A stretch of 64,000 nucleotides of DNA from a virus. This document shows positions 1 through 64,000 of this stretch, piece by piece. The stretch is from the IMG/VR virus record IMGVR_UViG_3300049718_000055, positions 24,633-88,632 of that record. One strand, written 5' to 3'. Position 1 is the first letter of the stretch; each line of letters starts with the position of its first letter. Made by a program: the position numbers and the translations under genes. The notes below the pieces were generated by a model. It saw nothing but the letters and a program-made list of their open reading frames with translations. It had not been told where the DNA came from and made no database searches.

Positions 1-603
1 TTGCTCATTGCCGGTCATCTCCTCGGCGGGTGTGGGCTGATAACCGGCGAGGACAACAACCCAAGAGAATACGCCCTTGAGAGCCTTCGCTTCAGCGCGG
101 GTTGCCGCCATAGATCGAAGCTGGAAGAGCGGTTTAGGAGTCGTCCCAACCTTAACTTTCTGCGATTTGTAGCCGCCCTTTCCATTGCGGAGATTGGCAT
201 CCCAAATCTTTTTCCCGTTATCGTCGAGGACATCCTTCCACTCGTACTTTGCGACCTCTCCCCATTGTTCCTCGTCCGAAAGGCACATCGACTCTGCGCG
301 ACCAACCTCACTCATATTGCGGTCGATCACAACAGCCACAGCCTCCCATCCACGAGCGCCGCCAAACTCCACATAGCGAGTCTCGATTGTTTTGGCCGTG
401 CATCCGTAGAACTTTGCGACTGTTCCCCAATCTTCACGCTCCAGATATTGTTCTCCGCCAAACATGACCGGAGATTTCTTCATGGAGACAACTTTCTTGA
501 GAGCAATGGCAGCTTTCGTTGCCTCAGCGAGAACCTCTTCCGGTTCCCGCCACTGCGTCAAGTACGCGCCCGGTTCATAATGCGTGAGTGCTGTGCTGCT
601 CAT
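1..603 (-). CDS. Putative single-strand annealing protein/phage recombinase (partial, runs off window)
   Basis: Not in ORF track. Manual translation from ATG 603 (ATGA overlap with HNH stop): MSSTALTHYEPG...QLRSMAATRAEAKALKGVFSWVVVLAGYQPTPAEEM. The SMAxTRA...GYxxTPAEEM motif is typical of phage annealases. Confidence 0.6.
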   Translation of the reverse strand, partial: MSSTALTHYEPGAYLTQWREPEEVLAEATKAAIALKKVVSMKKSPVMFGGEQYLEREDWGTVAKFYGCTAKTIETRYVEFGGARGWEAVAVVIDRNMSEVGRAESMCLSDEEQWGEVAKYEWKDVLDDNGKKIWDANLRNGKGGYKSQKVKVGTTPKPLFQLRSMAATRAEAKALKGVFSWVVVLAGYQPTPAEEMTGNEQ

Positions 604-1247
604 ACCAAATCCCTCCAATTTTCCCTTCTGTGAATACTACCTATTGTCCCCTTTTCGACACCATAAATCTCGCCTATTTCCCTCTGCGACAAATGTCCCA
701 CACTGCAAAGATCGCGTATGTCTAGCACTTGTTCTTTGGTTAATTTTGCCGCACCGTTCGATTCTCCCCTACAGTCATGAACTCCATAGGAACGACGCCC
801 CTTCCGTGCCATGTCTTCGTTGTTTTCGGCAATCGTTCCGAGCGAGAGGTGCCACGGATTAACGCACGGCGGAGTATCGCACTTGTGCATCAGACACATA
901 TCGTTGATAGTCTCCGTATTTCTCGCAATCTCTTTTCCAAAGAACAAAAGAAACGACACTCGATGCGCTAAAGTAGAACGGTTGTTAAGATTGAACAGTC
1001 CGTATCCAGCCGCATTTCTCTTCGCTGTCCAAATCCAGCATCCAAACCTTTCTGGAGGCATTTTTACCTTGGAGAAGAATCTAACAATCAACCTCTCCGC
1101 CGTCATCGCTTGAGGCCGACCAGCCAGCCTGGAGAGCGTTTCAAAGGATGGGCACACATCAACTAGCCTCTTGCCATTCCACGCCTCTACCCGCTCAGCT
1201 TGACTACGCCATGCCTCATGTATCGACTTCTCGTAGAGGTTCATCAT
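600..1247 (-). CDS. HNH endonuclease (HNH_3 type) with C-terminal HTH
   Basis: CWIWT..GYG..AHRVS..HKCDTPPCVNPWHL..GT..EN; C-terminal SQREIGEIYGV. Confidence 0.9.
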   Translation of the reverse strand: MMNLYEKSIHEAWRSQAERVEAWNGKRLVDVCPSFETLSRLAGRPQAMTAERLIVRFFSKVKMPPERFGCWIWTAKRNAAGYGLFNLNNRSTLAHRVSFLLFFGKEIARNTETINDMCLMHKCDTPPCVNPWHLSLGTIAENNEDMARKGRRSYGVHDCRGESNGAAKLTKEQVLDIRDLCSVGHLSQREIGEIYGVEKGTIGSIHRRENWRDLV

Positions 1248-1543
1248 GCTCCCCTCAATTGCCGAACAGCCTCGATTTCGTCTTTTGTGAGGACCGCTTT
1301 ACCGTTAAGCCTTACGAAGTCGTAGGTGCCCAACAGGTCCACCAGTTTCCAAAGCCTCTCGCTTGAGGGCGAAAGAACTCCCTGCTCCCATCGGCTGATC
1401 GTGCTTTTGTTGCAGCCGTGGAAACCCTGCACCAAATCTTCCATAGAAAGCTGCGACTTTATCCTAGCCCGCGTCAAAGCCGCACCATCAATGGTTAGCA
1501 GGTTGTTTGCGCTGTACTGTCGTGTCTTGTTTCCCATGCACAC
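1244..1543 (-). CDS. XRE-family HTH regulator
   Basis: LSMEDL..CNKSTISRWEQG..SPS. Confidence 0.75.
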   Translation of the reverse strand: MCMGNKTRQYSANNLLTIDGAALTRARIKSQLSMEDLVQGFHGCNKSTISRWEQGVLSPSSERLWKLVDLLGTYDFVRLNGKAVLTKDEIEAVRQLRGA

Positions 1544-1622
1544 TATCGTTGCACAGTCGTTTTAAGATTGTCAACCCCCCTGTTTTTTAGATAATCATTT
1601 TCAGTGGCAAACCGCTGCAAAC

Positions 1623-1889
1623 ATGAGAGATAATGCCTACATGAAGACGCAAACCGTAAAGAAGCCCAAAGCCGTTACCCTCAAGAAAGTCCAGAAGGCC
1701 CAACCTGTCAAACCGAAGTTGAGCAAGAAAGACCCCGACTACTATGCGAAGATCGGAGCCATCTCCGCGGCGAAACGGAAGCTGTCGAAAGAGTATTTTT
1801 CTTCTATGGCGGCCAAAAGCCACGGCGCCGGCTCTCGTCCAGACGGATACCACGGTGGCCGCAAGCCAAAGTCTACGGATTCCGAATAG
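1623..1889 (+). CDS. Small Lys-rich protein
   Basis: Divergent ORF, DPDYYAKIG..GGRKPK. Confidence 0.6.
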   Translation: MRDNAYMKTQTVKKPKAVTLKKVQKAQPVKPKLSKKDPDYYAKIGAISAAKRKLSKEYFSSMAAKSHGAGSRPDGYHGGRKPKSTDSE

Positions 1890-2331
1890 GCTCTCCAAAT
1901 AAATCGTTTGGCGGAAAGATCGGGTTGAGCAGTGTTCCGTTCTTCCAGTTGAGAAGGATTTTACCTGTGCGCCCGTTGCCGTCTACGAACGGGTGTATCT
2001 CCTCGAATTCCTTGTAGAACTCAAGCGGAGTCATCCCTTCTTCCGCCTCCCAAAGACGCTTCAACCGTGGTTCCACTTCTTCTGGGGGTGGACAGACACG
2101 CCACCCAACCCGAACGCCGCAACTTCTTTGCCCATGAGGATTCTTTCCAGGCTCCACAAATGTTCCAAGTTTAAGCGCGTCGTCAACCGTAAGTTTCTCG
2201 CCGCTGCCAAACCAGTTGAGAGCCCACGCCCAAGCGTCTAGCATCCATCCAACACGTTCTATGCCGTCTTGCATGGTAACATCATGCCCTTGCCGGCTAA
2301 CCTCTTCACGCACGTAGTCGATTACATTCAT
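1873..2331 (-). CDS. Fic-domain protein
   Basis: HPFVDGNGRTGK Fic motif. Confidence 0.9.
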   Translation of the reverse strand: MNVIDYVREEVSRQGHDVTMQDGIERVGWMLDAWAWALNWFGSGEKLTVDDALKLGTFVEPGKNPHGQRSCGVRVGWRVCPPPEEVEPRLKRLWEAEEGMTPLEFYKEFEEIHPFVDGNGRTGKILLNWKNGTLLNPIFPPNDLFGEPIRNP

Positions 2332-2363
2332 ATCCTATCCTTGTAGGCAGTATACTTCAGATT

Positions 2364-2999
2364 ATGAATTCTCTACCTCAACGCTGGCTCTCCATCCACG
2401 GAATATGCACTGTTCTCGGATTGACTCCAAACCAAGTTCAACACTTGGCTCGAAAGAAATACCTCGTCCGAATCGGAGATCAGGCTAGACACTACCGCTA
2501 CCTCGATCCCACCCCCGAGTACGCCGAACGCCTGCGGCTTGCGGCCGTCATGCTCTCCAAAAACAATGAGGTCAACATCGACCTGCCCTTGACGTTCCTG
2601 CTCACCATTAGGGAAGTTGCGGAGATCATGGGGTGGGGATTGAGTCATGCAAGATCGTATTTAGCTGAGAACAAAATCCCGTGCTATAAAAGCAAGAACA
2701 AGGCTTGCCTATTTTCTGTCTCGACCGTGCGCGACCTTATATTCGCCCGTCAAGGCCGGCATCTCGCCAAACAAAAAGCCCCCTTTTTACTGCCTGAGAT
2801 TATCGCCTTTCAACGCAAGTTCCAAGCCGCAGAGGAATCCATCGTTCCCACCGATGCAGCCTTTTCCGAAGACGCGGCTTTGCAGAAAAAGATTGTCTGG
2901 ATGATGAAGCAGCCGAGTCGAGACGTTCTATTGGCCGATTTTATTTCGAAGATGGAGTTGGCGAAGCAGGTTGCGACTGCAATTCGTAAACCTGAGTGA
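2364..2999 (+). CDS. HTH (excisionase-like) DNA-binding protein
   Basis: Two HTH-like segments (WLSIHGICTVLGLT, LLTIREVAEIMGW). Confidence 0.6.
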   Translation: MNSLPQRWLSIHGICTVLGLTPNQVQHLARKKYLVRIGDQARHYRYLDPTPEYAERLRLAAVMLSKNNEVNIDLPLTFLLTIREVAEIMGWGLSHARSYLAENKIPCYKSKNKACLFSVSTVRDLIFARQGRHLAKQKAPFLLPEIIAFQRKFQAAEESIVPTDAAFSEDAALQKKIVWMMKQPSRDVLLADFISKMELAKQVATAIRKPE

Positions 3000-3216
3000 G
3001 TAGTTCGCGCCTCTTGCCAGTGTGATCTAAAAAGTTATTCACGGCGCAGCAGACAGCACCTATCGAATTATCGCTCCGTGGGAGTCCGATTTCGTCTGGA
3101 TAAATCTCAGTGAGTGCGATGTCGAATTCGTCTTCATCGACGTGGCAGCTTCCGCAGCATGAGACCTGATCCTTTGTGATTCCAGCGTCCCACAGAGATT
3201 TGCACGTGATGTACAT
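2941..3216 (-). CDS. Hypothetical Cys-rich protein
   Basis: GGAGG RBS, TAATG coupling; start revised to 3216. Confidence 0.55.
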   Translation of the reverse strand: MYITCKSLWDAGITKDQVSCCGSCHVDEDEFDIALTEIYPDEIGLPRSDNSIGAVCCAVNNFLDHTGKRRELLTQVYELQSQPASPTPSSK

Positions 3217-3518
3217 TACGCCTCCTTTTTTGGAAACGGTTGCCCGCGATGAATCGGACACACGTCAATAGTATCACCAAGCCGCTTCAATCCTGATCCC
3301 GCATCGGTTTCCTGAGCGCCTAGAGGGTGAGCGCAACTCCTGCACATTGCGGCATCGCACGTCTTGCCATTGCCCACAGGAAAGTCGCAGAGTTTGCCTT
3401 CATTCTCACGGTAGTTGTAGTTGCAGAATTTGCACTTCATCAACCGTCCGGGTGAGGCTCCTCTGCGGTTGACGTGGACTACGACTCCATCAGCAGTCTT
3501 GTACCATTCGCAAGGCAT
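3216..3518 (-). CDS. Hypothetical Zn-finger protein
   Basis: CxxC, LCDFP, CxxxxCxxC, CPxH. Confidence 0.65.
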   Translation of the reverse strand: MPCEWYKTADGVVVHVNRRGASPGRLMKCKFCNYNYRENEGKLCDFPVGNGKTCDAAMCRSCAHPLGAQETDAGSGLKRLGDTIDVCPIHRGQPFPKKEA

Positions 3519-3520
3519 CG

Positions 3521-3715
3521 CTACTCAGCTACTTTCATGACTATCACGTTGGGACCGTTTGGCTCTCTAGTGGTTGGCTCTTCCACAACACGCCTAATAG
3601 AATCGCACAACTTAATCGCATCGCCGTCAGTGAGGGCACAGGCAAAGCCGTTGAGGATAGTTCCAAACCTGATTAGGACGGGACCGGCGATGCTTCTCTC
3701 TACCCTTATGTCCAT
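3521..3715 (-). CDS. Hypothetical protein
   Basis: Packed ORF with RBS. Confidence 0.5.
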   Translation of the reverse strand: MDIRVERSIAGPVLIRFGTILNGFACALTDGDAIKLCDSIRRVVEEPTTREPNGPNVIVMKVAE

Positions 3716-3729
3716 GTACGCAGTTTACC

Positions 3730-3921
3730 TCAGCGCGACGTTTTGCGGGTCTTCACCTTGCGCTTCGACTTCTTGACAACACCGTTTGCAGCCCTCACCG
3801 CGGCAGCGTCAGATCCGGTACGCTTCAGCACTGAGTTCGCTACATGACTCCACATCCGACGCTTCTTCGGAGTGTTCGCCTTTCGGTCGTGTTTCTTCGC
3901 TTCACGCGATGTCCACGGCAT
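3730..3921 (-). CDS. Small basic phage protein
   Basis: MPWT..KKRRMWSHVANSVL..AVRAANGVV, GAGGT RBS. Confidence 0.65.
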   Translation of the reverse strand: MPWTSREAKKHDRKANTPKKRRMWSHVANSVLKRTGSDAAAVRAANGVVKKSKRKVKTRKTSR

Positions 3922-3968
3922 TGCGGTTTACCTCCTACTTAGGTGGTGGCTTGATGCCGAATACATCC

Positions 3969-4205
3969 TCAAATGGTGGGAACTGCCTCAATGTTGATTT
4001 GATACCAGCGTCCAACTTCCAGTTTCTCGAAGGTTTCTTCGTCACATTCCATCGTGCATTTTTGACTATATTTCATTGAATTACCAGTACCAAATTCAAT
4101 CTTTCGATTAATCCTCTTGTCCTGTCCATACACTTCATCCTCTTTCGTCTTTCGGATTAGATGATACGCCATATCTTTTTCCTCCATGTACGCAGTATAG
4201 CGCAA
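3969..4205 (-). CDS. Hypothetical protein
   Basis: ORF directly downstream of the giant gene; start uncertain. Confidence 0.5.
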   Translation of the reverse strand: MRYTAYMEEKDMAYHLIRKTKEDEVYGQDKRINRKIEFGTGNSMKYSQKCTMECDEETFEKLEVGRWYQINIEAVPTI

Positions 4206-7200
4206 CTACTTCGGGGGTGGTTGGATCTTCTTCGTGCCGGACCATTCGTTTACCTTCGGGATCGTCCCAAGAGGCCATGCAATCCGCTTCGCCTCTTTTG
4301 CTGATTCCTTTTCCAGATTCTTCCCGAACTTCTTTACCGTGGGGTTCTTCAATTTGCTGGTGTCATCTGCGGCTTTGGGAACAGTCGAACCGGCCATGAA
4401 AATATCCTTGTAGATGCTTCCCACCAAACGATCCAATTCGTCGGTTGCCATGTACCCCATCATCTTATACAGCTTCTTCTCTTCTCCCTCTGCGGCCATC
4501 ATGCCAATATCTGTCCACATCTTCATTCTGTCGTTCGCCATGCCGATGAAGAGGCTATCCAGACAGATTTTAAGGGCTCCGGACCATGGATGCTTCTCTA
4601 AGTCCCTGTAATCTTCCAGTAAATTATCCCAACTGTCCCTCGTGTGAGATTGTCCCGTTGCTCCCTCAAATGCTTTCTGAGCCCCGTGCTTCACTCCCGC
4701 CTTCAGATTCATTAAGGCAAATCCAGCGGCCGGATAAAGCAAGAAAAACGGCAACAGTGGTCTGAAGTTGCGATGATGGAATACCTCATCAAAATACCAT
4801 TCCTTGATCCCCGAATAACTCTTGATCTGGAATGACTGAAGGTTGTAAGCTGCGTGTGCTACGGCATGGAGATTCTTTTCCGCATCTCCAAGACCTTCAG
4901 ACATACTCAGTTTTGCCATTCTCGGCATCTGTTCCGGCTGCTCTGTGAATGCAACTTTGTTGGCAAACACCCTTTCGGCCTTCCACTTCGATTCTTCGTC
5001 CCAGCGGTTGTTTGCCACGGCCTTATTGATCTCGTCGTCGCTCAATAGCATACGATCTTTCAATAAACGCCTTGAAGTCTCTGCCCGCTTTCCCCCAGCT
5101 TTCAAATCGCTGAGAACGTCAAGGTCCATCCATGCCCAAGCAATCTCTCCAACGGTAGCCCGCTGCCAGTTGTAAACATCGCTAAATCCTGTTGCTTTTA
5201 GCATTTCCTTGGCTACACCAAAGTTCTTTCCTTCAATCAGCGCAGGATTCATTCTCGGCGTTACAACCCCGACATAAAACTTTTCACGCATTCTCTCCTT
5301 CGGATGACGAAACATCCTATAATTTCCGACAAACCACGGCTTGAGACCGAGTTGTCCGGCATGAACATTGTGGAATGCAACCGAGATCGGAGACAGGCTC
5401 ATCTTCGTGATGACCTCGAAAGGCTGCATGAACCGATACATTCTTCCAACCCTTGTGTTCCAGTCTTGATACTCAAAATACAGCTTCAAGTTTTCTGTCA
5501 AATCTTTTCTCAATGCAGAACTAGGAACGTCGGCAATCAAACTGCCAACCTTGCCCATGTCGTGACCGAGCGTGGACTCTAACGCTACTGCGCTTCCAAG
5601 CTGGTCGAAATACTTATTCAATGCCCAAATATCTTTCTTATAGAACGGATGATTAACCGTCCTTTTCGTGGTTACATTCGGGTTTCTAGGACGCTTCAAG
5701 CGGCGCTCACGGTCTCTGCTTAACTCCCCAAGCCAACGATGCGCATCTCCCGTTCCTACTTTCAATCTCTGTCTCTCCTTTTCGAGATAGCGCAACTTTG
5801 CTACATCGTCGAGAGTTTTATCGTCGCAAACTTCCGAAAGAGTCCTTATCTCTCCTGTCTCCGAGTCCGTCAATTCCATGTCCCAGTCTGTTTCATGGGG
5901 CATATAATGCGGGTTGTTTGGAACATCATATATGCTGCCGTCTTCCCGATGTACACCTTCTTTAGTTGCCAACTCGTTCGCTTCATCCATCAACAGACGC
6001 AATTCCTCTGCGGCTTTGTTGATACGAGGATCGTTCGATGCTACACGCCCCTCTTTAACATCCCACACTTCGCGTACATCGTCATGACCCGGCCTACGCA
6101 GCCACTCCTTAACCTTCCCTTCCACTGGACCGTCTGAATTCCATTCCAATTTGTTCTCTTTGAAAATATCAATCAAACGCATCTGGAAGTTTCCAGAGAT
6201 TCCCATTTGTTTCTGCTGATAGTCGTCAAGTTTGTCAAAAACCGCTCCGGTCTTTTCTAAGTACCCGCTCTTTCTCGATACGCCCAAAGCCCTCATCCTG
6301 AAGTTCATGCCAAGAGTACGCTTCTGATAGTTTGCATATTCCTTGTCAAACCAGCGCCTCACCTTGTCTTGCATACCGATTTTTCTAGCCGCATTGATAG
6401 CAGGAATCCTGATCTTTTCTTTGATTCTCTGACCGAAAGTAGGCTCTTCCGACTCTCCAAGCCTGCGCTCTTCAAGGCCGCTCGTGTCTCTGCCAAGCAT
6501 CTTCTTTGCATGATAGAGAGGGCCAGACCACTCGCCCGTTTCGGGATCATAGGTAAAACCGTGACTCTGAAGTTCGCCCTTCATTGCGTAGCTTCCAGCT
6601 TCGGCAGGGTCAATGCCCTCTGGGGTTATACCGGCCACTTCTGAGGCGTGTGCAGCCCCAAGAGCGATGGTTTCCTTTGGGATGTCTGGATTCTTCGCCG
6701 CGGACTCGGCTATGTCGTTGATTGCCTTTTCCGCTTTCACGTTCGTCGGAGGCGGAGTAAAGGCTCTTTCCTTGTCCTGGTACATATTGGTCCAGTCCGC
6801 CCCCTCCTGAGCCCCAGTCCTCAAGCCCTTGTTCATTGCCTCCGATGCCGGCGGAATCTGGATTGCATCCCAACTGTCGATTCCTACCACTCTGCCGGCG
6901 TGACGCACTCCAAAGTCTGCGGCCTTGACCTCGATTTCGTTGCCGTTCGCAAAATTCAATGTGTCCTGCTCGGCCCGCGTCCTCTCCACGTCGCTGTAGT
7001 TCTCCATTGCCGTAGCAAGAGAGTCCTTTATGCCATGCACGGCCGCACGAATAGACCGCATCCTCGGAGCCACAAGTTCCTTCATAATCCTGACCTGCGG
7101 CGCCGCGTCGGTCCCAAGGAAAACTACATGGACATCGGACTTGGTTCCGTCTCTCCACGGCCTGCCAAGGGTCTGCTCTAACAGCACTCCAGAGTAAGGC

Positions 7201-10200
7201 GGTCCCAACACATACATCAATCTCGGCTTGTCACCTTTCGTGTCGTTCCAGTCGCTTCCGATACCTCCAGCCGGGATGCTCAGGTAGGCCATCGGAAGTT
7301 TCCCGTCTTGGAAGTCTTTTCGCACCTTTTCACGCCCGGTATCCGACTGGTTGACGCCGCTGTAGTTTCCAATCTTATCCCCGAATTCTGCCTGCAACGC
7401 ATCGAAGACGTTCGGAAGTCTTGGAAGCAATCGGCTAAACTGGCCGTTCATGGCGTCATCCATCTGCTGAAATGCAGTTGGTTCACCGCTTCTCTCTTTC
7501 CTGAACAAGTCCTCATCTGTGGTCGGAGACGCGATGATTATGCTGTACCCCTTCTCTATGTCCCTCTTTGCCATTTCAATGACATTAGGAATCATTTCGC
7601 GCTCAAGAAACGCCTTCGTGAACTGCGCTTCGTATGCGGAAATACTTTTTGGAGATAGCCCCTCGGTAAGTTTTGTACGTGTCCGCGCTCTTTCCATCAG
7701 ACCGGAAATCGTGTCAAGGCCGCGCTTCATGGCGCTTGTCATCGGCACAAATCCAAAGTGGACATTGAACCCCTCGTAGGAGAGAGTCTGCGATACCATC
7801 TGGCCGCGTTGGATCAACTGCTGGCGCAACTTTGCCATCTTTACAGGATCGAGTTCGGCTACCAGCGTCTTGTCTTTGTAGTAAGTCTTGAAATTGCTCT
7901 TCAGGAATTCCTCGTATCCGCCCTTCTTCCAGAGTCCTAACTTCTCAAGGTATCCAACCTCCAGCGGAGTGTGGAATGGAGTTGCGCTCATGTACACGCC
8001 CTTCTTGGCGTTTTGCATGATCGCCATGAGCATTTGACCTTGGCTCATGCCCTTCTTATTCTCTGCTTTCTTGAACCAGTTCCTTGCCTCTCCTGCCTCA
8101 TCCGCAATCACCATATCCCACTTGATGTTCTGGTACACGGGGTTTCTTAGAGCCGTCTGATAGCTCACTCCATACGTTCCGTTCTCGATTCCAAATTTTG
8201 GAGTATCGAGACTGAGGTCAACGCCAAATGCTTTTGCCGGTTCATCTGCGGTTTTCTCCAATAATGGACGGTTGCGGGTTATGTATAGGGTCAACGGCTT
8301 ATCGCCGGCCTCTCGGTCTCGTCCAAACTCGCTGATAATCCCCATCGCTGTCCAGGTCTTGCCCGTTCCTGTTCCGCTGGCAACCAACGCTCCGTCGCCG
8401 CGCTGCAATGCCGACATAACGATCTGTACCGTAGGTGCCTGACCGGGATGCTTGTCTTCGTCGAGAATCCTTGCCGTCCGCTCAGTAATAGCCCAGATCG
8501 GAAGAGGAGACTCTGTAGACATCCCCGCTTTGCCAGTCCGCTTCTTCCACGATTCTTCCGTTTCAGGGGCATCGTCCGCCGTCTTGCCGACAACCGGATC
8601 GTTCGTCTCCCTCAACGGAAGCATTCTGATCGGCTCAACGCGGTCTACACCGAATCCTCGTATGGCGGGACTTCCTCCGGCTCCGTCATGTCGTGGCATC
8701 CCCAACTCGGTTTTGCCAGAAACTCTGTCAACTGTTGGAGGTCTTTGAATTCCAGCAGCCTCATGAGTTCCTTCTCGTACTCGGTTGGCTCTCTCATTTT
8801 TTCTTTCCTCCATCACCTTATGCGCTAACTCAGGATCGGTCTTCGGAGCACGTTCTTCCGTTCCGTATTCCGCTGCGATTTTGTTTTCAAGGTCGTCAAT
8901 CTGCATCTGCAAAAACTGCTTGTCGAGAATCTTGTGGCGCGGCAATGCGGAAAGTTCTCTCTTCAATTGGTTTCGACGTGCTCCCATCTCTCCGCGAGTT
9001 TCAGGCTGTGATTCTTGGAACATGACGGTCGGCGGAACATTCCCTTTAGTGTTGAACTTTACACCCCAATTGCCATCGTCCATCTCTATCAACTGCGCTG
9101 CATCAGCCTGAATTCCCGACGATCCATACCTCGTCTCTCGGCCTATAGGAGTGAAAGCCATAACAGCCTTCGCGTAATCGTCAAACGCAAAAACTACGGT
9201 TTTACCTGGGATGTTCTTTACATCCTTCGCGCCTTCGTGAGTACGGGCCTCAATCACCCCTTTCACATCACGGCGGACAAAGATTGCCCCTGTATCTTTT
9301 CTTGCTTGCTCAATCGGATCTACAACATCCGAAGGATTCTTTATCCTCTTCTTGGCTTTTTCAGCCGCTTCGGTTTCGGTCAGAAACTCATCTGCCGGGT
9401 CCATGCCCGTAACATGGTAGATGCGGTCTAGTGTCTCCTTGGCATCGTCCGTCACTCTAAACGGACGAAGCGGGTCTTCACGCCACTTCTTGTAGACCTG
9501 CTGGAATATCTCCTTCAACTTCGCAAGAATCTTCCCGGTCTCAGCAGAGAACAACTTTGGATTCTCGTCGCGGTTATATTTCTCAATACCCCCAATAGCT
9601 CTTTCGCTGAATTCTTCAAGAACTTTCCCAACTAAATCTGCCCTGCTTTTTCCATCCCAAAGCGCCTTCGTCGGTCCCGTGATCGTATTCAAGGCGCGAA
9701 GGTCTTCATCGCTCAAAAAAGGCAAGAATGCGTGCCATAGTTCATGCGTGACAGTCGTCTTGTCAGCCTTCTCGTGGAGATACACACGCGATGTTTTACC
9801 GATTTCGTCCCACTCGGTTCGTCCCCTGCCTCTCTCGAAGTATTTGTCGCGCTCTATGCTGCTGAGAATCTTTTTCCTCTCAAGAACCCACTTCAGAGCG
9901 TCTTTGCGTTCAACCCCCTCCGGTTTCTCAAACTCCCAAATTGCCTCTGAAACCAGATGGAAGTTCTTCATGTGCCATTTTGCGTTTTCCTTCGTTGATT
10001 CATCAGCGTAGACAAACGTCTTCAATCCTTCGTAATCAACATAGCCCTGCTCGCGCACTTGATTGAGCAACACATCCTTGGCAACTTCTTTTTCGCTACG
10101 AGTCTTCGGCGGCGGCTTGATTCCCTTTTCCGTTTCGGCCTTCGGTTCGGCTGGTGGCTCGATTCCAATTTTTGGAATCTCTTCTGCTTTTACCTCTGGC

Positions 10201-13200
10201 TGCGGTTCTGGCTTCTTCTCCTCTTTAGGAGCCTCATAACGGTTTTGCAGAGCCGCTTCAAATTCCTCCTGCGTTACCGGCTCAAACTTCTTCCCCTGTG
10301 ATTTTGCGATCTTCTCCAACTCTGGACGAAAAGCAACATTGAAATAGTCCGCGGCGGTGTGGAGTTCTTGCCCTTCTACTTTCGGAGCAAACAACATTTC
10401 CATCCCCGGCTCACCAACAATCATGTCATTCAAGGCGCCATTGAGACGTGTCGTTTTTGAATCAAGAAGAGCGACATAGACAGCTTGCGTAACGCGGCTC
10501 GGCTCGTCTGGTTTACCTAAGAAGAAATCTCCGTTCCCATAGACGTGATTCCATGCCGGTATCGGCTTGTCGCCTTCTCTCCTGAATCTTCGAGTCTTTG
10601 CCGCCGCCGAAACAGCCTCAGTAACTTTCTCTGTGAGACCTGGATAATAAGCTCTCAGTGCTGTTACCGATCCAATTGCCTTTGTCAGAGAGGATTCTGC
10701 ATCAGTTCCGCTTATCAGCCGCACAGACTCTACATCTAGAATATGAGATCCGACAAGAGCGAGAACAAACTTATCCTTCCCCGCCTTGTTGAGAGTGGCA
10801 TCCTCCCCAACGCTATCGAACCATGCCGCATTTTCGGTAGGTGGAATATGGAAATACTCTCTAGCTTTTTTGGCAAACCAATACGGATCATCGTCAATCG
10901 CCGCTCTTACGGTCGAGATGTCGTTGCCAGCTATTTTACTGGCAATCTCACTTAGGATTCCATCCTTCCCATCCAAACGCTCTTGATGGTCGGCATCGGA
11001 AAGTAGTTTCCCGTTGCTTAACGCCTCTACGTTTTCTCCTACCTGGGCGGAACTGCGGTCGTTGAATAATCTTCCAATTCTAGCCGCTTCACCCACGGTG
11101 TCTATCGGCTTATCCAAGACCCGTACAGGGATGTAGGTTCTTCCATCATCGGGAACGTGTTTAATACCTACCTTAGCGGAGAACTTTGCTACGGCATCAT
11201 TGAAAACAATCATTTCCGCATCGCGGGCCTTCGTATCCCCCATCCGAGAAATGTTCTCAAGCCACTTCTTGAGCCGTAGAAGTCTTGTGTTCCCTCCAAT
11301 TACACGGCCATACGAATCGAGAATCGCTGGACCATTCTCCGGCCCATATCCTGTATCAAAATAAAGCCGATGCGTGAAGTTTTCAGGCTGAGCTTCCCCT
11401 AAGACATCTTTCGTCCGATTCTCATCGAAATCTCTGTACTGCATTTCCTTTGGAACATACTCTTCGTTGTCCTCCAGATTGTTTCCATTCCACCTGTGAG
11501 AGACAATAGGAGCTTCAATGTCCATAAGAGCGTACTGCCCCGGGTGAGATTCCTTCCCTTTGTTGACCTGGGTAGGATCGCCACGACGGGCTATAAGAAT
11601 TCCCCCTCCACTTGGATAATCGCCCTTACCTGCGGCTTTCCCTACCGCATCCGCGGTTTGCTGCACTGCACGATGAAGCGTGTCCGTTGCCTCTTTTACG
11701 GCTTGTGCCCTCTTGTCAATATCCTGTTCCGTAGTGCCGGCGTTGACATCAAACGCATCACCTATCGACCGAACAACCTCAGCAACAGCGGCCTCCTGCC
11801 GACCCTCTGCCGCCTGAACGTACTCCTTTGCCTCTTCCGCGTTACGAGGTTCCGGCGCGGGACTTCCCGCCCTGTCATTGACCCCTTGAGTCGCTTGCCG
11901 ATTGTTCTCAACCCACACGGATTTAGATGCGGCCTCCGCTAACTGCTCCGGCTTATTGAAAACGATGCTGTCTCCCTTGCCAACAATCCTGCGCACTACA
12001 TCGCTTGGGTTTAAGGGATTGAGGTCGTGCTGTGCGCCTCCAGAGGAAAGATACAAGTCTCCGTTTTTCCTCTCGCTTACGGTCCAAGTGCGCCCCTTCC
12101 AGTTAGCGTCTTGAACTGTGTTCCCCGGCTGCAACTGAGCGATCCTCGCCAGAGGATCTTCGCTGCCAGAGAGTTTCTGACGAACCAATGCTTCGACCGG
12201 AACACCTTCCCTGTCGGCTACCTCTTGAAGTCTTCCGGCCGCATATTCAGGATTGCTTGCCCAACCAGCGTCTCCGACCTGGGTGAGAAGATTTATAAGT
12301 GACTGCTCGGTGTCTGGCGCCGGACCCTGCTCTCCCTCTTGCGGATTTGTGCGCTCTGCGCGGCTCTGCCGGCGCCGGTTCGAGTAATCCCTCACACGCG
12401 CCAGTTTCTCTTCAGGAATAGGCTCTGCCCCTGTCGCCAGCAACTCTTGGTCAATCGAAGCAACCGCCCGCTGTGCGTCCCTGTCCCGCTCTTCCCGAGA
12501 CAACCTTTCTTCTCTTGTCATCTCCCCGTAGCGGATACGTCCATAAGCCGCTAAATTCATTGCCAGATTAGAGTAAATTCCATCCTTCTTCAAAGGAATT
12601 TTTTGTCCATCTGGACCATGAAGAAGCCCGTCGGCCCCAAGTTCCCAAACATTGCCTCTGCGGTCAACAATCCTGTCTCCAGACCGCGTGAGCATATTCA
12701 GGTTTTCGTTGGTCAGATCCCATGCAGACGCTTCAGCCTGGGAGAGAGTCGCATCTTTCTTCTCGTAGTCCACTCCAGACTTTTCAAAGGCTTCATCGAA
12801 TTCGTGGTTGAATTGCTCTCTTCCATTTGCGAACGGACCTTCTACGCCCTCACCACGAGCAGCGTCATGCTCGTCTGGTAGACGCTCATCACCGCCAATC
12901 CCGGTCATGTCTTGAGCGTGGCGAGAATCAATTTCCTTCGCAATCAACTGCTCTGTGACATTTCCTAGATGATCTTCCTTTGCGGCATCTTCGGCTGTTG
13001 TGGTCCTGAGAGCTTGAATCTTGGCAAGCGTTCTCGCCGACTCCTCATCCTCAACACTCGCGGCCGTCTCTGCTGATCCGAAGTACCCTGTGGAATTTAG
13101 ATACTGCTTCTCCCCTGTTTCCTCGTCTTGGACATAAACCCCAAACCCGCTGCCGACTGGCTCGACGCCGATATACGCTTTCTGCTCAAGACGGGTTACG

Positions 13201-15050
13201 GGGCCATAAACCTCTTCGCCATCAACAACCGTCTTCGGAATTACTTCCGTGGCTTGTGGGCGCGGAGTCTCTTTCTCACGCTCCTCTCTAGCCTTTACGT
13301 TCCGCTGCCTTGCGGCCTCGTTGTCGGAAATGATTTTCTCGCGCTTTACTGTCTCCGCCTTTTTGTTCTCCTCTACGGCTTTGCGGATTGACTCCTGAAC
13401 CGCGCTCTCATGCTGCCTTGCAACAAGCTCTTCCCGGTCTGCATGGATTTTCCTTACAGCCCGTTCCGCCGCAATCGGATTCCAGGATTCTCTTAATGCT
13501 GTGCTGTGACGATATTGAATCCGTTTCAGGTTTCTTTCGTCTGCCTTCCCTATGAGATCATGCGCTCTCTGGAAATAAGGGTCATCGTTCCATACCTTGT
13601 CGAGTACAATCGACTGCTCTTGCGGAGTTTTTAATTGCCCAAATTTCTTCCCGTCAAATAGTTCCTTAGAGGCATCATCAAGATGGCTCGTGACTACCGC
13701 CTTGGCAGCATCTTCTTTAATTCCATGCGCCAGCATTGCAAGATTGCCAAGACCGGAAAGGCCAAATTCAAGCGTTTCTGAAATATCCCCCTTCTTTGCC
13801 GCTTCCATTGTCTGCTGATAGTCCTGCCCTACTCCAGCGGCCATCTGAATCTTGAAGCCATAATCAGCAAGAGTGGAGACGGTTCTGACTGTTCTCGCAA
13901 CAGCAATAGGAGCTTCCCATCCCATTTGTTCTGGAAGGCTTGCGCCCCGTGAGGCCACGATAATAGCCACCATTGCAGGATTGGTTAGAGTTTCCCCAAG
14001 CCGCATCGAGGCATTTGAAATTCCGGCATTACCTTTTGCTACTATTCCTTTCCACTTACTTGTCTCTCCAACCCTGTCGGCCCATGTATTGTTTTTTGCC
14101 CTGATAAGGTCTGTGTCCCCTCCTTCAATACCTACGGATTTTGATGCGAGAGAGACTAGGTTGGGATGCTCCGCGTGTGGCTCTGGAATGCCCAGCAGTC
14201 TAGCGGTATTCGCTATTCCTCCCTTGATTTCATCCCACCAATTTCCGCCGGCAACTTCGAGCCTCTTCGTTGCTCTGGCAAGATCGGTAAGTCCTGCGTA
14301 TTCCTGCTTTCGCTCCTCATTCCACCCTTGCTCACTGGCATAGGCATACCCTTCAGCATAGTGCTTCGCATACTCCTCTGGGGTAGAAAATGAGTGATAC
14401 GCTATCTCCGCCGGGTCCGCAATTGTACGAGAGGTGTCAAAGCGATGATTTTTAAGGTCTGATTCTTCTTTTGCCTTGTGATCTTGCGCCCTCTTCAATG
14501 CGCTCTGGTATACGCCTCCCTGCTCATCTGGCGTGAGGGTTTTCTTCTCTGCATCTTCCCACTGCAAAGACATAGCATATTCTTCACCCCTTGCGGGATT
14601 TAGATGATGCAGTTGCACACCATCCCTGTATCGGCTGACTCTTTCAATTGCCCTGTCTTTGCTTTGCCCTTCGTTTATAGTGCGGGCATAGATTCTCTGC
14701 TCGGGTGTCATCCACGAATCGTCATACGTTCCGCTCTGCATACTGCGGGCATTTTCCGATTCGACTGACGAAGGCCCAATTGTCGCATGGTGAGGGCCGG
14801 CGCCTGTCGCTTGGAGAATCTTTTCCTGTGGGGTCTGAACAGCGGTTGCACCGTGCTTTTCAGCCAGTGCCGCGAAGTCTGTCTTTGGGGTCTTACTTAC
14901 ATTTTGAATAACAGGTTGGGCAGCTTGAGACTTCGACGAACCTCCAAATTGCTTGGCGAGACTCTGGTAATCGACGTTTGGGCCTTCCTTCTTTTGCCCA
15001 ACTACGCCACCAAATTGTCCTGCGAGTTTTTCATAATCAGTCGGCATCAC
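4206..15050 (-). CDS. Giant polyvalent virion/ejection protein: ParB-like domain, HExxH metallopeptidase, Strawberry-notch/DarB-like SF2 helicase
   Basis: 3614 aa. GPAILDSYGRVIGGNTR (ParB-like); THELWH; GDGALVASGTGTGKT, IADEAG, SATP, AGGIG, QTLGRPWR helicase motifs. Last gene of the virion module. Confidence 0.8.
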   Translation of the reverse strand: MMPTDYEKLAGQFGGVVGQKKEGPNVDYQSLAKQFGGSSKSQAAQPVIQNVSKTPKTDFAALAEKHGATAVQTPQEKILQATGAGPHHATIGPSSVESENARSMQSGTYDDSWMTPEQRIYARTINEGQSKDRAIERVSRYRDGVQLHHLNPARGEEYAMSLQWEDAEKKTLTPDEQGGVYQSALKRAQDHKAKEESDLKNHRFDTSRTIADPAEIAYHSFSTPEEYAKHYAEGYAYASEQGWNEERKQEYAGLTDLARATKRLEVAGGNWWDEIKGGIANTARLLGIPEPHAEHPNLVSLASKSVGIEGGDTDLIRAKNNTWADRVGETSKWKGIVAKGNAGISNASMRLGETLTNPAMVAIIVASRGASLPEQMGWEAPIAVARTVRTVSTLADYGFKIQMAAGVGQDYQQTMEAAKKGDISETLEFGLSGLGNLAMLAHGIKEDAAKAVVTSHLDDASKELFDGKKFGQLKTPQEQSIVLDKVWNDDPYFQRAHDLIGKADERNLKRIQYRHSTALRESWNPIAAERAVRKIHADREELVARQHESAVQESIRKAVEENKKAETVKREKIISDNEAARQRNVKAREEREKETPRPQATEVIPKTVVDGEEVYGPVTRLEQKAYIGVEPVGSGFGVYVQDEETGEKQYLNSTGYFGSAETAASVEDEESARTLAKIQALRTTTAEDAAKEDHLGNVTEQLIAKEIDSRHAQDMTGIGGDERLPDEHDAARGEGVEGPFANGREQFNHEFDEAFEKSGVDYEKKDATLSQAEASAWDLTNENLNMLTRSGDRIVDRRGNVWELGADGLLHGPDGQKIPLKKDGIYSNLAMNLAAYGRIRYGEMTREERLSREERDRDAQRAVASIDQELLATGAEPIPEEKLARVRDYSNRRRQSRAERTNPQEGEQGPAPDTEQSLINLLTQVGDAGWASNPEYAAGRLQEVADREGVPVEALVRQKLSGSEDPLARIAQLQPGNTVQDANWKGRTWTVSERKNGDLYLSSGGAQHDLNPLNPSDVVRRIVGKGDSIVFNKPEQLAEAASKSVWVENNRQATQGVNDRAGSPAPEPRNAEEAKEYVQAAEGRQEAAVAEVVRSIGDAFDVNAGTTEQDIDKRAQAVKEATDTLHRAVQQTADAVGKAAGKGDYPSGGGILIARRGDPTQVNKGKESHPGQYALMDIEAPIVSHRWNGNNLEDNEEYVPKEMQYRDFDENRTKDVLGEAQPENFTHRLYFDTGYGPENGPAILDSYGRVIGGNTRLLRLKKWLENISRMGDTKARDAEMIVFNDAVAKFSAKVGIKHVPDDGRTYIPVRVLDKPIDTVGEAARIGRLFNDRSSAQVGENVEALSNGKLLSDADHQERLDGKDGILSEIASKIAGNDISTVRAAIDDDPYWFAKKAREYFHIPPTENAAWFDSVGEDATLNKAGKDKFVLALVGSHILDVESVRLISGTDAESSLTKAIGSVTALRAYYPGLTEKVTEAVSAAAKTRRFRREGDKPIPAWNHVYGNGDFFLGKPDEPSRVTQAVYVALLDSKTTRLNGALNDMIVGEPGMEMLFAPKVEGQELHTAADYFNVAFRPELEKIAKSQGKKFEPVTQEEFEAALQNRYEAPKEEKKPEPQPEVKAEEIPKIGIEPPAEPKAETEKGIKPPPKTRSEKEVAKDVLLNQVREQGYVDYEGLKTFVYADESTKENAKWHMKNFHLVSEAIWEFEKPEGVERKDALKWVLERKKILSSIERDKYFERGRGRTEWDEIGKTSRVYLHEKADKTTVTHELWHAFLPFLSDEDLRALNTITGPTKALWDGKSRADLVGKVLEEFSERAIGGIEKYNRDENPKLFSAETGKILAKLKEIFQQVYKKWREDPLRPFRVTDDAKETLDRIYHVTGMDPADEFLTETEAAEKAKKRIKNPSDVVDPIEQARKDTGAIFVRRDVKGVIEARTHEGAKDVKNIPGKTVVFAFDDYAKAVMAFTPIGRETRYGSSGIQADAAQLIEMDDGNWGVKFNTKGNVPPTVMFQESQPETRGEMGARRNQLKRELSALPRHKILDKQFLQMQIDDLENKIAAEYGTEERAPKTDPELAHKVMEERKNERANRVREGTHEAAGIQRPPTVDRVSGKTELGMPRHDGAGGSPAIRGFGVDRVEPIRMLPLRETNDPVVGKTADDAPETEESWKKRTGKAGMSTESPLPIWAITERTARILDEDKHPGQAPTVQIVMSALQRGDGALVASGTGTGKTWTAMGIISEFGRDREAGDKPLTLYITRNRPLLEKTADEPAKAFGVDLSLDTPKFGIENGTYGVSYQTALRNPVYQNIKWDMVIADEAGEARNWFKKAENKKGMSQGQMLMAIMQNAKKGVYMSATPFHTPLEVGYLEKLGLWKKGGYEEFLKSNFKTYYKDKTLVAELDPVKMAKLRQQLIQRGQMVSQTLSYEGFNVHFGFVPMTSAMKRGLDTISGLMERARTRTKLTEGLSPKSISAYEAQFTKAFLEREMIPNVIEMAKRDIEKGYSIIIASPTTDEDLFRKERSGEPTAFQQMDDAMNGQFSRLLPRLPNVFDALQAEFGDKIGNYSGVNQSDTGREKVRKDFQDGKLPMAYLSIPAGGIGSDWNDTKGDKPRLMYVLGPPYSGVLLEQTLGRPWRDGTKSDVHVVFLGTDAAPQVRIMKELVAPRMRSIRAAVHGIKDSLATAMENYSDVERTRAEQDTLNFANGNEIEVKAADFGVRHAGRVVGIDSWDAIQIPPASEAMNKGLRTGAQEGADWTNMYQDKERAFTPPPTNVKAEKAINDIAESAAKNPDIPKETIALGAAHASEVAGITPEGIDPAEAGSYAMKGELQSHGFTYDPETGEWSGPLYHAKKMLGRDTSGLEERRLGESEEPTFGQRIKEKIRIPAINAARKIGMQDKVRRWFDKEYANYQKRTLGMNFRMRALGVSRKSGYLEKTGAVFDKLDDYQQKQMGISGNFQMRLIDIFKENKLEWNSDGPVEGKVKEWLRRPGHDDVREVWDVKEGRVASNDPRINKAAEELRLLMDEANELATKEGVHREDGSIYDVPNNPHYMPHETDWDMELTDSETGEIRTLSEVCDDKTLDDVAKLRYLEKERQRLKVGTGDAHRWLGELSRDRERRLKRPRNPNVTTKRTVNHPFYKKDIWALNKYFDQLGSAVALESTLGHDMGKVGSLIADVPSSALRKDLTENLKLYFEYQDWNTRVGRMYRFMQPFEVITKMSLSPISVAFHNVHAGQLGLKPWFVGNYRMFRHPKERMREKFYVGVVTPRMNPALIEGKNFGVAKEMLKATGFSDVYNWQRATVGEIAWAWMDLDVLSDLKAGGKRAETSRRLLKDRMLLSDDEINKAVANNRWDEESKWKAERVFANKVAFTEQPEQMPRMAKLSMSEGLGDAEKNLHAVAHAAYNLQSFQIKSYSGIKEWYFDEVFHHRNFRPLLPFFLLYPAAGFALMNLKAGVKHGAQKAFEGATGQSHTRDSWDNLLEDYRDLEKHPWSGALKICLDSLFIGMANDRMKMWTDIGMMAAEGEEKKLYKMMGYMATDELDRLVGSIYKDIFMAGSTVPKAADDTSKLKNPTVKKFGKNLEKESAKEAKRIAWPLGTIPKVNEWSGTKKIQPPPK

Positions 15051-16729
15051 TTAATCCCGGCTGCTTGCTTGAAGGCGTCAGCCGATTTCTGGTCTGGGAA
15101 TGTGTAGGTATTTCCGTCTGGAGCTTGAATCGCTATGGTCCCCTGCTGCTGTCCCCCTGTTGTCCCACCAATCGACTTTACGGCAGAGTCGTACTCTTCC
15201 GCAACGCTTTGCTTTGCGCCGTCAAGAAACTTCTTCGCTCTGGTGTAGGCCGCATCTTTGGCCTGTTGAGCAGCCTCGAGAATCGACGGGTCGCCAGTAG
15301 CCGCCGTCTTTTGAGCCGCTGCAAATGCCTTGTCCGCAGCGGCAAGGTCGGCCTTGTATTGATTCTCAGCCTTCCGGTAGCCTTCCTTCTGCTTCTGAGT
15401 AGCCTGCCGGGTTACTGAGGCTGTGAGAGCCGTCTGCTTGCCTCCCGGCGGCGGGGTGATTCCAGCCTTTGCGGTCTTGCCAGCCTGCGGTGGACGGCCA
15501 ATCCCTTGCGCTCCCTGCCCGGTAGGAGACGCCTTTGCCGTTGGAGGCTTACTGATCCCTGCCGAAGCGGGAGAAGCCTGCCTCGAAGCCGCTGGAGGTG
15601 GCTGTATGGCCACCGGAGTGGCCTTGCGCGTCGCTGTGGTCTTCCTGTCTCCCTGCGGGGTGGTAGAGGACGTACTCGTGGTGGCTGTCTGAAGAGTTTT
15701 ATCCGCCCTCGCTTGCTGCCTTGCTGCCGTCAGTTGCTCTGTGGTGGCGTTTTCTCTCGTTACCCCAAACTTTTCCTTTAGAAACTTATCCTCTGCTTCG
15801 GCGTCGGAACCGGCCTTTGGCGCCGCGCTCCCTGCCGTTGCGTTCCATCCCTCCGGCTGTCTCCCAGGAACATACCAACCCCTACGGCTTCCGTCTGGAG
15901 AGGAGTATTCCTTCGGAGTACCCCTTCCAGATTCCCGCTCCCTTTGCTCGATTCTTCCCTTTGCCGCATCGATTGGCTTGACGCCGGTCTCAGGGTCTAC
16001 GTCAAACACCTGCTTCTTTACTTCGGGCGGGAGAATAGCCTGTTGTTTTTCATCAAGGCTGCCGTATAGAGCAACCATATTGGAGTCCGCAGCGGCTTGC
16101 TGCTTGCTCTGGACTTCCTGTTGTTGTTCCTGCAACTTAACATTTTGTTCTTTCCCTTGCTGGGTCTGACCTAGCGGCCTTGCCTGCATGGTCATCAAAG
16201 CAAGTTGGGGAACGATATGCTGGTTCGCCGCAAGAAAATCTCGAATGTTGCTGAATCCCGCGCTGGCTTGTTTCTTGTCTTTGCCGCCCGTTGAACCAGA
16301 GCCTCCCGATGCGCTCTTCTTCCCCTTCTGTGTCTTATCAGGAATCATTATCGAACTGATCCCAGCTAGAGCCGTGTCTGTTGTTCCCTTATATGCAATG
16401 AAAGCAGGGTCTTTTTCGTCGTTCGGCTTCGCTTCTCCAGAGTCGATTTTCTGCTGGTACTGATCCCTCGCTGCCCCTATCGCCGCTTGCGCAGAATTGT
16501 ACATTGCCTCTGCTTGAGCTTGCTTCCGCTGTTCTTTTACCTTGTGCCCCTGCATGAAACCCTTGAGCATGGCATCGCCGATTGCCAGAGCACCTGTTCC
16601 ACGTCTTCCAAATTGGCCATTTAGAGGTTGCGCAGGCCCGCCGCCGCCGGTATTGTTCATGGGCAGTTGAACAAGCGGAATCGTACTGACATACGGCTTG
16701 ATCTCGGTTTGGGGAGTATTTACTGGCAA
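15047..16729 (-). CDS. Putative internal virion/DNA-ejection protein
   Basis: Ala/Gln/Gly-rich helical 560 aa, coupled to the giant gene. Confidence 0.6.
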   Translation of the reverse strand: MPVNTPQTEIKPYVSTIPLVQLPMNNTGGGGPAQPLNGQFGRRGTGALAIGDAMLKGFMQGHKVKEQRKQAQAEAMYNSAQAAIGAARDQYQQKIDSGEAKPNDEKDPAFIAYKGTTDTALAGISSIMIPDKTQKGKKSASGGSGSTGGKDKKQASAGFSNIRDFLAANQHIVPQLALMTMQARPLGQTQQGKEQNVKLQEQQQEVQSKQQAAADSNMVALYGSLDEKQQAILPPEVKKQVFDVDPETGVKPIDAAKGRIEQRERESGRGTPKEYSSPDGSRRGWYVPGRQPEGWNATAGSAAPKAGSDAEAEDKFLKEKFGVTRENATTEQLTAARQQARADKTLQTATTSTSSTTPQGDRKTTATRKATPVAIQPPPAASRQASPASAGISKPPTAKASPTGQGAQGIGRPPQAGKTAKAGITPPPGGKQTALTASVTRQATQKQKEGYRKAENQYKADLAAADKAFAAAQKTAATGDPSILEAAQQAKDAAYTRAKKFLDGAKQSVAEEYDSAVKSIGGTTGGQQQGTIAIQAPDGNTYTFPDQKSADAFKQAAGIK

Positions 16730-16733
16730 CGTC

Positions 16734-17105
16734 TTACCTCGATGAATCCTTGCGTTCCTTCTTCCGCTTCTTGTCGGGCTTCTTTCCGCCCACTGTGCTC
16801 ATTCCAACCTTATGAACGCCAACACGCTTCGCCTTCTTCCGTTTCGGGATGATCCGGTCCTCGGCCTTAGTGCGTTTCGCTTTGCGAATTTTACCGCCGG
16901 TCCTATACTCGACAGGGTGAATGTGCTCTGCGTATTTCCCCGCAGATTCCGTCTCCGAACGACCACCCGCGGCCATAGCCTTGCCTACCTGCTGGAGAAC
17001 AATTCCCCCTGGGCTTGATGGCTTTCCGCCGCCGGCGCCGCCCTTCGCGCCGCCTTTTCCCCCACCCTGAACCATGCTCATTATGCCGCTTGCGCTGTCT
17101 CCCAT
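16734..17105 (-). CDS. Small Gly/Lys-rich basic protein (YxxGGK motif)
   Basis: PVEYRTGGKIRK, Lys/Arg tail. Confidence 0.65.
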   Translation of the reverse strand: MGDSASGIMSMVQGGGKGGAKGGAGGGKPSSPGGIVLQQVGKAMAAGGRSETESAGKYAEHIHPVEYRTGGKIRKAKRTKAEDRIIPKRKKAKRVGVHKVGMSTVGGKKPDKKRKKERKDSSR

Positions 17106-17107
17106 AA

Positions 17108-17317
17108 CTACCTCCCCGCCGATCTTTCGTCCTTCTTCCGCTTGCCCTTCGCGCTCTTCATTAGACGCTCAGAATTCTTGGTTTTCCGTACCTTGCCACC
17201 GCGCTTCAGAATGGCCGGAATTTCTACACCATACTTCATAAAAGGAGTCTTGTACCACGGAGTTCCCTTGTGGGGTTCCCACTTACCGTTTTTCCCTTTG
17301 AGAATTTCGCTACTCAT
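17108..17317 (-). CDS. Small basic protein (KRGGKVRK motif)
   Basis: Packed ORF with GGAG RBS. Confidence 0.6.
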   Translation of the reverse strand: MSSEILKGKNGKWEPHKGTPWYKTPFMKYGVEIPAILKRGGKVRKTKNSERLMKSAKGKRKKDERSAGR

Positions 17318-17319
17318 TT

Positions 17320-17736
17320 TTAGCTCCTTCCGGCGTCTTTGCGATCTTTCTTCCGCTTGTCCTTCTTGCGCTTCTTGTCGGTCAACGTCATCCCGGCTCT
17401 CTTCATCAGGCGCTCAACTTTCTTGCGCTTGTCGGCAGGAATCACCCGCTCATTCTCATGTGCGATGATCGGGACAGCCCGATTCTTCCTCTTCGATTTT
17501 CCTACTCTGCCACCCTTTTTGTAGCGAACTGGCTGGATACTATCGCTTATTTTCCCGGCGTTAGACGATTCGATATTGGCCCAATCCTGCATGGCCTTCC
17601 CCGCAGAAGACGAGGCTTTCTTCAAGCGTCCGCCCATGCCTCCGCTGCCGCTCGAAGACCCTCCCGAGGAACCGCTCTTCGACTGCTGCTGAATTCCCTG
17701 TTGAACCATTCCCTGCCAACCGCCACTAGCAGCCAT
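17320..17736 (-). CDS. Small Gly/Ser/Lys-rich basic protein
   Basis: Start revised to ATG 17736 (AAAGGAG RBS); PVRYKKGGRVGK..AHENERVIP. Confidence 0.65.
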   Translation of the reverse strand: MAASGGWQGMVQQGIQQQSKSGSSGGSSSGSGGMGGRLKKASSSAGKAMQDWANIESSNAGKISDSIQPVRYKKGGRVGKSKRKNRAVPIIAHENERVIPADKRKKVERLMKRAGMTLTDKKRKKDKRKKDRKDAGRS

Positions 17737-18526
17737 AAGGCGCTCCTTTCGATTTCTTCGCTTGCGATAGGAACCAGTCAAACAGCGGCTTGAGGACAAA
17801 CCTAACCGCCGCGTTCCTCTTGAATTGCCGCGCAACTCTCTGCCCATACTCCCGGTACATCCACATGACCGCAGACCCCACAAACGTCTTCGCGTAGACT
17901 CTATTGAGCCACCTGCGAACCAAGAGAGTCCGTTCGTCGAAGTCTCCCCAATACGCCATTGCAATCCAGCACGCTTCTCCACCAGCCTCAAGCAGTGAGC
18001 CCCCGACACTCCCCCACAGTCCCATTTGAGTAGCTTTTTGCTCGTTGGAAATCTGCTGAATCTGCCCATATTGGTTAGACGCCGAGTTCATTCCACGCAA
18101 TCCTGTCTCTGTGGCCTGATTCCCCTGCGACACGTTCTGACCGCCCAAACTTGCCAGAGACGAGAACGCTCCCGTATACGATCCGGTCGTAAGGTTGCTG
18201 ATCTGCGCCCCCTTTGACAAGTCCGCATCCGAGATTGCAAGGTCTCGCGCCCCTCCTCTTGGGGCGTTCTGCATGATGTTTTGGAGTTGCTGATTCGACT
18301 GCCCGGTAATGCTCTGAATGGCCGGTGCGTTTGCCCTCGCTAGCGCGTTCGGATCACCGCTGGCCAGTTTATTGTAATAGGATTCTGATTTTTCAAGTCC
18401 AGGAAGGGCGAGATTAAAGAGAGTGGAGCCCTCTTCGGCGCTCTGTTTTCCAGAAGCCGTCATCATGTCAGCTAAATTCGCTTGACTGGCCTGTAGTTGG
18501 GCGTCCTCGCCTGAACTCTTTCCCAC
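17726..18526 (-). CDS. Putative DNA pilot/ejection protein with CFI-box-CTERM-like C-terminus
   Basis: Gln/Ser/Gly-rich body; ACWIAMAYWG..LVRRWL..YREYG tail. Confidence 0.6.
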   Translation of the reverse strand: MGKSSGEDAQLQASQANLADMMTASGKQSAEEGSTLFNLALPGLEKSESYYNKLASGDPNALARANAPAIQSITGQSNQQLQNIMQNAPRGGARDLAISDADLSKGAQISNLTTGSYTGAFSSLASLGGQNVSQGNQATETGLRGMNSASNQYGQIQQISNEQKATQMGLWGSVGGSLLEAGGEACWIAMAYWGDFDERTLLVRRWLNRVYAKTFVGSAVMWMYREYGQRVARQFKRNAAVRFVLKPLFDWFLSQAKKSKGAPYGC

Positions 18527-18558
18527 GGATGCACTCCTACATGGAAGGGTACAACCGA

Positions 18559-19167
18559 TTAGGCGTTCGTTGCCACTAATTTCTTCGACTCAAACCATTT
18601 CTCGAACGCTGGAGTAAAATCATTTACCTCAAGTATCATGGCAACCGCTGAAACCAACTTGCCGCGGTAGAAGTGGAAACGTCTCACTACGCCTTGATGC
18701 TTGAACCCAAGCCGCTCCGCAAACCTCTGCGCCGGCTTGTTCTCTTCAAGAAGTACCCCGTGGATGACATCGATCTTCAACCCTTCCGTCCAATATGCGA
18801 TTCCGAGCATCCCTAAATCGTACATATAGCGGCTTCTCTTGATAAACGCGAACCCGCATAATGCCGCTCTCTCCCCGTCAACCCCCTTTGGAAGTTCCAC
18901 CCAAGCATAGCCGACCGGATGAACGATCTCCTCTGGAGTCCCCTGATTCTCAACCTCGCAGAGTATTTGAGTCACCCTCTTGGATTCATCGAATGATCGA
19001 ATGAACTGGTCGTGAGAGGGATTTTCTCCGCACATGATGTACTCCAAACGGCCGAGTTCCTTGCTGCGGTAGTAGAGCGTAGAGAGCATTCCATCCCGGT
19101 AAACTGCGGTTCCAGGAGAAAACGGAATCACCGCCGCGTTTTTCGTCATGTATTTCCAGCCGTCCAT
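18559..19167 (-). CDS. GNAT-fold acetyltransferase-like protein
   Basis: ENKPAQRFAERLGFKHQG GNAT signature; podovirus virion-module position. Confidence 0.75.
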   Translation of the reverse strand: MDGWKYMTKNAAVIPFSPGTAVYRDGMLSTLYYRSKELGRLEYIMCGENPSHDQFIRSFDESKRVTQILCEVENQGTPEEIVHPVGYAWVELPKGVDGERAALCGFAFIKRSRYMYDLGMLGIAYWTEGLKIDVIHGVLLEENKPAQRFAERLGFKHQGVVRRFHFYRGKLVSAVAMILEVNDFTPAFEKWFESKKLVATNA

Positions 19168-19209
19168 CACGCCTCCCTTGTCTCTTCGGCACTCCAAAAA
19201 TTAGAATCC

Positions 19210-19995
19210 CTACGCATTGATGATGTAGGCCGCGGTTCCAACGGCACTATTCAAATAGCCGCTGGCCGTTGCGATAGCCTTGATTGTCTCGCTTCCATAT
19301 ACTCCGATAGCGCCCGTGTACAGAGTGGATGAAGTCGTCGGCGTGCTCCCATCGGTAGTGTAGTAAATCACCGCCCCCGGCGTCGTGCAACTAATCGCCA
19401 CCGACTGCACTGTTGTATAAGACCCCGCCGCCGGCAAGAACGTCGGCGTTGCTGCCGTTAATCCGATAGTGAACAATGCGGTCGCTACCGCGCTGGTGTT
19501 GAAACCCGTTGCCGTCGCTATCGCCTTAACTGTCTCAGTGGACGTAATGGTGATTGGGGCGCTGTACAAAGTTGAAGACGTGGTTGGTGTCGATCCGTCA
19601 GTGGTGTAATAAATGGACGCTCCCGGTGATGAGCAACTGATCGCCACCGCTTGTCCTGAAGCGTAATTTCCCGCTGACGGAGAAAACGATGGTGTGGCCG
19701 CAGGATTGAGTGCAGGTCCGCTGATTGCCGCCCCCGCCAGAGATGTAAGTGAATTGGTCAACGTCTGATTCGCTCCGTTATACGCCGTGTGCTGTGATGC
19801 AATCCAAGAGGTCACCTGAGCGATACTGCTGTTGAATTGGATGATGAACTGAGAGGCGTCTAGGCCGTAGTTGCGGGTAGGCCCGAGCCATGTACTTACC
19901 CCGTCCGTAGTCGAGGAATGCACCCGTACAGTGATGTGACCGCTTGCTTGATCTACTTGAACACTGTCAACAATGATTGATGTGGTATTTGCCAC
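19210..19995 (-). CDS. Virion protein with two chitobiase/Fn3-associated domains
   Basis: Two AATPxFxP..IYYTTDGSTPTTSS..KAIATA repeats. Confidence 0.85.
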   Translation of the reverse strand: MANTTSIIVDSVQVDQASGHITVRVHSSTTDGVSTWLGPTRNYGLDASQFIIQFNSSIAQVTSWIASQHTAYNGANQTLTNSLTSLAGAAISGPALNPAATPSFSPSAGNYASGQAVAISCSSPGASIYYTTDGSTPTTSSTLYSAPITITSTETVKAIATATGFNTSAVATALFTIGLTAATPTFLPAAGSYTTVQSVAISCTTPGAVIYYTTDGSTPTTSSTLYTGAIGVYGSETIKAIATASGYLNSAVGTAAYIINA

Positions 19996-20004
19996 TTCAC
20001 CCTC

Positions 20005-21189
20005 CTAGAAAAATACACCCGCGGTCGGAGAACCCACTATCGGAGATCCGCCGCCTCCACTCAATGACACCTGCCCACCAGAGTTCGTCAACACCACCAC
20101 AGCAACTATTTGGTTCCCATCAAAATTTACCTGAAGCCTATTTTGTGCAGTATCGCCAGAATACGGCCCCGAAAGAATGACAATTCGGCTTCCCTTTTTG
20201 ACGCTGTAGTACCACACGTTCCCTACTTCAACGCTTCCCCCAGACCCGCTAACGGTTCCCAGGGAGGCTTGATAGGTGAACGTATACGGCGGAGTTGCTG
20301 AACTGATCGGATATGAGCCATTGAACCCCGCAGGGGATACTCCGGCAATCGTCATCGAACTTTGAGCCGTGAGCCCCGTGGCTACATAGGTAACCACCGT
20401 CACAAGGTTTCCCACACTGGAGATTGAATGGATTCCATACGAGGTAGGAAGGGAAAGGGTATCCGTCCTTCCGTACAAATAGGTTTTACTTCCATCGGCA
20501 AAAGTGAAGGGGCTGGCCGGAATGGTTACCGTCACGCTTCCGGCATTTGTTATTGCAGCCACTAGGAAATAGGCGCTTCCAACCGAGCCGGACTGAGTGG
20601 GATAAACCTTGTCCCCAATCGCATAATTCAACCCTCCAAAAACACTTCCCCCTGTGACCACCCCGCCAGCCGCCGTAATCGCAGCCAAAGCCCCCGTGCC
20701 GCTTCCCGAAGTGGTCGTAGGCAGGTTGGAAGCATTGCTGTACCCAGAAGTTCCGCCAGCCCCCAGAGAAGACGAAGTGATTACCCCGCCCGAGATAGAG
20801 TTCGTTGTCAGCGGAATGATGTTGTTGGCGTTTGGGGGAGTTGACATAAGATCGTTCAACCAGGAGCTTTGCTGCTCCCTCTGTGAATTTGAATTTATCA
20901 TCCGATACGTGTCGAGAGAGTTTCCGCTGTTTGCCTGAAGCTGCGGCTTCAAAGCGGCAGCACTGTACGAAGTCTTCGCCGCCCCGCTCGTCAACGCATC
21001 ACTATCCGAGGTCGGCGCCGCAACATTCTTGATATTATTGCCACCGAGGTTGAGATGATTGCTCAACTCGACTTCCCCATTATGACCGCCAAGAGTGTTC
21101 ACGTTGTCAATCAGTTGGCTCATCAATTGGCTCTCTGGAAGAGACAGGGAGGAAAAGTTTATCTTTCCGAGTTTGGAAGACTTCGGCAT
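20005..21189 (-). CDS. Tail/structural protein
   Basis: Gly/Ser/Thr beta-rich; NIKNVAAPTSDSDA neck-like motif. Confidence 0.6.
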   Translation of the reverse strand: MPKSSKLGKINFSSLSLPESQLMSQLIDNVNTLGGHNGEVELSNHLNLGGNNIKNVAAPTSDSDALTSGAAKTSYSAAALKPQLQANSGNSLDTYRMINSNSQREQQSSWLNDLMSTPPNANNIIPLTTNSISGGVITSSSLGAGGTSGYSNASNLPTTTSGSGTGALAAITAAGGVVTGGSVFGGLNYAIGDKVYPTQSGSVGSAYFLVAAITNAGSVTVTIPASPFTFADGSKTYLYGRTDTLSLPTSYGIHSISSVGNLVTVVTYVATGLTAQSSMTIAGVSPAGFNGSYPISSATPPYTFTYQASLGTVSGSGGSVEVGNVWYYSVKKGSRIVILSGPYSGDTAQNRLQVNFDGNQIVAVVVLTNSGGQVSLSGGGGSPIVGSPTAGVFF

Positions 21190-21470
21190 TATCCAGCTAC
21201 CTCTACTAGTTTTCCGTGCTGTTCCCACGGCGTAACGACATCATCAGGAACAGGACCAAAACACCTTCCTTCGTTCTTGCATTCCGATATTCCCGATCTT
21301 GACATTCTAGAATCAGGTTTTCCGTGAAAGATATGACGCTTCCCGTCAGTCTTTGAAATCTTCGGAATCCAATACTGTTCGCACCCCCAGCAGTATCCGT
21401 CAACCTGAAACCTTGGAAATTCGGATTGGATCGTCTCTGGCATGGAATCAGTATACCCCAATGTAGGCAT
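21189..21470 (-). CDS. Hypothetical Cys-containing protein
   Basis: CWGC; stop coupled to next start. Confidence 0.5.
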   Translation of the reverse strand: MPTLGYTDSMPETIQSEFPRFQVDGYCWGCEQYWIPKISKTDGKRHIFHGKPDSRMSRSGISECKNEGRCFGPVPDDVVTPWEQHGKLVEVAG

Positions 21471-21500
21471 AAACAGAAAAGCCTCTTCCGAAGAAGAGGC
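21471..21500 (-). terminator. Intrinsic terminator
   Basis: GCCTCTTC-TTCG-GAAGAGGC followed by TTTTCTGTTT. Confidence 0.75.
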
Positions 21501-21521
21501 CCGTCTGCGGATAGGGGAAGC

Positions 21522-22031
21522 CTAAGCCGGGGTTGTAAATTGCACTGCCACGCTTTGCGTGAGTTGGGCCGGCGGAACGACAGCGTTCGTGGTGATTGTG
21601 AACGCCTGAGTCCAGGTCGAAACCACGCCGTCATTATCAGTGACCGTGGCAGCAGCCGTTCCAGTGACAGCGCCGGCCGAGGCCGCTACGCCGGTAACAG
21701 TGGCGGTCAAGCCGTCAGCATTGAGAACCACGGTCGCGGACGGGTCCGAGAACGTGTACGAGACGGCAGAGAGTACGCCGCCAGAGAGGGTGACGCCATC
21801 GGCCAAAAGGGGCTGAATGGACGCCTGCGAAGTTTGACCAACATTGAGGGTCAAAGCATTGTTTGCCATGGGTGAGTCTCCTGTGAAACGAACTTCGATT
21901 GAGTAGGTTGCGAGTTTGGGTTTGAGTTCACGGCGAATCTCTCTGAGCAACCGCTCAATCCGATGTCTTGCATAGAGCGTTGCCCATTGACATTCTAAAA
22001 TTTCACGTAATTGTTCGAGTGGATTCTCCAA
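21522..22031 (-). CDS. Ig-like domain protein (two in-frame starts, 22031 and 21869)
   Basis: LTLNVGQT..SDPSATV..DGLTATVTGVA Big_2-like domain; RBS before both starts. Confidence 0.65.
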   Translation of the reverse strand: MENPLEQLREILECQWATLYARHRIERLLREIRRELKPKLATYSIEVRFTGDSPMANNALTLNVGQTSQASIQPLLADGVTLSGGVLSAVSYTFSDPSATVVLNADGLTATVTGVAASAGAVTGTAAATVTDNDGVVSTWTQAFTITTNAVVPPAQLTQSVAVQFTTPA

Positions 22032-22096
22032 ATGGTCCCTCCACCAATCTCTTAACTACACTATACCACTACATTTTGAATCTGTGGTGAGCAATA

Positions 22097-22180
22097 TGGA
22101 GCGGGGGACGGGATTTGAACCCGCGTGTCTCTCGACGGCAGCTTGGAAGGCTGCTGACCTACCAGTTGGTCATCCCCCGC
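22097..22180 (-). tRNA. tRNA-Gly(TCC), long variable arm
   Basis: GCAGC-CT TCC AA-GCTGC; TCCA end. Confidence 0.9.
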
Positions 22181-22185
22181 AAACT

Positions 22186-22259
22186 TGGTGCTCCCCGCAG
22201 AAATCGAATCCGCATTGGCCGATAATCGGTCGGCTTTCCTACCATTGGAAGAGAGGAGC
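22186..22259 (-). tRNA. tRNA-Ile(GAT), C33/T37
   Basis: GCCGA-CC GAT TA-TCGGC. Confidence 0.85.
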
Positions 22260-22260
22260 A

Positions 22261-22334
22261 TGGGGCCGGGAGCGAGAATCGAACTCGCGCCTCATCCGTA
22301 CCAGGGATGCAGTCTCCCACTAAAATATCCCGGC
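22261..22334 (-). tRNA. tRNA-Thr(GGT)
   Basis: CATCC-CT GGT AC-GGATG. Confidence 0.9.
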
Positions 22335-22340
22335 TCTACT

Positions 22341-22418
22341 TGGTGCGGATGGCAGGACTCGAACCTGCGGTAATTCTTCTTTGTAGGAGAAGCGGCGTCG
22401 CCACTGGCCCACATCCGC
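22341..22418 (-). tRNA. tRNA-Val(TAC), C33
   Basis: CTTCT-CC TAC AA-AGAAG. Confidence 0.85.
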
Positions 22419-22423
22419 AAAAC

Positions 22424-22501
22424 TGGTACTCCCGGTTGGACTCGAACCAACATCAATCCACTTACGGACACTCGCTTCGGAGGCGAGACCGATACGGGAG
22501 C
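22424..22501 (-). tRNA. tRNA-Arg(CCG), no canonical D-arm
   Basis: CTCGC-CT CCG AA-GCGAG; 7-nt connector. Confidence 0.85.
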
Positions 22502-22506
22502 ATAAC

Positions 22507-22583
22507 TGGGGCCGCTGGCCGGAATCGAACCGGCGTCATCCAACTACTCTTGCCGGTTTAGGAAACCGGAGAGATACAGCGGC
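22507..22583 (-). tRNA. tRNA-Arg(CCT), no canonical D-arm
   Basis: CCGGT-TT CCT AA-ACCGG; 7-nt connector. Confidence 0.85.
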
Positions 22584-22587
22584 AAAC

Positions 22588-22664
22588 TGGCGCTCCCGGC
22601 AGGAGTCGAACCCGCGTCATCCGTCTACGGCCTCCTGTTTAGAAGACAGTGCCGATACGGGAGC
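22588..22664 (-). tRNA. tRNA-Arg(TCT), no canonical D-arm
   Basis: CTGT-CT TCT AA-ACAG; 7-nt connector. Confidence 0.85.
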
Positions 22665-22666
22665 AT

Positions 22667-22752
22667 TGGTGGAGCCGGTGGGACTCGAACCCACATTGGG
22701 TTACCCCGCTGATTAAAAGTCAGGTCTCTGCATCCAATTCGAGTACGACTCC
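22667..22752 (-). tRNA. tRNA-Lys(TTT), long variable arm
   Basis: CTGA-CT TTT AA-TCAG; V hairpin GGG-TAA-CCC. Confidence 0.9.
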
Positions 22753-22758
22753 GAAACT

Positions 22759-22833
22759 TGGTGGGTCGCCGGGGAATCGAACCCCGCTCTTTCGATTAAG
22801 AGTCGAGTGCATCGCCGACAATGCTTGCAACCC
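22759..22833 (-). tRNA. tRNA-Lys(CTT)
   Basis: TCGA-CT CTT AA-TCGA. Confidence 0.9.
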
Positions 22834-22836
22834 ACA

Positions 22837-22930
22837 TGGTAGGGGATGAAGGTGTCGAACCTTCCCGTTGCGCTAATCTGGCGCTCTCCAGAGTTTATAA
22901 GACTCCGCCGCACGGCCGATGCTATCCCCC
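22837..22930 (-). tRNA. tRNA-Ile(TAT), long variable arm
   Basis: GGAGT-CT TAT AA-ACTCT; V hairpin GCGC-CAGATTA-GCGC. Confidence 0.85.
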
Positions 22931-22936
22931 AAAACT

Positions 22937-23008
22937 TGGTGCCGCGCCTGAAAATCGAATTCAGCAAACAGGGTTATGAATCCTGCGTTCTCTCCAGAGA
23001 TGCGCGGC
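22937..23008 (-). tRNA. tRNA-Met/Ile2(CAT), small D-arm
   Basis: CAGGA-TT CAT AA-CCCTG. Confidence 0.8.
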
Positions 23009-23009
23009 T

Positions 23010-23083
23010 TGGCAGGGGATACAGGACTCGAACCCGTAAATTCCGCTCTGGAGGCGGACGTTTTTCCATTAGACTAATCCCCT
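23010..23083 (-). tRNA. tRNA-Trp(CCA)
   Basis: TCCGC-CT CCA GA-GCGGA. Confidence 0.92.
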
Positions 23084-23095
23084 ATGTCAAAGAGC

Positions 23096-23121
23096 ATAAA
23101 AAACCCGCTCCTGAGAGCGGG
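23096..23121 (-). terminator. Attenuator terminator, operon 1
   Basis: CCCGCTC-TCAG-GAGCGGG-TTTTTT, upstream of tRNA-Trp. Confidence 0.9.
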
Positions 23122-23148
23122 CCTGTCGCAACAAAAACGCAGCAGACC

Positions 23149-23220
23149 CTAAAACACGACTCCCCAAATGACCCGCTTCCCGGTCATTCTGGTTATCACG
23201 TGTTTGGTCCTGATCTGCAT
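23149..23220 (-). CDS. Leader peptide 1 MQIRTKHVITRMTGKRVIWGVVF
   Basis: AGGTGG RBS; codons match all 12 downstream tRNAs. Confidence 0.85.
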   Translation of the reverse strand: MQIRTKHVITRMTGKRVIWGVVF

Positions 23221-23240
23221 GAATTCCCACCTGCAAGTAC

Positions 23241-23269
23241 AGCGTACATCAACTTTCCGTTTTGTGCAA
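23241..23269 (-). promoter_or_regulatory. Sigma70-like promoter P1
   Basis: TTGCAC-17-TACGCT. Confidence 0.75.
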
Positions 23270-23273
23270 CTGC

Positions 23274-24458
23274 TCAGTCCTTGTAAGGATCAAATTCACG
23301 GGCAGATGCCATAGCCACTCCGACCGGGGTCAACACGTGAAGAACTTTGATCGAATCTCCACACGCCGCAAGAACTCCGTCTAGCCGTTTGTAGCAGTCT
23401 GGAGATTCGTCTAACCCGGCGCCACGCAGTTCAATTCCGGCCTTCCTTACCCATCCATCCATCATCTCCTGAGTTACTCTTCCAGGGCGCTTGCACTCGC
23501 CTGTCTTGCGGTCGAAAGTCCCCTTCGCCTCCATGCGACCCATTGCACGGCCAGCGCCGTGAACGGTTGAGTAAAGGCTGTACTTGGCATCCTCGTTCTC
23601 CATGCCCTCCAAGATGACGGACTTCTCGCCCATCGTTCCTCCAACGAATCCCTTCTGTCCAGGGAACGCCGGAGTGGCTCCCTTGCGAACAACCCACAGC
23701 ATCTCACCACCATGCTCTTCCCGCCATGCGAAGTTGTGATGGTTGTGAACCTCTTCAATAGCCTTAGCTCCAAGAATCTTAATCACGCGGTCGCAGACCC
23801 AGTTCCTTCCTGCATAAGCGTACTCGCCGGCAAGAGACATAGCCTGTAGATATTCGCTGCCTAGTGCGCTGTCTACCGACAAGACACATGGCTCCACATC
23901 CATTCCGTCTTTTGCTCCTGCTGCTTTCAAAAACCACGTTGCAATCTTATGCCCGAGGCCGCGAGAACCGAAATGAACACCCACCCAAACGCGGTCTTCT
24001 TCGTCTGTAAAAAGATCTACATAATGGTTTCCAGAACCCAAAGTCCCAAGTTGCTGATGAGCCATTTCCTTGAGCGGGGAGGTCATTGAAAGACTCCAGG
24101 CATCATGCTCGAAAACCTGATCGTCTACACGCTCGTCGTCATTCTTTCTCCCAACCCCAAAACTGACTATATTCCATACGTCATCCATTATCGGCTTGAT
24201 GCTGCCACGCAACATCCAGCCTTCCATGTCGGTCAACACGGCCTTGTTTCCACAGCCGATGTCGTATCCCACTCCGGTTGGGCTGATGGAATTTCTATAA
24301 GCCACAACACCGCCAATGGGCACACCGTACCCAAGGTGGTTATCTGGCATCAATGCCACTTTGTCCGCGGTTTTCGCACAGGTCCGAATCTGGTTGAGAG
24401 TCTTTTCTTCAGCTTCCCCAAATACCGGTATAGTTCCATCTACTAACTGCATCCCCAT
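23274..24458 (-). CDS. rtcB: RNA ligase RtcB
   Basis: PDNHLGYGVPIG, VGYDIGCG, GTLGSGNHY, HNHHN, RKGAT, HGAGR, DESPDCYK; start revised to follow the GGAGG RBS. Confidence 0.97.
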   Translation of the reverse strand: MGMQLVDGTIPVFGEAEEKTLNQIRTCAKTADKVALMPDNHLGYGVPIGGVVAYRNSISPTGVGYDIGCGNKAVLTDMEGWMLRGSIKPIMDDVWNIVSFGVGRKNDDERVDDQVFEHDAWSLSMTSPLKEMAHQQLGTLGSGNHYVDLFTDEEDRVWVGVHFGSRGLGHKIATWFLKAAGAKDGMDVEPCVLSVDSALGSEYLQAMSLAGEYAYAGRNWVCDRVIKILGAKAIEEVHNHHNFAWREEHGGEMLWVVRKGATPAFPGQKGFVGGTMGEKSVILEGMENEDAKYSLYSTVHGAGRAMGRMEAKGTFDRKTGECKRPGRVTQEMMDGWVRKAGIELRGAGLDESPDCYKRLDGVLAACGDSIKVLHVLTPVGVAMASAREFDPYKD

Positions 24459-24473
24459 ACCCTCCTTTTTATT

Positions 24474-24548
24474 TGGTGAGCGCGGAGGGAATCGAACCCC
24501 CATCGTTGCGTTCGTAGCGCAGCACTCTATCCGTTGAGCTACGCGCCC
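24474..24548 (-). tRNA. tRNA-Arg(ACG)
   Basis: TGCG-CT ACG AA-CGCA; canonical D-arm with GGA. Confidence 0.92.
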
Positions 24549-24559
24549 ACATTCAAACT

Positions 24560-24633
24560 TGGTCTCCGAGGGCGGACTCGAACCGCCGACACCGCGCCCC
24601 GAACGCGGGATGTTTCCACTACACTACTCAGAG
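24560..24633 (-). tRNA. tRNA-Pro(CGG)
   Basis: CCGCG-TT CGG GG-CGCGG. Confidence 0.9.
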
Positions 24634-24634
24634 A

Positions 24635-24708
24635 TGGTCAGCGAGGGGAGAATTGAACTCCCACCACAAGTTCCCAAGACTTGGATGCAACCATTACACC
24701 ACTCACTG
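24635..24708 (-). tRNA. tRNA-Pro(TGG)
   Basis: CAAGT-CT TGG GA-ACTTG. Confidence 0.92.
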
Positions 24709-24717
24709 ATTAAAAGT

Positions 24718-24885
24718 TATGCGTGACGGAATCAAACCGTCTCCACCCGCTCCAATGCGGGAGTGCTATCCGTCCAGAGTCGTGTCGATCTTGAGCCGCT
24801 ACGTATCGCCCCAAAACGCATTCCACTGTACTGCCTTCGCTACGCTCCGTCGAGCTTCACTTTGGCTTCATTACACCAACGCATA
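24718..24885 (-). ncRNA. tRNA-like element with ~97-nt insertion in the D-loop, 6-nt anticodon loop, no CCA
   Basis: TATGCGT/ACGCATA acceptor, GTGT/GCAC D-stem, CCCGC-ATTGGA-GCGGG, GACGG-TTTGATT-CCGTC. Confidence 0.7.
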
Positions 24886-24887
24886 CT

Positions 24888-24963
24888 TGGTGCCGACTAC
24901 CCGTATCGAGCGGGTTTCCATCGCTCTTCAGGCGATTGCTATGACCTCATCAGCTAAGTCGGC
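24888..24963 (-). tRNA. tRNA-Phe(GAA)
   Basis: ATCGC-CT GAA GA-GCGAT. Confidence 0.9.
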
Positions 24964-24968
24964 AAAAC

Positions 24969-25044
24969 TGGTGGACCTAGAGGGGCTTGAGTCCTCGACC
25001 TCCCCGGTGCAAACGGGGTGCTACTCCATCTGAGCTATAGGCCC
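24969..25044 (-). tRNA. tRNA-Ala(TGC)
   Basis: CCCCG-TT TGC AC-CGGGG; G3:U70. Confidence 0.92.
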
Positions 25045-25052
25045 GTAAAACT

Positions 25053-25128
25053 TGGAGGGAAAGGTGGGAGTTGGACCCACTAGAACCTGTTCCACAGACA
25101 GGCGCCGCACCGTTTGGCTTCAGTCCCC
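25053..25128 (-). tRNA. tRNA-His(GTG)
   Basis: CCTGT-CT GTG GA-ACAGG; G-1 present; two acceptor mismatches. Confidence 0.85.
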
Positions 25129-25138
25129 ATAAAGCTGT

Positions 25139-25210
25139 TGGGGCCGGATGTGGGAATCTAACCCACCGCGCAGGCCGTACAAAGGGCTGCTGCTACTCAG
25201 AGCATCCGGC
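25139..25210 (-). tRNA. tRNA-Thr(TGT), atypical
   Basis: TT TGT AC loop, short D-arm, T-loop TTAGATT. Confidence 0.75.
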
Positions 25211-25759
25211 TCAGTTAAACGCATACCTCTTATCACCTTCGGAGTCCGTGAATAAAAACGGACCCCACTCATTTACCTCGGCGCCGAGAGACCTCAACAA
25301 AAATCGCGGCGTGTGAATCGACTGCGGCAGCGGCCGGCGAAGCAACTTCATTCCAGCTTCCTCCGGCGTCCGGTCGGCCTTGCGGTGATTATCTTTGGCG
25401 CAACATGAAACCAAGTTGCTCCACGATGGCGATCCTCCTCTTGACTTTGGAATTATGTGGTCAAGAGTTAGTTCGCTAGTCTTGAACCTTTCTCCGCAAT
25501 ACATACACCTTTCTCCGTCACGAAGAAAAATGTTCTTGCGGCTTACAACTTGAAGCCTAATTGGGACGTGGCGATAAGCGCGAAGCCTGATTACCGATGG
25601 AGCATAGATTCCAAGTCCGCGATGGATAAGTACATCGGTAGGAACCTCAACCAGAGCAACACCTTTCGTAATAAGAGTCAGAGCCTTCTTAACTGAAACT
25701 ATGCGAAGCGGCTCATACGATGCATTGAGAAGAAGTGTTGCGCTTTTTCCTATTGTCAT
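25211..25759 (-). CDS. HNH endonuclease (McrA-like, tRNA-array-associated type)
   Basis: LLLNASYEPL..PSVIRL..RDGERCMYCG..LTLDHIIPKSRGG..WSNLV..N. Confidence 0.93.
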   Translation of the reverse strand: MTIGKSATLLLNASYEPLRIVSVKKALTLITKGVALVEVPTDVLIHRGLGIYAPSVIRLRAYRHVPIRLQVVSRKNIFLRDGERCMYCGERFKTSELTLDHIIPKSRGGSPSWSNLVSCCAKDNHRKADRTPEEAGMKLLRRPLPQSIHTPRFLLRSLGAEVNEWGPFLFTDSEGDKRYAFN

Positions 25760-26531
25760 AGTCACCACGCTCCCAACGTTCTTTCAGTAAAGCAGACATC
25801 TTCGCCTTAGTTTCTTCCTTGTGCTTCATACCTTTGTTTCCAGGTACTCTGCCTTTCCTGATTGCCGACTGTTTAGCCCGTGTTTCTTCGGAAGCCTTTT
25901 TACCTGTCAGAGAGCGAGAAATCTTTGCTTTACTCTCTTCTGAAAGTTTCCTTCGTCTGTTCGCCGCAGAAATCTTCTCACTAAATCCCTGCGGTTTAGG
26001 TCTCCCCTTCAAAGCAGCAGATCGTTTTGCTTTTTCTTCCTCCGACATTGGGCCTAATTTCCGGCCCCTAAATGATGCCGACATACGCGCTTTGGTTTCT
26101 TCCGAACGCTTTGAACCAGTCCTAGATTTAATCATCTTGGCTATCGCCTCTGCTGTGTGTCTCAATCCCTTATGCACAGCAGATACTTTCGCTTTCATTT
26201 CGGCTGTTCTAACCGCTCCTGATCCTCCCTCGCCCCCATCTGTTCTATTTCTCAAGCATCCAGTTCCAAGGTTAATTCTCCCATGGAATTTTATTAGCTG
26301 CTTCTCCATGAAAAACGCTTCGTCCTCTGACAAATCTTTGGCAATAATTACAATCATCGATTTATCTTTTGGAGTACGTATCGCTTCAATAGGATTTTTC
26401 TTATAGGCTCTTAACCCGTGTCCTTTCCCTATGTAATAAGGAGAACCCGCTGGGCCGTGTTCGGAGGCAAAAGTCCTCACGTATTGGTATACGTAAAACC
26501 CAGAGATTACAGGTCTCCTATAGTTACTCAC
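25713..26531 (-). CDS. GIY-YIG homing endonuclease with NUMOD3 repeats
   Basis: FYVYQY..PYYIGKG..R..NRTDGGEG, repeated SEETKAKMS; start revised to GTG 26531 because a tRNA lies upstream. Confidence 0.88.
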   Translation of the reverse strand: MSNYRRPVISGFYVYQYVRTFASEHGPAGSPYYIGKGHGLRAYKKNPIEAIRTPKDKSMIVIIAKDLSEDEAFFMEKQLIKFHGRINLGTGCLRNRTDGGEGGSGAVRTAEMKAKVSAVHKGLRHTAEAIAKMIKSRTGSKRSEETKARMSASFRGRKLGPMSEEEKAKRSAALKGRPKPQGFSEKISAANRRRKLSEESKAKISRSLTGKKASEETRAKQSAIRKGRVPGNKGMKHKEETKAKMSALLKERWERGDYDNRKKRNTSSQCIV

Positions 26532-26555
26532 TGTCTTACTCTCTTTCCTTAAAAG

Positions 26556-26630
26556 TGGAGCCGGGTAGCGAAATCGAATCGCTGTCTGTGGGATACGAAT
26601 CCACTGCTCTGCCATCTGAGCTAACCCGAC
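26556..26630 (-). tRNA. tRNA-Thr(CGT)
   Basis: GTGGA-TT CGT AT-CCCAC. Confidence 0.9.
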
Positions 26631-26713
26631 TATGTTTTTCTGCTAACCTCTTCCACACTTCTCGGAGATCGGCATTCAAATGAAACCTGTGCGGCATGTC
26701 AACCTCCAAAATT

Positions 26714-26787
26714 TGGAGCGGTTTGCCGGATTTGAACCGGCGCTTTCGCCCTGGCAAGGCAACGTCTTACCACTCGACTAAAACCGC
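26714..26787 (-). tRNA. tRNA-Gly(GCC)
   Basis: TTGCC-TT GCC AG-GGCGA. Confidence 0.92.
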
Positions 26788-26792
26788 TTCAC

Positions 26793-26866
26793 TGGCTCCG
26801 AGAGTAGGAGTCGAACCTACACAGCGAGCTTCAAAGACTCGCGGCCTACCGTTAACCGATCTCGGA
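26793..26866 (-). tRNA. tRNA-Gln(TTG)
   Basis: CGAGT-CT TTG AA-GCTCG. Confidence 0.9.
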
Positions 26867-26873
26867 TCAAACT

Positions 26874-26949
26874 TGGCTGGGAAGGCAAGTCTCGAACTTG
26901 CTACCTTCCGGGTCAGAGCCGGACGTTCTACCCGTTGAACTTCTTCCCA
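26874..26949 (-). tRNA. tRNA-Gln(CTG)
   Basis: TCCGG-CT CTG AC-CCGGA. Confidence 0.92.
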
Positions 26950-26958
26950 ACTTCAAAC

Positions 26959-27033
26959 TGGCTGTGCAGGTGGGAGTCGGACCCACATCCTCTCGCTTAA
27001 CAGGCGAACGCTCGACCATTGAGCTACCGCACA
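26959..27033 (-). tRNA. tRNA-Asn(GTT)
   Basis: TCGC-CT GTT AA-GCGA. Confidence 0.92.
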
Positions 27034-27035
27034 TC

Positions 27036-27074
27036 AAAAAGCCCCTAACCGCTTATTCTCGGCTAGGGGCTTTT
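27036..27074 (-). terminator. Attenuator terminator, operon 2
   Basis: GCCCCTAGCCG-8nt-CGGTTAGGGGC-TTTTT, 2 nt before tRNA-Asn. Confidence 0.9.
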
Positions 27075-27117
27075 CCTCATTTGCTACGTTGTAGCAGTTG
27101 AATCTTTGCGCCCAAGC

Positions 27118-27180
27118 CTACACGGGATTACCGAACGCTTGTGGCGTTGTCGGCTGTCCGGTATGGGCTCGGTTCATCAT
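27118..27180 (-). CDS. Leader peptide 2 MMNRAHTGQPTTPQAFGNPV
   Basis: ATG 7 nt after the -10 box (leaderless); codons match all 12 downstream tRNAs. Confidence 0.87.
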   Translation of the reverse strand: MMNRAHTGQPTTPQAFGNPV

Positions 27181-27187
27181 GTTTCCT

Positions 27188-27216
27188 ACTTTACCGCCGT
27201 TCGCAATTTCTGTCAA
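27188..27216 (-). promoter_or_regulatory. Sigma70-like promoter P2
   Basis: TTGACA-17-TAAAGT. Confidence 0.85.
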
Positions 27217-27225
27217 ATCATTTTC

Positions 27226-27302
27226 TGGTAGGGTTGGTGGAACTCGAATCCACTAGGACATGATTGAAGGTCATGGTGCTCGTCCGCTTTGCATTCAACC
27301 CC
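27226..27302 (-). tRNA. tRNA-Glu(TTC), C33
   Basis: CATGA-CC TTC AA-TCATG. Confidence 0.87.
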
Positions 27303-27307
27303 ATAAC

Positions 27308-27384
27308 TGGCGCGGTAGACGGAAATCGAATCCGTGTACACGATCTTGAGAGAATCGCTGGAGAACCAGCACCCCTGCTACCGC
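27308..27384 (-). tRNA. tRNA-Glu(CTC)
   Basis: CGATT-CT CTC AA-GATCG. Confidence 0.87.
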
Positions 27385-27385
27385 A

Positions 27386-27460
27386 TGGCGGTCCCACGGG
27401 GAGTTGAACCCCGAACGCCTCTTAGACAGAGAGGAATCATTGCCGTTAGACCATGGGACC
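27386..27460 (-). tRNA. tRNA-Asp(GTC)
   Basis: CCTCT-CT GTC TA-AGAGG. Confidence 0.9.
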
Positions 27461-27464
27461 AAAA

Positions 27465-27583
27465 GTTCCGTTTTGTTTGCCTAGCGGCCCAGTCTCCCAT
27501 CGCATTAGCAGAATTCCGACTGAGGTTCATCCACTGCGGACTCGAGTCCGTTTGCTAGACTCTTGCCAGAACGGTACTGGCCT
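27465..27583 (-). ncRNA. Unassigned structured RNA between tRNA-Met and tRNA-Asp
   Basis: Nested helices CCGTTCTG/CAAAACGG, GTCTAGC/GCTAGGC, CGGAC-TCGA-GTCCG, CTCAGTC/GACTGGG. Confidence 0.55.
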
Positions 27584-27589
27584 TTGGAT

Positions 27590-27664
27590 TGGTTGCGTGG
27601 GGAGGACTCGAACCTCCGGTCTCCAGCTTATGAGGCTGGCGAGATGCCGCTTCTCTACCTCGCC
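27590..27664 (-). tRNA. tRNA-Met(CAT), 1-72 mismatch (initiator-like)
   Basis: CCAGC-CT CAT AA-GCTGG; G1xA72. Confidence 0.87.
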
Positions 27665-27669
27665 ATTTC

Positions 27670-27698
27670 AGTATGCCACTACTCTTTCATGTTGGCAA
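27670..27698 (-). promoter_or_regulatory. Internal sigma70-like promoter P4
   Basis: TTGCCA-17-CATACT, 5 nt upstream of tRNA-Met. Confidence 0.7.
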
Positions 27699-27701
27699 GT
27701 A

Positions 27702-27787
27702 TGGTGCATCGCCCCAGGCTCGAACTGGGCTGCTCCGAAGAGCGGCAGGTTTACAGTCTGCTGGCCGTCCACCCGACCATGCGATGC
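27702..27787 (-). tRNA. tRNA-Tyr(GTA)
   Basis: GCAG-ACT GTA AAC-CTGC; long V arm. Confidence 0.92.
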
Positions 27788-27791
27788 AAAA

Positions 27792-27881
27792 TGGAGGAAG
27801 GTGGAGTAATCGAAACCCTACGCCATCGCTGACGCACCACGGTTTTCAGGACCGTTCGCCGACCATTCAGCGGCACCTTCC
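27792..27881 (-). tRNA. tRNA-Ser(TGA), 8/4 fold
   Basis: GGAAGGTG/CACCTTCC 8-bp acceptor, 4-bp T-stem, ACGGT-CC TGA AA-ACCGT. Confidence 0.85.
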
Positions 27882-27885
27882 AAAC

Positions 27886-27973
27886 TGGCGGAGACGATCC
27901 GATTTGAACGGATGGAACCTTGCGGTTCGGAGGTTTAGCAAACCTCTGGATTAGACCGCTCTCCCACGTCTCC
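27886..27973 (-). tRNA. tRNA-Ser(GCT)
   Basis: GAGGT-TT GCT AA-ACCTC; long V arm. Confidence 0.92.
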
Positions 27974-27978
27974 AAACT

Positions 27979-28054
27979 TGGTGCCGATGGTCGGGTACGA
28001 GCCGACAAGCCTGAAGGTTTGAGCTTCAGAGGTATTCCTTCCCATCACATCGGC
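27979..28054 (-). tRNA. tRNA-Leu(CAA), short variable loop
   Basis: TGAAG-CT CAA AC-CTTCA. Confidence 0.85.
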
Positions 28055-28059
28055 AAAAC

Positions 28060-28135
28060 TGGTGCGGGTGGAGGGACTCGAACCCCCATGAGACTGATCC
28101 TAAGTCAGCCGCGTATTCCATTCCGCCACACCCGC
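28060..28135 (-). tRNA. tRNA-Leu(TAG), short variable loop
   Basis: GCTGA-CT TAG GA-TCAGT. Confidence 0.9.
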
Positions 28136-28146
28136 ACATCTCAAAC

Positions 28147-28219
28147 TGGAGTACCGGGCCGGACTTTAACCGGCTTCAACGGTTTTGCAGACCGTCCGCT
28201 CGCCCTTCGCTTCCGGTAC
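28147..28219 (-). tRNA. tRNA-Cys(GCA)
   Basis: ACGGT-CT GCA AA-ACCGT; U73. Confidence 0.88.
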
Positions 28220-28220
28220 A

Positions 28221-28298
28221 TGGTGCGGGTGAACGGTGTCGAACCGATCCTAAACTGGGCTTAAACCAGTTGCCTCTTCCAACGTGGGCTACACCCGC
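28221..28298 (-). tRNA. tRNA-Leu(TAA), short variable loop
   Basis: ACTGG-TT TAA GC-CCAGT. Confidence 0.88.
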
Positions 28299-28300
28299 AC

Positions 28301-28334
28301 AAAACAAAGCCGCCGATCTCTTCGACCGGCGGCT
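28301..28334 (-). terminator. Attenuator terminator, operon 3
   Basis: AGCCGCCGGTC-GAAGA-GATCGGCGGCT-TTGTTTT, directly before tRNA-Leu. Confidence 0.9.
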
Positions 28335-28360
28335 CGTGAATTCCAAACTTTGGAATCAGT

Positions 28361-28426
28361 TCACATAAGCCCCCGGCCCGTCAATGGCAGGCAATACGAG
28401 GATAGCGAACTGAGTAAAATTCTCAT
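28361..28426 (-). CDS. Leader peptide 3 MRILLSSLSSYCLPLTGRGLM
   Basis: ATG 6 nt after the -10 box (leaderless); all six Leu codons, 4 Ser, Tyr, Cys. Confidence 0.87.
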   Translation of the reverse strand: MRILLSSLSSYCLPLTGRGLM

Positions 28427-28432
28427 ATCCAA

Positions 28433-28461
28433 ATCTTCCCACAGATAATCATTATTGTCAA
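28433..28461 (-). promoter_or_regulatory. Sigma70-like promoter P3
   Basis: TTGACA-17-GAAGAT with extended TGn. Confidence 0.75.
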
Positions 28462-28515
28462 TCGGTCATTCCGGTACAGTTAAATTCCCCTCTTCGTCCT
28501 CCAATTGAGGCTGAG

Positions 28516-28740
28516 GTGTACACCATGCCACTAAGTTTGTTTTGGATCATCGCCGTTGTAATCATTGCCGGAGTAGTTCTTTGGGCTCTAAACTCGTTCC
28601 CTGCCATTGACCCCACCATGAAGCAGATCGCCAGAGTGCTTATCATCGTGCTCGTGGTTATCATGGTTCTCTACTTCCTGTTTGGATTGCTTGCAGGTGG
28701 TGGTGCGGGATTCCATAGCTTCCCCGGTCCTTGCCGCTAA
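28516..28740 (+). CDS. Small two-TM membrane protein
   Basis: Two hydrophobic helices flanking PAIDPTMKQI. Confidence 0.75.
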   Translation: MYTMPLSLFWIIAVVIIAGVVLWALNSFPAIDPTMKQIARVLIIVLVVIMVLYFLFGLLAGGGAGFHSFPGPCR

Positions 28741-28752
28741 TCTTGCCGGCAC

Positions 28753-28782
28753 AAAAAAGCGGCAGACCCGAAAGCCTGCCGC
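28753..28782 (-). terminator. Intrinsic terminator after the nozzle gene
   Basis: GCGGCAGGC-TTTCGG-GTCTGCCGC-TTTTTT. Confidence 0.8.
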
Positions 28783-28850
28783 ATTCCCCATGATTTGATC
28801 TGCGTTGTTATGAATAAACTCTACATCCGGTCGTAGAAGTTGTCAACCGC

Positions 28851-31800
28851 TCATGGCTCCACAAACAATACTTTCTCGTAGCCTCTCCCTTGGCACTGGA
28901 CCTTGTACCACAAATTAGAATCAGGCCAAAGAATAAAGTCCTCCGTACTTGTTCCGACCATTCTCAGTGTACGGAACGAGATTGCCGGTAGTCGGGTCCG
29001 CAATGGATTGCGAAAGCCGCCAGCTTGCGGCATTACAAATGTGAATCCAGCCGTTGGATTATCGTCGTAGAACACGTTGACAATGATCGGCGCACCCGCT
29101 GAGTAAATCCAGAAAACGTCGCGCGCAAATTTGGAAGATGCCTCCGAAATATTGATCTTGTAAGTGTCGAACGTCTTCCTCGTCCTCGGCAGTACCAGAG
29201 CCTCTACAGCGGCTTGGTACAGGTACGCGAACGTGGACAGATTCCCGACGATCTGGAGACTGATTTTGTAGGCTTGCTGGCCGAGTCCGTTGAGCAACGG
29301 CAGGTTGATCTTGCCGCGAGTCGAGTTGCTGATCGTTCCGAGTGGGACCGTGATTGCGCCGTCATTAAACAAGGCGTTGACGGTCAAGGTCTGCCCCCCG
29401 AGGTTGCAGTCAACCACAATCGCGTTGTACTGTTTCTGGTTTGCCGGCGAGCTTTGGAATGAGTAAGCAGTCTGGAGATTGATTGCAATCGGCCCCGCGG
29501 CCAGTACGCCCCCGCTTGATACTTGATCGTAGGGAAGGTTTTGCCGGTCAATGTGTACGAGCCCGTTTGAATCGCCGTAGAGCAACTGATTCGTATCGGC
29601 CTCAAGCATCAAGCATTGCGCGTCAACGTCATCATTCCTGAATCGCTTGTACTGAGCGTGGTATACCAACCGATGCCGGTTTCCGTCCGTACCGATGTAA
29701 CTGAAAAATACCATTGAGTTCCAGTACGAAGCCACCGTCTGCGACAACTTCGTTTGGTCCGCTTCGACAATCGGAGTGGAACCTACGCCCTGGAAAAGGA
29801 ACTCAACCTGGAGACTCATGTACACCGACTCCCCACCAGTAAAAGCACGTAGACCATCTGCGGCTTGGTAGGCAATCATCTCTTCGGTCGCCACGTACCC
29901 AAATGGCGCCACACAACCATGCGCACAAGACGTGGGATATGGTGCCTGTTTTGCCGGACTGTCCGGTGGAACCATCCACCATCCGCTTTTGATACAACTG
30001 ACCATGATATTTCCCTTGAAAGGCACCACGGCCGTAATGTAATCATCCGGCGTAGAGATGATGATGTTGTTCGCTTCACCCACGTACTGCGGAGCGTTTC
30101 CGGTGCTGAAGTAAAGCGTTGACGGGTTGTTCGGATCTCCCCAATACCATGCCTTGTTGAAAGCTATGACCATGCCGTAGACCGGCTGGCCTACCTTAAT
30201 ACTCGCCTGGACCTGCTCTCCAGCCGCATGATAATTCTGGACAAAGGCAGTGAAAGAACTCACTCCGACTGTCAATACCACTACGGTTTCAAAGTTGTTT
30301 GCTTGAGCCGTTGGATTCCCCAACAAGACTTGCTGGCGCACTGAGATGTTCGCCATGCTTGCCGGGTTTATCGTCACTACAGAGCCCACCGGAATATCTG
30401 GCAGCGTGTAATAGATCGTGACCACTAGATTGTTGACATAGACGGTTGCCGCTGATGATCCTAAGTTGTCTCCGCCTACAAGCGTCTGAGTAAAATCAGC
30501 ATTGACGATTGCAGGAGTAATCGTAGTGCCCCACAAATTTCCACTTCCACCAAAGACATAAGTCTGCGGAGCTAGTGTCAAGGAAATCTCTGCCGGAAGG
30601 GCGGCTCCGGGAATATTTATACTTGCGGTCATCTTAGGACCGAGCACGCTCGTATAAGCATCAAAGCTGACTTTAATTCCGGTGATGGTCGCGGTTAAGG
30701 GGATGCTCGGAAGACTGAAGTCTCCCTGCAAGGCCCCAATCCCTTGCGAAGCAGGTGCCGACACGGACGTATAAAGTGATGAAGATGTAGCGTTGGTTGG
30801 ATTTACCCAAGTAGACCCGACCGGATTCGATCCTGTGATTGACGGAGAAACCTGTAATGTTCCTACAATAGCAGCGTTCAGTGTAGTATTCACCGGAACC
30901 GGAAGAAGACTCGGAACCGGAACATCGTTCGTAAACGAAACCATATCCGCTCCGGCTATCAGGTAGTCCGGTGCCGTGTCGGTATACTGGACTATCCCCC
31001 CGCCCTCTATGCTGATCGGGATTTCGTCTATTCGCCTGAAGTTATCTCCGTAGGTTCCCCCTCTTCTATAGATTCTCAGATACCCGATCTGACCATCCTG
31101 CAACTGTCCTGCGGGTCCGTAAGTCTTAGTGTTGATTTTTAACAACACCGGCTGGCGCCGCGGGTAGACCCAGTTCGTATGGTTAGGCGGGTTCTGATTC
31201 GTCATTATCGGAGATGGATTCGATTCCGTTCCATCCACGTCATTTAAGAACGTCGCAACATAGTCATAGGCTACTCCACCAAGAGTATCTGGACCTGCCC
31301 CTCCAAACAGTACCAGAGAAGAAAGTTTAATCGTCGAGCTTGAGTTGTCATTCATCACAATCGTGATCTGATAGCCGTTGACGTTTGACCAGTTGTAGAC
31401 CGCATCTTTATAGTCCGCCATCCCTGCTCCAGAAAAATCTGACAACTGGAAGAGAAGCGGCGTCCAGATATTTTTCCCTGTATCCAGTTCTCCGATAGAC
31501 CCGGCTCCATTTCCGTAAAGGCTGAGACTATCCTCAAGAACAGCTTCCGTTAGAAGAGTAGTTACGCTACTTGTCCCAGAGGCAGAAGATGTTGCTAAAG
31601 TAGTCAACTCCTGCAAAGGTCCTTGGGAAATTACTTTATAGAAATAGTCGCTCTCGAATGATCCGTCTCCGCAATCAAAACTTAGCGTTATGCTCTGGAT
31701 TTGCGTTTGGTCGCTGACAAACATATAGAGACCAATGTAATCAGATTGGTTGTCGGATACAGTCTCGCTAGAGGGGATAGGATATGGACCTATCGGAAGC

Positions 31801-32693
31801 CCACTAAACGGCGCTGTGATCGTTGCGGTTGTGGACGCCGGCACGATAACCGAAAGAGAGAGGCTTGATATTGACGCCCCAACAGAGTGAGTCTTTGTAA
31901 AATCTGCAACAAACCCGGTTGGCGTCACCAAGAGGACTAAAACTGTTTCCTGATTTGATCCTGTATCGATGGTCAAATGCTGAAACAAATAGATTGCATT
32001 ATTGTCTGCGACTGCCGTGGAAACTGGGTACGTCACCTCCTGAATCCCAATTGCCTTCACCGCAGAGGAAAGATTCGTGTTTACATAGGTTTCGATTGAA
32101 TCGCTGCTTGTTGCTGAAAACGTGTATGGCGTCGTGTCGCTCACATAGTCGTCAAGTACGACAAGCGTCGTTGGAGATTGAGACTGAGCGGTGACCGGGA
32201 ACTGTGGAGGAAAAATTCCTCCCTGCTGGGGAGCAGAGAATGTTCCGTCGTCCTTCCAAAAACCGTTTGAATCCGAGAAAAACGCACTCACGGTGCTCGT
32301 AAAATCAGTATTAGAGAACGATTGAATCGAACATGGGTTTCCGCTGAATGACGTGGATATTTTTGTGAATGCGCCCGGAGTAAGCGCCCCCCGGCGCCAT
32401 AGAGACCCGTCTGCCGTCACGCAGTATCTTGCGTATGCTCCGGCGAGTTGCCCGAGCTTGAAGAGACTGACACATTTTCCTGATAGCGGGTAGACCTCCC
32501 CACCCAACACGCCAGTGCTGTTTACGATTACGCTGCCCAATTTTTGGGCATAGGCTCCTTCCGCCAACTCTTCGACGTTGCACTCGTTTAGCAGACCTTG
32601 GGGGTCCACGAGGTCATCTACCTGACGGGCAAAGATTCCCTTGCTTTTGAACAGCAAAACACTCTCGGCATAGTGCGGATCGGGCATGACCAC
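28851..32693 (-). CDS. Tail nozzle/packaged-DNA stabilisation-like protein with inserted domains
   Basis: 1280 aa beta-rich; NNPSTLYFS, HGCVAP, RIYRRGG motifs typical of podovirus nozzle-like proteins. Confidence 0.7.
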   Translation of the reverse strand: MVMPDPHYAESVLLFKSKGIFARQVDDLVDPQGLLNECNVEELAEGAYAQKLGSVIVNSTGVLGGEVYPLSGKCVSLFKLGQLAGAYARYCVTADGSLWRRGALTPGAFTKISTSFSGNPCSIQSFSNTDFTSTVSAFFSDSNGFWKDDGTFSAPQQGGIFPPQFPVTAQSQSPTTLVVLDDYVSDTTPYTFSATSSDSIETYVNTNLSSAVKAIGIQEVTYPVSTAVADNNAIYLFQHLTIDTGSNQETVLVLLVTPTGFVADFTKTHSVGASISSLSLSVIVPASTTATITAPFSGLPIGPYPIPSSETVSDNQSDYIGLYMFVSDQTQIQSITLSFDCGDGSFESDYFYKVISQGPLQELTTLATSSASGTSSVTTLLTEAVLEDSLSLYGNGAGSIGELDTGKNIWTPLLFQLSDFSGAGMADYKDAVYNWSNVNGYQITIVMNDNSSSTIKLSSLVLFGGAGPDTLGGVAYDYVATFLNDVDGTESNPSPIMTNQNPPNHTNWVYPRRQPVLLKINTKTYGPAGQLQDGQIGYLRIYRRGGTYGDNFRRIDEIPISIEGGGIVQYTDTAPDYLIAGADMVSFTNDVPVPSLLPVPVNTTLNAAIVGTLQVSPSITGSNPVGSTWVNPTNATSSSLYTSVSAPASQGIGALQGDFSLPSIPLTATITGIKVSFDAYTSVLGPKMTASINIPGAALPAEISLTLAPQTYVFGGSGNLWGTTITPAIVNADFTQTLVGGDNLGSSAATVYVNNLVVTIYYTLPDIPVGSVVTINPASMANISVRQQVLLGNPTAQANNFETVVVLTVGVSSFTAFVQNYHAAGEQVQASIKVGQPVYGMVIAFNKAWYWGDPNNPSTLYFSTGNAPQYVGEANNIIISTPDDYITAVVPFKGNIMVSCIKSGWWMVPPDSPAKQAPYPTSCAHGCVAPFGYVATEEMIAYQAADGLRAFTGGESVYMSLQVEFLFQGVGSTPIVEADQTKLSQTVASYWNSMVFFSYIGTDGNRHRLVYHAQYKRFRNDDVDAQCLMLEADTNQLLYGDSNGLVHIDRQNLPYDQVSSGGVLAAGPIAINLQTAYSFQSSPANQKQYNAIVVDCNLGGQTLTVNALFNDGAITVPLGTISNSTRGKINLPLLNGLGQQAYKISLQIVGNLSTFAYLYQAAVEALVLPRTRKTFDTYKINISEASSKFARDVFWIYSAGAPIIVNVFYDDNPTAGFTFVMPQAGGFRNPLRTRLPAISFRTLRMVGTSTEDFILWPDSNLWYKVQCQGRGYEKVLFVEP

Positions 32694-33028
32694 AGAATAC
32701 CGCTGTCTAAGCTGTAGATGCCACTATTTTCCCCACATAAACCGAAACCCGTTCAAAACGCCCAGAACAAACAGCAGACTAACTGCCATCAAAAAGTATT
32801 CCTGCCATTCGAATTTTAGGTTTCTCTTTGCGTTCCTGTGTCGCATCACGCCTCCTGCCGAACCAGCGGCCTTCTGGACGCTTCCCGCATCCGCCTGATG
32901 ATCTCGTTCAAACATTCCTCTTCCCGGCGCTTCGCGTAGTTGTTTCCCTCGTCCAAAGCCGCAGACTCCAACGATTCCGTCCACTCGTTGAATAAATCAT
33001 TGTTGCTGATCTTCTGAAGGTTCACGTC

Positions 33029-33451
33029 TTACTCTCCGGTCCAGAGCTTCTCAAGCACTTCCTTGACCCCAAGCATCACCATCCCGTAAGGGGTTCTATA
33101 AATCCCCCCTTTACCTGGACGCAAAAATTCCGAGAAATCCTGCTCAAGTAAATGGCCGTTCGCGGATCTTATCTGCTCAAGCGCCCTGCCTGCCATCATC
33201 AAGTTCTGCTTGCGGTGGTATTCTTGATTTTCTTGACTCTCCATCTCCCTTTCCAGTTCATCCTCGAAGTCTTGGCCGATGATTCGTTCGAGGATAGACA
33301 TAGCAGCATTCATGCGCTTATGAATAAATTCCTCTTCAGGGTCATTCTCCGGCTGTCTCGTGATTCCTGCGTAGGTTTGCATGGCCCTCTCCAAGTGCGG
33401 TTTAACGAATTGGATATACTCTCTGGTTCCGCAAATAACGTCCGGTTGCAT
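33029..33451 (-). CDS. Hypothetical protein
   Basis: GGAG RBS, packed ORF. Confidence 0.6.
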   Translation of the reverse strand: MQPDVICGTREYIQFVKPHLERAMQTYAGITRQPENDPEEEFIHKRMNAAMSILERIIGQDFEDELEREMESQENQEYHRKQNLMMAGRALEQIRSANGHLLEQDFSEFLRPGKGGIYRTPYGMVMLGVKEVLEKLWTGE

Positions 33452-33473
33452 GGTTACTCCAAATTTTGGAATC

Positions 33474-33938
33474 CTACAATTGCTTGAGGCTAATCTTGCC
33501 GCCGTTTTTATCGATGAGCTTCGCCTGATTCAAAGCGGCCACCACGTTCGTCACTGTTCGAGTAGCGCATCCAAGGATGATGCGAAGTTGGGTTTGGTTC
33601 ATCTCTCCATGAACCATCAAGGCGTCGATTGCCCTTGCCGTCGCGCCCCCGAGCCTCTGCTTCCACTGCTCCCATGCGGCGCTATTTCGAGGACTTGCCG
33701 CGCTGGTTGAAGTCCCATCCGAAACACCCATCGACTCGATCTCACCAAACACCTGCCTGAGTGCTTGATAAAGTGGGTTGAGGGCACTGCGCAATTCACG
33801 AACCCCATCCTCAACCGAATTCGCCCTTCCTTGCTCAACCAGACGAGCCGATTCACTTTCCCGTAGTTGAGATTTCAATCGGATAATCGTTTCGTCGCGG
33901 TCGTCAACCGCACCTTCAAGCAGTAGTGGTCGCAGCAC
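33474..33938 (-). CDS. Coiled-coil plus winged-HTH protein
   Basis: MNQTQLRIILGCATRTVTNVVAALNQAKLI. Confidence 0.6.
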   Translation of the reverse strand: MLRPLLLEGAVDDRDETIIRLKSQLRESESARLVEQGRANSVEDGVRELRSALNPLYQALRQVFGEIESMGVSDGTSTSAASPRNSAAWEQWKQRLGGATARAIDALMVHGEMNQTQLRIILGCATRTVTNVVAALNQAKLIDKNGGKISLKQL

Positions 33939-34533
33939 TTGATCCTCCTGTCAACTTCGCCCGGAATGCTCCGAGGGTTTGCGTAAGAATCGCCGGAGCC
34001 CCAACCCTCTCAAGGCCGCGGATATAAGAGAAGGCTAGCCGTAGAGCGCATAGATTCAGCCGCGCCTCGCTGTATTGGTCAATCCCCATCACAAATTCGT
34101 GAGCGTGAGCGTGAGATCCGGTAATCCAGTTCTTTGCTTGAGTCCGCCATTCTGCTAGGCGCTTGAATGCTTCTGGGTCGCCACCATCAGAATTATCGGG
34201 ATGCACCTTACGAGCTTTTAGTTTGAAAGCAGAGTCAATTTCGCCAAAGGTCGGCATGGGCGTTTCCAGCCCTAATCCCTGCTGCCAACCAAAGTCTTCT
34301 TTCTTCATCGTCCACCATACCGCCACTCCAGGGTCCAGACGATCATCCCCGGTACGGGTTATTAGAATCGAGGTAGCTCCCATTTTGTCCAGTTCGCCGG
34401 CAAGCATGTTCTGGTACTCTTGACGAGTTTTCTTCCAAGCGTGCTGCGGACGGCGTTCCCTGATGCGGGTCCGCTCACAACCATCCGGCCAGCGCAGTTT
34501 CAGTTCTTCTGCTACTTCAATCTTCTTCGCCAT
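33916..34533 (-). CDS. J-domain (DnaJ-like) phage protein
   Basis: AFKLKARKVHPDNSDGGDPEAFKRL with HPD motif; LRWPDG N-terminus. Confidence 0.85.
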   Translation of the reverse strand: MAKKIEVAEELKLRWPDGCERTRIRERRPQHAWKKTRQEYQNMLAGELDKMGATSILITRTGDDRLDPGVAVWWTMKKEDFGWQQGLGLETPMPTFGEIDSAFKLKARKVHPDNSDGGDPEAFKRLAEWRTQAKNWITGSHAHAHEFVMGIDQYSEARLNLCALRLAFSYIRGLERVGAPAILTQTLGAFRAKLTGGSSAATTTA

Positions 34534-34702
34534 CTTCATCTCCTTCGGTAAACCGCTCACCGCATTCCAAACATTCGTACACAGCGTTTCCGTCATCGTC
34601 CTCGCCAAGAGATTCTAGTTCGTCGCTGCCGCATTCAGGACACACAACGGTTTCTTCTATCTCTTCGTCGTCGTAAAATTCGTCGTCAAGGTCTTCAGGC
34701 AT
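34517..34702 (-). CDS. Small acidic Zn-ribbon protein
   Basis: CPECGS..YECLECG, very Asp/Glu-rich. Confidence 0.7.
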   Translation of the reverse strand: MPEDLDDEFYDDEEIEETVVCPECGSDELESLGEDDDGNAVYECLECGERFTEGDEDGEED

Positions 34703-35336
34703 GGCTATCCTTCCCGAGAAGGTGAGCTTCGTGCATCATGCGAAAGAACTCCATGCCTCGATCATCAGAACTTTTGTCTAGAACAGAATAGGTTGTCGCA
34801 AATCCGCACGAACAAACAACCGCCCTAGATGAACCGATATTGTTTGAGAACACTTCCTGACGGCATTCTGGTACGGATGGTTGCGGCATAACTTTTATGC
34901 GTGGGTAAAACTCCCCAACCTTCGGTTGCTCAGGGTCAGATTCAGTGAATTGCTGTATGCGGGTTACGCTGTGAATAAGGACTGCACCTGATTCCTGTTT
35001 CAGAAGAGTGCATTTGTAGGCTCCACCAGGAGTATAGATGGTGACGACTTCCGGCGCAGCTTCCGGCTCTGGGGCAAGGTACATCCGGCGAACCGTTTCG
35101 ATAGCCTCACTAGACGCCAATCCCCACCACCCTGGACTTGAAACAAGACTCAATGCTAAAGCAACTAGCTTTTTGTCCTGCCAGAGGATGAAGGCTTCGA
35201 GAGCCTTGGGGAGTTTCTGCGCGATGATATGGACAATCACCGGACTATCGTGATAGACCCCATTAGAAGGTTGCAGAAACGCTTCCTTCGCCACCTTCAA
35301 CCCCTCTTCAGGTACTGCGTAGTGTTGCTCGGTCAT
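34695..35336 (-). CDS. Hypothetical protein
   Basis: Start revised to follow the GGGAG RBS. Confidence 0.55.
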   Translation of the reverse strand: MTEQHYAVPEEGLKVAKEAFLQPSNGVYHDSPVIVHIIAQKLPKALEAFILWQDKKLVALALSLVSSPGWWGLASSEAIETVRRMYLAPEPEAAPEVVTIYTPGGAYKCTLLKQESGAVLIHSVTRIQQFTESDPEQPKVGEFYPRIKVMPQPSVPECRQEVFSNNIGSSRAVVCSCGFATTYSVLDKSSDDRGMEFFRMMHEAHLLGKDSHA

Positions 35337-35478
35337 CACTGTCTCCCTCATTTCTTTTGCGTTGCAAGGCGAACTGTATTTTCCTTGACCCCGCCGCCGC
35401 ATCTTCTCTTTGAATCCAGGCGGGCATTTCACATAACCTTTAAACACTCTTCCCATCAGAATTCCTCCAGTTCCACTC

Positions 35479-35822
35479 TCATGGCCTACTCCATCCTCTC
35501 GCTCGTGACTTGTGACTTCGAGAATTACTCTTGTGATGCCTTCGAGGAGTACCGCACTGCGTAGCCGCGAAGAACAGTCCTATAACAACCACAACGGCAA
35601 TCACTACTCCCAGTGCGTTCAAAGTTCCTCCAGTTCTACGGTAGCCACCTTGAACCGCTTCCCGGCGTTGGGACAAGAAATGTCGGTAGGATGCGGATAA
35701 TAGCGGCCCGTTCCTTCAATCCTTGCGTTCTTTGATGTTGCCCACATCTCAACTCCGCATCCTTCGCAACAAATGGAGCGCGGGTACGCCGTCGCCTTCC
35801 CTGCCTTGTCCTCTGCCATCAC
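35479..35822 (-). CDS. Two small hypothetical ORFs (35479-35676, 35619-35822)
   Basis: Packed ORFs, one with a TM helix and one with CxxC. Confidence 0.4.
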
Positions 35823-35959
35823 GGTCTCCGTTTATGGCGGAACTTTTTCTTGCCGCCATTAGAACTCAAAAACATTCCAACGAAAAACAACGCGAGTAGT
35901 CCCACAAAAATCCATCTAGCCATCACTTCAACTCTCCTCTCCCAATCCGGCAGACCGGC

Positions 35960-36262
35960 CTACTTCTCCCTCACCCACCAGCAGTTCTCAACATTGTCCC
36001 GAAGATGCGTACCTGCGGCATTCAACACAAACCGCGAATCCAGCGTTCCAGGCGCCACAATCTCCAAGGACCGCGACCGGTTGCGAGAATCCTTCAGCAA
36101 ACCCTTCTCCTTCAGATGCCCGATATGCTTGGAAACCGTTGCTAATGATTTCAGCCCGAGTCCGTCCGCAATTTCATCGAACGATGGAGAGTAGCGATTT
36201 GTCTCAATGAACCCCTTTATGAAGTCGAGAACTCGTCTTTGACTCTTCGTGACAGCCGCCAT
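35960..36262 (-). CDS. LexA-like DNA-binding domain protein (no protease domain)
   Basis: TKSQRRVLDFI..YSPSFDEIADGLGLKSLATVSKHIGHLKEKGLL..RSRSLEI. Confidence 0.9.
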   Translation of the reverse strand: MAAVTKSQRRVLDFIKGFIETNRYSPSFDEIADGLGLKSLATVSKHIGHLKEKGLLKDSRNRSRSLEIVAPGTLDSRFVLNAAGTHLRDNVENCWWVREK

Positions 36263-36306
36263 TTATTCCCCTCCACTTGATTAGCGTACCACGTTGGCAG
36301 TTTCCG

Positions 36307-36630
36307 TCAAGGGGTAGAGGTTTTCAAATCTTCATCGGACCAAATTTTCACCCTCCCGCAAGGCATAGTGAAACTCTTCGGGTCTGATACGGACTTCTCT
36401 ACGTTCACTAAAGCCCATGCCGCACAATGCTTACACTCGATCTTCCATGAACCTTTGTCGGGAGCCTGCGGGAGTTCTACTGTACAGGAATCTCCCGAGC
36501 ATACTGAAGCCGCTGGAGGAAAACCCCTCCAACTCTTGCGTTCTTTCGCGTTCTCTGGAATAAAGAAGAGATAGTGTTCGCTCATAGATTTTCCAAACTT
36601 TGGAATCAGCCCTTCGGGAATTCCTTCCAC
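36307..36630 (-). CDS. Hypothetical Cys-containing protein
   Basis: ECKHC..DPKSFTMPC. Confidence 0.55.
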   Translation of the reverse strand: MEGIPEGLIPKFGKSMSEHYLFFIPENAKERKSWRGFPPAASVCSGDSCTVELPQAPDKGSWKIECKHCAAWALVNVEKSVSDPKSFTMPCGRVKIWSDEDLKTSTP

Positions 36631-37337
36631 TCGCGGCCGTCGAGCAGCGGAGAATGAACCAGCTTACCGTTGACCTTCATCTGCTTCAGAAAATAAGGAA
36701 CGCCGGCCGCAGAGCATTGGTCTCTCAGTGAACGGAAAGCATTATCGTCCACGTCACGCGAACCGACGCCGCTCTCACAACCTCCAATCACCCAATTTAT
36801 CCCAGTTGGAGGATGGAGCCAAGATTCAACGTGGATCTCTTCGAGAAGAGGCTCTGCGCTAATTCCGTGGACCACCGCTGGAATTCTCGTGATAAGAGGT
36901 ATCCTCTTGTTCGCAGATTCTTGATTCTCCGTGGAAGTCATCAACCACACATTCTCATAGCCGCCACCCCAGTCCGGCGGCAAGCAATCCGCAATCCTCT
37001 CAGCCCTCTTCGTGCAAAGCTGGTAGATGAACTGCGGAGTCCGCCGCATAATATCCCACGCTTCCTCTCTCCACGGGTCCGCTTCCTCGATAAAGAAGTC
37101 AGACCATGAATCAACGAAAATGTACTTGATGTCGGGATATTTCTCAGTGTTCTTCGCCCACCGCAGAGGCGCGTTAAATGTGACCGGGTTTGATCGCACG
37201 ACCACGTTCGGATTCTGTCCGTAGCGCGTCTTCTCCGAAAACATATAGCAGTTCTTGCAGCCGGCGCTTACCTTGTGGCATCCCTGCCAGCAATTCCAAG
37301 TTGCGTCGGTCCACGCGATTCCAGTTTTGCTTCCCAT
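36606..37337 (-). CDS. DUF5131 (Gp37/Gp68) family protein
   Basis: TGIAWTDATWN..GCHKVSAGCKNCY..SAEPLL..WVIGGCESG..FLKQ. Confidence 0.93.
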   Translation of the reverse strand: MGSKTGIAWTDATWNCWQGCHKVSAGCKNCYMFSEKTRYGQNPNVVVRSNPVTFNAPLRWAKNTEKYPDIKYIFVDSWSDFFIEEADPWREEAWDIMRRTPQFIYQLCTKRAERIADCLPPDWGGGYENVWLMTSTENQESANKRIPLITRIPAVVHGISAEPLLEEIHVESWLHPPTGINWVIGGCESGVGSRDVDDNAFRSLRDQCSAAGVPYFLKQMKVNGKLVHSPLLDGREWKEFPKG

Positions 37338-37341
37338 AGAA

Positions 37342-38142
37342 TTACCCTCCGTTTTCCAAAGTTTGGAGTTCGCGCGGATCTGTACCTTTTACGTGCGAGA
37401 GAGTTCCATCTTCAGATCTCGTCCACTGACGCGCTTCATTGATGTCCATTTTCTTACTGACCTCAGTGTGCAAGTCGCATCCAATCGAGTCTGCAATCAC
37501 ACTCAAGCAAATAGCCACGTCCGCCAATTCTTCCTTAGCGTGTCCATGATTCCCGCAATAAAGATCAACCTCAAGCTCGTCTAGTTCTTTCCGTAGACGC
37601 CTCAACCTATCCATAGGGAAACCTCCGCCATCGTTTTTCTTGTACCAAGTTCCAATACGGCGTTGCTCTGCCGAACGAAGACGGGGAGAGGTCTTATTCA
37701 ACTGGCTTCGGATTTCTCCCAAGTCTGCTGTGACTAAATCAGCCATCTTCACCATGAGGTCCGGTTCTCTCATTCCAGGGATGTAGACATACACGTGGCA
37801 GTTTGCGCCTACAGCCCAGCCCATTTCCATCGAAGCACTAGGACCGCACGGCATGACCATCACGCAAGCGTCTGCCTGTTCGAGAGCATCCATGTCTCGA
37901 TGAAAACCCTCAATAGCTCGTGGATTTTTCAGGCCATCAATGTACTTCTGAATATCACTCGGCCATTTCTGCCAATCAGGATCAATCTCCGACCAGTGGA
38001 ATCCTCCCGGCCCGTGGATTCCTTCACCCCAACCGTCACCATCTTCTTTGAAGTCATAGACTCTGTGACCGTCTTTTCTTAGAACCTTTACAACCTCTGG
38101 CTGGAAATCATTTCTCCAAGAACTCGCAACGTAAATGTTCAT
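37342..38142 (-). CDS. Nucleoside 2-deoxyribosyltransferase-like domain fused to MazG-like NTP pyrophosphatase
   Basis: IYVASSWRN..ADACVMV..SASMEMGWAVG; KELDEL..EELADV..KKMDINEARQW. Confidence 0.75.
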   Translation of the reverse strand: MNIYVASSWRNDFQPEVVKVLRKDGHRVYDFKEDGDGWGEGIHGPGGFHWSEIDPDWQKWPSDIQKYIDGLKNPRAIEGFHRDMDALEQADACVMVMPCGPSASMEMGWAVGANCHVYVYIPGMREPDLMVKMADLVTADLGEIRSQLNKTSPRLRSAEQRRIGTWYKKNDGGGFPMDRLRRLRKELDELEVDLYCGNHGHAKEELADVAICLSVIADSIGCDLHTEVSKKMDINEARQWTRSEDGTLSHVKGTDPRELQTLENGG

Positions 38143-38571
38143 TATCCCTCCATATTAGGAATCTTACCATGTTGGCAGATATTTATGTGAGGGGTCTTTT
38201 CCATCTACAAAAAAGAATAAAAGTCCCCACTGACCGCTCGTACTTTGAGCGGACAGTGAACAAGCCGTAGGCGCGTTAGACACACTTCGTCCTTGGGGAA
38301 CAATACCCCAAAACAGAAAATTCAAGCCGAGAATGCCTACGCCTATGCGTGAACGATATTCATCGCTCCGTCGCACCGTACCGAGCTCTCGCCCCCCGCG
38401 TTTTCGCCGGAGCGTAGGTCTTCCCTACGGGTAATGCGGTCCAAGTCGCCACCAAAACCATTTGACTCAGCATCCTTGCTCGTGCTTTTGGATTGAATTG
38501 AGGATTTGGGGCGAAAATACGCGCCGTCGATCTTCTTTTCCTAAGCGAACTAAGAATATACATAAAACCGC

Positions 38572-38740
38572 TTGCAATACAACAGAATTCTGATAATCTG
38601 ATGATGTGGGCGGATGGCCAGACCGTCCTCGCGTCTCTCTTCGATTCCTAAGCAGCTTCGCCCTGTAGACGCCGCCCACACCTTTTACCTCGTTGCTCCA
38701 ACCTATCCTCCAAGCCCCGGCCCCACCGGGGCTCTTTTTT
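38572..38740 (+). ncRNA. Candidate small RNA (promoter, multi-stem, terminator)
   Basis: TTGCAA..TGaTAATCT; GTGGGCGG/CCGCCCAC closing stem; AGCCCCGG-CCCCA-CCGGGGCT-CTTTTTT. Confidence 0.55.
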
Positions 38741-38782
38741 GCCTGTTTTCCACAAATTCTCAATCCGTGAGATACTGCCTAC

Positions 38783-39217
38783 ATGAGACCTCGTAAAATC
38801 GTACTCTGCGTCAACGACAACGAAGACGAACTCTCAGTCCTGAAGTTCATGCTGGAAACCAACGGCTACCGTGTCCTTGCCGCGGCCGGCGGCGAACAGG
38901 CCATCGCTCTCTTCACTGAGCATCAGGTTGAACTCGTGCTGGCCGACTACGACATGCCGCAAATGAACGGCGCCCAACTCGTAAACCGCCTCAAACAGAT
39001 TGCGCCCCACATCCCCATGGTCATACTCGGAGATCCGAAGTCCATGGCCGGCGAGATGCACGATGCCGATGCCCTGCTCTGCAAAAAGACCGTAGCCTCC
39101 GCAGAGTTGCTGGACCGCATCAAAGTCATGGCCGCAAGGAAGCGTGGACCCTCGGCAGAGTATTGTATTCGGAGACGCGAAGCCGCTGCACGACGTAAAG
39201 CACTGGTGGCCGCATGA
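38783..39217 (+). CDS. Stand-alone response regulator receiver (CheY-like)
   Basis: VLCVNDNE..GYRV..LVLADYDMPQMNG..K. Confidence 0.92.
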   Translation: MRPRKIVLCVNDNEDELSVLKFMLETNGYRVLAAAGGEQAIALFTEHQVELVLADYDMPQMNGAQLVNRLKQIAPHIPMVILGDPKSMAGEMHDADALLCKKTVASAELLDRIKVMAARKRGPSAEYCIRRREAAARRKALVAA

Positions 39218-39370
39218 TCGTCCAAATCTGTTCCATAAAACGCGGCATCATCAACCCTCCCGAGCCGCTGGAGAACAGCGAACAAATAGAAGCCCTATGG
39301 TGGGCTCAGGACCATCCTGTAAATTCCACACCTTTAAGCCGCTACAGGGAGAGTGAGATTTTTAGGCAGG

Positions 39371-40261
39371 TCATTGCTGGGAATCGTTCACGATCTGCAT
39401 AATCATTTTGCAAACCTTCGTTCCCATTTCGTAGCGGCCGGAGAAATACTTCGCCAGTCCGGGGTTCCTGGACTCGCCATCCTTGCTGAATGCGAAGCTC
39501 AACGTGCGGTAGAGAATGTACTGCGTCATGCAGTCCGGCACGTAGAAGCCGTCTCCCCACCCCAACGTCTGCGCCTGCCGCTGTGCGTAGATTACCTCCA
39601 ACGGCACCGTGTTCCCCATCCGCGGATAGATGCCGACGTTCTGAATCCCTATCTTGTCTCGAAAGTAGTTAATCGGCTGGCTTAAACCCTGCTGCGTCCA
39701 AGCGTAGTTCATCGAATCAAGGTTCGCCTGAGATGTTTCTCTGAGCGGGTATTGCTGGTACGCGATCCTCACCGGGAAAAGTGAGTCCGCCGGCAGTGCC
39801 GTGTTCTGCGCTGAAGGGGTTACGGTCAGTGTGGCAAGGTTGTAGCAGAGCGGCACGTCGGTGAGAAAGTCTGAGGTTGCGGTTGAGATGTAGGACAGCA
39901 TCTCCGCCTGGGTGAACAAGGGGTCCGTCGGATACCGCACCGGGAACGTGGCGCCGAGTATGGCTTCGCCGGCCGCGTGAGCGTTGGTAAAGGTAGCTGT
40001 GAAGCTCACTCCCACATTGACAGCCGTAACCGTAACAACTTCGAGGTTCCCCCCGGTCACTCCACAGACAAGCTGTGCTCCAACGTAAAGGCATACCGTT
40101 GGAACCCACACTGCTGGGTCGCTGATGGGGATGGTTTGTGAGCCGGCTGAGATTGCCGCGGGAAGCTGCTCGTTCACTACCGGCTGAAAAAGCGCATACG
40201 CACAATCTTGGAGACGATCTACAACTCGCAGGGCTCCCGCGCCGATGACTGGTGTCGCCAT
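39371..40261 (-). CDS. Head-tail adaptor-like structural protein
   Basis: Position; IGIYP..AFSKDGE adaptor-like C-terminus. Confidence 0.6.
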   Translation of the reverse strand: MATPVIGAGALRVVDRLQDCAYALFQPVVNEQLPAAISAGSQTIPISDPAVWVPTVCLYVGAQLVCGVTGGNLEVVTVTAVNVGVSFTATFTNAHAAGEAILGATFPVRYPTDPLFTQAEMLSYISTATSDFLTDVPLCYNLATLTVTPSAQNTALPADSLFPVRIAYQQYPLRETSQANLDSMNYAWTQQGLSQPINYFRDKIGIQNVGIYPRMGNTVPLEVIYAQRQAQTLGWGDGFYVPDCMTQYILYRTLSFAFSKDGESRNPGLAKYFSGRYEMGTKVCKMIMQIVNDSQQ

Positions 40262-40615
40262 CTATCCCTCCATCTCCAATAAGTCTACGGTCTGTCCTGC
40301 AAGAGAGTGTGTGCTATCTCCAAGAAACTGAATCTTTCCGTCAGTTACAAATGAGTGGCAACGGACACAGACAAAAGAAGGTTTTTCTTCGGGATGCTCC
40401 GCATTGTAGGTACACCAGCAAGTTTTTCTTTCAGGATTTCGGTACGGATCGTAATGTCCAGATTGGAAGAGAACACTCGGTTGGAAGGTTGGGGAGTCTA
40501 CGCTTCCGTTCCACGTCCAAGCTCCATCGCCGCTCACCCGTAGAGTGTGCGTCCTTCCGCAACCAGGGCAATTGAAAGAGGCTCGACCTTCTGGTTCAAG
40601 ACTTAACTTTGCCAT
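40262..40615 (-). CDS. DUF6527-like Zn-binding protein
   Basis: CPGCG..WTWNG..PTFQPSV..CHSFVTDGKIQFLGDSTH. Confidence 0.8.
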   Translation of the reverse strand: MAKLSLEPEGRASFNCPGCGRTHTLRVSGDGAWTWNGSVDSPTFQPSVLFQSGHYDPYRNPERKTCWCTYNAEHPEEKPSFVCVRCHSFVTDGKIQFLGDSTHSLAGQTVDLLEMEG

Positions 40616-40617
40616 AT

Positions 40618-41328
40618 CTACACCGCCGTCCTTGGGTTTACTTGGCTCTTCGCGCCGAAAGCCGCCGAAAGCACAAGCGAATCGATCCGCGTCTGGAAAA
40701 GGCTCAAATTCTTGACCTCGGACATATACTCCGCGAATACCGTTGCGGCCTCTTCCGCCTCCTGGCCGGCCTCTTTAGATCTGAGCATTGCCGCCGCGTA
40801 CTTGCTCAACAAGTCACTGAATTCCTGCTGAAGAGGGATGGTCTCGTTTCCGGTTAGCGGCCTTGATTGATTGATCGGGCTGTAGAGGAAGTCCATCACG
40901 ACGTTCTGCTGCTGAGTCAGTTGCGGATAGATGAAGAAACCAGACACTCCAAGCGGCCCCCAACTGATAATCTGCGTCCCCGGAGCCTGAGACTCCCATC
41001 CAGGGTTCATGTCGTCAAGGCTCTTCAGGGAGCTTTTCCTGATCCCGTAGGGTGCCTTCATCCTCAACGGTGCCACAATACCCTCTACAACCCCCGCTGG
41101 CAGGCTCCCTAAGCCGCCGGCGCAGGCTTGCAGGGGAAACCATGTCCTGTTCGCCGAAAGCGTAACCTGCACCCCTGTAAGCTGGACTACGCCCGTAATC
41201 AGTGACGCCTCGAAGATCCCGTCTACCATCGCAGGGTAAATCTCTCCCACGGTGTTCCAGAAAATTGTGGCACCGGGGACTTCTTCGATCCGGCCGCAAA
41301 CGTCATTTAAGAGGTCACTGAGAACCAT
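40618..41328 (-). CDS. Head-tail adaptor-like structural protein
   Basis: LDDMNPGWES..FIYP; position. Confidence 0.6.
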   Translation of the reverse strand: MVLSDLLNDVCGRIEEVPGATIFWNTVGEIYPAMVDGIFEASLITGVVQLTGVQVTLSANRTWFPLQACAGGLGSLPAGVVEGIVAPLRMKAPYGIRKSSLKSLDDMNPGWESQAPGTQIISWGPLGVSGFFIYPQLTQQQNVVMDFLYSPINQSRPLTGNETIPLQQEFSDLLSKYAAAMLRSKEAGQEAEEAATVFAEYMSEVKNLSLFQTRIDSLVLSAAFGAKSQVNPRTAV

Positions 41329-41397
41329 GGTTTACCTTCCTACAGCAAAGCCGCCTCGGTTTCCCAAAGCGGCCTTGATTCCAAAATTTGGACCGCC

Positions 41398-42480
41398 TTA
41401 ATCCACGATGCTGTAGTAGAAGCACGTCTGGCCCGTCGTTGAAGTCAACGTCACTGTGAAGCTCGTACTTGCTACGATAGCCGACACTGACCACGGCGTA
41501 GTAACCAGCGGGATAACGCACGTCGGAGTGGACGGGAGATCAGCCGCAAACGTGATCGGAGTCAGAAAGATTCTGCTGTGCGTTGTTACCGCTGTTGTGT
41601 TTACAGTGTAGGTTGCTGTTAAGGTTGGAATGACAAACGCACCCGCCGCTGCCGACGCGCAAGCTCCGGGAGAGGCTGAGTTGATAGCGCAGTTGGTCGC
41701 CGTCGAATGCGTTGCCGCTGACTCGTTACCGGGGGTCACAATGTTTACCCCAGTGCCCATCGTTAGAGCGGTAGCAGTAAGGTTCATACTCAGTGTTGGA
41801 ACAGTGTTTGTGTACCAGTTGAAAACCGCGTTTCCGGTCACTAAACCAGCCCCATAATCCATCTCTGCATCGGTCGTATATTCTGACGTGGCATCAGCGT
41901 TGATAAAGTAGACATTCGCAATGTTGCGGCTTGACCCTGATCCATTCTTGCTCAAGTTTGCATAGTGGGTTGTGTTAGTCATGTCGTCGCCACCTATGAC
42001 GTATGCGCATGAACCCTGCACGTTCTTGTCTTGGCAGACTACCTGGATGTAATCTTGTGACCCCGATGTTCCTACATAAGACATAAGGGTTCCCGGATAT
42101 GCGACGAGACTCATGACTGGACCAATCGCAAGATACGTTCCTGAATCGGTCCACGAAAGATTCGTCACATCAAAAGCGGTAGTGCTTGCCGCCGACTGAT
42201 AGGGAACTGCTGTGGCCGATCCGCCTGCAAGGTTGGTAGCAGTGGTAGATGCGCCAGACGCCAACACAGCCCAAGTACCAGTTCCCGCCGTGATATTCTG
42301 GCAGGAATACTGTACCCCGGTCGTCACCAACTGCTGATTCGCCACACCCTGTGCGCAAGCTCCCGATGGGGCGCTGGAGACGATGAGGACTCCACCAGTG
42401 ACATTGACAACGCCGGGGTTGCTTATCTGCCCCCAAGCCGCCGATGAAATAATGATTACCAACCATGCAATGCGTTTCAT
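41398..42480 (-). CDS. Fibre-like protein with N-terminal signal-peptide-like sequence
   Basis: MKRIAWLVIIISSAAWG-Q; Thr/Ala/Ser beta-rich; VNTTAVTTHSRIFLT C-terminus. Confidence 0.6.
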   Translation of the reverse strand: MKRIAWLVIIISSAAWGQISNPGVVNVTGGVLIVSSAPSGACAQGVANQQLVTTGVQYSCQNITAGTGTWAVLASGASTTATNLAGGSATAVPYQSAASTTAFDVTNLSWTDSGTYLAIGPVMSLVAYPGTLMSYVGTSGSQDYIQVVCQDKNVQGSCAYVIGGDDMTNTTHYANLSKNGSGSSRNIANVYFINADATSEYTTDAEMDYGAGLVTGNAVFNWYTNTVPTLSMNLTATALTMGTGVNIVTPGNESAATHSTATNCAINSASPGACASAAAGAFVIPTLTATYTVNTTAVTTHSRIFLTPITFAADLPSTPTCVIPLVTTPWSVSAIVASTSFTVTLTSTTGQTCFYYSIVD

Positions 42481-42490
42481 TTTTCTGTCC

Positions 42491-43018
42491 TCAGATGATG
42501 ATCGTTGCTATTCCAGCCTTGTCGTTCAACGTGCCGGCAATCCACGCTTCCGAAGTCCTGATTGAGTTCCACTGCGGTATTCCGAAGTTGTAAGAACCGG
42601 ACGGAGAAATGTACGCGAAAGCACTACCTCCGCCTACGTTCGTCACCGTGCCGTCCGGACCAAACCAGATATTCCCTGAATTCGAGCTAGGCGCCTGCAC
42701 CGACAAAACCGCACAGGCAAGGCTCAACACGATCTGCGTTCCGTTTACCCATTTCGATACCGGAGCATTGCCTTCGGAGATGCACGAAAGAATGTTGGTT
42801 GTCGTGTTGACCCCATCAACCATCAGGCAGTTCGTTGGATTCGATCCGCCGTAACCGAGAACGATCCGATCCCCGATCTGGTACTGAGCGGCTTTCGCAA
42901 CCGCTACGAAGTAGAATCCGTTCGGCTGTTGAAGATTACTGAAATCCGCAGTGAGCTTGTCCCCGAAAAGAGGCTGAGCGGCGCCGATAAGAGTTTGCAA
43001 TCCCCACGATCTAATCAT
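42491..43018 (-). CDS. Putative structural protein
   Basis: Beta-rich; GGAGGAG RBS. Confidence 0.55.
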   Translation of the reverse strand: MIRSWGLQTLIGAAQPLFGDKLTADFSNLQQPNGFYFVAVAKAAQYQIGDRIVLGYGGSNPTNCLMVDGVNTTTNILSCISEGNAPVSKWVNGTQIVLSLACAVLSVQAPSSNSGNIWFGPDGTVTNVGGGSAFAYISPSGSYNFGIPQWNSIRTSEAWIAGTLNDKAGIATIII

Positions 43019-43221
43019 GGCCGGTTCTTCTCCTCCCACATAGCGTTCCCTGGTTTCGGAGATTCAAACGCGCACTCGTCAAAGCCGCAATGTGTCCTGC
43101 TCGGCGCCCGATGCAAGTCAAACTCCGTGTCCCGAGGAATTGAGTTAGACTCTCCCAAAACATCATGCGGATACCGCCTATGACGAGGGACTTCCATTTC
43201 CTTTGGTTCGCTCTTTTTCAC
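43015..43221 (-). CDS. Hypothetical protein
   Basis: Translationally coupled ORF. Confidence 0.45.
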   Translation of the reverse strand: MKKSEPKEMEVPRHRRYPHDVLGESNSIPRDTEFDLHRAPSRTHCGFDECAFESPKPGNAMWEEKNRP

Positions 43222-43589
43222 CGATGTACCTCCCCTACTGTTACGCCGTGAGACATGCGCTCACTCGGTGGCGTCTGCCAGTTCTCTCGCGGCTGCTTCG
43301 GACGGTCCCAGTTCGACCGATCACAGTTCAAAACCACACTCGAACACCCATGCTCTACCTCAAGCCGCTGAAGATGCTGCATACTCGTCACGTGGACCAG
43401 CTTCCCTGTAATCGCCGTTGTCACAAAGTCGAACGCGCTCTTCGCCATGGTCGGCAACACCGGAGCCTCATAGAAGCAGTCCTTGCAAAAGAACGCCTTC
43501 CTGGTGGGAGAGTAGATGAACTCGCCGCCGCTGTACGTGGTGTGTTTGGGGCAGGCCGGGTTGCCACACATTGTTCTCTTGAAAGCCAT
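43218..43589 (-). CDS. Zn-ribbon protein
   Basis: CGNPAC..CKDC. Confidence 0.6.
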   Translation of the reverse strand: MAFKRTMCGNPACPKHTTYSGGEFIYSPTRKAFFCKDCFYEAPVLPTMAKSAFDFVTTAITGKLVHVTSMQHLQRLEVEHGCSSVVLNCDRSNWDRPKQPRENWQTPPSERMSHGVTVGEVHR

Positions 43590-43646
43590 CGTGTACCTCA
43601 GAAATCATTATGCCCCGTAGGGCAGACCGGCTTCAATCAAAAACCG

Positions 43647-44630
43647 TTAGCGGTGCATTTGCGACCAAAGCGATCCTTCTCCGCCACACTCATTGCCTTC
43701 CTCATACGACCACTGCACCGCTTGCTGCTCCAGACCCTCATCCGCGTTTTCCATCTCCAGCAAGTCCGCCTTATACTGAGCCTCTTTGCCGGCTGCAATC
43801 TGGACCGCACTCGCCACGTCGTAGAAAGTGTTCTGCTTCGGACGGTAGAGAAGAGCATCCGAAATCGCCCCGGTCACGATCACGTCAGACCTGATCCACG
43901 CCTGCGGTGAGTCCGTATCGAGAACCATGTTCGGCGGCTGTGTGTACGCTTCAAACGGGAACGTCTGAGCCGCAATCGGAGCAGGCCATAATTCTACCTG
44001 GAACTGGCCGTCTGGGGTCGGAGGTCGAGTTGCCATCGCAATAGACCATCCCATCGATGATCTCCACTGGTTACGCGCTTCCAATTCTTGAACCTTGACG
44101 CCAATCTCCATCGGCCAGCCAAACAAGGCATTTGAAGCCCAGAGGAGTCTCTTTACATTGCCGCCAAATGTTAAATATACCTCTGCGATGTAGTAGGCGC
44201 CGGTGAACGTAGGGCCTGGGTACGGCGTGTCCAACGTGAGCGTCTGTAACCCTTGGTTGACCGCCGTAATCGTCTGGTAAGGCTGCGTGAACGTCTGCCG
44301 GAACTGGAGCCCGATAAGCAACGGCGTCCATGACGTTCCGATGCCTTGGACCGTGTTGTTGTTGTACGTAACTGTGCAGGTGCCGCCGGTTTGGATGTTC
44401 GGGACTGATGCTACGCCGCGGACTTTGGTCGCGTACCAGGATCTCCGGTCGATGATCTGCCGCATCCGGTTATTTATCATGCGGCCGGCTACTTCGGAGT
44501 CTACGTTCGGATTCCAGTTCTGGACTTCACGAAGCATGGAGCCAAAGTTCAGCTGAACAGAGTACGCCTGATTGGATGGTGAAGAACCAACCTGATTAGG
44601 AAATGCGGGATTGGTGAACACCACAGGCAT
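43647..44630 (-). CDS. Head-tail adaptor protein
   Basis: INNRMRQI..RRSW..VELWPAP; follows the capsid module. Confidence 0.65.
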   Translation of the reverse strand: MPVVFTNPAFPNQVGSSPSNQAYSVQLNFGSMLREVQNWNPNVDSEVAGRMINNRMRQIIDRRSWYATKVRGVASVPNIQTGGTCTVTYNNNTVQGIGTSWTPLLIGLQFRQTFTQPYQTITAVNQGLQTLTLDTPYPGPTFTGAYYIAEVYLTFGGNVKRLLWASNALFGWPMEIGVKVQELEARNQWRSSMGWSIAMATRPPTPDGQFQVELWPAPIAAQTFPFEAYTQPPNMVLDTDSPQAWIRSDVIVTGAISDALLYRPKQNTFYDVASAVQIAAGKEAQYKADLLEMENADEGLEQQAVQWSYEEGNECGGEGSLWSQMHR

Positions 44631-44691
44631 CGTTTATTCCAATCTTTGGAATAGCCGCTTCGCTTATTCCAACTTCATGCGGGTTTCTGGA

Positions 44692-45371
44692 TTAACGGTC
44701 GATGGAGCGAGTCTTCTTCCCGCGTTTCTTCGAGGCCATCCGAGCGGCCTTCTTCAAGAACCCCTTGGAATGGTGCTCGGACTCCATCTGCGGTGTTTCT
44801 CTCTTCTCGCTGTGTGCCATGATTACCTCCCTGACGCTTTCTCTTTTCTTGTTGGTGCGGTCTTGCGCTTTGCGGGTCTCGTCTTAGCCGCTGGTTTTAC
44901 TGCCGCCTTACGAAAGCTCTCGTTGGCCTTCCTCACCATGCTGTCGTGCCAAGAAGTATCGCGTTTTTCGTTCGGCTTAGAATTTCCTAAAAACCGCTGA
45001 GCCTTATCGCGCACGTTGACGGCGAGATCGACAATCGGCTGCGCTGCTCCGTAAGCCTGCGCCACAACTACCTCCCGCTGGAAAGAGCCCGCTTCACCTT
45101 CCGAGTCTCCTTCTTTGGACGCTCTTCTTTCGGCGGCATCAATGCGGCCTTTACCTTCCCCTTGGGAGCCGCCCCGCGCTCTGACCCGCGCATCTTCTCG
45201 CTGAAAGCTGCTTTGACTTCTCTCGATGCCATGTTAGACCCTCTCCTTCTTCCGGTCCTTGGCCTTGCGCGTTTCCTTCTTGCGCTTTGGCTTTCTTACC
45301 TTGCCGCCGCTCTTGTACGACCCCGCGGCCACACCCATGCTGTATGCGTCTGCGCTGCCTGTGTCTGCCAT
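44692..45371 (-). CDS. Four tandem small basic proteins (44692-44820, 44823-45065, 45068-45232, 45234-45371)
   Basis: Manual translation; each has a G(G)AGG RBS, 1-2 nt spacing and Lys/Arg-rich tail; the first transcribed has YKSGGKVRK. Confidence 0.65.
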
Positions 45372-45438
45372 TTCTACCTCTCAAAACAAAGGGACGAGGC
45401 CGTTAGACCCCGCCCCCGGTTATGCCCCGCGAAGAGCG

Positions 45439-46641
45439 TTAAAGCCCAATGCAGAGAAGTTGGAACGCGTACGCTGATAGATCCGTTCCGGCCGAGACTT
45501 CCAATTGAGGACTTGGTGGAGTACCTGTTACCAGCAATGCGACTGATCCGGTATCCGCTGCTGTGCTTACAATGACCGTCCATCCGTTCATTTTGACGAG
45601 TGCCGAAGTTAGCCCTGTCGCAATGATCGTACCAATAGTTCCGTTGAGAAGGGTTGTAGTTGCTACCCCCCCTAAGACAGCGATCTGCCCCGCCTGATAA
45701 TTCTGTGTCGCTGTCAAGGTCAACAGTCCAGAAGCGGCAGCACCAGACGCTACGGCAAGAACATTGCTTATTGCCGCTGTTGGCCCACTGATATACGGGT
45801 ATGACTGGATTGGAACTCCACCATTCGTAACCAGAAGCGAAGCAACCGCCGTCTCCGCTGAAGTCTGCGCGATGATAGTTCCCTGCCAGTTTGCAGTCCA
45901 TCCGGTAGCGGTCGCCGACGCCACTTGGACAATTGCTCCGAGAGCGTAGACGCTTGCCGCCTTGAACGGTCCATTCAGGTAAACGAACTGTCCTACCTGA
46001 AGGGAATTGGCTTGAGTGATGGTCAAGAGATTAGCCGTCGCCAAGACGCCGGTAATCTGAGCCGCAAGAGCTTGTGCTTGTAGCGGGTTTCCTGCTCCTG
46101 CCTGGACAACCTGATACTTGAGAGTGTCGGCGGCAGATGCGTAAGCAAGTGCCACTCCCTGTCCGAAATTGACGGTATAGGAAGTTCCAGCGACAACGCC
46201 CGTCACAAGACCTATGACTCCGTTGAGGAAAATTCCCTTCCCAGATGCCCCGTTAGAAAATGACACAAACGAGTTCAAGGGGGGAGGGGTTGAGGTAAGG
46301 ATCGTGACCAATCCAGCCGCAGTATAGGTTGAGTTCGTAGCAGCCGCAGACAACGTTCCAAGTCCCAAAGGAATACCTGCCGATGGAGCATTGGCAATTA
46401 TCTGTACCTTGCTCGTCGCAGGATTCCAGACCGGGCTCAACCCGCCCTGTCCGCCGGCTGGCTCGACAAACAGAACCTTGCTCAACCCAACATCGCCAGT
46501 GGTTTCCGTAGATCCAGAGATTCCTTGGATGAGATACCCACCCGCAGCGTAGTCTGAGGCGGCGGGCTGAAGGGTGATTAGCTCACCCCTCAGATTCCCA
46601 AGGGAAATATCGCCGTCTGATACTTTCGTGATCGTTGCCAT
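45439..46641 (-). CDS. Capsid decoration/structural protein
   Basis: DYAAGGY..EVSAGTDLS flanking beta-rich repeats. Confidence 0.65.
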   Translation of the reverse strand: MATITKVSDGDISLGNLRGELITLQPAASDYAAGGYLIQGISGSTETTGDVGLSKVLFVEPAGGQGGLSPVWNPATSKVQIIANAPSAGIPLGLGTLSAAATNSTYTAAGLVTILTSTPPPLNSFVSFSNGASGKGIFLNGVIGLVTGVVAGTSYTVNFGQGVALAYASAADTLKYQVVQAGAGNPLQAQALAAQITGVLATANLLTITQANSLQVGQFVYLNGPFKAASVYALGAIVQVASATATGWTANWQGTIIAQTSAETAVASLLVTNGGVPIQSYPYISGPTAAISNVLAVASGAAASGLLTLTATQNYQAGQIAVLGGVATTTLLNGTIGTIIATGLTSALVKMNGWTVIVSTAADTGSVALLVTGTPPSPQLEVSAGTDLSAYAFQLLCIGL

Positions 46642-46653
46642 TTACGGCCTCCC

Positions 46654-47301
46654 TTAGATGTTGTCGGTCATCACGAGAACATCGCACAGATTGCCAGATA
46701 CCGCAGTCAACTCAACCCCAAATACCCTCGGATATAAAGGAGCCGTACCAGCAGCCTGTGAAGCAGTCGTGGATGTAAGCGTTCCAGCGGCCCCGATAAT
46801 AGTAGATCCAATACCGGAGTTCGTTGTCGTCGAAAGATATGCGCCTTTCAGATACCCGCCGACCTGGATGAGAATCTGGGCACCCAACAGAACTGCCCCC
46901 GTCAGAGCCGTTCCCGCGTTCCCGTACCCGGTTACTGTGTTGAGCAGCATATACCCGGCAGGGAAAGAGATTGGGGAAGTCGCAAACGCCTCTGAGGTGA
47001 TTCCCGTTACGGTCGTGAACGTGTTATCTGTCCAGTACACCGGAGCCGGAGCGCCAGCGGTCGTCAAGTTGGCCGTGGAAAGAGCCGAAGTCGCAAGATA
47101 CTTGACGAGCATGTAGATTGCCGGTTGACCGCTTGGGTTGACCGCAGTTGCGCCAATCGAAGCGATGTACCGTTGACCGAGCACTTGGTTCTCGCCCAAC
47201 CCCGCCCACGGCGCAAAGCCGAGCGTGGGGTTGTACAGATAGGTCGAGGCTGCGCCTGTGTCGATCTGAAGAAGCTGATTGCTTGCGTTAAAGATTGCCA
47301 T
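46654..47301 (-). CDS. Capsid cement/decoration protein
   Basis: Follows MCP; YMLVKY..IQVGG. Confidence 0.65.
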   Translation of the reverse strand: MAIFNASNQLLQIDTGAASTYLYNPTLGFAPWAGLGENQVLGQRYIASIGATAVNPSGQPAIYMLVKYLATSALSTANLTTAGAPAPVYWTDNTFTTVTGITSEAFATSPISFPAGYMLLNTVTGYGNAGTALTGAVLLGAQILIQVGGYLKGAYLSTTTNSGIGSTIIGAAGTLTSTTASQAAGTAPLYPRVFGVELTAVSGNLCDVLVMTDNI

Positions 47302-47313
47302 GGTAGTCTCCTC

Positions 47314-48294
47314 TCACAGACCGCTAAAGTTCAGGTTTCCCATTAGGCGGGGCGCATCGAAAACCAAATCCCCGTCATAGAAATACTGGCCGGCCACGTC
47401 ATCAGTGTTCTGGGCCTCTTTCCAGCCCGAGAACCCGAAAGCGTATTTCGGAATCGTCGAGACGTAGAAGAAGATGTAGTTGGTGTTGAACAAATACATC
47501 TGATAGGCGCCACCGAGAGTGCTGAGGTACTGGTCAACAACCACCTGAGCACCGCTCCAGAAGAACGAGCGGAATCCAATGTGAACGTCGGAAGTCTCGT
47601 CATTGAACCGTTGCTGCGGCTGGAGCTTGTTCCAGAATGCGTCCCACACCGGCTGAGTGGTTACGAGCATATCCGGCTTTTCCTGGCCAAACCATGTCGC
47701 ACCAAATGCCGTCTGCACAGCGCCCAGCGAGAATGCCGATGGTGCCGCATAGTAGGCGTTGATGCCAGTGTTGGCCGCGGATGCGATGTCGGTTCTGGTG
47801 ATGCCGCCATACGTCGGGTAGTTGGCCGGGATGTTGACCGCCGCTGCCGCCCCGTCAAGGTCGGTCGTGGAGTTCAATGAAGTCGAACCGTTCACGCCGC
47901 CATCGCCGTACAGGTTGACCGCAAGCAACTGTGCCATCGTTCCGGAGGCGTTAATCATCTTCGAGCCGATAAAGCTCAAAGCTCCTTCCGGGCCGCGGTT
48001 CAAAACCTGATCCGAACCGTAGAGGGTGACGTTGACGTAATACTGCTTGATGTTGAAATACAGGGCCGTGTCCGTCTGCACTGCCGAGGTATCGAACGCT
48101 TGGCCGCGCTGGTACGAACCGCCCTTCAAAGGCGCATACATGATGTTGTGGCGAATCGTCAGACCGCCCTCAAATTGGAAGCGCCGCTTGTTCTTGAGTC
48201 TCGTAAGGACAGGCGAGTTCTTGAACACGTTGTCCACTATGCGCGGGACGATCTTATCGACTGTTTTGCTGGTCAAGTCATTATATGTGAGCAA
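47314..48294 (-). CDS. Major capsid protein
   Basis: IVDNVFKNSPVL..GG..I..IMY; position after scaffold; start revised to TTG 48294 (AAGGGG RBS). Confidence 0.85.
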   Translation of the reverse strand: MLTYNDLTSKTVDKIVPRIVDNVFKNSPVLTRLKNKRRFQFEGGLTIRHNIMYAPLKGGSYQRGQAFDTSAVQTDTALYFNIKQYYVNVTLYGSDQVLNRGPEGALSFIGSKMINASGTMAQLLAVNLYGDGGVNGSTSLNSTTDLDGAAAAVNIPANYPTYGGITRTDIASAANTGINAYYAAPSAFSLGAVQTAFGATWFGQEKPDMLVTTQPVWDAFWNKLQPQQRFNDETSDVHIGFRSFFWSGAQVVVDQYLSTLGGAYQMYLFNTNYIFFYVSTIPKYAFGFSGWKEAQNTDDVAGQYFYDGDLVFDAPRLMGNLNFSGL

Positions 48295-48299
48295 CTTGA

Positions 48300-48472
48300 G
48301 CCCCTTTTCTGCCCAATCGGGCTTGGAATGCTGACAACTCGGCTTGCGCCGTTTCATCGGTCTGTAGGGGCCGCTTTACGCTTCCTACTGACTCATCCCT
48401 GCCAATCCCGAGTGGGGGCTGCACGAGGCTTCCCGCTTACAGATCGCAGTCGCGGTTTTGAAAGAACCGCTA
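48300..48472 (-). ncRNA. Structured intercistronic RNA upstream of MCP
   Basis: Multiple hairpins and a duplicated GGAAGC-N5-GCRGCCCC motif. Confidence 0.5.
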
Positions 48473-48476
48473 AACT

Positions 48477-49406
48477 CTACTTCCCTGCTTCTACCAATTC
48501 CCTTGCGCCTTCGATCACGCCGGCCAACACGCTGTCGCGTACATCAACCGGAGCTTTATCGGCACTTTCAGCCATTGCCTTCTGCAAAAGACCAATCGGA
48601 TTCTCAACCGGAGTCTGAGGGATAAACCGCTCGTTCCCGCCACCCGGCATTCCGTTGGACCCGTACTTCTCCTTGGCAATCGCCTGGGCGCGTTCCTCGA
48701 TCCGTTTCTCCTCTTCCTTCTTGGAGCGGATCGGCGCCATAAACTTGTCTTCAACCTTGAGAGCGTCAAAGTTCTGCTCAGTGCTCATCAAGGCAAAGAG
48801 TTCTTTCTGCTTCTCCGGGTTCCATTTCTCGCCGCTTTCCTGCTCGTAGCGGCTTGCCAGAACTGCAACCCCGGCGGAGAATCCAGCCACAAACGGGATG
48901 GTCTCCGAGTTAAACTTCGCTTCGCGCTCCGTGAATCCCGCTTCGACGAGCTTCTTGCTCTCGGCTGCGTAGAGTGCGGTTGCTTCCTCTCGCGTCAAAC
49001 CGCCGGCATTCTTGGCGATTTCCTTCACCTTCGCTGTAACAAGGTCATCCAATTGCTTCGGGTCCATCTCTCCTCCAAGTTTCGCTGCTTCAAGTTGTTG
49101 TTCGAGTTCCGTGTACTTGTCAGTGAAATGCTCCTCACCGGATTCCAGATCAAACCAGCCCTTCTCGGCCGCACTCTCAAGAGTGCTGTAGACCTTTCCG
49201 GCCCACGGTTCCATCTTTGTCTTGTACGCTACGGCTTCCTCGTACTCAGTCTGCTTCGACTTCAACTCGTTTTGCGCTCGACTGTAGTCGTCTCGGCGGA
49301 GCCACCCTGCTTTCAGTTCGGGCTCTTTTGCGTGAAGGTTGTCAATGAGCTTCTTCTCATCCGCACTAAGCGAATAGTAAATTTCGTCCCATGTCTTAAC
49401 TGCCAT
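48477..49406 (-). CDS. Capsid scaffolding protein
   Basis: Acidic coiled coil with LRRDDYSR motif, upstream of MCP. Confidence 0.8.
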   Translation of the reverse strand: MAVKTWDEIYYSLSADEKKLIDNLHAKEPELKAGWLRRDDYSRAQNELKSKQTEYEEAVAYKTKMEPWAGKVYSTLESAAEKGWFDLESGEEHFTDKYTELEQQLEAAKLGGEMDPKQLDDLVTAKVKEIAKNAGGLTREEATALYAAESKKLVEAGFTEREAKFNSETIPFVAGFSAGVAVLASRYEQESGEKWNPEKQKELFALMSTEQNFDALKVEDKFMAPIRSKKEEEKRIEERAQAIAKEKYGSNGMPGGGNERFIPQTPVENPIGLLQKAMAESADKAPVDVRDSVLAGVIEGARELVEAGK

Positions 49407-49474
49407 CTCCGTTTATCCTTCCTCACTTCCTCTTTCGAGGGGCCGTCGAGGGGTCGGGTTTCGGGTGTTAACGA

Positions 49475-49837
49475 TTATCCGGGCATCTGCCCCGGCATTG
49501 AAGGTAACTGTGGTTGTGTTGGGGGAGGGGCGCCTGCTCCAGCCGCCGGAGGTTGTCCTACTCCTGGCTGAGATTGCGGACCCTTCTGCTGCGCCATAGC
49601 CGCCCCGGTCTTCAGGATGGCCATAGCTCTTGTCACGTAGGTGCGGAACGTGTCGTCCGGTACGCCCATCAAAATCTTTTCGGCCGTGGTAACCGCTAGA
49701 TCAATCTGGTTTTTGCCCACCTGTTCCTGAGCATTCCCGACTGCCTGCCCAAAACCCGGAGGAGCGCCGGCCCCTCCCGGAGGCCCCATCTGGGCCTGAG
49801 CTTGCGGTGACATCGGCGGTCTGTCGATTGGAGGCAT
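49475..49837 (-). CDS. Pro/Gln/Gly-rich head-module protein
   Basis: Composition and position. Confidence 0.6.
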   Translation of the reverse strand: MPPIDRPPMSPQAQAQMGPPGGAGAPPGFGQAVGNAQEQVGKNQIDLAVTTAEKILMGVPDDTFRTYVTRAMAILKTGAAMAQQKGPQSQPGVGQPPAAGAGAPPPTQPQLPSMPGQMPG

Positions 49838-50043
49838 TAGGCGAATTCCGAGTTTCCGACCTGCGTCTTGCCGGTCTTCACGTTGACGCTCGTGCCGCGG
49901 GGTTCAACGGTGGTCATGTCACCTTCGTCGATGAAGGTTCCAACCTGCGCAAATTCCCCTTTGCGTAACTTCGGCGCCGAGGTCGCATCATAGTGACCGC
50001 CTACTGCAATGGGTGCGGCCATTCCCTTTCCGTCTTTTGCCAT
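49837..50043 (-). CDS. Small head-module protein
   Basis: TAATG coupling. Confidence 0.55.
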   Translation of the reverse strand: MAKDGKGMAAPIAVGGHYDATSAPKLRKGEFAQVGTFIDEGDMTTVEPRGTSVNVKTGKTQVGNSEFA

Positions 50044-50293
50044 TTCAAAGCCTCAGTTCGGAAGTGTTGGGGGCGGTCCGAAAACCGCCCCGTTTGATTC
50101 ATGCCGGTTTTACCCGGCGACTAGGTTAGCGGGATTTCTTGGACCGGCCACCCTTGCGATGCTTGCCACGCTTGGTCTCAAACATTGTGTAGTCCTTTCC
50201 GGGTTATTCGCCCTGGGTTTTTTTTCGCCGATGTTCTGGTTGCGGCCTCTCACCGCTGTACTGCTTGGCGACCCCATAAGGGCCTAATGCGCA

Positions 50294-50409
50294 AATAAAA
50301 AGCCGCTAAGGACGAATCCCTAGCGGCTGCCGAGGTCCAGTCCGCTTTCGCGGTGTCCCCTGCTTTGCCCACTGTTGAAGTGATACATCTTTTCGCTTTC
50401 AGTTTGCAA
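50294..50409 (-). promoter_or_regulatory. Promoter, structured leader and terminator upstream of the capsid operon
   Basis: TTGCAA-18-TATCAC; CCGC-GAAA-GCGG; AGCCGCTAGGGA-TTCG-TCCTTAGCGGCT-TTTTATTT. Confidence 0.65.
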
Positions 50410-50439
50410 GCAAATTATTTCTTTTTGTGAAAATTATTT

Positions 50440-50604
50440 CTACTTCACCTTGTCGCGGGTCTCCAACTGGACAGAAACAACTCCCCCGTCCTTGTTGAAA
50501 TCGACAGTCAAGCGAGAGAATTTCCCGGCCTCATGCGCCCTTTTGAGTGTGTCGAGAATCAACGGAATGTCCTCATTCTCGAACTTACTTCTGCTTTCCG
50601 CCAT
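50440..50604 (-). CDS. Small hypothetical protein (54 aa)
   Basis: Manual translation: MAESRSKF..GKFSRLTVDFNKDGGVVSV; GGAG RBS. Confidence 0.55.
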   Translation of the reverse strand: MAESRSKFENEDIPLILDTLKRAHEAGKFSRLTVDFNKDGGVVSVQLETRDKVK

Positions 50605-52432
50605 GATGCTCTCCTGGTTTTGCTCCGCTTACCGCCATCTGTTTTGCCTCTTCCATCAACTCGGCATCGTTTTCTTGGTAGTCGATGTTCCAGTCTGGAA
50701 TGGCGATCTTGAAGAACTGTTTGCGGCTCAGGTCGTGGTTCTTTCTCAGGCCGGCCGCGATCTGTATCCGGTCGGTCCTCTGGAATCCAAATAGCGATCC
50801 CTCCTCACATTCAAACCCAAACTTGCGGACATGAGCCTCAGAATTTACTCCTTCCGGTATCAGGCTCCCCGGACGGTCATCGATGTCCTCTTTGGTTAAA
50901 CCATCCATTCCAAGGCACTCCACGCGCCTTGAGGCGTCATAGAACTGGAGTGCCGTTGCGGTCCACAACTCCCCAACCTCGTTTACTCCAGTTTCCACGT
51001 TGCCTGCCTTGAAGCGGATTGGCGTAGTCTTCGAGAACTGAATCTTTTCGATCGTGTCGCCACCTGGAATCTGCTTCTTTCCAAGAGCCTGATTTACAGC
51101 GTCAGTTCCCGAGTTCTCTTTTATCGACCGCCGCAGTAGCTCAAGCACGGGGAGTGGGTAGTTTCCAATGTTTGGAGGCTGCTGCCATGTTGGACTTGTA
51201 ACCGCATTCGAGTTGAAGGAGATTTTCAGATTCGGCTTGCCAGCGTCGATCTGCTTCAAAGCGTCTGGGTGAATAGCTGACTTCGGCGCCATCAAAGCCG
51301 GAGCCAAAGCCCTCTTCGTTGCCAGCAAGAGCCCAGACATGATCTGGTTCATGATGTCGTTCGTGTCCATCCACGGCTTCATTACGCTCAAAGCATACTG
51401 CTGCCACGGAACCGAGTGGAGGCCCATCAAGACAAACGGACGCTTGCGGTGGTAGTAGGGGTTCGGCTCATCGTAGAGCGTGATCTTATTCGAGCGGATT
51501 ACCAGCCGGCCTCGCGGGTAGAGTTTCTCTTCAGGCTTGACCCAGTAGCCCCACGGAGCCTTCTCCGGACCCATCCAGATCGTGTTGCGCGAATCATTGA
51601 CGCTATCATCCTGCATCCAAAATTCAGCGACTTCCGCCTCTGGATACTTGCTCCTCACGCTCGACTGCTCGGAGCCGCCCATGATCTTCTTCCATCCGCT
51701 ATTCAACTGCTCGAAGAGTTGAGGCATTACCGTTGGAGGAACCTGCGGCTCAACACCGTACTGGCTTATCCCCTCGTCTGGACGGACCGCCCTTCCCATG
51801 TTCGGGTAGGCCCGCTTGATCCAGTCCAACGTCTCCCGGTGCCGGTAGATCACCATCTCATCTTCTTCGAGGGTGTGAGGTCTGGTTGGCCCAAGCCGCA
51901 TCAGTGCCTTCGGGCTCAGGTGCTTCATGGAGATGTCAGCGTCGGCAGGATCACCGCTTGTACCTCTAGCAAACCGATTCCAGTAGAGAAGGACCGGAGA
52001 AGTCGTGAACATCCCAAACATCGTCCAAAAAGCAAGTGTCTGATTGAACTTGTCCCGCCGCGCCCAGCCCTTGACCATCGCATTCAAAATCTTTGAGGTC
52101 TTCGAGAAGTTCCCCGGCATCCCCACTTCCGAGATGTGGAAGATGGGCCGCGTGTCCGTCAAGAGCCCTATCGTCTCCCAAAAGTTCGACAGGACTTCAT
52201 TCGACACCGGCTTCGGCCGGTAGCTCGGCAGTTTCTCCCTCCACTGGATTCCAGCCAAGTAGTCGATGGCCTCATCCATTGCCTTCAGTTCGGGAGTGGT
52301 CTTTTGTTTGGAGATTCCTTCAGAATAGCAACCATCCAAAAAATCTCCCATCTTCGTGTAATAGTCCACGAGGTATCGGTCAACTACTTCCGGCGTCTTC
52401 GGGATGGGAGCTTGGAAATCGCTGTCTGCCAT
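50585..52432 (-). CDS. Portal protein
   Basis: 615 aa after terminase; YLAGIQW, PYYHRKRPFV, ENSG motifs of P22-like portals. Confidence 0.9.
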   Translation of the reverse strand: MADSDFQAPIPKTPEVVDRYLVDYYTKMGDFLDGCYSEGISKQKTTPELKAMDEAIDYLAGIQWREKLPSYRPKPVSNEVLSNFWETIGLLTDTRPIFHISEVGMPGNFSKTSKILNAMVKGWARRDKFNQTLAFWTMFGMFTTSPVLLYWNRFARGTSGDPADADISMKHLSPKALMRLGPTRPHTLEEDEMVIYRHRETLDWIKRAYPNMGRAVRPDEGISQYGVEPQVPPTVMPQLFEQLNSGWKKIMGGSEQSSVRSKYPEAEVAEFWMQDDSVNDSRNTIWMGPEKAPWGYWVKPEEKLYPRGRLVIRSNKITLYDEPNPYYHRKRPFVLMGLHSVPWQQYALSVMKPWMDTNDIMNQIMSGLLLATKRALAPALMAPKSAIHPDALKQIDAGKPNLKISFNSNAVTSPTWQQPPNIGNYPLPVLELLRRSIKENSGTDAVNQALGKKQIPGGDTIEKIQFSKTTPIRFKAGNVETGVNEVGELWTATALQFYDASRRVECLGMDGLTKEDIDDRPGSLIPEGVNSEAHVRKFGFECEEGSLFGFQRTDRIQIAAGLRKNHDLSRKQFFKIAIPDWNIDYQENDAELMEEAKQMAVSGAKPGEHHGGKQK

Positions 52433-52477
52433 GTCGTTCTAATCGTACCTCTCAACCGCCGCTCTTTGCTACGGAAA

Positions 52478-53086
52478 TCATTCAGAAGCGACCAGCATCC
52501 TTTCAGCCCGGACAGTCAAGGCGATCATCATCGCCATTACCCGATCATTGGGATACGATTCGTTTTCATCGTAAGCAAGAACCTCGTCCAGCAATTTCTT
52601 GCTGTGAATCAACCCCCGACTTGAGCCAAAGAACTCGCGGAATGCGGATTCCATCCTCGTCTTCGATCTGAAGTCCGTCCACCATCCTACGATTTCCGTC
52701 GTCTGATGGTTTAAGCGGTCAAGGCGTTTTTGTCGGTAGATGTTTTCGTACTTAAATCTTTTGGTCAGGATGCTGATCGTAATCAACCCTACGCTGTTGA
52801 CCTCGACCGACACTTCCGCATTATTGTACCGCTTCGCCAAATCGAAGATGATCGGGGCAAGGTTCTCCGGCGTTACTACGGCTGCGAATTCAGCACATTG
52901 CTCTCCCGTCTCTGCATCGATCACTTCAATAGCAGCGTTGTCTCCCCCGTCAATACCTGAGCACGGGTCCGCCGCAAGGATGTAAGACTTCCCCTCTTCA
53001 GGGAACTTCCACACTTTTACCGGAGACGTAGCAAACTTTTTCTGCTTCTCAACTTCATCTGGAATTCCTACTGAAATCACTGACAT
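52478..53086 (-). CDS. Stand-alone paralog of the terminase RNase H-like nuclease domain
   Basis: YILAADPCSG..GD..YNNA..VEVN..GWWT..DRVMAMMIA, collinear with TerL C-terminus. Confidence 0.85.
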   Translation of the reverse strand: MSVISVGIPDEVEKQKKFATSPVKVWKFPEEGKSYILAADPCSGIDGGDNAAIEVIDAETGEQCAEFAAVVTPENLAPIIFDLAKRYNNAEVSVEVNSVGLITISILTKRFKYENIYRQKRLDRLNHQTTEIVGWWTDFRSKTRMESAFREFFGSSRGLIHSKKLLDEVLAYDENESYPNDRVMAMMIALTVRAERMLVASE

Positions 53087-53115
53087 TGTTTTCTCCTTTT
53101 CGGTTAATGCTCCGG

Positions 53116-53727
53116 TTAAAACCAGCTATTTTCAATCGCAGTTTTGAGATTCCGCTCGATCCACACCTTCACCGGCTCGTTCTGGTCACGGGCCTTCTCG
53201 ACCACGGCGCCGTACTGAGCACCCAGATCGATCAGCACGGAATTCGGGTTGCGGCCCTCATACGCCTGAACGTCTTTCCGGGCGTTCTCCGCTATCAGGT
53301 TGGCCGTCTCCAAGTCCATCGAAAGCGAGTACAGCAGTCCAAACAACTCCGCCGAACTCTCCGGCCGCTTCCCAAACCGCTCCTTCATCCGCATGAGATC
53401 CGACTCAGGGACAATCATAACCTCTCCCTCGGACAGCATCCCCAACACCTCGGCTATCGTAGAAGACGACGCGCTCCCGAACTTCGCCTCAAGCCCCTGC
53501 TTCACCCGCGGAGGAACGGTCACTTCCACCTTGACGTGATTCTGCTGGACGACTACCGGAGGCTTCGCCTCTTCGTACTTCACCTGCGGGTTGAGGCTCT
53601 GGAAGGTTGCAATGTCGTTCCACGAGTGGTTGCTATTCGCAGAGCATACCAGTTGACGGTTTGCAGCTTGCATCTGTGCCCCGCACCCAGGAATAGGGCA
53701 GGCGTACCTCAGTTTTACGATTGGCAT
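53116..53727 (-). CDS. Zn-ribbon hypothetical protein
   Basis: CPIPGC..C..H N-terminus. Confidence 0.6.
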   Translation of the reverse strand: MPIVKLRYACPIPGCGAQMQAANRQLVCSANSNHSWNDIATFQSLNPQVKYEEAKPPVVVQQNHVKVEVTVPPRVKQGLEAKFGSASSSTIAEVLGMLSEGEVMIVPESDLMRMKERFGKRPESSAELFGLLYSLSMDLETANLIAENARKDVQAYEGRNPNSVLIDLGAQYGAVVEKARDQNEPVKVWIERNLKTAIENSWF

Positions 53728-53759
53728 CTTCTACTCCTCCATCTTTCCAAAATTTGGAA

Positions 53760-55940
53760 TCAACTCCACTTCCATGAATCCGAATCTCCCACCATTTCTT
53801 CGTCTTCCTGCCGAGCATCGTACTCCGCTACGCTATCGGAATCGATCATCTCTGCTGGAGTCCCCTCTCTAAACATCTGCTGTCGTGTACCCGTCCTGTC
53901 GTGGATCGGACTAAACGCTGTGTTCTGAAAATCCGCCGGCACTCTGATCTTCTTCCCATTCACAACCAAATCCGCCATTGCCCCGTGTTCGTTCACAATC
54001 CATGAGCCGATCTGTTTCTTCGAGAACTTCTCAGCTTCAAACGGAGAGGCTGAACGAAATAGTTCTATTGGGAATTTTTGACCGGAACCAAGTCCCATCT
54101 TGTAAACGATGTAGTTATTTGAGTCCTTGAGGGCGGTAGACGGCCGTTGTCTTACCTCTTGAAACTCTCCTTCGTGAGCACAGTAAATTGCTATCATCAT
54201 CGCCATTACCCGGTCATCATGCCCTTCTTCAGCCCCATCCTCCTCGAAATCCTTCAACTCTTCAATAAAGTATTTGTCGGGAATGATTATCATGTCGTCG
54301 CCCATTTCTTTTGCTAAACGAGCGATAAGATTCTTCTTGGAGTTGTAGTTTGTGTACCATCCTCCGATGTCTGTCTTGAAGTTCTTGAGACGATCCATCC
54401 TCTTATAGATATAAACATTGTCGTACTCGTACTCGCGGTACATCCTAGCGAAAGTTGCCATCCCCATTCCGTTCACTTCGATAGCCGAGAGGGCGTCGTT
54501 ATAGTATGTGCAGAGAGCTAGGTTTGTGTCTGCAAAGGTGTACGGATCTATGTGACCATGCCATGTAGCCACTAGTTCGTCTTTCCCCATCCCCTCCCCT
54601 AGCTTGATGACTTGGCAGCATGAGTAATCACCGCGAACCTTTCCAAGTGCAACGTCAGAGCCAACGCAATATCTTGCCCCTGGCTCCTTGAGTTTCCATA
54701 CGCTTAGCCTTGCTCCTACCTTTGTGTTCAATCCCCTCTTCTCTTCTTTAATGGGATGGATGCGAAGTTCTGTCTCCCACGCATTAAAGTCAAATCCTAC
54801 CTCTCCTATGTAGAGCGGCTCCCTCACTTTCTTGCTATAACGGTTGATGATCCCTCTTGGAATTGCCGTGACCGCTGAACTCTGGAAAGACTCTTCTGGA
54901 TTTGCTGGATATTCTTGAAAAAAACGAAGATCGTCGCCATGGGTATCTTCAAATCCCTTCTTTGTCTTCCGCATCCAGTTGAAGGTTTCATCGCTGATAA
55001 CGAACTTATTCTTTGCGATGATTGTTTCCCGCATTTCTTTTTCTTCGGTAGTGAGAACGAATTCCTTGTCTTTTGGAATTGGCAGTGAGTAGGTTTTTGC
55101 CCTTCGATAAAACTCGATGAATATAGGGTTCCAGTCAATCTCCCCCGACTCCGCGCTATTCCAAAAGTTCTGCCAATAATTATTCCGTCCATTGGCCGTG
55201 GAACCCATTACATAGAATCCGTCATCGGCATTGAACGTCGGGATCAGAGACTCGGTAAGTTCCTCTGGGTTATCCCATTTCGACAACTCATCCAAGACTG
55301 CGCGTCGGTATCCCTGTCCACGGCCTACGCCGCTTGGACGATTAGCATTGTCGGCGTACACCCAACTTTTCAGCCCCGGACGCATCGTTCTAAGGTTTTC
55401 ATCTGATTCGTCAAAGTTATAAAGTTTCCCAGTCTGATGAAGATTGACTCTCGGCTTCATCCACCACGGGATAAACTCAAACGCAGACTCGTACATTCCC
55501 ATGTTGTACTTGGCGCCGCGCTCATCTTGGCTTACGATAATCGAATCCGCTTGAGCGCAGAATATCGTCTTATGAAGGAACTCTCCGATCATGTACGTGG
55601 TATATCCAAGACGACGAGCCTTGAGAATAATTGCGCGAACTCTTCCGTCGCGCTTCTCTAATTTCCTTAGCTCATCGTGCAGAATTTCTTGGCTGTCAAA
55701 AAACGGATATAGACCTTGAAACCCCAATCCTTCCGTCTTGATCGCGTAATAATTAGAGAGAAAATATCGTGGTTCTTTTATGCAGTGAATGATCTCGCTG
55801 TCGATCCACTTGCTATCGTCTCCCGAAAGAGATGCACGTGCTTGGTCGTCTCCTTTGTCTCCTTCTACAAACTTCGCCCGATGATTATCTAAGATTTCGA
55901 TGTACTCCCCGAGATATTTGTTTGCTCTGTTGATTGACAT
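53760..55940 (-). CDS. terL: Terminase large subunit
   Basis: LKARRLGYTT Walker A, AVLDE Walker B, GSTANG, QEYP, GSDVALG, HDDRVMA. Confidence 0.96.
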   Translation of the reverse strand: MSINRANKYLGEYIEILDNHRAKFVEGDKGDDQARASLSGDDSKWIDSEIIHCIKEPRYFLSNYYAIKTEGLGFQGLYPFFDSQEILHDELRKLEKRDGRVRAIILKARRLGYTTYMIGEFLHKTIFCAQADSIIVSQDERGAKYNMGMYESAFEFIPWWMKPRVNLHQTGKLYNFDESDENLRTMRPGLKSWVYADNANRPSGVGRGQGYRRAVLDELSKWDNPEELTESLIPTFNADDGFYVMGSTANGRNNYWQNFWNSAESGEIDWNPIFIEFYRRAKTYSLPIPKDKEFVLTTEEKEMRETIIAKNKFVISDETFNWMRKTKKGFEDTHGDDLRFFQEYPANPEESFQSSAVTAIPRGIINRYSKKVREPLYIGEVGFDFNAWETELRIHPIKEEKRGLNTKVGARLSVWKLKEPGARYCVGSDVALGKVRGDYSCCQVIKLGEGMGKDELVATWHGHIDPYTFADTNLALCTYYNDALSAIEVNGMGMATFARMYREYEYDNVYIYKRMDRLKNFKTDIGGWYTNYNSKKNLIARLAKEMGDDMIIIPDKYFIEELKDFEEDGAEEGHDDRVMAMMIAIYCAHEGEFQEVRQRPSTALKDSNNYIVYKMGLGSGQKFPIELFRSASPFEAEKFSKKQIGSWIVNEHGAMADLVVNGKKIRVPADFQNTAFSPIHDRTGTRQQMFREGTPAEMIDSDSVAEYDARQEDEEMVGDSDSWKWS

Positions 55941-55942
55941 AT

Positions 55943-56389
55943 TTACACCCACCCATCATACGCACCAGCCGCCATCAAACGCCGAAGTTCCCTCTTCCAG
56001 TTTTTACCTTCACCCATAGAGCGGCCATGTTTTAGATTTACTTTCATGTGAACCATTTCGTGAATAAGAGTGATCCTCGTTTCATTTACTCCCAGATCGT
56101 CCGCCAAAGCCAATGTTTGAGGAACTGGTACTCCGTGATGTTTTCCGCATGAGCAGAATCCATCAGTGTCTCTATCGATGCTCCCGCTGAGCCTGTCCAT
56201 CTCGTTACGCGGAAGAAACTTTATTTGCATTTCTTCGACCGGGGGGATGCTGTTTCCAAAGTAGTTCTTGCGGATAGAGCGGTAGTCTCTCGCCAGATCA
56301 ATATCCCGCAACTCAGATACGGTAGTGACCATCTCGCGGATTCGTTCGACTTCCCATGTTGGGAGTTTGAAGTTGCTACTCTTCTTCAT
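55943..56389 (-). CDS. SprT-like metalloprotease
   Basis: TLIHEMVH..HG..WKREL. Confidence 0.8.
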   Translation of the reverse strand: MKKSSNFKLPTWEVERIREMVTTVSELRDIDLARDYRSIRKNYFGNSIPPVEEMQIKFLPRNEMDRLSGSIDRDTDGFCSCGKHHGVPVPQTLALADDLGVNETRITLIHEMVHMKVNLKHGRSMGEGKNWKRELRRLMAAGAYDGWV

Positions 56390-57017
56390 CTTCGCCGCTC
56401 TCGTCTTCATCTTCAACATCATCGTAACTTTCTGCCAAGGAATCATTCTTGTCCAGTAATGCTGGCATTCCTATTACTTCTGCGGGGCGAGAATTTTCTT
56501 GGTCTATTTGCTTTCTCAGTCGAACAAGACGCTCCTCGTAGGTTTCCGCCGTACTTAGGGTAGCAACCTGATTCGTCTGTGTGTTGTTGACCTCAACCAT
56601 CGGCCCCTTCGGCTGCTTTGCAACTATGATGTCCTTCACGATGCGGCTGGCCTCAAGCCGTGTGGTCTTGTCGTCCTGCTTGACCACCTTCTTGTTCCCG
56701 GTGTTCCCGTCTGGAACCTCAATCAACTCCGTCGCCATCAAAAGCCCCGCCATGCCCTCTTCCCACGCCGGCATCACCTTGAGGATTGATTCGTTGAGCC
56801 GAAGATCAACCCTCCCGGTTTCGTTCTGTCTGTTGTACATCTCGATCTGGCGAACGGATGACTTGACCGTATCCTTGCTCACTCCTTCAGACTTGGCGAT
56901 AGCCGCCAAACGCTCAACCTCAGTCCCGGTGAGAGCCTGAAACTTCACAAACCGCATCAGGTGACGCGAGTCGCGCATGTTGCGAGTGGATAGGGCTGCT
57001 GTGTAACTGCTCTTCAT
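56376..57017 (-). CDS. Candidate terminase small subunit
   Basis: N-terminal HTH (IAKSEGVSKDTV), helical body, VEVNNTQTNQ tail; upstream of TerL. Confidence 0.5.
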   Translation of the reverse strand: MKSSYTAALSTRNMRDSRHLMRFVKFQALTGTEVERLAAIAKSEGVSKDTVKSSVRQIEMYNRQNETGRVDLRLNESILKVMPAWEEGMAGLLMATELIEVPDGNTGNKKVVKQDDKTTRLEASRIVKDIIVAKQPKGPMVEVNNTQTNQVATLSTAETYEERLVRLRKQIDQENSRPAEVIGMPALLDKNDSLAESYDDVEDEDESGEDEEE

Positions 57018-57277
57018 GGTTTAGAGATGCTCCTCAAGTACATCGGGACAACTTCCCGAGGATTAAAGTTCTTGAGATTTTCCATCAGCGAGAATACTCC
57101 CTGGAAGTCTTTTGCCGTAAAACTTCTTATGAGTTGATTCTCTGCTTTGATAACCTCAAGGGTTAGTTGCGTAGTAAATCCAGCGATGAAGGGTATTGTA
57201 TTCTCGTTGAATTTCACGGTGTACGCATCGAGCTTCTTGTCGATGAGTGCTTCGATTGCCTTGATTAAATCATCCAT
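57014..57277 (-). CDS. Short paralog of a scaffold segment
   Basis: KFNENTIPFIAGF versus scaffold KFNSETIPFVAGF. Confidence 0.65.
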   Translation of the reverse strand: MDDLIKAIEALIDKKLDAYTVKFNENTIPFIAGFTTQLTLEVIKAENQLIRSFTAKDFQGVFSLMENLKNFNPREVVPMYLRSISKP

Positions 57278-57304
57278 TTATTTCTCCTTTTCCAAAATTT
57301 GGAA

Positions 57305-57811
57305 TTACTCCGGCTTCTCGCTGATACCATAGCCTGTCAGTTCCCTGATTCTCGCATTGTCCGCATCGCGTGTTGCGGCCTTCATCCTCTCAGTGACCTC
57401 GAAGCCTGCCGCGGCTTCATTCCGTTCCTGCTCCAAAATTTCTTCCTCGGTCGCAGTCACATCGACTTCTCCGGTGGGCTCGTCCGGTGCATCCGGTTCT
57501 TCGGGCTTGGTTGAAAATCGTGCAAAGTACGGCGGCGGCATTGTTGCCGGAGCCGATGGTGGTTGAGGGATGATCGACTCCGGCTCATCTCCGAGTTGCT
57601 GCCCCGTTCCCGATTGAGCTATCTGACGCAAGATGGCAAGGTCTTCACGGTAGGCCCGAGCTATCTCCGTCGCGTCCTTCAAGGTGCTGGCGAGGTCGTT
57701 GGCTGTTCCGATAATCCGTCGCCAACCTGCCGTAGCCCCGCGAACAAACGAAGCTACTCCAAGAATAGAGAACAAGCAAACCGGAACAATGATCCACAGA
57801 TAATCTCTCAT
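57305..57811 (-). CDS. Membrane-anchored hypothetical protein
   Basis: N-terminal TM helix. Confidence 0.6.
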   Translation of the reverse strand: MRDYLWIIVPVCLFSILGVASFVRGATAGWRRIIGTANDLASTLKDATEIARAYREDLAILRQIAQSGTGQQLGDEPESIIPQPPSAPATMPPPYFARFSTKPEEPDAPDEPTGEVDVTATEEEILEQERNEAAAGFEVTERMKAATRDADNARIRELTGYGISEKPE

Positions 57812-58050
57812 TCTCCGATCCTAACTTCACTGCCGTCCTCGCGCAGCGCCAGCATCTCCATCGATGTCATCGTTGTGGACTGGACCTTGTACTTGCATCC
57901 GGTCTTCGGATTATTGCAAACATACTCCAGATGGCTCACCACCTGTTTCTGTCCCTTGCGGACCATGACCACCTTCGGCTTCAAAAAGGTTCCGCACTCA
58001 TGACAAACGAGATTGGCCGCGACTAGCGGCGATAATTCCGGCATCGACAT
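57808..58050 (-). CDS. Zn-ribbon protein
   Basis: CHECG..CNNPKTGC. Confidence 0.6.
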   Translation of the reverse strand: MSMPELSPLVAANLVCHECGTFLKPKVVMVRKGQKQVVSHLEYVCNNPKTGCKYKVQSTTMTSMEMLALREDGSEVRIGE

Positions 58051-58606
58051 GATGATTTTCCTCGATTCTTCTGATTTGCGCTAGGCGCATTGACTTCCAA
58101 TTGTGGAACATCCTCAGAATAGATTTCTTTCTCCCCTCGCTTGGGATACGATCAACAAAAGAAATTCCATCCAGATGATCGATTTCGTGCTGTACGATTC
58201 TTGCCATTCTTCCGTGAAACGTGAACTTCCTTCGGTAGTCCGGCGCTGTCGCCAGAGATGCTTCGATGTCCACCATTCCCATTCTCGGTATCATAGACTC
58301 ATTCCCCGGTGGCGGCACGTTCGAGCACCATTCCAACCCGTTGATCTCTCTTCCGTACAACCGCGTGATCTCCGGGTTCAACAAACCAAGTACAGACCCT
58401 TTGGGCATTTCGATCAGTATAAACCTCCTGAAACACCCGATCTGCGGAGCCGCTAATCCGAACCCGTCGGCCTTTCGCATGACATCTCTCATGTACTTGA
58501 ACAGACCTGGAATGTCCGGCCACTCTTTCTCCTCGACCGGCCTTGCGAGAATGTTGTTCATCTGCGGCCCATAGGTTAAGAGCCTGAAGTCCCTTTGGTA
58601 ATACAT
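57998..58606 (-). CDS. def: Peptide deformylase-like protein
   Basis: GFGLAAPQIG, EWCSNV (canonical EGCLS), QHEIDHLDG. Confidence 0.88.
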   Translation of the reverse strand: MYYQRDFRLLTYGPQMNNILARPVEEKEWPDIPGLFKYMRDVMRKADGFGLAAPQIGCFRRFILIEMPKGSVLGLLNPEITRLYGREINGLEWCSNVPPPGNESMIPRMGMVDIEASLATAPDYRRKFTFHGRMARIVQHEIDHLDGISFVDRIPSEGRKKSILRMFHNWKSMRLAQIRRIEENHHVDAGIIAASRGQSRLS

Positions 58607-58609
58607 TCG

Positions 58610-61009
58610 TCACCTGGGGATGAGTATGCTCTGTCTTTGTGCCTTAATCATGACCTCAATTGCTTCAGGCACGGGTGAACTCCCAATCAACTCAAGGCGC
58701 TGAGTGTCGGCCTTGATCCACTGCGGAACATACTCCCTGTGAACGGCGCACGGAACCCCGCCGGTACACTCACAGCCGATGAAGGTTTCAAGCCGCTTCC
58801 TCGCCTCGACAGTCCAATCAAAATTTTCAGGATAGATTTGCGAAAGGAAATAATCCGCAAGGAAGCACTTCTGGTCGGACCTTAATCCAACCGCTCTGCC
58901 GGCAACTAGCGGACCTGCGTTGCTCGGGATGAGACAGATCATATAGGCTACGCTCTTCCATGATGACCTGTCGCCTACGGGCTCGGGGGCTTCTATAACA
59001 ACTGGCGCCGCGGATGGCTCTTCTTTTCTGCCGCCTCTGCGGTCGATGACTTCGATTTTAGAATTCGACAACGTAATCCTCCTTGTCGCTCGTGACTATT
59101 TCTCCCGGCTGAAGACAGGCTCCATATATCAACCGAGACTTCTCCGTTCCTGCCTTGCCGGTTATCTCGTAAAGGGCTACGCACTGCCCCTTAATGTCAA
59201 CGAATCCATTCTTGACTTCCCTCTTTGTCCCGGCTCTGACCTTCAAACTCGCCATATCAATTCACCTTCTTCTTTTCGGAATCGATGGCGTCCTTGATGA
59301 CCGACACCATCATTTGATTTTCCCCGGTCTTGTACCCCTCTTCGATCTGCTTCCTGAAAGCCGCTTCCGTCACCATCTCTGCGGCCCTCGTCATTCCCAT
59401 CTGAAGAGTAAAATCCATGAAGTTCCCTTGGATTTCCAGACCATGCGGCGCGTGGATAATCACTAAAGCAGGGCACCCCTCGCGCTCCTTCAAATGGTTC
59501 TGGACCGCAAGCATGAACTGCTCGTGAGTGGTTACAGGTTCCATCAATTCACCATTGCCGAGTGCGAGATGATTGTACGCCCACCGGCCCGAGGTTCAAC
59601 TTTTGGATGGCAAGCGCAGTCGCGTACAAAATCGTGGACGCCGAACGACAAGTACGTGGGGTCTTTCTTGTCCTCGACAACCGGAACGATGTGAACGTCG
59701 TCGCCATAGATTGGGTCGTCTGCATCCAACGTCATGTCCGGCGTGATGAGTTACATCTTCCCGACTTCAAGATTCTTCACACAGACGGCCCAGCGCATTA
59801 CTTCTTCCCCTTGCCAAAGAACTGCGCGATCTTGCGCTCAATCGCCAACTCCTCCGGGTCCGCCGGGCGCCGCTTGATGCGGATTTCCAAGTAGTAGGTG
59901 TTCTCCTGCTTGTCCGGGTTTGGGTTGTCGTTCTGGTGGAAGTCCCACTCAAACACCCCCGTATCCCACTCGTAAACCGATGAGCCCCACGATACCTTCG
60001 CCTGGTTCTGCTGAATCGGAAGCCGGAAGGCTTTCAAGAGAACGGCCTTGAGTTCGGTCCACTGCTCAACCGTCACGTTCTCGTACTTCGTTACTTCGTT
60101 TGCAAATTTCTCTGTCGGCATTGCTTCCTACCTTTACGCTGGATTTTGACTGCCCTGTTCAAACGGAAGAGCCGGAGACTTTACCTTACGCTTCCAGCCC
60201 TTCCCCTTCTTGCGCTCCCACGGCCAAATGTAGCGGCCGGCAAACCAGATACTCAATCCGGGATTCAACGACTCCTTCGCGCCGCGGTAGATCCCAAACA
60301 CCAAATTCTTTTGTGTCAGTCGAGACTTCACCCCATCCTCCCCCTCATTCCAAAATTTGGAATCCAAAACCGCTCACGCCACCTTCGCGGCTTCTTCGAC
60401 CTTACACCCGCACCTGTGTTCGTAGTGATACCGCCAGAGTTCGCCACTCGCGCACCGCATCACAATTTCCCCGTCCGGCACGGAAGCGGCTCCGGTCAAC
60501 AGTATGCTTTCCAACATCAATTGCATGTGGTCAACCAACAGTTTGTCGATTGCCTCCATCGCATCTTTGCGATGTTGGTCGTACTGGTGGATCACTCGCC
60601 GCACGAAGAACTTCTTCCCGGCCAACTCAAGCATTAGCCATCGCTCGTTTCCCAAGTCCCCACTTGTCGAGCAGAACCGAAAGTCTTCCAACTCCAACTG
60701 AATCTTCATTCGCCCTCCAGAGCCGCCCCAAAACCGCCAGCGTTACTCGGCCGGCTTGAGTTCTAATTTTTGGTATACCTGCTTGTCGATCATCTCGCGG
60801 AATTGTTTCAGTGTCGTCTCTGCTGACACCTTCTCTATCTTTCCGAATTCGATGACAGACTCGATAGGAACAAGCACAGCATCTTCCCAGGGCAACTTCA
60901 CGCTCCGCGAGCCTATCTCTCCGAAAAACCGCTGTTGTGGTTGTAGATGATCCCAAACCCACTCTACTGTCTCTTTTGGTGCGAAGATTATTTTCATTTG
61001 ATCCTCCAA
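58610..61009 (-). CDS. Run of small hypothetical genes (58610-59071, 59058-59255, 59257-59547, 59544-59735, 59798-60121, 60374-60709, 60743-61009)
   Basis: Tightly packed ORFs with RBSs; no recognisable motifs. Confidence 0.55.
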
Positions 61010-61930
61010 TCTGATTTCAAAACCGCCAGCCCGCGCCAGCGGGCGTCGTCGCGCCCTACGTGCCCTCTTTTACGACTTCACCTATCGGCATTATCGCGGG
61101 CATCGGTTGGTTCGGTGCGTACTCGATGAACACAACACCATGTCCAGACTTGTTTGCGTCGGCTCTGATATTCTCTTTCGCCTTCGCGCTTAACGAACCA
61201 CGTTGAAATGTAATTGCGATCATTTTTTTCATTCCTCTCTTTCTGCCTATATCATCACCCTACTACACATTGCCTACATCGTCAATCCACACACTCCCCA
61301 TTTTTCCTTTTTTCTTCGCAAACTTTATTCAAAAACTGCGTACATCATTTCCACTTTTAGAATCTTGAATATTTCTTCGCTGGACTAGTCGCGTCGCGTC
61401 CCTGATGCCCCCCGTACCCCTTGGTTTGGGTCCGTTGCGTCGTGGCTGCGTGGTGGTGGGCTGCTGGCCGTGCAGGGCTGCGGCTGGCCGGGGCTGCGGA
61501 GCGGGGGCCGGGGGCAAGCCGTCAAGGTAGCAGGATAGGACCGGGCCGGATGGTCAGCGAGTCGATGGTTGCCGGGTCTGGTATGTGCTGGATGGTCAGA
61601 GCGTGGCCGGGTGCTGTGCCGTCTGATGCCTTGCCTGTCTGGTGCCTGGTACTGCGGTGCCGCGTTCCTTCCCTTGCCGAGTGTCTTGCCTTCCCTGTGT
61701 GCTGTCTCTCCCCTATAAGCCTTGTCTCCCTTGCCCTGCGGGGCTGGCGGCTTTGCCGGTAGATCGAGTCGCCGTGGCCGTCCCTGCCGGGTGCCTGTAG
61801 CTGGGCGAAACTGCCATAGGGTAGTATGCCCAGTTGCCTTGCGAGGGCTGTACGGGGCGCTGGCGAGGCCGTTTGGAGCATGAAAAGCCCCCAGCCGAAG
61901 CCGGGGGCTAGATTCCAAAGTTTGGAAAGA

Positions 61931-63915
61931 CTACCGGGCGAGTGTCTCCGCTGCCTTATCCTCGTCTGCCTGTGTGGTGTGCGCGTCGAAGGCATCCAGC
62001 AGGCCGTCGATGTCCGTCTCCCTCAAGTCCTTGGTGCCGTCTATCTCAATCTCCAAGAACGCTTCAAGGTTGCGGAGTGCTGACCAATACAGGTCTTGCG
62101 TTGACCGCGCCGCACTGAGCAGTGCCTGTGCTTCCGGCTTCGCTGCGGGCCCGTGCTCCATCTCCGCTATTACTCCCCTTGCGGCTCCACGGTCTGCCTC
62201 TGTAGGCTGCGGCTTTGCCGTCGCCCTGGCGTGAAACTCTCCATAGCTCAGCGCGAACCCTGGCAGGGCGCGGCAAACGTTGTAGGCTGTCGCTACCAGG
62301 CAATCGACTACATACAGGTAGGTGCTCATGCCGCCGCGCTGCTCGTGGTCAAGTTCCTGTATTCCGTTTGTCCTGATCGTGCCGGCGACTTCGTCAATGA
62401 TGCGGTTTACTACCTGGGTTGTGTGTGCGTAGTCCTGCCTGTCCACAGGTGATACTTCAAAGATTCTCAGGTTCATGGTGCGACCCTCCAGAGGTCAAAA
62501 CAATGTCGGGTGAATGGTTCCGAAGAATAGAGGAGATTCCCTTTCCATCTTCCCCGTTCTTCCGTCTATGGCTGGCCGAGGTTCGATCAGCCGTTTGGTT
62601 AGCTCTTCGCCGCTGTACTCTGCCGCGGATTGCGCTTGCTCCTCTACTGCCGCTTCCATGCCGTCGAAGATGTGAGACTCTACCGGCTGCGACTTGCGGC
62701 GGGCCATTAGTAGCCGCCCGTGATCGTCACTTCGTAGCTGTGCGCGTCCTGCCGCACGGTGTAGACGATACCTTCCCGCACCAGTTGAGCGATGAACCGA
62801 GCCAGCCGCGTTTCCTCATCCATTGCGAAAGTGATTGTGTGCCCCATGGTGTTTCCCTCCAATGTCCCTACTATCGGCCAAAGCCGCTAAGACTTCAATA
62901 CCCCTCATTTCTGCCATGCTACGGGCTGCGGAACCCGGCGCCGATGCGTCTCAGAGGCTCCTACAGCGGCTTTTAGGCCAGAAAAAGGCCAGAGCCGAAG
63001 CCCTGGCCGATCTCTCGCACTCGCGCTCTACTGGGTAATTCCGTCCATTGCTTCCCATATGCAGGTCTGGTTATACTTTGCTCCGTCTGGTGTCTTCTGT
63101 CCGGTTAGCTCTGCCGCCAGCTTGCGCGATGCCCTGCCGCGTCCATACCTCAACACGAGGTCTACAGCGCGGCGATAGAGCGGTTCGTCATTGTTGATCC
63201 ACAGCGAGACATTCCAAGCGTTCCAACTGCGACGCCCTTGATACTCTTTTGACTTCCCCATTATTGCACCCTCCGCCAGCCTTCCGGCCAGCCGTTAAAG
63301 ATAAAGCACGGCCAGGATCACCCCGGCCACTACCGCATAAAACAACAATGCGGCCATCATCCCACGAAAACAACCCAAGCCGTCATAGTCTCCGTTTTCG
63401 TGTTCGTTCCATTCCGGCCTGTCCGCTACCACCTGCCGGAGTCTCCGACCCATTGCGCGTTGCGCCTGCCAACGGTCACAAGCCGGCTTCCCATAATGCG
63501 CCGCTATGACCATGATTACCGCTGCAAAGATTATGTCCATAACGCCTCCACTCCCTAACTATCCCCCAAAACCGCCAGAGGTTCAAGGGGCCACTCTCCA
63601 GCACTTCACGCAACGCCGCGCACCGTTCAAAACTGCCAGATTCCCACCGCACCTGCAAAGCTCCTCTGCCGGCTTCGGACTCTCGATCTCGCACTGCTTC
63701 TCAATCTCTCTCGCGCTCGGTTTCTCGCTCGGTCTCGCAATAATCATTTTCTCCGGCTTCGCGCTCTCGTTCCACTTCCGGCTTTTACATCCTGAACACC
63801 TGGGAGGGATCGTCGGACTAAACCACGTGTACCCGCATTTCTCACACGTACAGTCGTATGCTTTCGTCTCTCTTATCATGGCACCATAGTACCATTCATG
63901 GCACCATAGTACCAA
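61931..63915 (-). CDS. Run of small hypothetical genes (61931-62476, 62495-62707, 63028-63261, 63295-63540, 63583-63915)
   Basis: GGAG(G) RBSs; 63028 has WNVSLWINNDEPLY; 63583 has CxC/CxxC Zn motifs. Confidence 0.55.
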
Positions 63916-63937
63916 TAGCCATTGGTGCTATGTACCA
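63886..63937. repeat. Tandem TCATGGCACCATAGTACCA x2 plus a degenerate TGGT-N5-GTACCA
   Basis: Direct inspection; coordinates approximate. Confidence 0.55.
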
Positions 63938-64000
63938 AAAACGCTACATCCACGGTCCTAGAAGGGGCGCGGCGGGGGCGGAGAAACGTCTAACGCCGCG

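Follow-up and report, generated by a model that had tools for sequence, protein, structure and literature searches.

Each tRNA block of this uncultured peat phage is preceded by a very small gene, composed of the codons that the tRNAs of the block read, and by a presumably switchable transcription stop. In the window (the whole 64,000-nucleotide stretch of DNA analyzed), three units consisting of a promoter, a short ORF and a hairpin with a T-run lie on the minus strand (A, 28461-28299; B, 27216-27034; C, 23269-23084), and these units, like the terminators that close them, end 4-10 nt ahead of the first tRNA of the respective block. This shared layout had been described in a sequence-only reading of the same DNA and was confirmed on the minus strand, coordinates included; the 17-bp promoter spacer was found in all three cassettes. 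The interval from promoter to tRNA holds the short ORF and a strong terminator and nothing else in any of the three, leaving no space for a further promoter. The features are as follows.

28433..28461, minus strand: promoter A, read from the sequence (TTGACA at 28461-28456, 17-bp spacer, GAAGAT at 28438-28433)
28361..28426, minus strand: leader ORF A, 21 codons plus TGA
28366..28379, minus strand: predicted antiterminator strand A (codons 16-21), pairing with the terminator 5' arm in truncated-transcript and ribosome-mask folds
28299..28335, minus strand: intrinsic terminator A, 12-bp stem, dG -23 kcal/mol, T-run, 8 nt before tRNA-Leu(TAA)
27702..28298, minus strand: tRNA block A (Leu-TAA, Cys-GCA, Leu-TAG, Leu-CAA, Ser-GCT, Ser-TGA, Tyr-GTA)
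27230..27664, minus strand: Met-CAT, a 130-nt spacer, Asp-GTC, Glu-CTC and Glu-TTC, behind block A
27188..27216, minus strand: promoter B (TTGACA, 17-bp spacer, TAAAGT; 10/12 consensus matches)
27118..27180, minus strand: leader ORF B, 20 codons plus TAG
27107..27119, minus strand: candidate antiterminator strand B, at and just past the stop codon (duplex -15.9 kcal/mol, z -2.4)
27034..27073, minus strand: intrinsic terminator B, 14-bp stem, dG about -24.7 kcal/mol, T-run, 4 nt before tRNA-Asn
24474..27033, minus strand: tRNA block B (Asn-GTT, Gln-CTG, Gln-TTG, Gly-GCC, Thr-CGT; then, after the endonuclease genes, Thr-TGT, His-GTG, Ala-TGC, Phe-GAA and a 175-nt tRNA-like insert; at the end Pro-TGG, Pro-CGG, Arg-ACG)
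25211-26615: two homing-endonuclease genes inside block B, after Thr-CGT
23274..24455, minus strand: RtcB RNA ligase gene (Pfam PF01139, E=2e-69)
23241..23269, minus strand: promoter C (TTGCAC, 17-bp spacer, TACGCT), overlapping the end of rtcB
23149..23220, minus strand: leader ORF C, 23 codons plus TAG
23094..23124, minus strand: intrinsic terminator C, 10-bp stem, T-run, about 10 nt before tRNA-Trp
22097..23083, minus strand: tRNA block C (Trp-CCA, a CAT tRNA for Met or Ile2, Ile-TAT, Lys-CTT, Lys-TTT, Arg-TCT; then Arg-CCT, Arg-CCG, Val-TAC, Thr-GGT, Ile-GAT, Gly-TCC)

ARAGORN at default settings called 24 tRNAs, to which relaxed ARAGORN, Rfam and a cloverleaf parse added Ile-GAT, His-GTG, Thr-TGT, Ala-TGC, Ser-TGA, Glu-TTC, Cys-GCA, a second CAT tRNA and three non-canonical Arg tRNAs (TCT, CCT, CCG). 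The Met-Asp-Glu-Glu run behind block A may form a separate unit, given a promoter-like site (27698-27670) directly ahead of tRNA-Met; ATG alone among its codons has a counterpart in leader A. In the near-identical relative L085, Asp directly follows Met. The rtcB gene starts ~20 nt past tRNA-Arg(ACG) with its own Shine-Dalgarno sequence, and since no terminator-like site was flagged ahead of it on the same strand, it is probably part of the leader B unit.

The leader ATG lies 6 nt past the -10 box in cassette A and 7 nt past it in cassette B, so that both mRNAs are predicted to be leaderless. Cassette C has a 20-nt 5' UTR with an AGGTGGG Shine-Dalgarno sequence and carries a 14-nt insertion relative to its leaderless homologue in L002. 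The -10 boxes of promoters A and C are weak, and the promoter scan overall returned no more sites than it did in shuffled sequence. In nine cassettes of relatives the -10 box and the ATG are again 6-7 nt apart, and indels in the leaders of relatives, including leader C, are in frame; this conserved spacing and frame argue for a translated, leaderless ORF. Codons 4-15 of leader A specify Leu, Ser, Tyr and Cys, with all six Leu codons present once each. Codons 3-19 of leader B encode exclusively Asn, Arg, Ala, His, Thr, Gly, Gln, Pro and Phe, and 19 of its 20 codons are different. Leader C includes AGG, AGA, CGG, ATA, ATC, ATT, AAA, AAG, TGG, ACC (three times), GGG, GGA and GTG.

We scored a match when a tRNA of the block has a cognate codon in its own leader, allowing standard wobble. 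Leader A matches 8/8 tRNAs of its block when Met is included (Leu x3, Cys, Ser x2, Tyr, Met) and 7/7 up to Tyr; leaders B and C each match 12/12. Against the other blocks, leader A matches 4/12 and 6/12, leader B 1/8 and 5/12, and leader C 1/8 and 4/12, so that cross-block matches span 1-6. The full correspondence proposed earlier (12/12, 12/12, 7/7) thus stands under standard wobble, except that Asp-GTC, Glu-CTC and Glu-TTC after Met are unmatched by leader A (8/11). When the 32 tRNAs were permuted among the blocks, as that reading had suggested, none of 200,000 reassignments reached the observed 32 matches, and the maximum was 28. Random in-frame windows of long ORFs give a full match at about 5e-4 per block. 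Among all 769 short ORFs of the window (18-26 codons, all starts, six frames), the leaders alone reach 12/12 for blocks B and C; 8/8 for block A is also reached by three unrelated ORFs. When synonymous codons were redrawn from the codon usage of the phage and the peptides left unchanged, the number of matched tRNAs was rarely reproduced (P=0.004), which bears out the claim of matching at isoacceptor level. Synonymous codons are unusually diverse in leaders A and B (P=0.024 and 0.013), and neither isoacceptor tuning nor codon diversity is explained by the peptide sequence alone (P=0.004 and 0.005). The codon/anticodon match is block-specific, reading-frame-specific and isoacceptor-tuned.

Relatives show the same correspondence. 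Own-leader matches are 5/5, 11/12 and 11/12 in L002, 8/8 and 7/7 in L082, 9/9 and 15/22 in L006, 9/9 and 15/25 in L014, and 8/9, 14/16 and 16/16 in the cultured Tunturiibacter phage Tunturi_5. Leader codons track array content where relatives partition their tRNAs differently: in L006 and L014 the Trp tRNA is in block 1 and TGG in leader 1, and in Tunturi_5 Asp and Glu tRNAs are in block C, whose leader contains six Asp and three Glu codons. In leader B of the window, L002, L003 and L090, the order of codons is shuffled, yet their composition is kept. A rule-based scan of 24 array-bearing locus strands found 31 distinct ATG ORFs with a hairpin, a T-run and a tRNA behind them in this order; these matched 187/226 (83%) of the next eight tRNAs versus 196/456 (43%) of other tRNAs (OR 6.4, p=4e-24, a pooled value that overstates independence since many relatives share ancestry). 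In the +1 and +2 frames, the same bases matched 50% and 39%, and the effect was absent. A rival view would treat the short ORFs as fortuitous, or as genes for small functional peptides, and the match as a product of general phage codon bias, shared ancestry of a few sequences or post-hoc choice of frame; it could draw on this relatedness, on the sheer number of short ORFs in the window and on the three unrelated hits for the small block A. We regard it as very improbable: the match is specific to blocks rather than genome-wide, is lost when the same bases are read in either of the other frames, and shows tuning at synonymous positions; in diverged lineages, where neither the tails nor the order of the peptides is conserved, it still follows tRNAs that have changed block. 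In addition, both substitutions that distinguish leader A of L085 alter the amino acid.

We compared the regions between leaders and tRNAs. In all of the first 11 cassettes examined, a hairpin (dG -16 to -25 kcal/mol) and a T-run lie between stop codon and first tRNA; dG is -17 to -25 kcal/mol for the window terminators. An antiterminator strand at or next to the stop codon had been proposed, and we found the leader 3' end or the stop-codon sequence to be complementary to the 5' arm of its own terminator. In cassette A, the predicted duplex reaches -21.4 kcal/mol (z -3.7), and the sole substitution within this strand in L085 hits a bulged base. Folds of the truncated leader A transcript retain the antiterminator pairing (11/12 arm bases) for stalls at codons 1-12; in the full-transcript minimum-energy fold, stalls at codons 5-8 abolish the terminator. 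A ribosome at or past codon 14 restores the terminator. A ribosome at the stop codon would likewise mask the candidate strand in cassette B. Cassette C has two alternative candidate partners, codons 15-18 (z -2.2) or the stop codon. Complementarity between terminator 5' arm and leader beats shuffles in 21/21 codon-matched cassettes (mean z -2.0; 12 below -1.64), with values of -4.6 for L002_A and -3.2 to -3.7 for L090/L092, and the partner overlaps the footprint of a stop-codon ribosome in 14/21 (9 expected). Leader tails vary between lineages, and each fits its own terminator. Values above -1 were obtained for L002_C, L014_2, L082_C and L157. Support for the modeled antiterminator is good in the A and B families and weak in several C-type and distant cassettes.

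About 20 nt separate the end of leader 1 from the first tRNA in L006, L014 and L157, and this gap holds no intrinsic terminator (neither hairpin nor T-run), so that another mechanism is needed at least there. The leaders might be translated sensors of the same codons that act by a different route, either Rho-dependent polarity of the tnaC type, in which a ribosome stall shields the site where Rho loads, or a role of translation in protecting or processing the tRNA precursor. These terminator-less leaders have a perfect codon match (9/9; in L157, 8 of the next 8) and a C-rich, G-poor 3' half, and the weak antiterminator scores of several cassettes point the same way. Their C-richness follows from their Ser and Leu codons and so adds nothing independent in favour of a Rho site, and strong hairpins with T-runs and lineage-specific complementary tails are present in the three window cassettes and in 21 codon-matched cassettes of relatives. 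We consider such a route unlikely. Less likely still is a reversed logic, in which an efficiently translating ribosome keeps up with RNA polymerase and suppresses the terminator, so that tRNAs are produced only during good decoding of the matching codons, and a stall uncouples the ribosome from RNA polymerase and terminates transcription, creating a positive loop or checkpoint. Ribosomes are known to repress terminators close behind a stop codon, and termination efficiency grows with distance (PMC4824070); the terminator-less leaders end close to their first tRNA. The window hairpins, however, begin 24-44 nt downstream of the leader stop codon, the tails complementary to terminator 5' arms are positioned for masking by a stop-codon ribosome, which fits the classical logic only, and it is not obvious what would be gained from a positive loop on tRNA supply.

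The three cassettes are likely to be transcription attenuators of the trp/his/thr type, operated by the translating ribosome; each would sense decoding of block-specific codons, and its output would be the tRNA block, in B together with rtcB. Transcription would start at the sigma-70-like promoter, in A and B right at the AUG of a leaderless mRNA, and a ribosome would translate the 20-23-codon ORF, in which the sensor codons are those of the downstream tRNAs, mostly one per isoacceptor. With fast decoding, the ribosome at the stop codon would cover the strand complementary to the terminator 5' arm, the terminator would form, and transcription would end a few bases ahead of the first tRNA. If a cognate aminoacyl-tRNA were scarce, the ribosome would stall at an upstream codon, the freed strand would pair with the terminator 5' arm, and RNA polymerase would read through into the tRNA block. 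Because the products of the circuit would relieve the stall, tRNA supply would be under negative feedback, with the sensed species combined roughly as in an OR gate. We infer that the leaders are translated, stall ribosomes and switch. Every computational test supports them as attenuators; the earlier formulation that a stall on any depleted species suffices was too strong, since a ribosome that stalled no farther than about 12-15 nt from the antiterminator strand (e.g. at TTG, codon 15 of leader A) would itself mask it. Sensor codons are present singly, whereas the his, leu and phe leaders carry them in runs; sensitivity to a mild shortage would therefore be low. An uncharged (starved) tRNA pool would likewise trigger read-through, which new tRNA cannot fix. 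The physiological trigger may be host tRNA loss during infection, a mismatch in codon demand, or tRNA-cleaving defence systems; the tie to anti-phage tRNA nucleases is speculative.

Among enterobacterial multivalent attenuators, the thr leader senses Thr and Ile, and the ilvGMEDA and ilvBN leaders sense Ile, Leu and Val; trp, his, leu and pheA are controlled in related ways. The phage cassettes follow the same plan: a promoter and a short, presumably translated ORF with many regulatory codons come first, then an antiterminator and a terminator hairpin that exclude each other, then the regulated genes. In both, one leader would sense several amino acids, and a stop-codon ribosome would mask the antiterminator strand. 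Unlike in these systems, the output would be tRNA genes rather than biosynthetic enzymes, so that the sensed molecule is itself the product; the phage leaders would sample 7-12 tRNA species at isoacceptor resolution, mostly with one codon each, where the amino-acid operons repeat one or two codons in runs; and their mRNAs are mostly predicted to be leaderless and reside in a phage. The phage leaders have no sequence similarity to Rfam leader families. In the E. coli pheST operon, the pheM leader with its repeated Phe codons regulates a synthetase in response to one amino acid. This cellular attenuator also acts on a component of the translation apparatus and responds to charged-tRNA supply, whereas the phage output is tRNA genes and many tRNA species are involved. 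T-box riboswitches bind uncharged tRNA directly, without a ribosome. They too sense tRNA status via a codon-like triplet and switch between terminator and antiterminator upstream of translation-related genes; no T-box or specifier structure turned up in the phage leaders, and their frame specificity indicates that codons are read by translation of the ORF, unlike in a T-box. In tnaC (Rho-dependent) and in erm/cat leaders, a small molecule or antibiotic acting on the nascent peptide causes the stall, and the outputs are protein genes. There, too, a stall in a short upstream ORF turns on downstream genes, whereas the proposed phage stall would reflect shortage of specific tRNAs and turn on tRNA genes. 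The trn operon of Anabaena sp. PCC 7120 is a long tRNA array that translational stress switches on and that is regulated together with rtcB; it is supernumerary, horizontally mobile, silent until translation is impaired and functionally linked to RtcB (PMC8421152), as would also hold for the phage arrays. It is controlled by promoter direct repeats bound by the TrcR repressor (PMC10272220). Unlike for the phage cassettes, no codon-matched ORF is described for it, and the words leader, attenuat- and terminator are absent from both papers (PMC8421152; PMC10272220).

Our literature searches found no published description of leader-peptide attenuation, a control in the style of the trp operon, for tRNA genes. 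Because a codon-matched leader and a presumably switchable stop precede each block, the phage probably makes each tRNA set (and RtcB) only when ribosomes decode the matching codons slowly.

Three cassettes, termed A, B and C, lie on the minus strand of a peat-derived viral contig (IMG/VR, 88.6 kb) and probably act as leader-peptide attenuators, a reading that is well supported in silico. The sequence-only reading had described three units of promoter, short leader ORF and intrinsic terminator, each ahead of its own tRNA block, and we found this layout again at all three positions.

Elements of the three cassettes (promoters are predicted)
Promoter A, minus strand: TTGACA, 17-nt spacer, GAAGAT; 6 nt from the -10 element to the ATG
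28426..28361, minus strand: leader ORF A, 21 codons
28335..28307, minus strand: terminator A
Promoter B, minus strand: TTGACA, 17-nt spacer, TAAAGT; 7 nt from the -10 element to the ATG
27180..27118, minus strand: leader ORF B, 20 codons
27073..27038, minus strand: terminator B
Promoter C, minus strand: TTGCAC, 17-nt spacer, TACGCT; 20 nt from the -10 element to the ATG, with AGGTGGG as Shine-Dalgarno sequence
23220..23149, minus strand: leader ORF C, 23 codons
23124..23101, minus strand: terminator C

In each case, a predicted promoter lies no more than ~150 nt ahead of a short ORF that has a usable start, and an intrinsic terminator separates this leader from the tRNA genes. The terminators combine a hairpin of -17 to -25 kcal/mol with a T-run and end 4-10 nt ahead of the first tRNA, so that the blocks can be transcribed only via read-through. 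The spacing of 6-7 nt between the -10 element and the ATG is kept in nine cassettes of related phages, a constancy that predicts leaderless mRNAs. A TTGACA hexamer is located between terminator C and tRNA-Trp (23085-23090, minus strand), and likewise in the related locus L002 (~11343-11348) and in phage Tunturi_5 (L088). Its distance to the tRNA varies from 1 to 17 nt, and it could be a chance occurrence or the relic of a second promoter.

ARAGORN with default settings places 24 tRNAs in 22097-28298 (minus strand). Rfam, relaxed ARAGORN and hand parsing of cloverleaves added Ile-GAT, His-GTG, Thr-TGT, Ala-TGC, Ser-TGA, Glu-TTC, Cys-GCA, a second CAT tRNA and three more Arg tRNAs (TCT, CCT, CCG) with a non-canonical core, which brings the total at the locus to 35 for all methods pooled. 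ARAGORN at -ps80 miscalled the odd Arg tRNAs and Ser-TGA, and hand parses were used for these. The three Arg tRNAs are arranged in tandem (CCG, CCT, TCT; 22420-22665, minus strand), and their core is rearranged: merely ~5-6 nt lead from the U8-N9 connector to the anticodon stem, and an 18-19-nt 'variable' region contains a D-loop-like AG..GGAU motif and is paired, at its beginning, with the short 5' segment (CGG/CCG in two of the three, CUCU/AGAG in one). This architecture is also seen in Arg-TCT of L002 and Arg-CCG of L082, two related loci in which the remaining Arg tRNAs are canonical. Two further elements are inserted among the tRNAs of the window.

Elements within the tRNA array
25211-26615, minus strand: overlapping pair of genes of the homing-endonuclease type, one for an HNH protein (185 aa) and one for a NUMOD3-repeat protein (300 aa), which interrupt tRNA block B midway
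24710-24884, minus strand: 175-nt tRNA-like element, between Phe and Pro-TGG

The tRNA arrays of relatives carry insertions too, located elsewhere in the array than the homing-endonuclease pair. The 175-nt element is a discrete insertion, because a related phage contig joins 24709 to 24885 with just 'CA' between them. Its parts are an acceptor-like stem, a T-arm and an 'anticodon' loop of 6 nt, the D-arm being replaced by ~100 nt, and it is reminiscent of the 'tRNA-like stable RNAs' that the T5 annotation lists. Downstream in block B, rtcB starts ~20 nt after tRNA-Arg(ACG), and no terminator-like site was flagged ahead of it; rtcB would thus be co-induced with block B.

We compared the codons of each leader with the anticodons of the blocks under standard wobble rules. 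Each leader matches all tRNAs of its own block (A 8/8, B 12/12, C 12/12), and the cross-block matches are 4/12 and 6/12 for leader A, 1/8 and 5/12 for leader B, and 1/8 and 4/12 for leader C. When the 32 tRNAs were reassigned to blocks, a permutation that the sequence-only reading had called for, none of 200,000 trials reached the observed 32 matches, the maximum being 28. In-frame windows of long ORFs provide a full match at a rate of ~5e-4 per block. Among 769 short ORFs of the window (18-26 codons, six frames), 12/12 is reached by the leaders only, and 8/8 for the smaller block A is reached by three unrelated ORFs too. The choice of synonymous codons contributes to the match: with the peptides fixed and codons resampled from phage usage, the matched-tRNA count has P=0.004 and the distinct-codon count P=0.005 overall. 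Indeed, leader A contains all six Leu codons, once each. The split between isoacceptors that had been noted earlier is borne out as well, with AGA/AGG/CGG in leader C for Arg-TCT/-CCT/-CCG and CGA in leader B for Arg-ACG, and with ACC alone in leader C for Thr-GGT and ACA plus ACG in leader B for Thr-TGT/-CGT.

The earlier claim that every tRNA is matched by its leader stands for blocks B and C (12/12 each) and for block A up to Tyr (7/7), but not for the Asp and two Glu tRNAs located after Met, which have no codon in leader A. The order behind Tyr is Met, a 130-nt spacer, Asp and the two Glu tRNAs. A promoter-like site, TTGCCA-17-(TG)CATACT with an extended -10 TG, is found at 27698-27670 (minus strand) and ends 5 nt before tRNA-Met, and the Tyr-Met junction contains a full cassette in L002 and L082. 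Met-Asp-Glu-Glu may thus form a separate unit that is transcribed without a leader, which would account for the 7/7. Three other arrangements were considered and rejected. The Met-Asp spacer (27461-27592, minus strand) contains a 9-codon GTG ORF with GAT and two GAA codons that could have been a fourth mini-leader for Asp/Glu, but no promoter or terminator motif was seen there, and the spacer is missing from the near-identical locus L085. Extending leader A upstream to TTG-GAT, to gain Asp, would put its start before the predicted transcription start site. Cassette X of L002 (3740-3820, between Tyr and Met) has a promoter of the leaderless type, but it lacks a specific match and is not followed by Asp/Glu tRNAs. 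The tRNA-Met(CAT) itself (27590-27664, minus strand) has acceptor-stem mismatches G1·A72 and A5·A68; the 1:72 mismatch is an initiator-like trait, yet the anticodon stem is devoid of the three G-C pairs. Of four public sequencing runs that were consulted, all in the form of contigs, a peat metatranscriptome contains exact-match contigs on blocks A and C; these reveal neither RNA ends nor levels, do not establish transcription, have no bearing on termination and may stem from DNA carry-over. An exact-match contig of a metatranscriptome run (27445-27651) also spans the Met-Asp spacer.

We next turn to related phages, whose loci were retrieved via RtcB and two leader patterns. One retrieved locus, L086, was discarded as a 17-mer pattern match in an unrelated stretch with no tRNAs near.

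Own-leader matches in related phages, by block
L002: 5/5, 11/12, 11/12
L082: 8/8, 7/7
L006: 9/9, 15/22
L014: 9/9, 15/25
Tunturi_5 (PP885688, cultured jumbo phage, host Tunturiibacter psychrotolerans): 8/9, 14/16, 16/16

The sequence-only reading had asked for covariation between leaders and arrays, and we found that Trp, Cys, Asp and Glu codons track the block that holds the matching tRNAs. In L006 and L014, Trp and Cys are located beside Leu/Ser/Tyr, and leader 1 contains TGG and TGT/TGC; leader 2 carries the other amino acids and is devoid of Ser, Trp and Tyr, in L006 also of Leu and Cys. In Tunturi_5, Asp and Glu tRNAs belong to block C, and leader C encodes Asp six times and Glu three times. 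Across the window, L002, L003, L090 and L092, the composition of leader B is retained whereas its order changes, a pattern that selection on codon content, not on the peptide, would give. Both substitutions in leader A of L085 change the amino acid, in one case to give rise to a block-cognate Ser codon. Tunturi_5 shows the three-block partition of the window, with 42 tRNAs in three clusters according to ARAGORN and 43 according to its paper, whose tRNA passages make no mention of tRNA regulation. Its leader ORFs (locus reverse strand, 7390-7488, 15456-15569 and 27807-27956) are unannotated, and the GenBank record PP885688 lists neither tRNAs nor the three ORFs in this region.

A rule-based scan of 24 array-bearing locus strands, which required an ATG ORF of 15-50 codons and behind it, in this order, a hairpin with a dG of at most -14 kcal/mol, a T-run and a tRNA, returned 31 distinct ORFs. 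Among the next eight tRNAs, 187/226 (83%) are matched by these ORFs, versus 196/456 (43%) of other tRNAs at the same locus (OR 6.4, p=4e-24, a value that overstates independence as the loci are related). When their nucleotides are read in frame +1 or +2, the match is 50% or 39%, respectively, a control that is unaffected by kinship among loci. The leaders of the window are enriched in codons that would, on being decoded, report on the product under control, in a match that is block-specific, frame-specific, isoacceptor-tuned and co-varying with array content. Not all tRNA-rich phages share the design, as no codon-matched short ORFs were seen behind promoters P14a, P13b and P15b in the T5 tRNA region.

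Fold predictions outline how the leaders could switch. In a leader A transcript cut before the 3' arm of the terminator, codons 16-21 pair with the 5' arm, engaging 11 of its 12 bases; the leader A codons without a match coincide exactly with this tail, which has a structural role in the folds. When a stretch of the size of a ribosome was kept unpaired, the antiterminator pairing of the truncated transcript persisted under stalls at codons 1-12, and the minimum-energy fold of the full transcript lost its terminator under stalls at codons 5-8. A ribosome at or past codon 14 masks the strand, and the terminator forms. Pairing of the terminator 5' arm with the leader region is predicted to beat dinucleotide shuffles in 21/21 codon-matched cassettes (mean z -2.0; 12/21 below -1.64). 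It is strongest in cassette A of L002 (-4.6), cassette A of the window (-3.7) and cassettes A and B of L090/L092 (-3.2 to -3.7); for cassette B of the window, L090 and L092, z ranges from -2.4 to -3.7, and for C-type and distant cassettes it is modest or weak. The antiterminator partner overlaps the footprint of a stop-codon ribosome in 14/21 cassettes, with 9 expected. Leader tails are unrelated across lineages, each fitting its own terminator. An exception is leader 1 of L006 (3339-3452), L014 (6893-6979) and L157 (27-113), where no hairpin or T-run is found before the first tRNA, ~20 nt on, so that a variant of the Rho type or of another kind has to be considered there. These leaders perfectly match their Ser/Tyr/Leu/Trp/Cys block, and their 3' half is C-rich.

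Classical leader-peptide attenuators have the same architecture as the phage cassettes, the closest being the multivalent thr and ilv leaders and the pheST attenuator. No match to a T-box, which is marked by a stem I with specifier loop and by a conserved sequence in the antiterminator bulge, or to any known leader family in Rfam was obtained at E<=1 in 21000-29500, a result that argues against a T-box. The nearest published biology is the L-array, a long tRNA array of Anabaena, which is induced by translational stress along with rtcB; its control is ascribed to promoter repeats and the TrcR repressor, and a leader or terminator goes unmentioned (PMC8421152; PMC10272220). The phage cassettes differ in having a leader and a terminator, and no repeats of the TrcR type were seen on reading promoters A, B and C by eye. 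Full-text literature, in a coverage that mostly leaves out subscription journals and may miss older work, yielded no description of tRNA genes that are controlled by a leader peptide.

More tentatively, and with the odds in our view against it, the arrays may be inducible closed-loop modules rather than constitutive codon-usage helpers. A multi-codon leader peptide would read the decoding capacity of the cell in real time, isoacceptor by isoacceptor, and loss of any sensed tRNA would lead to the release of replacement tRNAs that match it, along with the repair ligase RtcB. Such loss could stem from cleavage by anticodon nucleases of the host, for example PrrC, RloC, the PARIS effector or nucleases associated with retrons. 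In that case, the cassettes would amount to a counter-defence that is induced when needed, and to a set of natural tRNA biosensors with isoacceptor specificity. The cultured pair of Tunturi_5 and Tunturiibacter psychrotolerans X4BP1 carries the same three cassettes and makes the hypothesis directly testable. To our knowledge, the regulation of phage tRNA genes and their layout in isotype-sorted blocks are largely unexplained. If true, the proposed mechanism would provide a mode of regulation for these genes and a reason for the sorted blocks, which would be units of sensing. The leaders could also act as compact reporters of the availability of single tRNA isoacceptors. Attenuation would govern stable-RNA genes whose product is the sensed molecule, and tRNA supply and RtcB repair would be tied together in a single induced response.

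What the first reader, a model, noticed from the sequence alone, without database searches (positions are those of the whole stretch)
22424..22664. Three tandem tRNA-Arg with a rearranged cloverleaf: D-loop moved 3' of the anticodon arm
SEEN: Arg CCG, CCT and TCT each have only 7 nt between acceptor and anticodon stems (TAT-CGGT, TAT-CTCT, TAT-CGGC) and an 18-19 nt variable region (TG-TCCG-TAAGTGGAT, CA-AGAG-TAGTTGGAT, AG-GCCG-TAGACGGAT). The connector pairs with the variable region with compensatory changes (CGG/CCG, CTCT/AGAG, CGGC/GCCG). A D-loop-like AG-N-GGA follows. KNOWN: G18G19 contact the T-loop and A20 is the major ArgRS identity element; D-armless tRNAs are mainly mitochondrial. INFERENCE: a topologically permuted tRNA that rebuilds the elbow and A20 from the other strand, perhaps evading nucleases. 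Leader 1 carries all three cognate codons, which argues for function.
Basis: partly seen in the sequence, partly recalled or inferred. Interest (0 to 1): 0.88.

Follow-up and report, generated by a model that had tools for sequence, protein, structure and literature searches.

The report
Rewired arginine tRNAs in a phage
Three neighbouring genes in a peat-bog phage encode arginine tRNAs whose D-loop lies after the anticodon arm instead of before it; this conserved non-cloverleaf design occurs in hundreds of phages, gene finders mostly miss it, and I found no paper describing it.

Summary
On the minus strand at 22424-22664 lie three tandem genes with Arg anticodons UCU, CCU and CCG. Each has a normal acceptor stem, anticodon arm, T arm and encoded CCA. 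Only 7 nt separate the acceptor and anticodon stems, and 18-19 nt follow the anticodon arm.

I collected 128 distinct Arg-type relatives from 116 viral loci. In them a 3-4 bp helix joins the 5' connector to the post-anticodon segment and covaries strongly. It is followed by a D-loop look-alike, U-A-R-N(1-3)-G-G-A...A-Y. The R and the last Y covary like the Levitt 15:48 pair.

The base after GG is A in 127 of 128 Arg members. It is U in 50 of 50 members of a sister clade with Ile-type anticodons on the same scaffold. These match the known ArgRS (A20) and IleRS (U20, A73) identity rules.

The three tRNAs are the phage's only readers of AGA, AGG and CGG, which make up 56% of its Arg codons.

Function is inferred, not shown. 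Nuclease evasion is untested. This scan had already noted the same design on other DNA (Felix O1-like and other phages). I found no published description.

The parts
22588..22664 (-). Rewired tRNA-Arg(UCU) gene, 74 nt plus encoded CCA. Reads AGA.
   Evidence: Sequence parse. Model R1 scores 85.7 bits. RF00005 scores only 30.8 bits. Near-identical ortholog at L112:2107-2180.
22507..22583 (-). Rewired tRNA-Arg(CCU) gene, 74 nt plus CCA. Reads AGG.
   Evidence: R1 scores 87.7 bits. Orthologs at L133:1051-1124 and L112:2190-2264 carry compensatory changes in the anticodon stem and in the 15:48 pair.
22424..22501 (-). Rewired tRNA-Arg(CCG) gene, 75 nt plus CCA. Reads CGG.
   Evidence: R1 scores 79.0 bits. 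Orthologs at L112:2273-2346 and L133:1133-1207 carry compensatory changes in the acceptor, anticodon and T stems.
22651..22654 (-). Helix X, 5' strand (CGGC) of Arg-UCU. It runs straight into the anticodon stem. Inferred to take the place of D-stem strand 22-25.
   Evidence: Pairs with 22628-22631. The family-wide pairs covary.
22628..22631 (-). Helix X, 3' strand (GCCG) of Arg-UCU. Inferred to take the place of D-stem strand 10-13.
22616..22627 (-). Relocated D-loop of Arg-UCU, TAGACGGATGAC. Inferred mapping: A14, G15, G18G19, A20, A21-like A, C48.
   Evidence: The motif TA-R-N(1-3)-GGA...A-Y is kept even when a scan does not require it.
22570..22573 (-). Helix X, 5' strand (CTCT) of Arg-CCU.
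   Evidence: Pairs with AGAG at 22547-22550.
22535..22550 (-). Helix X 3' strand (AGAG) plus relocated D-loop (TAGTTGGATGAC) of Arg-CCU.
22489..22491 (-). Helix X, 5' strand (CGG) of Arg-CCG.
   Evidence: Pairs with CCG at 22465-22467.
22452..22467 (-). Helix X 3' strand (CCG) plus relocated D-loop (TAAGTGGATTGAT) of Arg-CCG.
24474..24548 (-). Context: the genome's only canonical tRNA-Arg (ACG), with the ordinary D-loop AACGGATA.
   Evidence: ARAGORN. RF00005 scores 59.8 bits.
23149..23220 (-). Context: the 23-codon 'Leader 1' ORF (MQIRTKHVITRMTGKRVIWGVVF) upstream of the 12-tRNA block. It holds AGG, AGA and CGG once each.
   Evidence: A terminator-like hairpin lies at 23124-23101. A similar ORF follows RtcB in L002.

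Best explanation
These are three working arginine tRNA genes, with anticodons UCU, CCU and CCG, built on a non-cloverleaf core. They are most likely transcribed with the surrounding 12-tRNA block and trimmed like their neighbours. All carry an encoded CCA and lie 2-5 nt apart.

In the folded RNA the usual D hairpin is absent. After U8-A9-U, a 3-4 nt strand runs directly into the anticodon stem. It pairs with a strand that follows the anticodon arm. This helix X stacks under the anticodon stem where the D stem normally sits.

The chain then forms a D-loop look-alike, U-A14-R15-NN-G18-G19-A20-...-A-Y48, and enters the T stem. Inferred contacts are those of an ordinary tRNA:
- U8 with A14.
- R15 with Y48.
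- G18 and G19 with the T loop.
- A20 presented to ArgRS.

The L-shape and arginine identity (A20, C35, U/G36) would thus be kept while the strand order is changed. Host ArgRS would charge the tRNAs, and they would read AGA, AGG and CGG for the phage.

Shown here: the sequences, the covarying secondary structure, the conservation, and the link between identity and position 20. Inferred: the three-dimensional mimicry, charging, decoding, and any selective reason for the design.
For: 1. Anatomy is exact in all three genes.

2. Helix X covaries. In 28 Arg members the three pairs show CG/UA, GC/AU/UA/CG and GC/CG. Overall 95% of cells are paired against 67% in shuffles and 38-49% when partners are slid. 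In the Ile-rich alignment A5 the three pairs again show several types each.

3. R15:Y48 is A:T in 120, G:C in 7, G:G in 4 and A:C in 1 of 132 sequences. Within orthologs, the window's Arg-CCU has G...C and L112's has A...T.

4. A scan that fixed only the 5' half and a YCT anticodon returned members that all carry TA-R-N(1-3)-GGA.

5. Position 20 is A in 127 of 128 sequences with Arg anticodons (TCT 98, CCT 21, ACG 4, CCG 3, TCG 2). It is T in 50 of 50 with TAT, GAT or CAT anticodons, and all 50 have discriminator A. The two groups align without gaps on one 77-nt scaffold. Bacterial identity sets are Arg: A20, C35, U/G36; Ile: U20, A73 and others (PMC9976931).

6. The same UCU-CCU-CCG triple, in the same order, occurs in L112 with compensatory stem changes.

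7. The genome has no other tRNA for AGA, AGG or CGG. These codons are 18.9%, 18.8% and 18.4% of Arg codons in the window's ORFs.

8. The family is widespread. The 79-nt subtype occurs in 268 cultured-phage records, mostly unannotated or labelled 'tRNA-OTHER'. Copies in bacterial isolates lie among phage-like genes: a tape-measure protein in Devosia, and a helicase with other PHROG hits in Brucella cytisi.

9. Exact contigs covering the genes occur in other peat runs, so this is not an assembly artefact. One exact 259-nt contig (22552-22810) comes from a metatranscriptome library. That is only a weak hint of transcription, because DNA can be present in such libraries.
Against: - No direct evidence of a mature RNA, of arginylation or of decoding exists for these genes or for any family member that I could find.
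- Single-sequence folding is ambiguous. Only Arg-CCU returns helix X as the minimum-energy fold, and z-scores are modest at -1.8 to -3.1.
- The fourth helix X pair is unpaired in most relatives, so the helix is only 3 bp in the family consensus.
- The A20/U20 split coincides with two clades, so it may reflect as few as one evolutionary event.
- The tertiary mapping is reasoning from canonical tRNA geometry, not a model or a structure.
Confidence: 0.85

Rival explanations
1. These are D-armless tRNAs with a class-II-like variable-arm hairpin. The 7-nt connector is unpaired, and the 18-19 nt region folds on itself (for example CCG-TAGA-CGG), as in long-arm tRNAs.
For: A 3-bp hairpin can be drawn in Arg-UCU and Arg-CCG and in the commonest relatives (CCG-TAAT-TGG). 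In one search, 82% of cells pair. Other tRNAs in this array (Gly, Lys, Ile-UAU) do have unexpected long variable arms.
Against: There is no change on both sides in any of the three pairs. When columns 38/39 vary (GTG, GAG, GGG, CTG...) the GG partner stays fixed and the pair breaks (9 and 6 unpaired cells). The same bases covary with the 5' connector instead. Arg-CCU cannot form the hairpin in the same register.
Confidence: 0.04
2. These are tRNA-shaped RNAs that do not decode. They could be decoys that soak up host tRNA-directed nucleases, or regulators, and they keep the anticodon loop only as bait.
For: The array carries RtcB (RNA repair ligase), which suggests that tRNA cleavage matters to this phage. 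Phage tRNAs are known to counter tRNA-targeting defences (PMC10264068, PMC11464382; abstracts seen). No charging data exist.
Against: Every feature needed for charging and ribosome use is under selection: a 7-bp acceptor stem with covariation, encoded CCA, A20, C35 and a normal T arm. Five different Arg anticodons occur in the family. The phage has no other reader for 56% of its Arg codons. The Ile clade switches position 20 and the discriminator along with the anticodon, which a mere nuclease bait would not need to do.
Confidence: 0.07
3. These are decaying tRNA pseudogenes, or an assembly or rearrangement artefact.
For: ARAGORN and filtered Rfam miss them. The Felix O1 genome paper lists 'pseudo' tRNAs called by tRNAscan-SE (PMC3185647).
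Against: There are 128 distinct Arg-type sequences with compensatory changes in all helices. Orthologous triples exist in other phages. Exact matches occur in independent sequencing runs.
Confidence: 0.02
4. The gene is a permuted precursor. Cleavage and RtcB ligation would rearrange it into an ordinary cloverleaf.
For: RtcB lies 770 nt upstream in the same array. Permuted tRNA genes that are repaired by processing are known in the red alga Cyanidioschyzon merolae (own knowledge).
Against: Restoring canonical order would need two cuts and two joins inside the core. The acceptor ends are already in the normal place. Of the 80 RtcB loci scanned, only L002 and L023 (plus the window itself) hold a rewired tRNA within 6 kb. 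The hits include Felixounavirus and Klebsiella phages, which I did not check for RtcB.
Confidence: 0.02

Closest known systems
Canonical bacterial and phage class I tRNA-Arg (Rfam RF00005), for example this phage's own tRNA-Arg(ACG) at 24474-24548
   Same: 7-bp acceptor stem, 5-bp anticodon stem, 7-nt loop with U33, C35 and A37, GTTCRA T arm and CCA. The D-loop motif A-R-YY-GG-A is kept, including the ArgRS determinant A20.
   Different: There is no D hairpin between the acceptor and anticodon arms. One D-stem-like strand and the whole D-loop motif lie 3' of the anticodon arm and replace the 4-5 nt variable loop. The RF00005 score is only 31-35 bits.
Metazoan mitochondrial D-armless tRNAs, such as mt-tRNA-Ser(AGY) and nematode mt-tRNAs (reviewed in PMC4394434, which appeared; the comparison rests on my own knowledge)
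   Same: A short connector takes the place of the D arm, and the stack under the anticodon stem is extended.
   Different: The mitochondrial forms have lost G18G19 and the D-loop/T-loop lock, and their variable regions are short. Here the D-loop motif and a canonical T loop are both kept, and the setting is a phage that uses bacterial synthetases.
Circularly permuted and split tRNA genes (Cyanidioschyzon merolae, Nanoarchaeum; own knowledge)
   Same: The order of tRNA segments in the gene differs from the cloverleaf order.
   Different: In those cases processing restores an ordinary mature tRNA. Here the ends are normal and the rearrangement is internal, so the mature RNA itself should be non-canonical.
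allo-tRNA and tRNA-Sec (8/4 and 9/3 forms; PMC7590224 uses 9/3 allo-tRNAs)
   Same: Naturally occurring tRNAs that depart from the 7/5 cloverleaf and that standard finders handle poorly.
   Different: Those change helix lengths but keep the four arms in the usual order. Here the order of the core elements changes.

Membership tests
Canonical tRNA (Rfam RF00005) | Score at or above the curated 29-bit gathering cut-off | tested here: met
   30.8, 35.0 and 35.1 bits when scored without filters. Not listed by filtered cmscan. Canonical neighbours score 40-66 bits.
Canonical tRNA (Rfam RF00005) | D hairpin (stem 10-13/22-25 enclosing the D-loop) between the acceptor and anticodon stems | tested here: not met
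   Only 7 nt lie there, and ARAGORN finds no cloverleaf.
Canonical tRNA (Rfam RF00005) | 7-bp acceptor stem, 5-bp anticodon stem with a 7-nt loop, 5-bp T stem with a GTTCRA loop, and a 3' CCA | tested here: met
   All three helices covary across the family.
Canonical tRNA (Rfam RF00005) | Variable region of 4-5 nt (class I) or a self-contained hairpin (class II) | tested here: not met
   The region is 18-19 nt, and the candidate hairpin has no covariation support.
Bacterial tRNA-Arg identity set (A20, C35, U/G36, A/G73; PMC9976931) | C35 and U36 or G36 in the anticodon | tested here: met
   The anticodons are TCT, CCT and CCG.
Bacterial tRNA-Arg identity set (A20, C35, U/G36, A/G73; PMC9976931) | A directly after G18G19 in the D-loop (A20) | tested here: met
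   GGA is present in all three genes, in the relocated loop, and in 127 of 128 Arg-type relatives. Whether ArgRS can reach it there is not testable with these tools.
Bacterial tRNA-Arg identity set (A20, C35, U/G36, A/G73; PMC9976931) | Discriminator A73 or G73 | tested here: inconclusive
   G in Arg-UCU, C in Arg-CCU and A in Arg-CCG. In the first family tally (132 sequences, nearly all Arg-type) the discriminator is G in 65, A in 44, T in 19 and C in 4.
Bacterial tRNA-Arg identity set (A20, C35, U/G36, A/G73; PMC9976931) | Arginylation by ArgRS | not testable with these tools
   Needs a charging assay.
Mitochondrial-type D-armless tRNA | D arm replaced by a short unpaired connector | tested here: not met
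   The connector is short, but 3-4 of its 7 nt pair with the post-anticodon strand, with covariation.
Mitochondrial-type D-armless tRNA | Loss of the G18G19 / T-loop elbow elements | tested here: not met
   GG and GTTCRA are retained in every parsed member. Two of the three scans forced GG, but it was also present in every hit of the scan that left the loop free.
Rewired phage tRNA family (model R1, built here) | Full-length match to R1 well above the scores of canonical tRNAs | tested here: met
   79-88 bits against 41 bits or less. The three genes were in the seed alignment, so they match by construction. Independent members score 47-91 bits.
Rewired phage tRNA family (model R1, built here) | Helix X, followed by TA-R-N(1-3)-GG-N...A-Y, followed directly by the T stem | tested here: met
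   for the window. for relatives.

The most novel reading that the evidence does not exclude
Phages carry an alternative tRNA core topology that may have arisen once, judging by the Arg and Ile clades sharing one scaffold. One D-stem strand and the D-loop sit behind the anticodon arm, yet every tertiary contact and the synthetase 'variable pocket' are kept. The scaffold has been re-targeted between amino acids by changing the anticodon together with position 20 (A for Arg, U for Ile). It is retained because it keeps translation going while escaping host factors that read the ordinary D-arm and variable-loop face, such as tRNA-directed defence nucleases. In this phage it would be part of a wider kit against tRNA depletion: RtcB, C33 anticodon loops, swapped variable arms, and a codon-matched leader ORF before the tRNA block.
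Probability: 0.2. Interest if true: 0.95.

Novelty: new variant of a known kind. Interest (0 to 1): 0.8.

Why it matters
The cloverleaf order of arms is one of the most invariant features in biology. The known exceptions are mitochondrial losses of arms or changes in helix length.

A large family under purifying selection that reorders the core while apparently keeping the L-shape would show that tRNA topology is not fixed by function. It would give structural biologists a natural strand-swapped tRNA to solve. It would also offer a new, possibly orthogonal scaffold for genetic-code engineering.

There are practical consequences too. Phage tRNA inventories and codon-compensation analyses are incomplete, because these genes are usually unannotated. 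The Felix O1 genome paper remarked that an AGA tRNA would have been expected (PMC3185647). In this phage the three genes cover more than half of all arginine codons.

Tried and rejected
- BLAST of the three genes and of 10 kb around them against cultured phages found nothing. A common 75-nt relative also found nothing.
- Fetching 80 loci around RtcB relatives added only two rewired genes, in L002 and L023. There is therefore no tight RtcB linkage.
- Single-sequence minimum-energy folds are inconsistent among the three genes and were not used as evidence.
- The variable-arm hairpin reading was tested and dropped.
- Read laying: all runs are contigs, so no RNA ends, strand or expression level can be read. 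Parts without cover mean nothing. The RNA-library contig is kept only as a weak hint.
- Six literature searches found no description of this architecture. This is absence from the searchable library only.
- The genome-contig hits are mostly metagenome bins, where phage contigs can be mis-binned. I did not use them to name a host.
- No promoter-like site was found by the simple scan in 22000-23400.

Full report
**Setting.** The window is part of an 88.6-kb IMG/VR virus record estimated to be 91% complete. Public runs that hold it are mostly peat, bog and permafrost metagenomes. A tRNA array lies on the minus strand from about 22.1 to 28.3 kb. ARAGORN genes there and Rfam adds several more. Inside the array sit an RtcB RNA ligase (23274-24503), an HNH endonuclease and a NUMOD3 protein. 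All tRNAs of the genome lie in this array.

**The observation.** Reading the minus strand gives three tandem units, each ending in an encoded CCA. They are separated from each other and from their neighbours by only 2-5 nt.
- Arg-UCU lies at 22664..22588.
- Arg-CCU lies at 22583..22507.
- Arg-CCG lies at 22501..22424.

Each has a 7-bp acceptor stem, the trinucleotide TAT, and a 4-nt strand (CGGC, CTCT, CGGT). A 5-bp anticodon stem follows, with one A.G mismatch in Arg-UCU, and then a 7-nt loop with U33 and A37. After 2-3 nt comes the complement of the 4-nt strand (GCCG, AGAG, CCG). Next is a 12-13 nt segment (TAGACGGATGAC, TAGTTGGATGAC, TAAGTGGATTGAT) and then an ordinary GTTCGA T arm.

ARAGORN finds none of the three. 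Filtered cmscan does not call them tRNA. Unfiltered RF00005 scoring gives 30.8-35.1 bits, barely over the 29-bit cut-off, against 40-66 bits for the neighbours.

**Relatives.** Three pattern scans of IMG/VR contigs, each fixing a different part of the molecule, returned large numbers of the same design.
- fixed the loop and the T arm.
- fixed the 5' half and a YCT anticodon, leaving the loop free.
- fixed the loop with a non-A base after GG, leaving the anticodon free.

A covariance model (R1) built from 28 sequences separates members from canonical tRNAs. Members score 47-91 bits. Canonical tRNAs score 41 bits or less. After parsing I hold 128 distinct Arg-type sequences from 116 loci and 50 Ile/CAU-type sequences from 47 loci.

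**Cultured phages and prophages.** The 79-nt Arg subtype occurs in 268 cultured-phage records: Escherichia 141, Salmonella 53, Klebsiella 40, Streptomyces 8, Campylobacter 5, plus Felixounavirus and others. Most are unannotated and a few are labelled 'tRNA-OTHER'. The Ile scaffold matches 77 Streptomyces phages, and nearly all of the listed matches lie under no annotation. About 33 loci in bacterial assemblies also carry members, mostly in metagenome bins. In two isolates the gene lies among phage-like genes. In Devosia riboflavina it sits next to a tape-measure protein. In Brucella cytisi the neighbours include a helicase and other PHROG hits, so this is probably a prophage.

**The fold.** On the 28-sequence alignment, the three inner pairs of the connector/post-anticodon helix (helix X) each show several Watson-Crick types: CG/UA; GC/AU/UA/CG; GC/CG. 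The whole structure has 95% of cells paired. Shuffles give 67% and slid partners give 38-49%. The fourth pair is unpaired in most relatives. The window's Arg-UCU and Arg-CCU are among the minority with 4 bp.

The same helix covaries in alignment A5, which is mostly Ile-clade genes. Across all members the helix reads CGG/CCG, CTC/GAG, CCC/GGG, CAC/GTG, CAG/CTG, CGC/GCG, CGT/ACG, CCG/CGG and more.

The competing idea is a self-contained variable-arm hairpin using the GG. It shows no double change, and it breaks whenever the 5' bases vary.

**The relocated D-loop.** Even when the scan did not require it, every member has TA-R-N(1-3)-GG-N after helix X.

The R and the last base before the T stem covary: A...T in 120, G...C in 7, G...G in 4 and A...C in 1. 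This is the pattern of the Levitt 15:48 pair. It also changes between orthologs, with G...C in the window's Arg-CCU and A...T in L112's.

Mapping by inference onto the canonical numbering gives A14, R15, N16-17, G18, G19, N20, ..., an A21-like A, and Y48. This is a complete D-loop fused directly to position 48.

Geometrically, the 5' strand of helix X continues into the 5' strand of the anticodon stem. It would therefore occupy the place of D-stem strand 22-25. The 3' strand would occupy the place of 10-13 and lead into the loop, as in a normal tRNA. This part is reasoning, not a model.

**Identity.** Bacterial arginine identity rests mainly on A20 with C35 and U/G36. Isoleucine identity includes U20 and A73 (PMC9976931).

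In the family, the base after GG is A in 127 of 128 sequences with Arg anticodons (TCT, CCT, ACG, CCG, TCG). It is T in 50 of 50 with TAT, GAT or CAT anticodons, and all 50 of these have discriminator A.

Twelve Arg and eleven Ile/CAU genes of 77 nt align without a gap on one scaffold. They differ consistently at the anticodon, at that one loop position and at the discriminator.

The scans were complementary. One fixed the anticodon and left the loop free. The other fixed a non-A base in the loop and left the anticodon free. The two clades may represent a single switch, so this is not a count of independent events. Even so, the match to both synthetases' known rules is hard to explain unless the relocated loop acts as the D-loop.

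**Role in this phage.** The genome has one canonical Arg tRNA (ACG) and no other reader of AGA, AGG or CGG. These three codons are 18.9%, 18.8% and 18.4% of Arg codons in 49 non-overlapping ORFs of the window.

L112, from a 138-kb viral contig, carries the same UCU-CCU-CCG triple in the same order, with compensatory differences in the acceptor, anticodon and T stems. L133 carries CCU plus CCG. L002, the closest RtcB relative, has a rewired UCU next to a canonical CCU.

Exact contigs over the genes occur in other peat runs. One exact 259-nt contig (22552-22810) comes from a metatranscriptome library. It is only a hint, since DNA can be present in such libraries.

**'Leader 1'.** A 23-codon ORF at 23220..23149 is preceded by AGGTGG and followed by a terminator-like hairpin at 23124-23101. 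It lies just upstream of the 12-tRNA block. Its three Arg codons are AGG, AGA and CGG, one each.

Given this phage's codon usage, three Arg codons would hit that exact set with a probability of about 0.04 (my arithmetic). A similar ORF follows RtcB in L002, but with CGC, AGA and CGG. The statement is true, but it is only indirect support for function.

**What is not shown.** Nothing here demonstrates a mature RNA, charging or decoding. The idea that the design evades nucleases is untested. The presence of RtcB and the published cases of phage tRNAs countering tRNA-targeting defences (PMC10264068, PMC11464382) make it reasonable but no more. RtcB is not generally linked to the family.

**Novelty.** Six full-text searches found no description. 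Rfam 15 has no family for it. The Felix O1 genome paper noted that an AGA tRNA would have been expected.

This scan had already noted the same Arg design in Felix O1-like phages and the Ile design in other phages. I reached the Ile clade independently before reading those notes.

New here are three things: three isoacceptors in tandem, including a CGG reader; the conserved triple in relatives; and the side-by-side A20/U20 comparison on one scaffold.

Noticed in passing
window 22187-22258, 27226-27302, 27796-27881 (minus strand): Three otherwise good cloverleaf tRNAs have C33 in place of the near-universal U33: Ile-GAU-like (loop CCGAUUA, also U37), Glu-UUC (loop CCUUCAA) and Ser-UGA (loop CCUGAAA). 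ARAGORN misses all three.
   Followed up: partly
window 22097-22180, 22667-22752, 22837-22930 (minus strand): Long, class-II-like variable arms occur on tRNAs that normally lack them: Gly-UCC (84 nt), Lys-UUU (86 nt) and a 94-nt Ile-UAU. The Ile-UAU D region has no GG, and its extra arm has a 7-nt loop, CAGAUUA.
   Followed up: partly
window 23149-23220 and 23101-23124 (minus strand); L002:7217-7285: A 23-codon ORF with a Shine-Dalgarno-like AGGTGG and a following terminator-like hairpin sits just before the 12-tRNA block. Its codons include a cognate codon for every tRNA of that block. A similar ORF is conserved after RtcB in L002. This may be a leader-peptide attenuator of a tRNA operon.
   Followed up: partly
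window 22931-23008 (minus strand): A CAU-anticodon tRNA has a very small D arm (CUCU-GG-AGAG) and an A.C mismatch closing the anticodon loop. Both ARAGORN and Rfam miss it.
   Followed up: no
window 23274-24503, 25211-25768, 25713-26615 (minus strand): An RtcB RNA ligase, an HNH endonuclease and a NUMOD3-motif protein are embedded in the tRNA array.
   Followed up: partly
L156:3917-3996, L156:5499-5578, L161:1156-1237: An 80-82 nt subtype (anticodons TCT, TCG, ACG) starts TAG/TAA-CC and has GCTG-AAAAT after GGA. The bases after the loop can pair with the first connector bases, so the D-like loop would become a bulge in one long helix.
   Followed up: no
L136:12124-12198: A rewired Arg-UCU whose anticodon loop appears to have 8 nt (CCTTCTAT).
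   Followed up: no
window 4206-15050 (minus strand): A very long ORF of 3614 aa lies upstream in the window. It was not examined.
   Followed up: no

Follow-up and report, generated by a model that had tools for sequence, protein, structure and literature searches.

Leader-peptide attenuators and phage tRNA arrays

The attenuators of amino-acid operons (trp, his, leu, thr, ilv, and pheA) have a common layout: a short ORF followed by an intrinsic terminator precedes the regulated genes, the regulatory codons are related to the product of the operon, and a helix between the ORF and its stop-codon region is accompanied by an alternative helix reaching the 5' arm of the terminator. The phage leader described here, unit C, shares this layout in each respect. 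It differs in that the regulated genes are 12 tRNA genes and not genes of biosynthetic enzymes, in that the supply of the tRNAs themselves would be sensed, in the short overlap of the alternative helix with the terminator, and in being phage-borne. Moreover, a classical leader carries a run of one codon, whereas in the phage leaders as many as 12 different codons occur, each once or twice. Since its regulated genes are tRNA genes, unit C should be regarded as a variant and not a member of the classical leader-peptide attenuators.

Two other systems are close enough to be compared. In the pyrBI-type attenuator the leader ORF overlaps the terminator hairpin or traverses it, while the unit C ORF does not enter it, its stop codon ending 24 nt 5' of the terminator 5' arm. 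T-box riboswitches resemble the mode of action proposed for unit C in that passage through a terminator is governed by the state of a specific tRNA; however, a T-box senses one tRNA, which pairs directly with it at a single specifier codon and through the acceptor end, independently of the ribosome, whereas the triplets of unit C lie in the single frame of an ORF. An Rfam scan of positions 20000-30000 with E values up to 1 gave only tRNA-like and weak chance matches, and no T-box or other riboswitch. A full-text literature search found neither a leader-peptide attenuator of tRNA genes nor a codon-matched ORF ahead of phage tRNA arrays. One candidate precedent, a Phe-rich leader of the E. coli tRNA-Phe genes, was discarded, as the stretch of 105 nt preceding pheV in MG1655 has a promoter-like site but lacks an ORF of this kind.

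Phage tRNA arrays may serve codon-usage matching or escape from tRNA-cleaving defences. The Pnk/Rnl pair of phage T4 repairs tRNA-Lys cut by PrrC. The array described below resembles those directed against tRNA-targeting defences in that a large tRNA set adjoins the RNA repair ligase RtcB, and in that the gated block includes tRNAs for Lys and Arg, which are frequent nuclease targets. According to recent work, bacterial immune nucleases often act on tRNAs, and infection can be rescued by tRNAs of the phage (PMC12409363); a sensor of tRNA supply situated beside an RNA ligase would thus be plausible.

The tRNA locus

The source record is the 88.6-kb IMG/VR genome of a peat-soil phage, with a G+C content of ca. 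52%; the window, to which all positions refer, is the whole 64,000-nt stretch of it that was analysed. All genes between 22,000 and 28,900 lie on the minus strand. They comprise about 35 tRNA genes, grouped in blocks, with the genes for the RNA ligase RtcB (24503..23274, minus), an HNH endonuclease, and a NUMOD3 protein set among them. A comparison of the region with 50,697 phage records by megablast and blastn gave no match, so that no close relative among cultured phages emerged.

The block downstream of unit C (22097..23083, minus), established by ARAGORN, by hand reading, and from homologous loci, comprises 12 tRNA genes in the order Trp(cca), Met(cat), Ile(tat), Lys(ctt), Lys(ttt), Arg(tct), Arg(cct), Arg(ccg), Val(tac), Thr(ggt), Ile(gat), and Gly(tcc); the 5' end of tRNA-Trp, its first gene, is at 23083. 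All 12 anticodons listed for the block in the initial annotation are thus present. With default settings ARAGORN recognizes seven of the 12 genes; Ile(gat) and Met(cat) are recognized when the settings are relaxed. The anticodon loops of Arg(tct), Arg(cct), and Arg(ccg) were read by hand, and ARAGORN calls tRNAs at the same positions in homologous loci. These three tandem Arg genes (22424-22665, minus), missed by default ARAGORN, have long variable regions. Unusual lengths are also found in Lys(ttt) (86 nt, 22667-22752), Ile(tat) (94 nt, 22837-22930), and Gly(tcc) (84 nt, 22097-22180), all on the minus strand, and some of the odd tRNAs of the block score better in Rfam as tRNA-Sec-like.

The leader ORF and its codon content

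Between rtcB and the block lies an ORF of 23 codons and a TAG stop (23220..23149, minus) coding for MQIRTKHVITRMTGKRVIWGVVF, exactly as read in the initial annotation. The codons of this ORF correspond to all 12 anticodons of the block, 11 of them exactly and Val(tac) through wobble with GTG, and 20 of the 23 residues belong to the block's eight amino acids; both of these counts, reported earlier, proved correct on recounting. The match is far above chance. In a set of 91,157 stop-free segments of 23 codons, taken from all six frames of the 88.6-kb genome, the highest score is 11 exact matches, attained by four segments, and the number of leader codons that the block can read (18 of 23) is the genome maximum, too. 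Read in either of the other two frames, the stretch matches only two of the 12 anticodons, so the signal is tied to the reading frame and not to base composition.

The ORF has the marks of a translatable one, namely a Shine-Dalgarno-like site, a frame that is kept among homologues, a stop codon that varies, and indels in threes (see below). The sequence AGGTGGG (23226..23232, minus), a putative Shine-Dalgarno site, lies 5 nt 5' of the ATG. It is a part of a 14-nt insertion relative to L002, the locus with the closest RtcB (79% identity), which carries homologues of leaders B and C at the same places and whose ORF would be leaderless. A candidate promoter, TTGCAC (23269..23264) and TACGCT (23246..23241) with a 17-nt spacer, precedes the ORF on the minus strand (23241..23269), although it scores 8/12, under the threshold of the promoter scan. 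At the aligned place L002 has TTGACA-18-TACTAT with the ATG 6 nt downstream, while most homologues have TGnTATAGT about 31 nt 5' of the ATG, right after tRNA-Arg(acg). A -10-like box 6-7 nt 5' of the ATG is found in units A and B of the window, in units B and C of L002, and in unit 1 of the distant locus L011. This position suggests leaderless messages, the putative promoters being consensus matches.

Conservation of the leader

A degenerate pattern derived from the shared core of the leader detected 96 metagenome stretches and four IMG/VR ones, among which about 90 metagenomic and three viral sequences are true homologues, 72 of them distinct over 180 nt. The homologues are closely related, and their large number stands for few independent events. 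Their tRNA block is nearly constant, and in most of them the leader lies about 45 nt after tRNA-Arg(acg), with no intervening RtcB. In all 72 distinct stretches the ORF stays open and its frame is kept. The stop codon may be TGA, TAG, or TAA, always at one site directly 5' of GGGTCTG, and the length changes by threes: by +3 nt in L084, by -3 nt in metatranscriptome contigs, and by in-frame C-terminal extensions in L091 and L168.

The codon columns differ strongly in their variability. The entropy calculated for 52 distinct leaders, taking into account only columns left free by the search pattern, is 0.41-0.87 in the columns with the cognate codons AGG, AAA, ATA, AGA, and GTG, and 1.02-1.66 in the non-cognate columns interleaved with them, where changes are mostly non-synonymous. 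When cognate columns mutate, they almost always do so to other codons read by the block (fraction cognate 0.90-1.0). Furthermore, third positions that the pattern left free are fixed in AAG, CGG, and ATT (96-100%) and in GTC (94%). Judged from the aligned sequences, this column pattern is the one predicted for a codon sampler and not for a functional peptide. There is one exception: ACC is conserved although Thr(ggt) is undetected in most of the homologous blocks. At codon 13, where ACC is invariant, the codon falls in the stem of hairpin P, described below.

Two metatranscriptome runs cover small parts of the stretch, as contigs only, with unreadable ends and with possible carry-over of DNA. 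In one RNA-library contig, from a relative, the sequence spans the interval from the 3' end of the leader to tRNA-Trp, which is a weak hint of a transcript passing the terminator; another covers the leader and has codon 14 deleted.

Secondary structures in the leader transcript

An intrinsic terminator (23097..23124, minus) with a 10-pair stem (23124..23101), a TCAG loop, and a run of six T residues is located between the ORF and the regulated genes, 14 nt 5' of tRNA-Trp. The exact terminator sequence had no match when searched for in IMG/VR. Upstream of it, several helices may form. Hairpin P (23167..23188, minus) consists of AATGACC (23188..23182) and GGTCATT (23173..23167) and encloses the variable codon 14; its stem is invariant, and the loop codon varies or is deleted in frame. 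Hairpin H2, the pairing of regions 2 and 3 (23119..23149, minus), is formed by GGGTCTG (23149..23143) and CAGGCCC (23125..23119). The first G of its 5' arm is the last base of the TAG stop codon and its 3' arm enters the 5' arm of the terminator. Finally, AGCGGGTC (23177..23170) can pair with GGCCCGCT by eight pairs, including one G-U. All these helices (P, AGCGGGTC:GGCCCGCT, H2, and the terminator) had been named in the initial annotation, and all of them exist.

A further helix escaped that annotation. In the minimum-free-energy fold, region 1, GCAGATC (ORF nt 3-9; 23212..23218, minus), pairs with GGTCTGC just 3' of the stop codon. RNAalifold applied to the 72 distinct sequences (alignment A1) yields three elements: P, this long-range helix joining ORF codons 2-5 with the stop codon and GGGTCT, and the terminator. 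The consensus structure is paired in 97.3% of cells and none of 500 shuffles reached the observed covariation. The long-range helix (A1 columns 20-27 with 86-93) is the one that shows covariation: in four of its seven pairs both sides have changed, the double changes being carried by few window-type sequences, i.e., by few events. On the evidence of the alignment it is this helix, between the 5' part of the ORF and the stop region, that supplies the missing "region 1:2" of the leader.

The other elements are conserved to various degrees. The terminator stems have been rebuilt in homologues by compensatory changes, with one pair split between AT (37) and GC (25), and divergent members have entirely different arms. 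P shows no variation in 70 distinct sequences. The arms of H2 are 93-99% paired in homologues and almost invariant within the main group. Stem conservation of P and H2 in this near-invariant group is inseparable from codon conservation. In the divergent members (the window, L002, L084, L091/L180, and L168) other sequences make up H2 and the terminator, but H2 likewise begins at the stop codon or a few nt from it and enters the terminator 5' arm by 2-7 nt, an arrangement present also in unit 2 of L011.

Of the two antiterminators proposed in the initial annotation, the one at the stop codon, H2, is thus a conserved alternative helix. Its overlap with the terminator 5' arm is, however, only 3-4 nt in the main group and 2-7 nt overall, so that it may be easily displaced. 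The other, AGCGGGTC:GGCCCGCT, is present in the window but is specific to it, relatives keeping five to six of its pairs; as it is not conserved and relatives have other terminator arms, it was dropped from the general model.

Between the T-run and the 5' end of tRNA-Trp lies TTGACA (23085..23090, minus), replaced by TTGAAA in most homologues. As a promoter it was ruled out, since the tRNA starts 1 nt later and there is no fitting -10 box. The interval contains a TCTTTGA(A/C)A motif, conserved in about 70 homologues, which may be a processing site.

Folding with a ribosome on the leader

In equilibrium folding of the full transcript with a 29-nt ribosome footprint imposed at each position, the probability of the terminator is 0.90-0.99 wherever the ribosome stands. 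Dominance of the terminator irrespective of ribosome position had been named in the initial annotation as an outcome that would refute attenuation, and formally it is what this calculation gives; however, the E. coli trpL control gives it equally (0.98 at every position), so the result does not discriminate and equilibrium folding was discarded as a test.

A transcript cut 5' of the terminator 3' arm, with the footprint imposed and the pairing of the terminator 5' arm scored, reproduces the trpL switch: the pairing is 0.06 in the absence of a ribosome, rises to 0.63-0.72 when the A site is on UGG UGG CGC, and is 0.06 with the ribosome at the stop codon. The commonest homologue of unit C has a similar profile, with 0.38 for the ribosome-free transcript, 0.7-1.0 when the ribosome stalls at codons 1-13, and 0.0 when it stands at the stop codon. 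In unit B the respective values are 0.33, 0.7, and 0.5, and in unit A 0.86, 0.9, and 0.5. Unit C of the window itself starts from 0.75 with no ribosome and reaches 0.9-1.0 at codons 5-9, 0.6 at codons 19-20, and 0.9 at the stop codon. With the ribosome at the stop codon, AGCGGGTC outcompetes hairpin P and the terminator arm remains sequestered, so the window is predicted to be a leaky switch unless P forms first. In these models attenuation fits the leader family, and the window less cleanly. As any sequence is expected to drop somewhat near the stop codon, the truncated-fold result is supportive and not decisive. What the initial annotation had called a classical mutually exclusive attenuator is borne out in its conserved codon-tracking ORF, its terminator, and its recurring layout, while a "classical" switch built from the helices named there is not established.

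Related leaders in the window and in other phages

Two other tRNA blocks of the window are preceded by leaders of the same kind. In both unit A and unit B a promoter-like site is followed by a short ORF, then by a strong hairpin with its T-run, and finally by the tRNA block. In unit B (27034..27216, minus) TTGACA-17-TAAAGT, an ORF (27180..27118), and a terminator precede the Asn/Gln/Gln/Gly/Thr block and what lies beyond it, as the transcription unit continues after two endonuclease genes with Thr, His, Ala, Phe, Pro, Pro, Arg, and RtcB. Unit A (28299..28461, minus) comprises an ORF (28426..28361) and a terminator (28335..28307) ahead of a Leu/Cys/Leu/Leu/Ser/Ser/Tyr block, and its ORF contains each of the six Leu codons once, together with Ser, Tyr, and Cys codons. 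Each leader matches its own block (8/8 in unit A, 12/12 in unit B, and 12/12 in unit C) and meets one to six anticodons of the other blocks. The value for unit A counts Met(cat); it becomes 7/7 if Met(cat) is assigned to a separate promoter.

The group Met(cat), Asp, Glu, Glu following the unit A block has its own promoter-like site and is sampled by no leader of the window, nor was a leader ORF of its own found there. The site (27670-27698, minus) reads TTGCCA-17-CATACT preceded by TG, and the start would fall at about the first base of tRNA-Met(cat). Metagenomic relatives that have Asp and Glu tRNAs within the Leu/Ser block have D and E in the corresponding leader, so that the content of the leader tracks that of the block.

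L011, a distant phage whose RtcB is 61% identical, carries two codon-matched leader units. The ORF of unit 1, ahead of a block of Ser, Tyr, four Leu, Trp, Cys, and Ser, covers nine of nine anticodons (P = 5.6e-4) and the second ORF, ahead of a block of 23 tRNAs, covers 20 of 23 (P = 4.8e-4); both P values need a roughly tenfold discount, as each ORF is the best of several candidates. Tested against each other's block, the two leaders are unremarkable (P = 0.59 and 0.95). The layout thus recurs ahead of other tRNA blocks with distinct, block-specific leaders, in units A and B and in L011. In unit 1 of L011 (L011:2944-3051) the matched ORF ends 20 nt 5' of the first tRNA with no terminator in between, and therefore not every matched leader can use intrinsic termination. 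In L005 (RtcB 71% identical) and at most other RtcB loci the upstream ORFs were unimpressive in the codon-match scan, which indicates that the codon-matched design is not universal in phages carrying RtcB.

Proposed mechanism and alternative explanations

The explanation we consider best, with a probability of about 0.6, is ribosome-mediated attenuation by which the supply of the tRNA set feeds back onto transcription of its block. From the observed anatomy, codon match, specificity of the match, and its conservation we infer translation of the ORF, termination, the direction of the switch, and the helices that act, as follows. The ORF would be a leader peptide gene whose sole job is to be translated, and in which the codons served by the twelve downstream phage tRNAs are each sampled one or two times. 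Transcription would begin at a promoter 5' of the ORF, or read in from the preceding genes, and meet a strong terminator. When decoding is fast, the ribosome would reach the stop codon and cover the 5' arm of H2, allowing the terminator to form and leaving the tRNA block off. When one of the tRNAs is scarce, its codon would be decoded slowly and the ribosome would stall within the ORF. A stalled ribosome would melt the pairing of the ORF 5' end with the stop-codon region, H2 (in the window also AGCGGGTC) would then occupy the base of the terminator, and RNA polymerase would continue into the tRNA genes. The net effect would be negative feedback, the supply of each tRNA of the block setting the transcription of the block it belongs to.

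Such a codon-sampling leader would be a simple form of autoregulation, in which a tRNA set is made only when its codons decode slowly, and it would widen the concept of leader-peptide attenuation from the sensing of one amino acid to that of a dozen tRNA species at once. If this is true, these leaders are compact natural sensors of tRNA availability. A broader proposal is tentative, and we hold it somewhat less probable than its opposite: that a widespread family of peat and soil phages uses "codon-sampler" leaders as sensors of decoding capacity, which switch on tRNA operons (and in unit B also RtcB) only when the matching host tRNAs run short, e.g., after cleavage by a tRNA-targeting defence nuclease. 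If this is correct, no attenuators of tRNA genes were known before these leaders, which would also be an inbuilt trigger of counter-defence.

Among the alternatives the most serious one, although clearly less probable than attenuation, accepts that the ORF is real and translated but assigns to ribosome stalling another role, in the processing or stability of the precursor, in access of Rho, or in the release of a leader RNA acting in trans, with the terminator being an ordinary one, constitutive and partly leaky. It would account for the matched ORF of L011 unit 1, which has no terminator before the tRNAs, for the 2-7 nt overlap of H2 and the terminator, for the fold of the window, which is not switch-like at the stop codon, and for the relative's RNA-library contig running from the leader 3' end to tRNA-Trp. 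Against it stands the strong terminator that separates ORF and tRNAs in all three units of the window (A, B, and C), in L002, in unit 2 of L011, and in some 90 homologues. Also against it, the start of the hairpin is always at the stop codon or a few nt away, despite differing sequence, and the truncated-fold profile of the common form mirrors that of trpL.

An unlikely alternative is a functional micropeptide, e.g., one acting through the conserved C-terminal half RMTxKRVIWGVV, with the codon match being secondary. The amino acid sequence of this half is indeed almost invariant; however, free third positions are fixed as well, which selection on protein alone does not predict, and the N-terminal half drifts non-synonymously except at cognate codons. 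Moreover, three unrelated leaders of one phage each match their own block. Even less probable is direct binding of anticodons by codon-like triplets of the leader RNA, i.e., a T-box-like device with multiple specifiers that acts without translation. Complementarity to 12 anticodons within 70 nt is what such a device would need, but the matching triplets all lie in one start-to-stop frame (12 against 2 and 2), indels come in threes, and the Rfam scan, with its E values up to 1, contains no T-box or riboswitch match. Hardly credible is an ordinary rtcB terminator accompanied by a chance ORF: the hairpin lies 150 nt 3' of the rtcB stop codon, but the codon match is the genome-wide maximum, conservation respects codon boundaries, and most homologues keep the ORF and the terminator with no RtcB upstream, so that the hairpin is not simply a terminator of that gene.

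Other features of the tRNA array

Apart from the leaders, several features of the array deserve mention. A segment of about 170 nt (24716-24887, minus) has ends forming a 7-pair acceptor stem (TATGCGT/ACGCATA) and, toward its 3' end, a part resembling a T-arm and an anticodon arm, which suggests a tRNA gene with an insert of ca. 100 nt after the D region; none of the tools used called it as a tRNA. The genes for the HNH endonuclease and the protein with NUMOD3 motifs (25211-26615, minus) lie inside the array, between Thr(cgt) and Thr(tgt), and divide a block that is single in relatives. A second strong hairpin with a T6 run (28759-28782) is located directly 3' of a minus-strand promoter-like site, TTGACA-17-TAGAGT. 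A 74-codon ORF coding for a hydrophobic product on the plus strand (28516-28740) ends just before this hairpin, which may be the terminator of the plus-strand gene or a two-way terminator.

Follow-up and report, generated by a model that had tools for sequence, protein, structure and literature searches.

A putative leader-peptide attenuator in a phage tRNA array carries codons for the tRNA block behind it

A 20-codon open reading frame (ORF), here called L2, lies between a promoter-like sequence and an intrinsic terminator at the head of a block of 12 phage tRNA genes, and it contains at least one codon cognate to each of the 12. We consider it likely that L2 is a ribosome-mediated transcription attenuator of the trp/thr type, which would sense tRNA supply and gate the block behind it (block 2) and, in this virus, also rtcB. 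The same reading had been proposed in a preliminary description made from the DNA letters. All of its elements that could be checked have held, and comparative support has now been added from two sister units in the same array, from other viral lineages and from a cultured phage.

The Virus and Its tRNA Array

The window, i.e., the whole stretch of 64,000 nucleotides (nt) analysed here, belongs to an 88.6-kb IMG/VR virus contig that occurs in peat, bog and freshwater metagenomes. The phage has no close cultured relative as judged by its major capsid protein, for which cultured relatives show 30% identity or less, and a megablast search of window positions 26000-28500 against isolated phages gave no match. 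The features described below are collected in Table 1.

Block 2 has the order Asn, two Gln, Gly, Thr, a NUMOD3 ORF, an HNH ORF, Thr, His, Ala, Phe, a 175-nt tRNA-like insert, two Pro and Arg. Its tRNAs are Asn-GTT, Gln-CTG, Gln-TTG, Gly-GCC, Thr-CGT, Thr-TGT, His-GTG, Ala-TGC, Phe-GAA, Pro-TGG, Pro-CGG and Arg-ACG. The Thr-TGT and His genes were called only by relaxed ARAGORN, the His stretch also being scored by Rfam; the Ala gene is an Rfam tRNA hit only, and its anticodon was read by eye.

Table 1. Features of the tRNA array in the window, and leaders of the cultured phage Tunturi_5
Feature	Coordinates	Strand	Description
tRNA array	28298 to 22097	minus	about 35 tRNAs by ARAGORN, Rfam and inspection
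Sister unit L1	28307..28461	minus	promoter, ORF 28426..28361, terminator 28335..28307
L2 unit	27216..27036	minus	promoter, 20-codon ORF, terminator, then tRNA-Asn
L2 -35 box TTGACA	27211..27216	minus	identical in relative L096
L2 -10 box TAAAGT	27188..27193	minus	17-nt spacer after -35 box
L2 leader ORF	27118..27180	minus	20 codons and TAG (27120..27118); peptide MMNRAHTGQPTTPQAFGNPV
L2 region 1, CCGAGCC (codons 3-5)	27166..27172	minus	predicted partner of region 2 in free RNA
L2 region 2, GGCTTGGGCG	27109..27118	minus	putative antiterminator strand; first base is the G of the TAG stop
L2 small spacer hairpin	27077..27102	minus	enclosed by the putative antiterminator helix
L2 intrinsic terminator	27036..27075	minus	5' arm 27075..27060; 3' arm and U-run 27051..27036
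tRNA block 2	24474..27033	minus	12 tRNAs and 2 ORFs
NUMOD3 ORF	26555..25713	minus	Pfam
HNH ORF	25768..25211	minus	Pfam
rtcB, 392 aa	23274..24452	minus	Pfam RtcB
Sister unit L3	23101..23269	minus	TTGCAC-17-TACGCT promoter, ORF 23220..23149, terminator 23124..23101
Tunturi_5 L1-type leader	L114:9157-9255		unannotated; 14/31 codons own-block; terminator follows
Tunturi_5 L2-type leader	L112:4455-4568		unannotated; 24/36 codons own-block; terminator follows
Tunturi_5 L3-type leader	L112:16806-16955		hypothetical gp308; 33/48 codons own-block; terminator follows

The array has some other unusual features. The 175-nt insert (24709-24887, minus strand), which is located between tRNA-Phe and tRNA-Pro, consists of a tRNA-like acceptor stem (TATGCGT/ACGCATA) and a T-arm around a long internal region, and contigs from related strains (runs X4 and X5) omit exactly 24710-24884 of it. 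Two tRNA-like genes on the minus strand escaped ARAGORN: a Glu-TTC-like gene at 27229-27305, just upstream of the L2 promoter, which Rfam also missed, and a Ser-TGA gene at 27796-27881. At position 33 both apparently carry C in place of U. Three tandem tRNA-Arg genes (TCT, CCT and CCG; 22424-22665, minus strand) have the D-arm replaced by about 7 nt and a variable region of 18-20 nt. An AAGTTT(G/T) spacer recurs after many tRNA 3' ends in the window, e.g., at 24549-24559 and 26867-26873, and it also precedes the first tRNA past the terminator in two of the related lineages described below (G001 and L108); this spacer may be a processing signal. Finally, a TCCAAA..TTTGGA sequence, which resembles a palindrome described below for the L1 unit, overlaps the 3' end of tRNA-Gly (about 26704-26718, minus strand).

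Anatomy of the L2 Unit

The L2 promoter, TTGACA-17-TAAAGT, agrees with the consensus at 10 of 12 positions; this is a consensus match only, and its use by the host polymerase is assumed. Seven nucleotides (AGGAAAC) separate the -10 box from the start codon, which is doubled (ATGATG), and so short a distance suggests that the L2 mRNA is probably leaderless, with the transcript beginning at or next to the AUG. The terminator has a 16-bp stem (-26.9 kcal/mol) that ends in UUUUU. The first tRNA gene, tRNA-Asn, begins 2-4 nt past the terminator, and this gap is too small for any promoter.

A search of 27034..27216 against Rfam at E<=1 found no T-box and no other known RNA family. Logan contigs from RNA libraries that are identical to the window cover tRNA parts of the array (e.g., 26820-27016 and 27445-27651) and none of them extends over 27034-27216; these contigs could also reflect DNA carry-over.

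The elements of the unit agree with the preliminary description. The ORF that it quoted matches the minus strand exactly at 27180..27118, and residues 3-19 of the peptide, all 17 of them, do fall within the set N/Q/G/T/H/A/F/P/R. Its suggestion of a leaderless mRNA fits a wider pattern, as 10 of 13 leader units examined across these lineages have their ATG 6-8 nt past the -10 box. The pairing that it drew between the strand next to the stop codon, GGCTTGGGCG, and the 5' arm of the terminator is borne out as well, this strand being the leader segment that pairs best with the arm.

The Codons of L2 Match the tRNAs of Block 2

By standard wobble, block 2 tRNAs are cognate to 13 of the 19 codons that follow the start, and every one of the 12 tRNAs is represented at least once. 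When 400,000 random 19-codon strings were drawn from the codon usage of the phage itself, the probability of full coverage was about 1e-4, and that of full coverage together with this number of cognate codons was about 2e-5. The window contains 1601 short ORFs (every ORF of 15-35 codons, counted over all six frames of the 64,000 nt). L2, counted with its alternative starts, is the only one of them that covers 12 of 12 tRNAs, and it also has the highest share of block amino acids. Short ORFs are abundant in the window, as the count of 1601 indicates, and one of them might simply have fallen into the spacer by chance. Given these probabilities, those for the two sister units (below) and the replication of the pattern in independent lineages, we regard a chance ORF as effectively refuted.

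The match has its limits. Six of the 19 codons have no cognate tRNA in block 2 under strict wobble, and each tRNA is represented by one or two codons only. The Phe and Gly-GCC codons are at positions 16-17, near the point beyond which a ribosome stalled there would cover the antiterminator strand.

Two Sister Units in the Same Array

Two more units of the same kind, L1 and L3, are present in the array, each in front of a different block. The L1 ORF is rich in L, S, Y and C, and the block behind it encodes three Leu, one Cys, two Ser and one Tyr tRNAs; the codon match of L1 to its own block has a probability of about 3e-5. The block behind L3 consists of Trp, Met, Ile-TAT, two Lys, Arg-TCT/CCT/CCG, Val, Thr-GGT, Ile-GAT and Gly-TCC, and the L3 ORF includes the codons ATA, AGA, AGG, CGG, TGG, AAA and AAG. 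L3 covers 12 of 12 tRNAs with 17 of 22 codons cognate (P < 3e-6). In the window, in three of the related lineages (L096, G001 and G002) and in the cultured phage Tunturi_5, L1, L2 and L3 each fit their own block and not the other two.

A palindrome, ATTCCAAAGTTTGGAAT, is located between the L1 stop codon and the L1 terminator (28340-28356, minus strand) and is kept in L096 (13916-13932). A protein might bind to it, or it might form a hairpin at which polymerase pauses.

L2-Type Leaders in Other Viral Lineages

An exact 24-mer from the core of L2 is absent from IMG/VR, and blastn and nhmmer searches with the whole L2 spacer against 80 RtcB-linked viral loci gave chance-level matches only. The L2 spacer thus has no detectable nucleotide homologue there, and its relatives were therefore located by synteny. 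L2-type leaders were found in this way in four further IMG/VR lineages; Tunturi_5 has one too. The four are G001 (IMGVR_UViG_3300037099_000274, locus L083), G002/G003 (3300032677_000017 and 3300032562_000046, loci L092/L093 and L094), L096/G006 (3300036886_000043, a complete 97-kb genome) and L108 (3300037843_001124). One candidate, L088, was rejected as a relative; it has one tRNA and a chance match of an L2 17-mer, and seven of eight previously unseen loci that match this 17-mer are unrelated sequence.

All four lineages have a TTGACA-type promoter, 7-10 nt, a short ORF, a terminator and a block that begins Asn-Gln-Gln-Gly-Thr. Their ORFs draw on the same N/Q/G/T/H/A/F/P/R set in permuted order, for example MKNRVNHGFTPATAQPTQGNPM in L096 and MSFRAHTAFTPATAQPRQGNDM in G002. 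The match to the own block is 15/21 cognate codons and 11/11 tRNAs in L096, 20/30 and 11/12 in G001, and 18/21 and 14/17 in G002. Thus, the nucleotide sequence and the order of the peptide drift across lineages, whereas the codon set, the promoter-proximal position and the putative antiterminator strand next to the stop codon are kept. The L2 units are in fact too divergent to be aligned unless they are fitted to the proposed structure.

The closest relative, L096, shows the same pattern over a shorter distance. Its promoter is 100% conserved with that of the window, whereas the interior of the ORF has diverged; the one indel within the ORF is 6 nt and keeps the frame, and those outside it are 3, 17, 7, 1 and 2 nt. 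In G002/G003, the whole of block 2 is inverted along with the leader and terminator in front of it; the block has gained Thr-GGT, Arg-GCG/TCG, Asp and two Glu tRNAs, and an inserted HNH gene separates tRNA-Asn from the terminator. Codons for D and E enter the leaders where Asp and Glu tRNAs join the block, as in G002 L2, Tunturi_5 L3 and two loci with merged blocks (L005 and L011).

G001 also has a fourth leaderless-type promoter with a 26-codon ORF, located 76 nt upstream of tRNA-Met (L083, reverse-complement 5808-5925); its counterpart in the window is a promoter-like site only (27698..27670). Three relatives, L098, L099 and L100, which share the 1280-amino-acid protein at 70-73% identity, have one tRNA in the stretch adjoining it (up to 10 kb on each side). 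This observation suggests that the tRNA array and its attenuators are an accessory module.

A Cultured Example

The best match to RtcB among isolated phages, with 74% identity, is in Tunturi_5 (PP885688.1), a 309-kb jumbo myovirus that infects the acidobacterium Tunturiibacter psychrotolerans X4BP1. The tRNA array of this phage is homologous, and its blocks are in the same order as in the window. The host of the window phage may therefore also be an acidobacterium. The paper on Tunturi_5 lists 43 tRNAs and a ligase and no leaders (PMC11924767). Nevertheless, all three leader types are present (Table 1); compared with the window, the blocks are larger and the leaders longer (32-49 codons). A regular expression for a promoter followed by ATG found no sigma-70-type promoter upstream of the Tunturi_5 leaders.

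Folding and the Proposed Switch

The L2 leader RNA of 152 nt is predicted to fold far better than shuffled controls (z=-9.1). Its alternative states were folded as the transcript up to the terminator loop with the ribosome footprint masked. In free window RNA, the stop-adjacent strand GGCUUGGGCG is predicted to be held by codons 3-5. With the A site anywhere at codons 3-15, the predicted fold frees this strand, which then pairs with 9 nt of the 5' arm of the terminator. With the ribosome at the stop codon the strand is masked, and the terminator is predicted to form.

The masked folds of G002 are predicted to behave in the same way. In the predicted folds of L096 the antiterminator forms in free RNA too, and only a ribosome at the stop codon abolishes it. 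In G001 the predicted antiterminator strand is inside a longer ORF, and in L108 the minimum free energy fold pairs codons 2-4 with a strand after the stop that, by inspection, can also pair with the 5' arm of the terminator. Altogether, four of the five metagenomic lineages have a strand at the stop codon with these alternatives, i.e., the early codons or the 5' arm of the terminator. In the window, G002 and L096, no other leader segment pairs as well with the 5' arm as the stop-adjacent strand does. In shuffle tests, the p values for this (2:3) pairing are 0.006 for the window, 0.028 for G002 and 0.002 for L108; that for L096 (0.22) is not significant. The 1:2 pairing is weakly supported overall in such tests. 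The sequence of the helices differs among lineages and their complementarity is kept.

These predictions lead us to the following model. Host RNA polymerase would start at the sigma-70-type promoter and produce a transcript that begins at or next to the AUG, and a ribosome would then translate the 20-codon leader, sampling codons of the 12 downstream tRNAs as it goes. If decoding is fast, the ribosome would reach the UAG and cover GGCUUGGGCG, the terminator would form, and transcription would stop 2-4 nt before tRNA-Asn. If decoding is slow because charged tRNA is short, the ribosome would lag at about codons 3-15 and open the 1:2 hairpin; the freed stop-adjacent strand could then pair with the 5' arm of the terminator, and polymerase would read through into the tRNAs, the homing-endonuclease ORFs and rtcB. 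In this way the unit would measure tRNA supply and exert negative feedback on it, combining about 12 isoacceptors by OR logic or by summation. Since there are one or two codons only per tRNA, L2 probably sums decoding delays over these isoacceptors. How sensitive such a device would be is uncertain, as classical attenuators have tandem runs of the sensed codons where L2 has one or two per tRNA.

rtcB and the Other Genes behind L2

The start codon of rtcB is 21 nt past tRNA-Arg, the last tRNA of block 2, and its Shine-Dalgarno sequence, AGGAGG (24466..24461), begins 8 nt past the 3' end of that tRNA. The preliminary description had named an independent rtcB promoter as an observation that would speak against gating by L2; a consensus scan of the minus strand from 27188 to 23274 found no promoter. 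It had also seen no terminator in between; the scan shows only one weak terminator-like site (26456..26444) between the L2 promoter and the end of rtcB. Because of the 21-nt gap, the result of the promoter scan and the presence of just this one weak site, rtcB is likely to be co-transcribed with block 2. The genes said to lie in between were GIY-YIG and HNH. Pfam agrees on HNH, as it does on RtcB; however, it assigns the supposed GIY-YIG ORF (26555..25713) to NUMOD3 only and finds no GIY-YIG domain in it, although a YVY...YIGKG motif is visible by eye.

That L2 would also gate rtcB is plausible from the spacing and the promoter scan, but this part of the claim has to be narrowed to certain lineages. 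The gene is within the block behind the L2-type leader in G001 and Tunturi_5 and within the merged blocks of L005 and L011. Neither the complete genome G006 nor G002 contains it, and any coupling of tRNA repair to tRNA replacement would therefore be accessory and lineage-specific, not core.

Alternative Explanations

The codon match would be equally compatible with a leader that senses decoding but regulates some step other than termination, such as access of Rho, cleavage by an RNase, maturation of the first tRNA by RNase P or precursor stability. Such a step would fit the terminators of G001 and L108, which have no U-tract, and the L1-type leader of L011, which abuts tRNA-Ser with no obvious terminator hairpin. 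On the other hand, a canonical GC-rich stem and U-run come right after the leader in the window, L096, G002 and Tunturi_5, and pairing of the stop-adjacent strand is specific to the terminator arm, so we consider a step of this kind unlikely. Slightly less likely still is that the unit is an independent gene for a small RNA or a micropeptide, the tRNAs being reached by processive antitermination of the phage or by timed read-through, with the codon match as a by-product. A promoter, a highly structured RNA of about 145 nt with the z-score given above and a terminator are indeed the anatomy of a small RNA gene, and phage T4 provides a precedent, since its tRNA cluster encodes stable RNAs of unknown function. 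However, a by-product cannot explain a block-specific match in three units and five to six genomes, nor the retention of the codon set while the order of the peptide and the RNA sequence drift, nor the frame-preserving indel relative to L096. A functional micropeptide was rejected for its own reason: the order of the peptide is too poorly conserved.

Direct sensing of tRNA by the RNA itself, in the manner of a T-box and with no need for translation, would give an outcome of the same kind, namely control of an antiterminator by tRNA status. We think this very improbable: an RNA of about 150 nt cannot plausibly bind 12 different tRNAs, an in-frame ORF is conserved, and Rfam found no T-box at 27034..27216 (E<=1).

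Relation to Known Systems

A full-text literature search found nothing on leader-peptide attenuation of tRNA genes. Ribosome-mediated attenuation itself is well known from enterobacteria, where a promoter-proximal ORF carries the sensed codons, the leader can form 1:2, 2:3 and 3:4 hairpins, and the antiterminator cannot form while a ribosome occupies the stop codon. Some of these leaders are multivalent, e.g., thrL (Thr/Ile) and the ilvGMEDA leader (Leu/Val/Ile); trpL, hisL and pheL are other examples. L2 resembles them in its short promoter-proximal ORF, alternative hairpins and intrinsic terminator. It differs in that it would gate tRNA genes and rtcB instead of biosynthetic enzymes, and in that it addresses nine amino acids and 12 isoacceptors with about one codon each and no tandem runs. 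It is also phage-encoded, its mRNA is probably leaderless, and it is one of three units indexed to three blocks. What is new here, as far as the in silico evidence supports it, is therefore the tRNA gene target, the codon design and the phage location.

Two other systems respond to tRNA. The pheST attenuator of E. coli, with its pheM leader, controls a component of translation by the charging of tRNA-Phe; as is proposed for L2, it is a leader-peptide attenuator on the translation apparatus, but its target is a synthetase and its signal one amino acid only. In T-box riboswitches, which have no need of an ORF, the RNA itself binds one uncharged tRNA; they share with the proposed role of L2 that tRNA status chooses between antiterminator and terminator in front of genes related to translation.

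Among published systems, the closest is the trn L-array of Anabaena sp. PCC 7120, a set of supernumerary, horizontally mobile tRNAs that are silent until translation is impaired and are co-expressed with rtcB (PMC8421152). Like block 2 it combines tRNAs with rtcB. It is, however, cellular and not phage-borne, and it is controlled by a protein repressor, TrcR, which acts on direct repeats over the -10 box and the start site (PMC10272220). The terms 'attenuat' and 'leader' are absent from the 2021 paper on this array (PMC8421152).

Concluding Remarks

A broader interpretation, which we offer tentatively and hold to be the less probable side of the matter, is that the three attenuators, each indexed to its block by codons, together serve the phage as an array of sensors for the tRNA pool of the host. 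Depletion of certain isoacceptors, be it by host anticodon nucleases, by other tRNA-targeting defences or by the codon demand of the phage itself, would switch on the matching block, in the case of block 2 together with RtcB. The mobile module would consist of the leaders and their blocks, with or without rtcB, and it might move horizontally among unrelated Acidobacteriota phages, from the 88-kb virus described here to a 309-kb jumbo myovirus.

These ideas are directly testable, because a cultured pair, Tunturi_5 and T. psychrotolerans X4BP1, carries the units and the window promoters resemble E. coli sigma-70 promoters. The compact design, with about one codon per isoacceptor, a leaderless mRNA and many inputs, might also be adapted as a synthetic device that senses how fast codons are decoded.

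The unit bears on why phages carry large sets of tRNA genes and on when they use them. If L2 functions as we propose, phage tRNA genes would be expressed on demand, as a feedback-controlled supply, and tRNA genes would join amino-acid biosynthesis as a target of trp/thr attenuation logic. Its link to rtcB suggests, in addition, that the replacement of tRNAs may be coupled to their repair, and this would bear on the defences by which hosts attack phages through tRNA.
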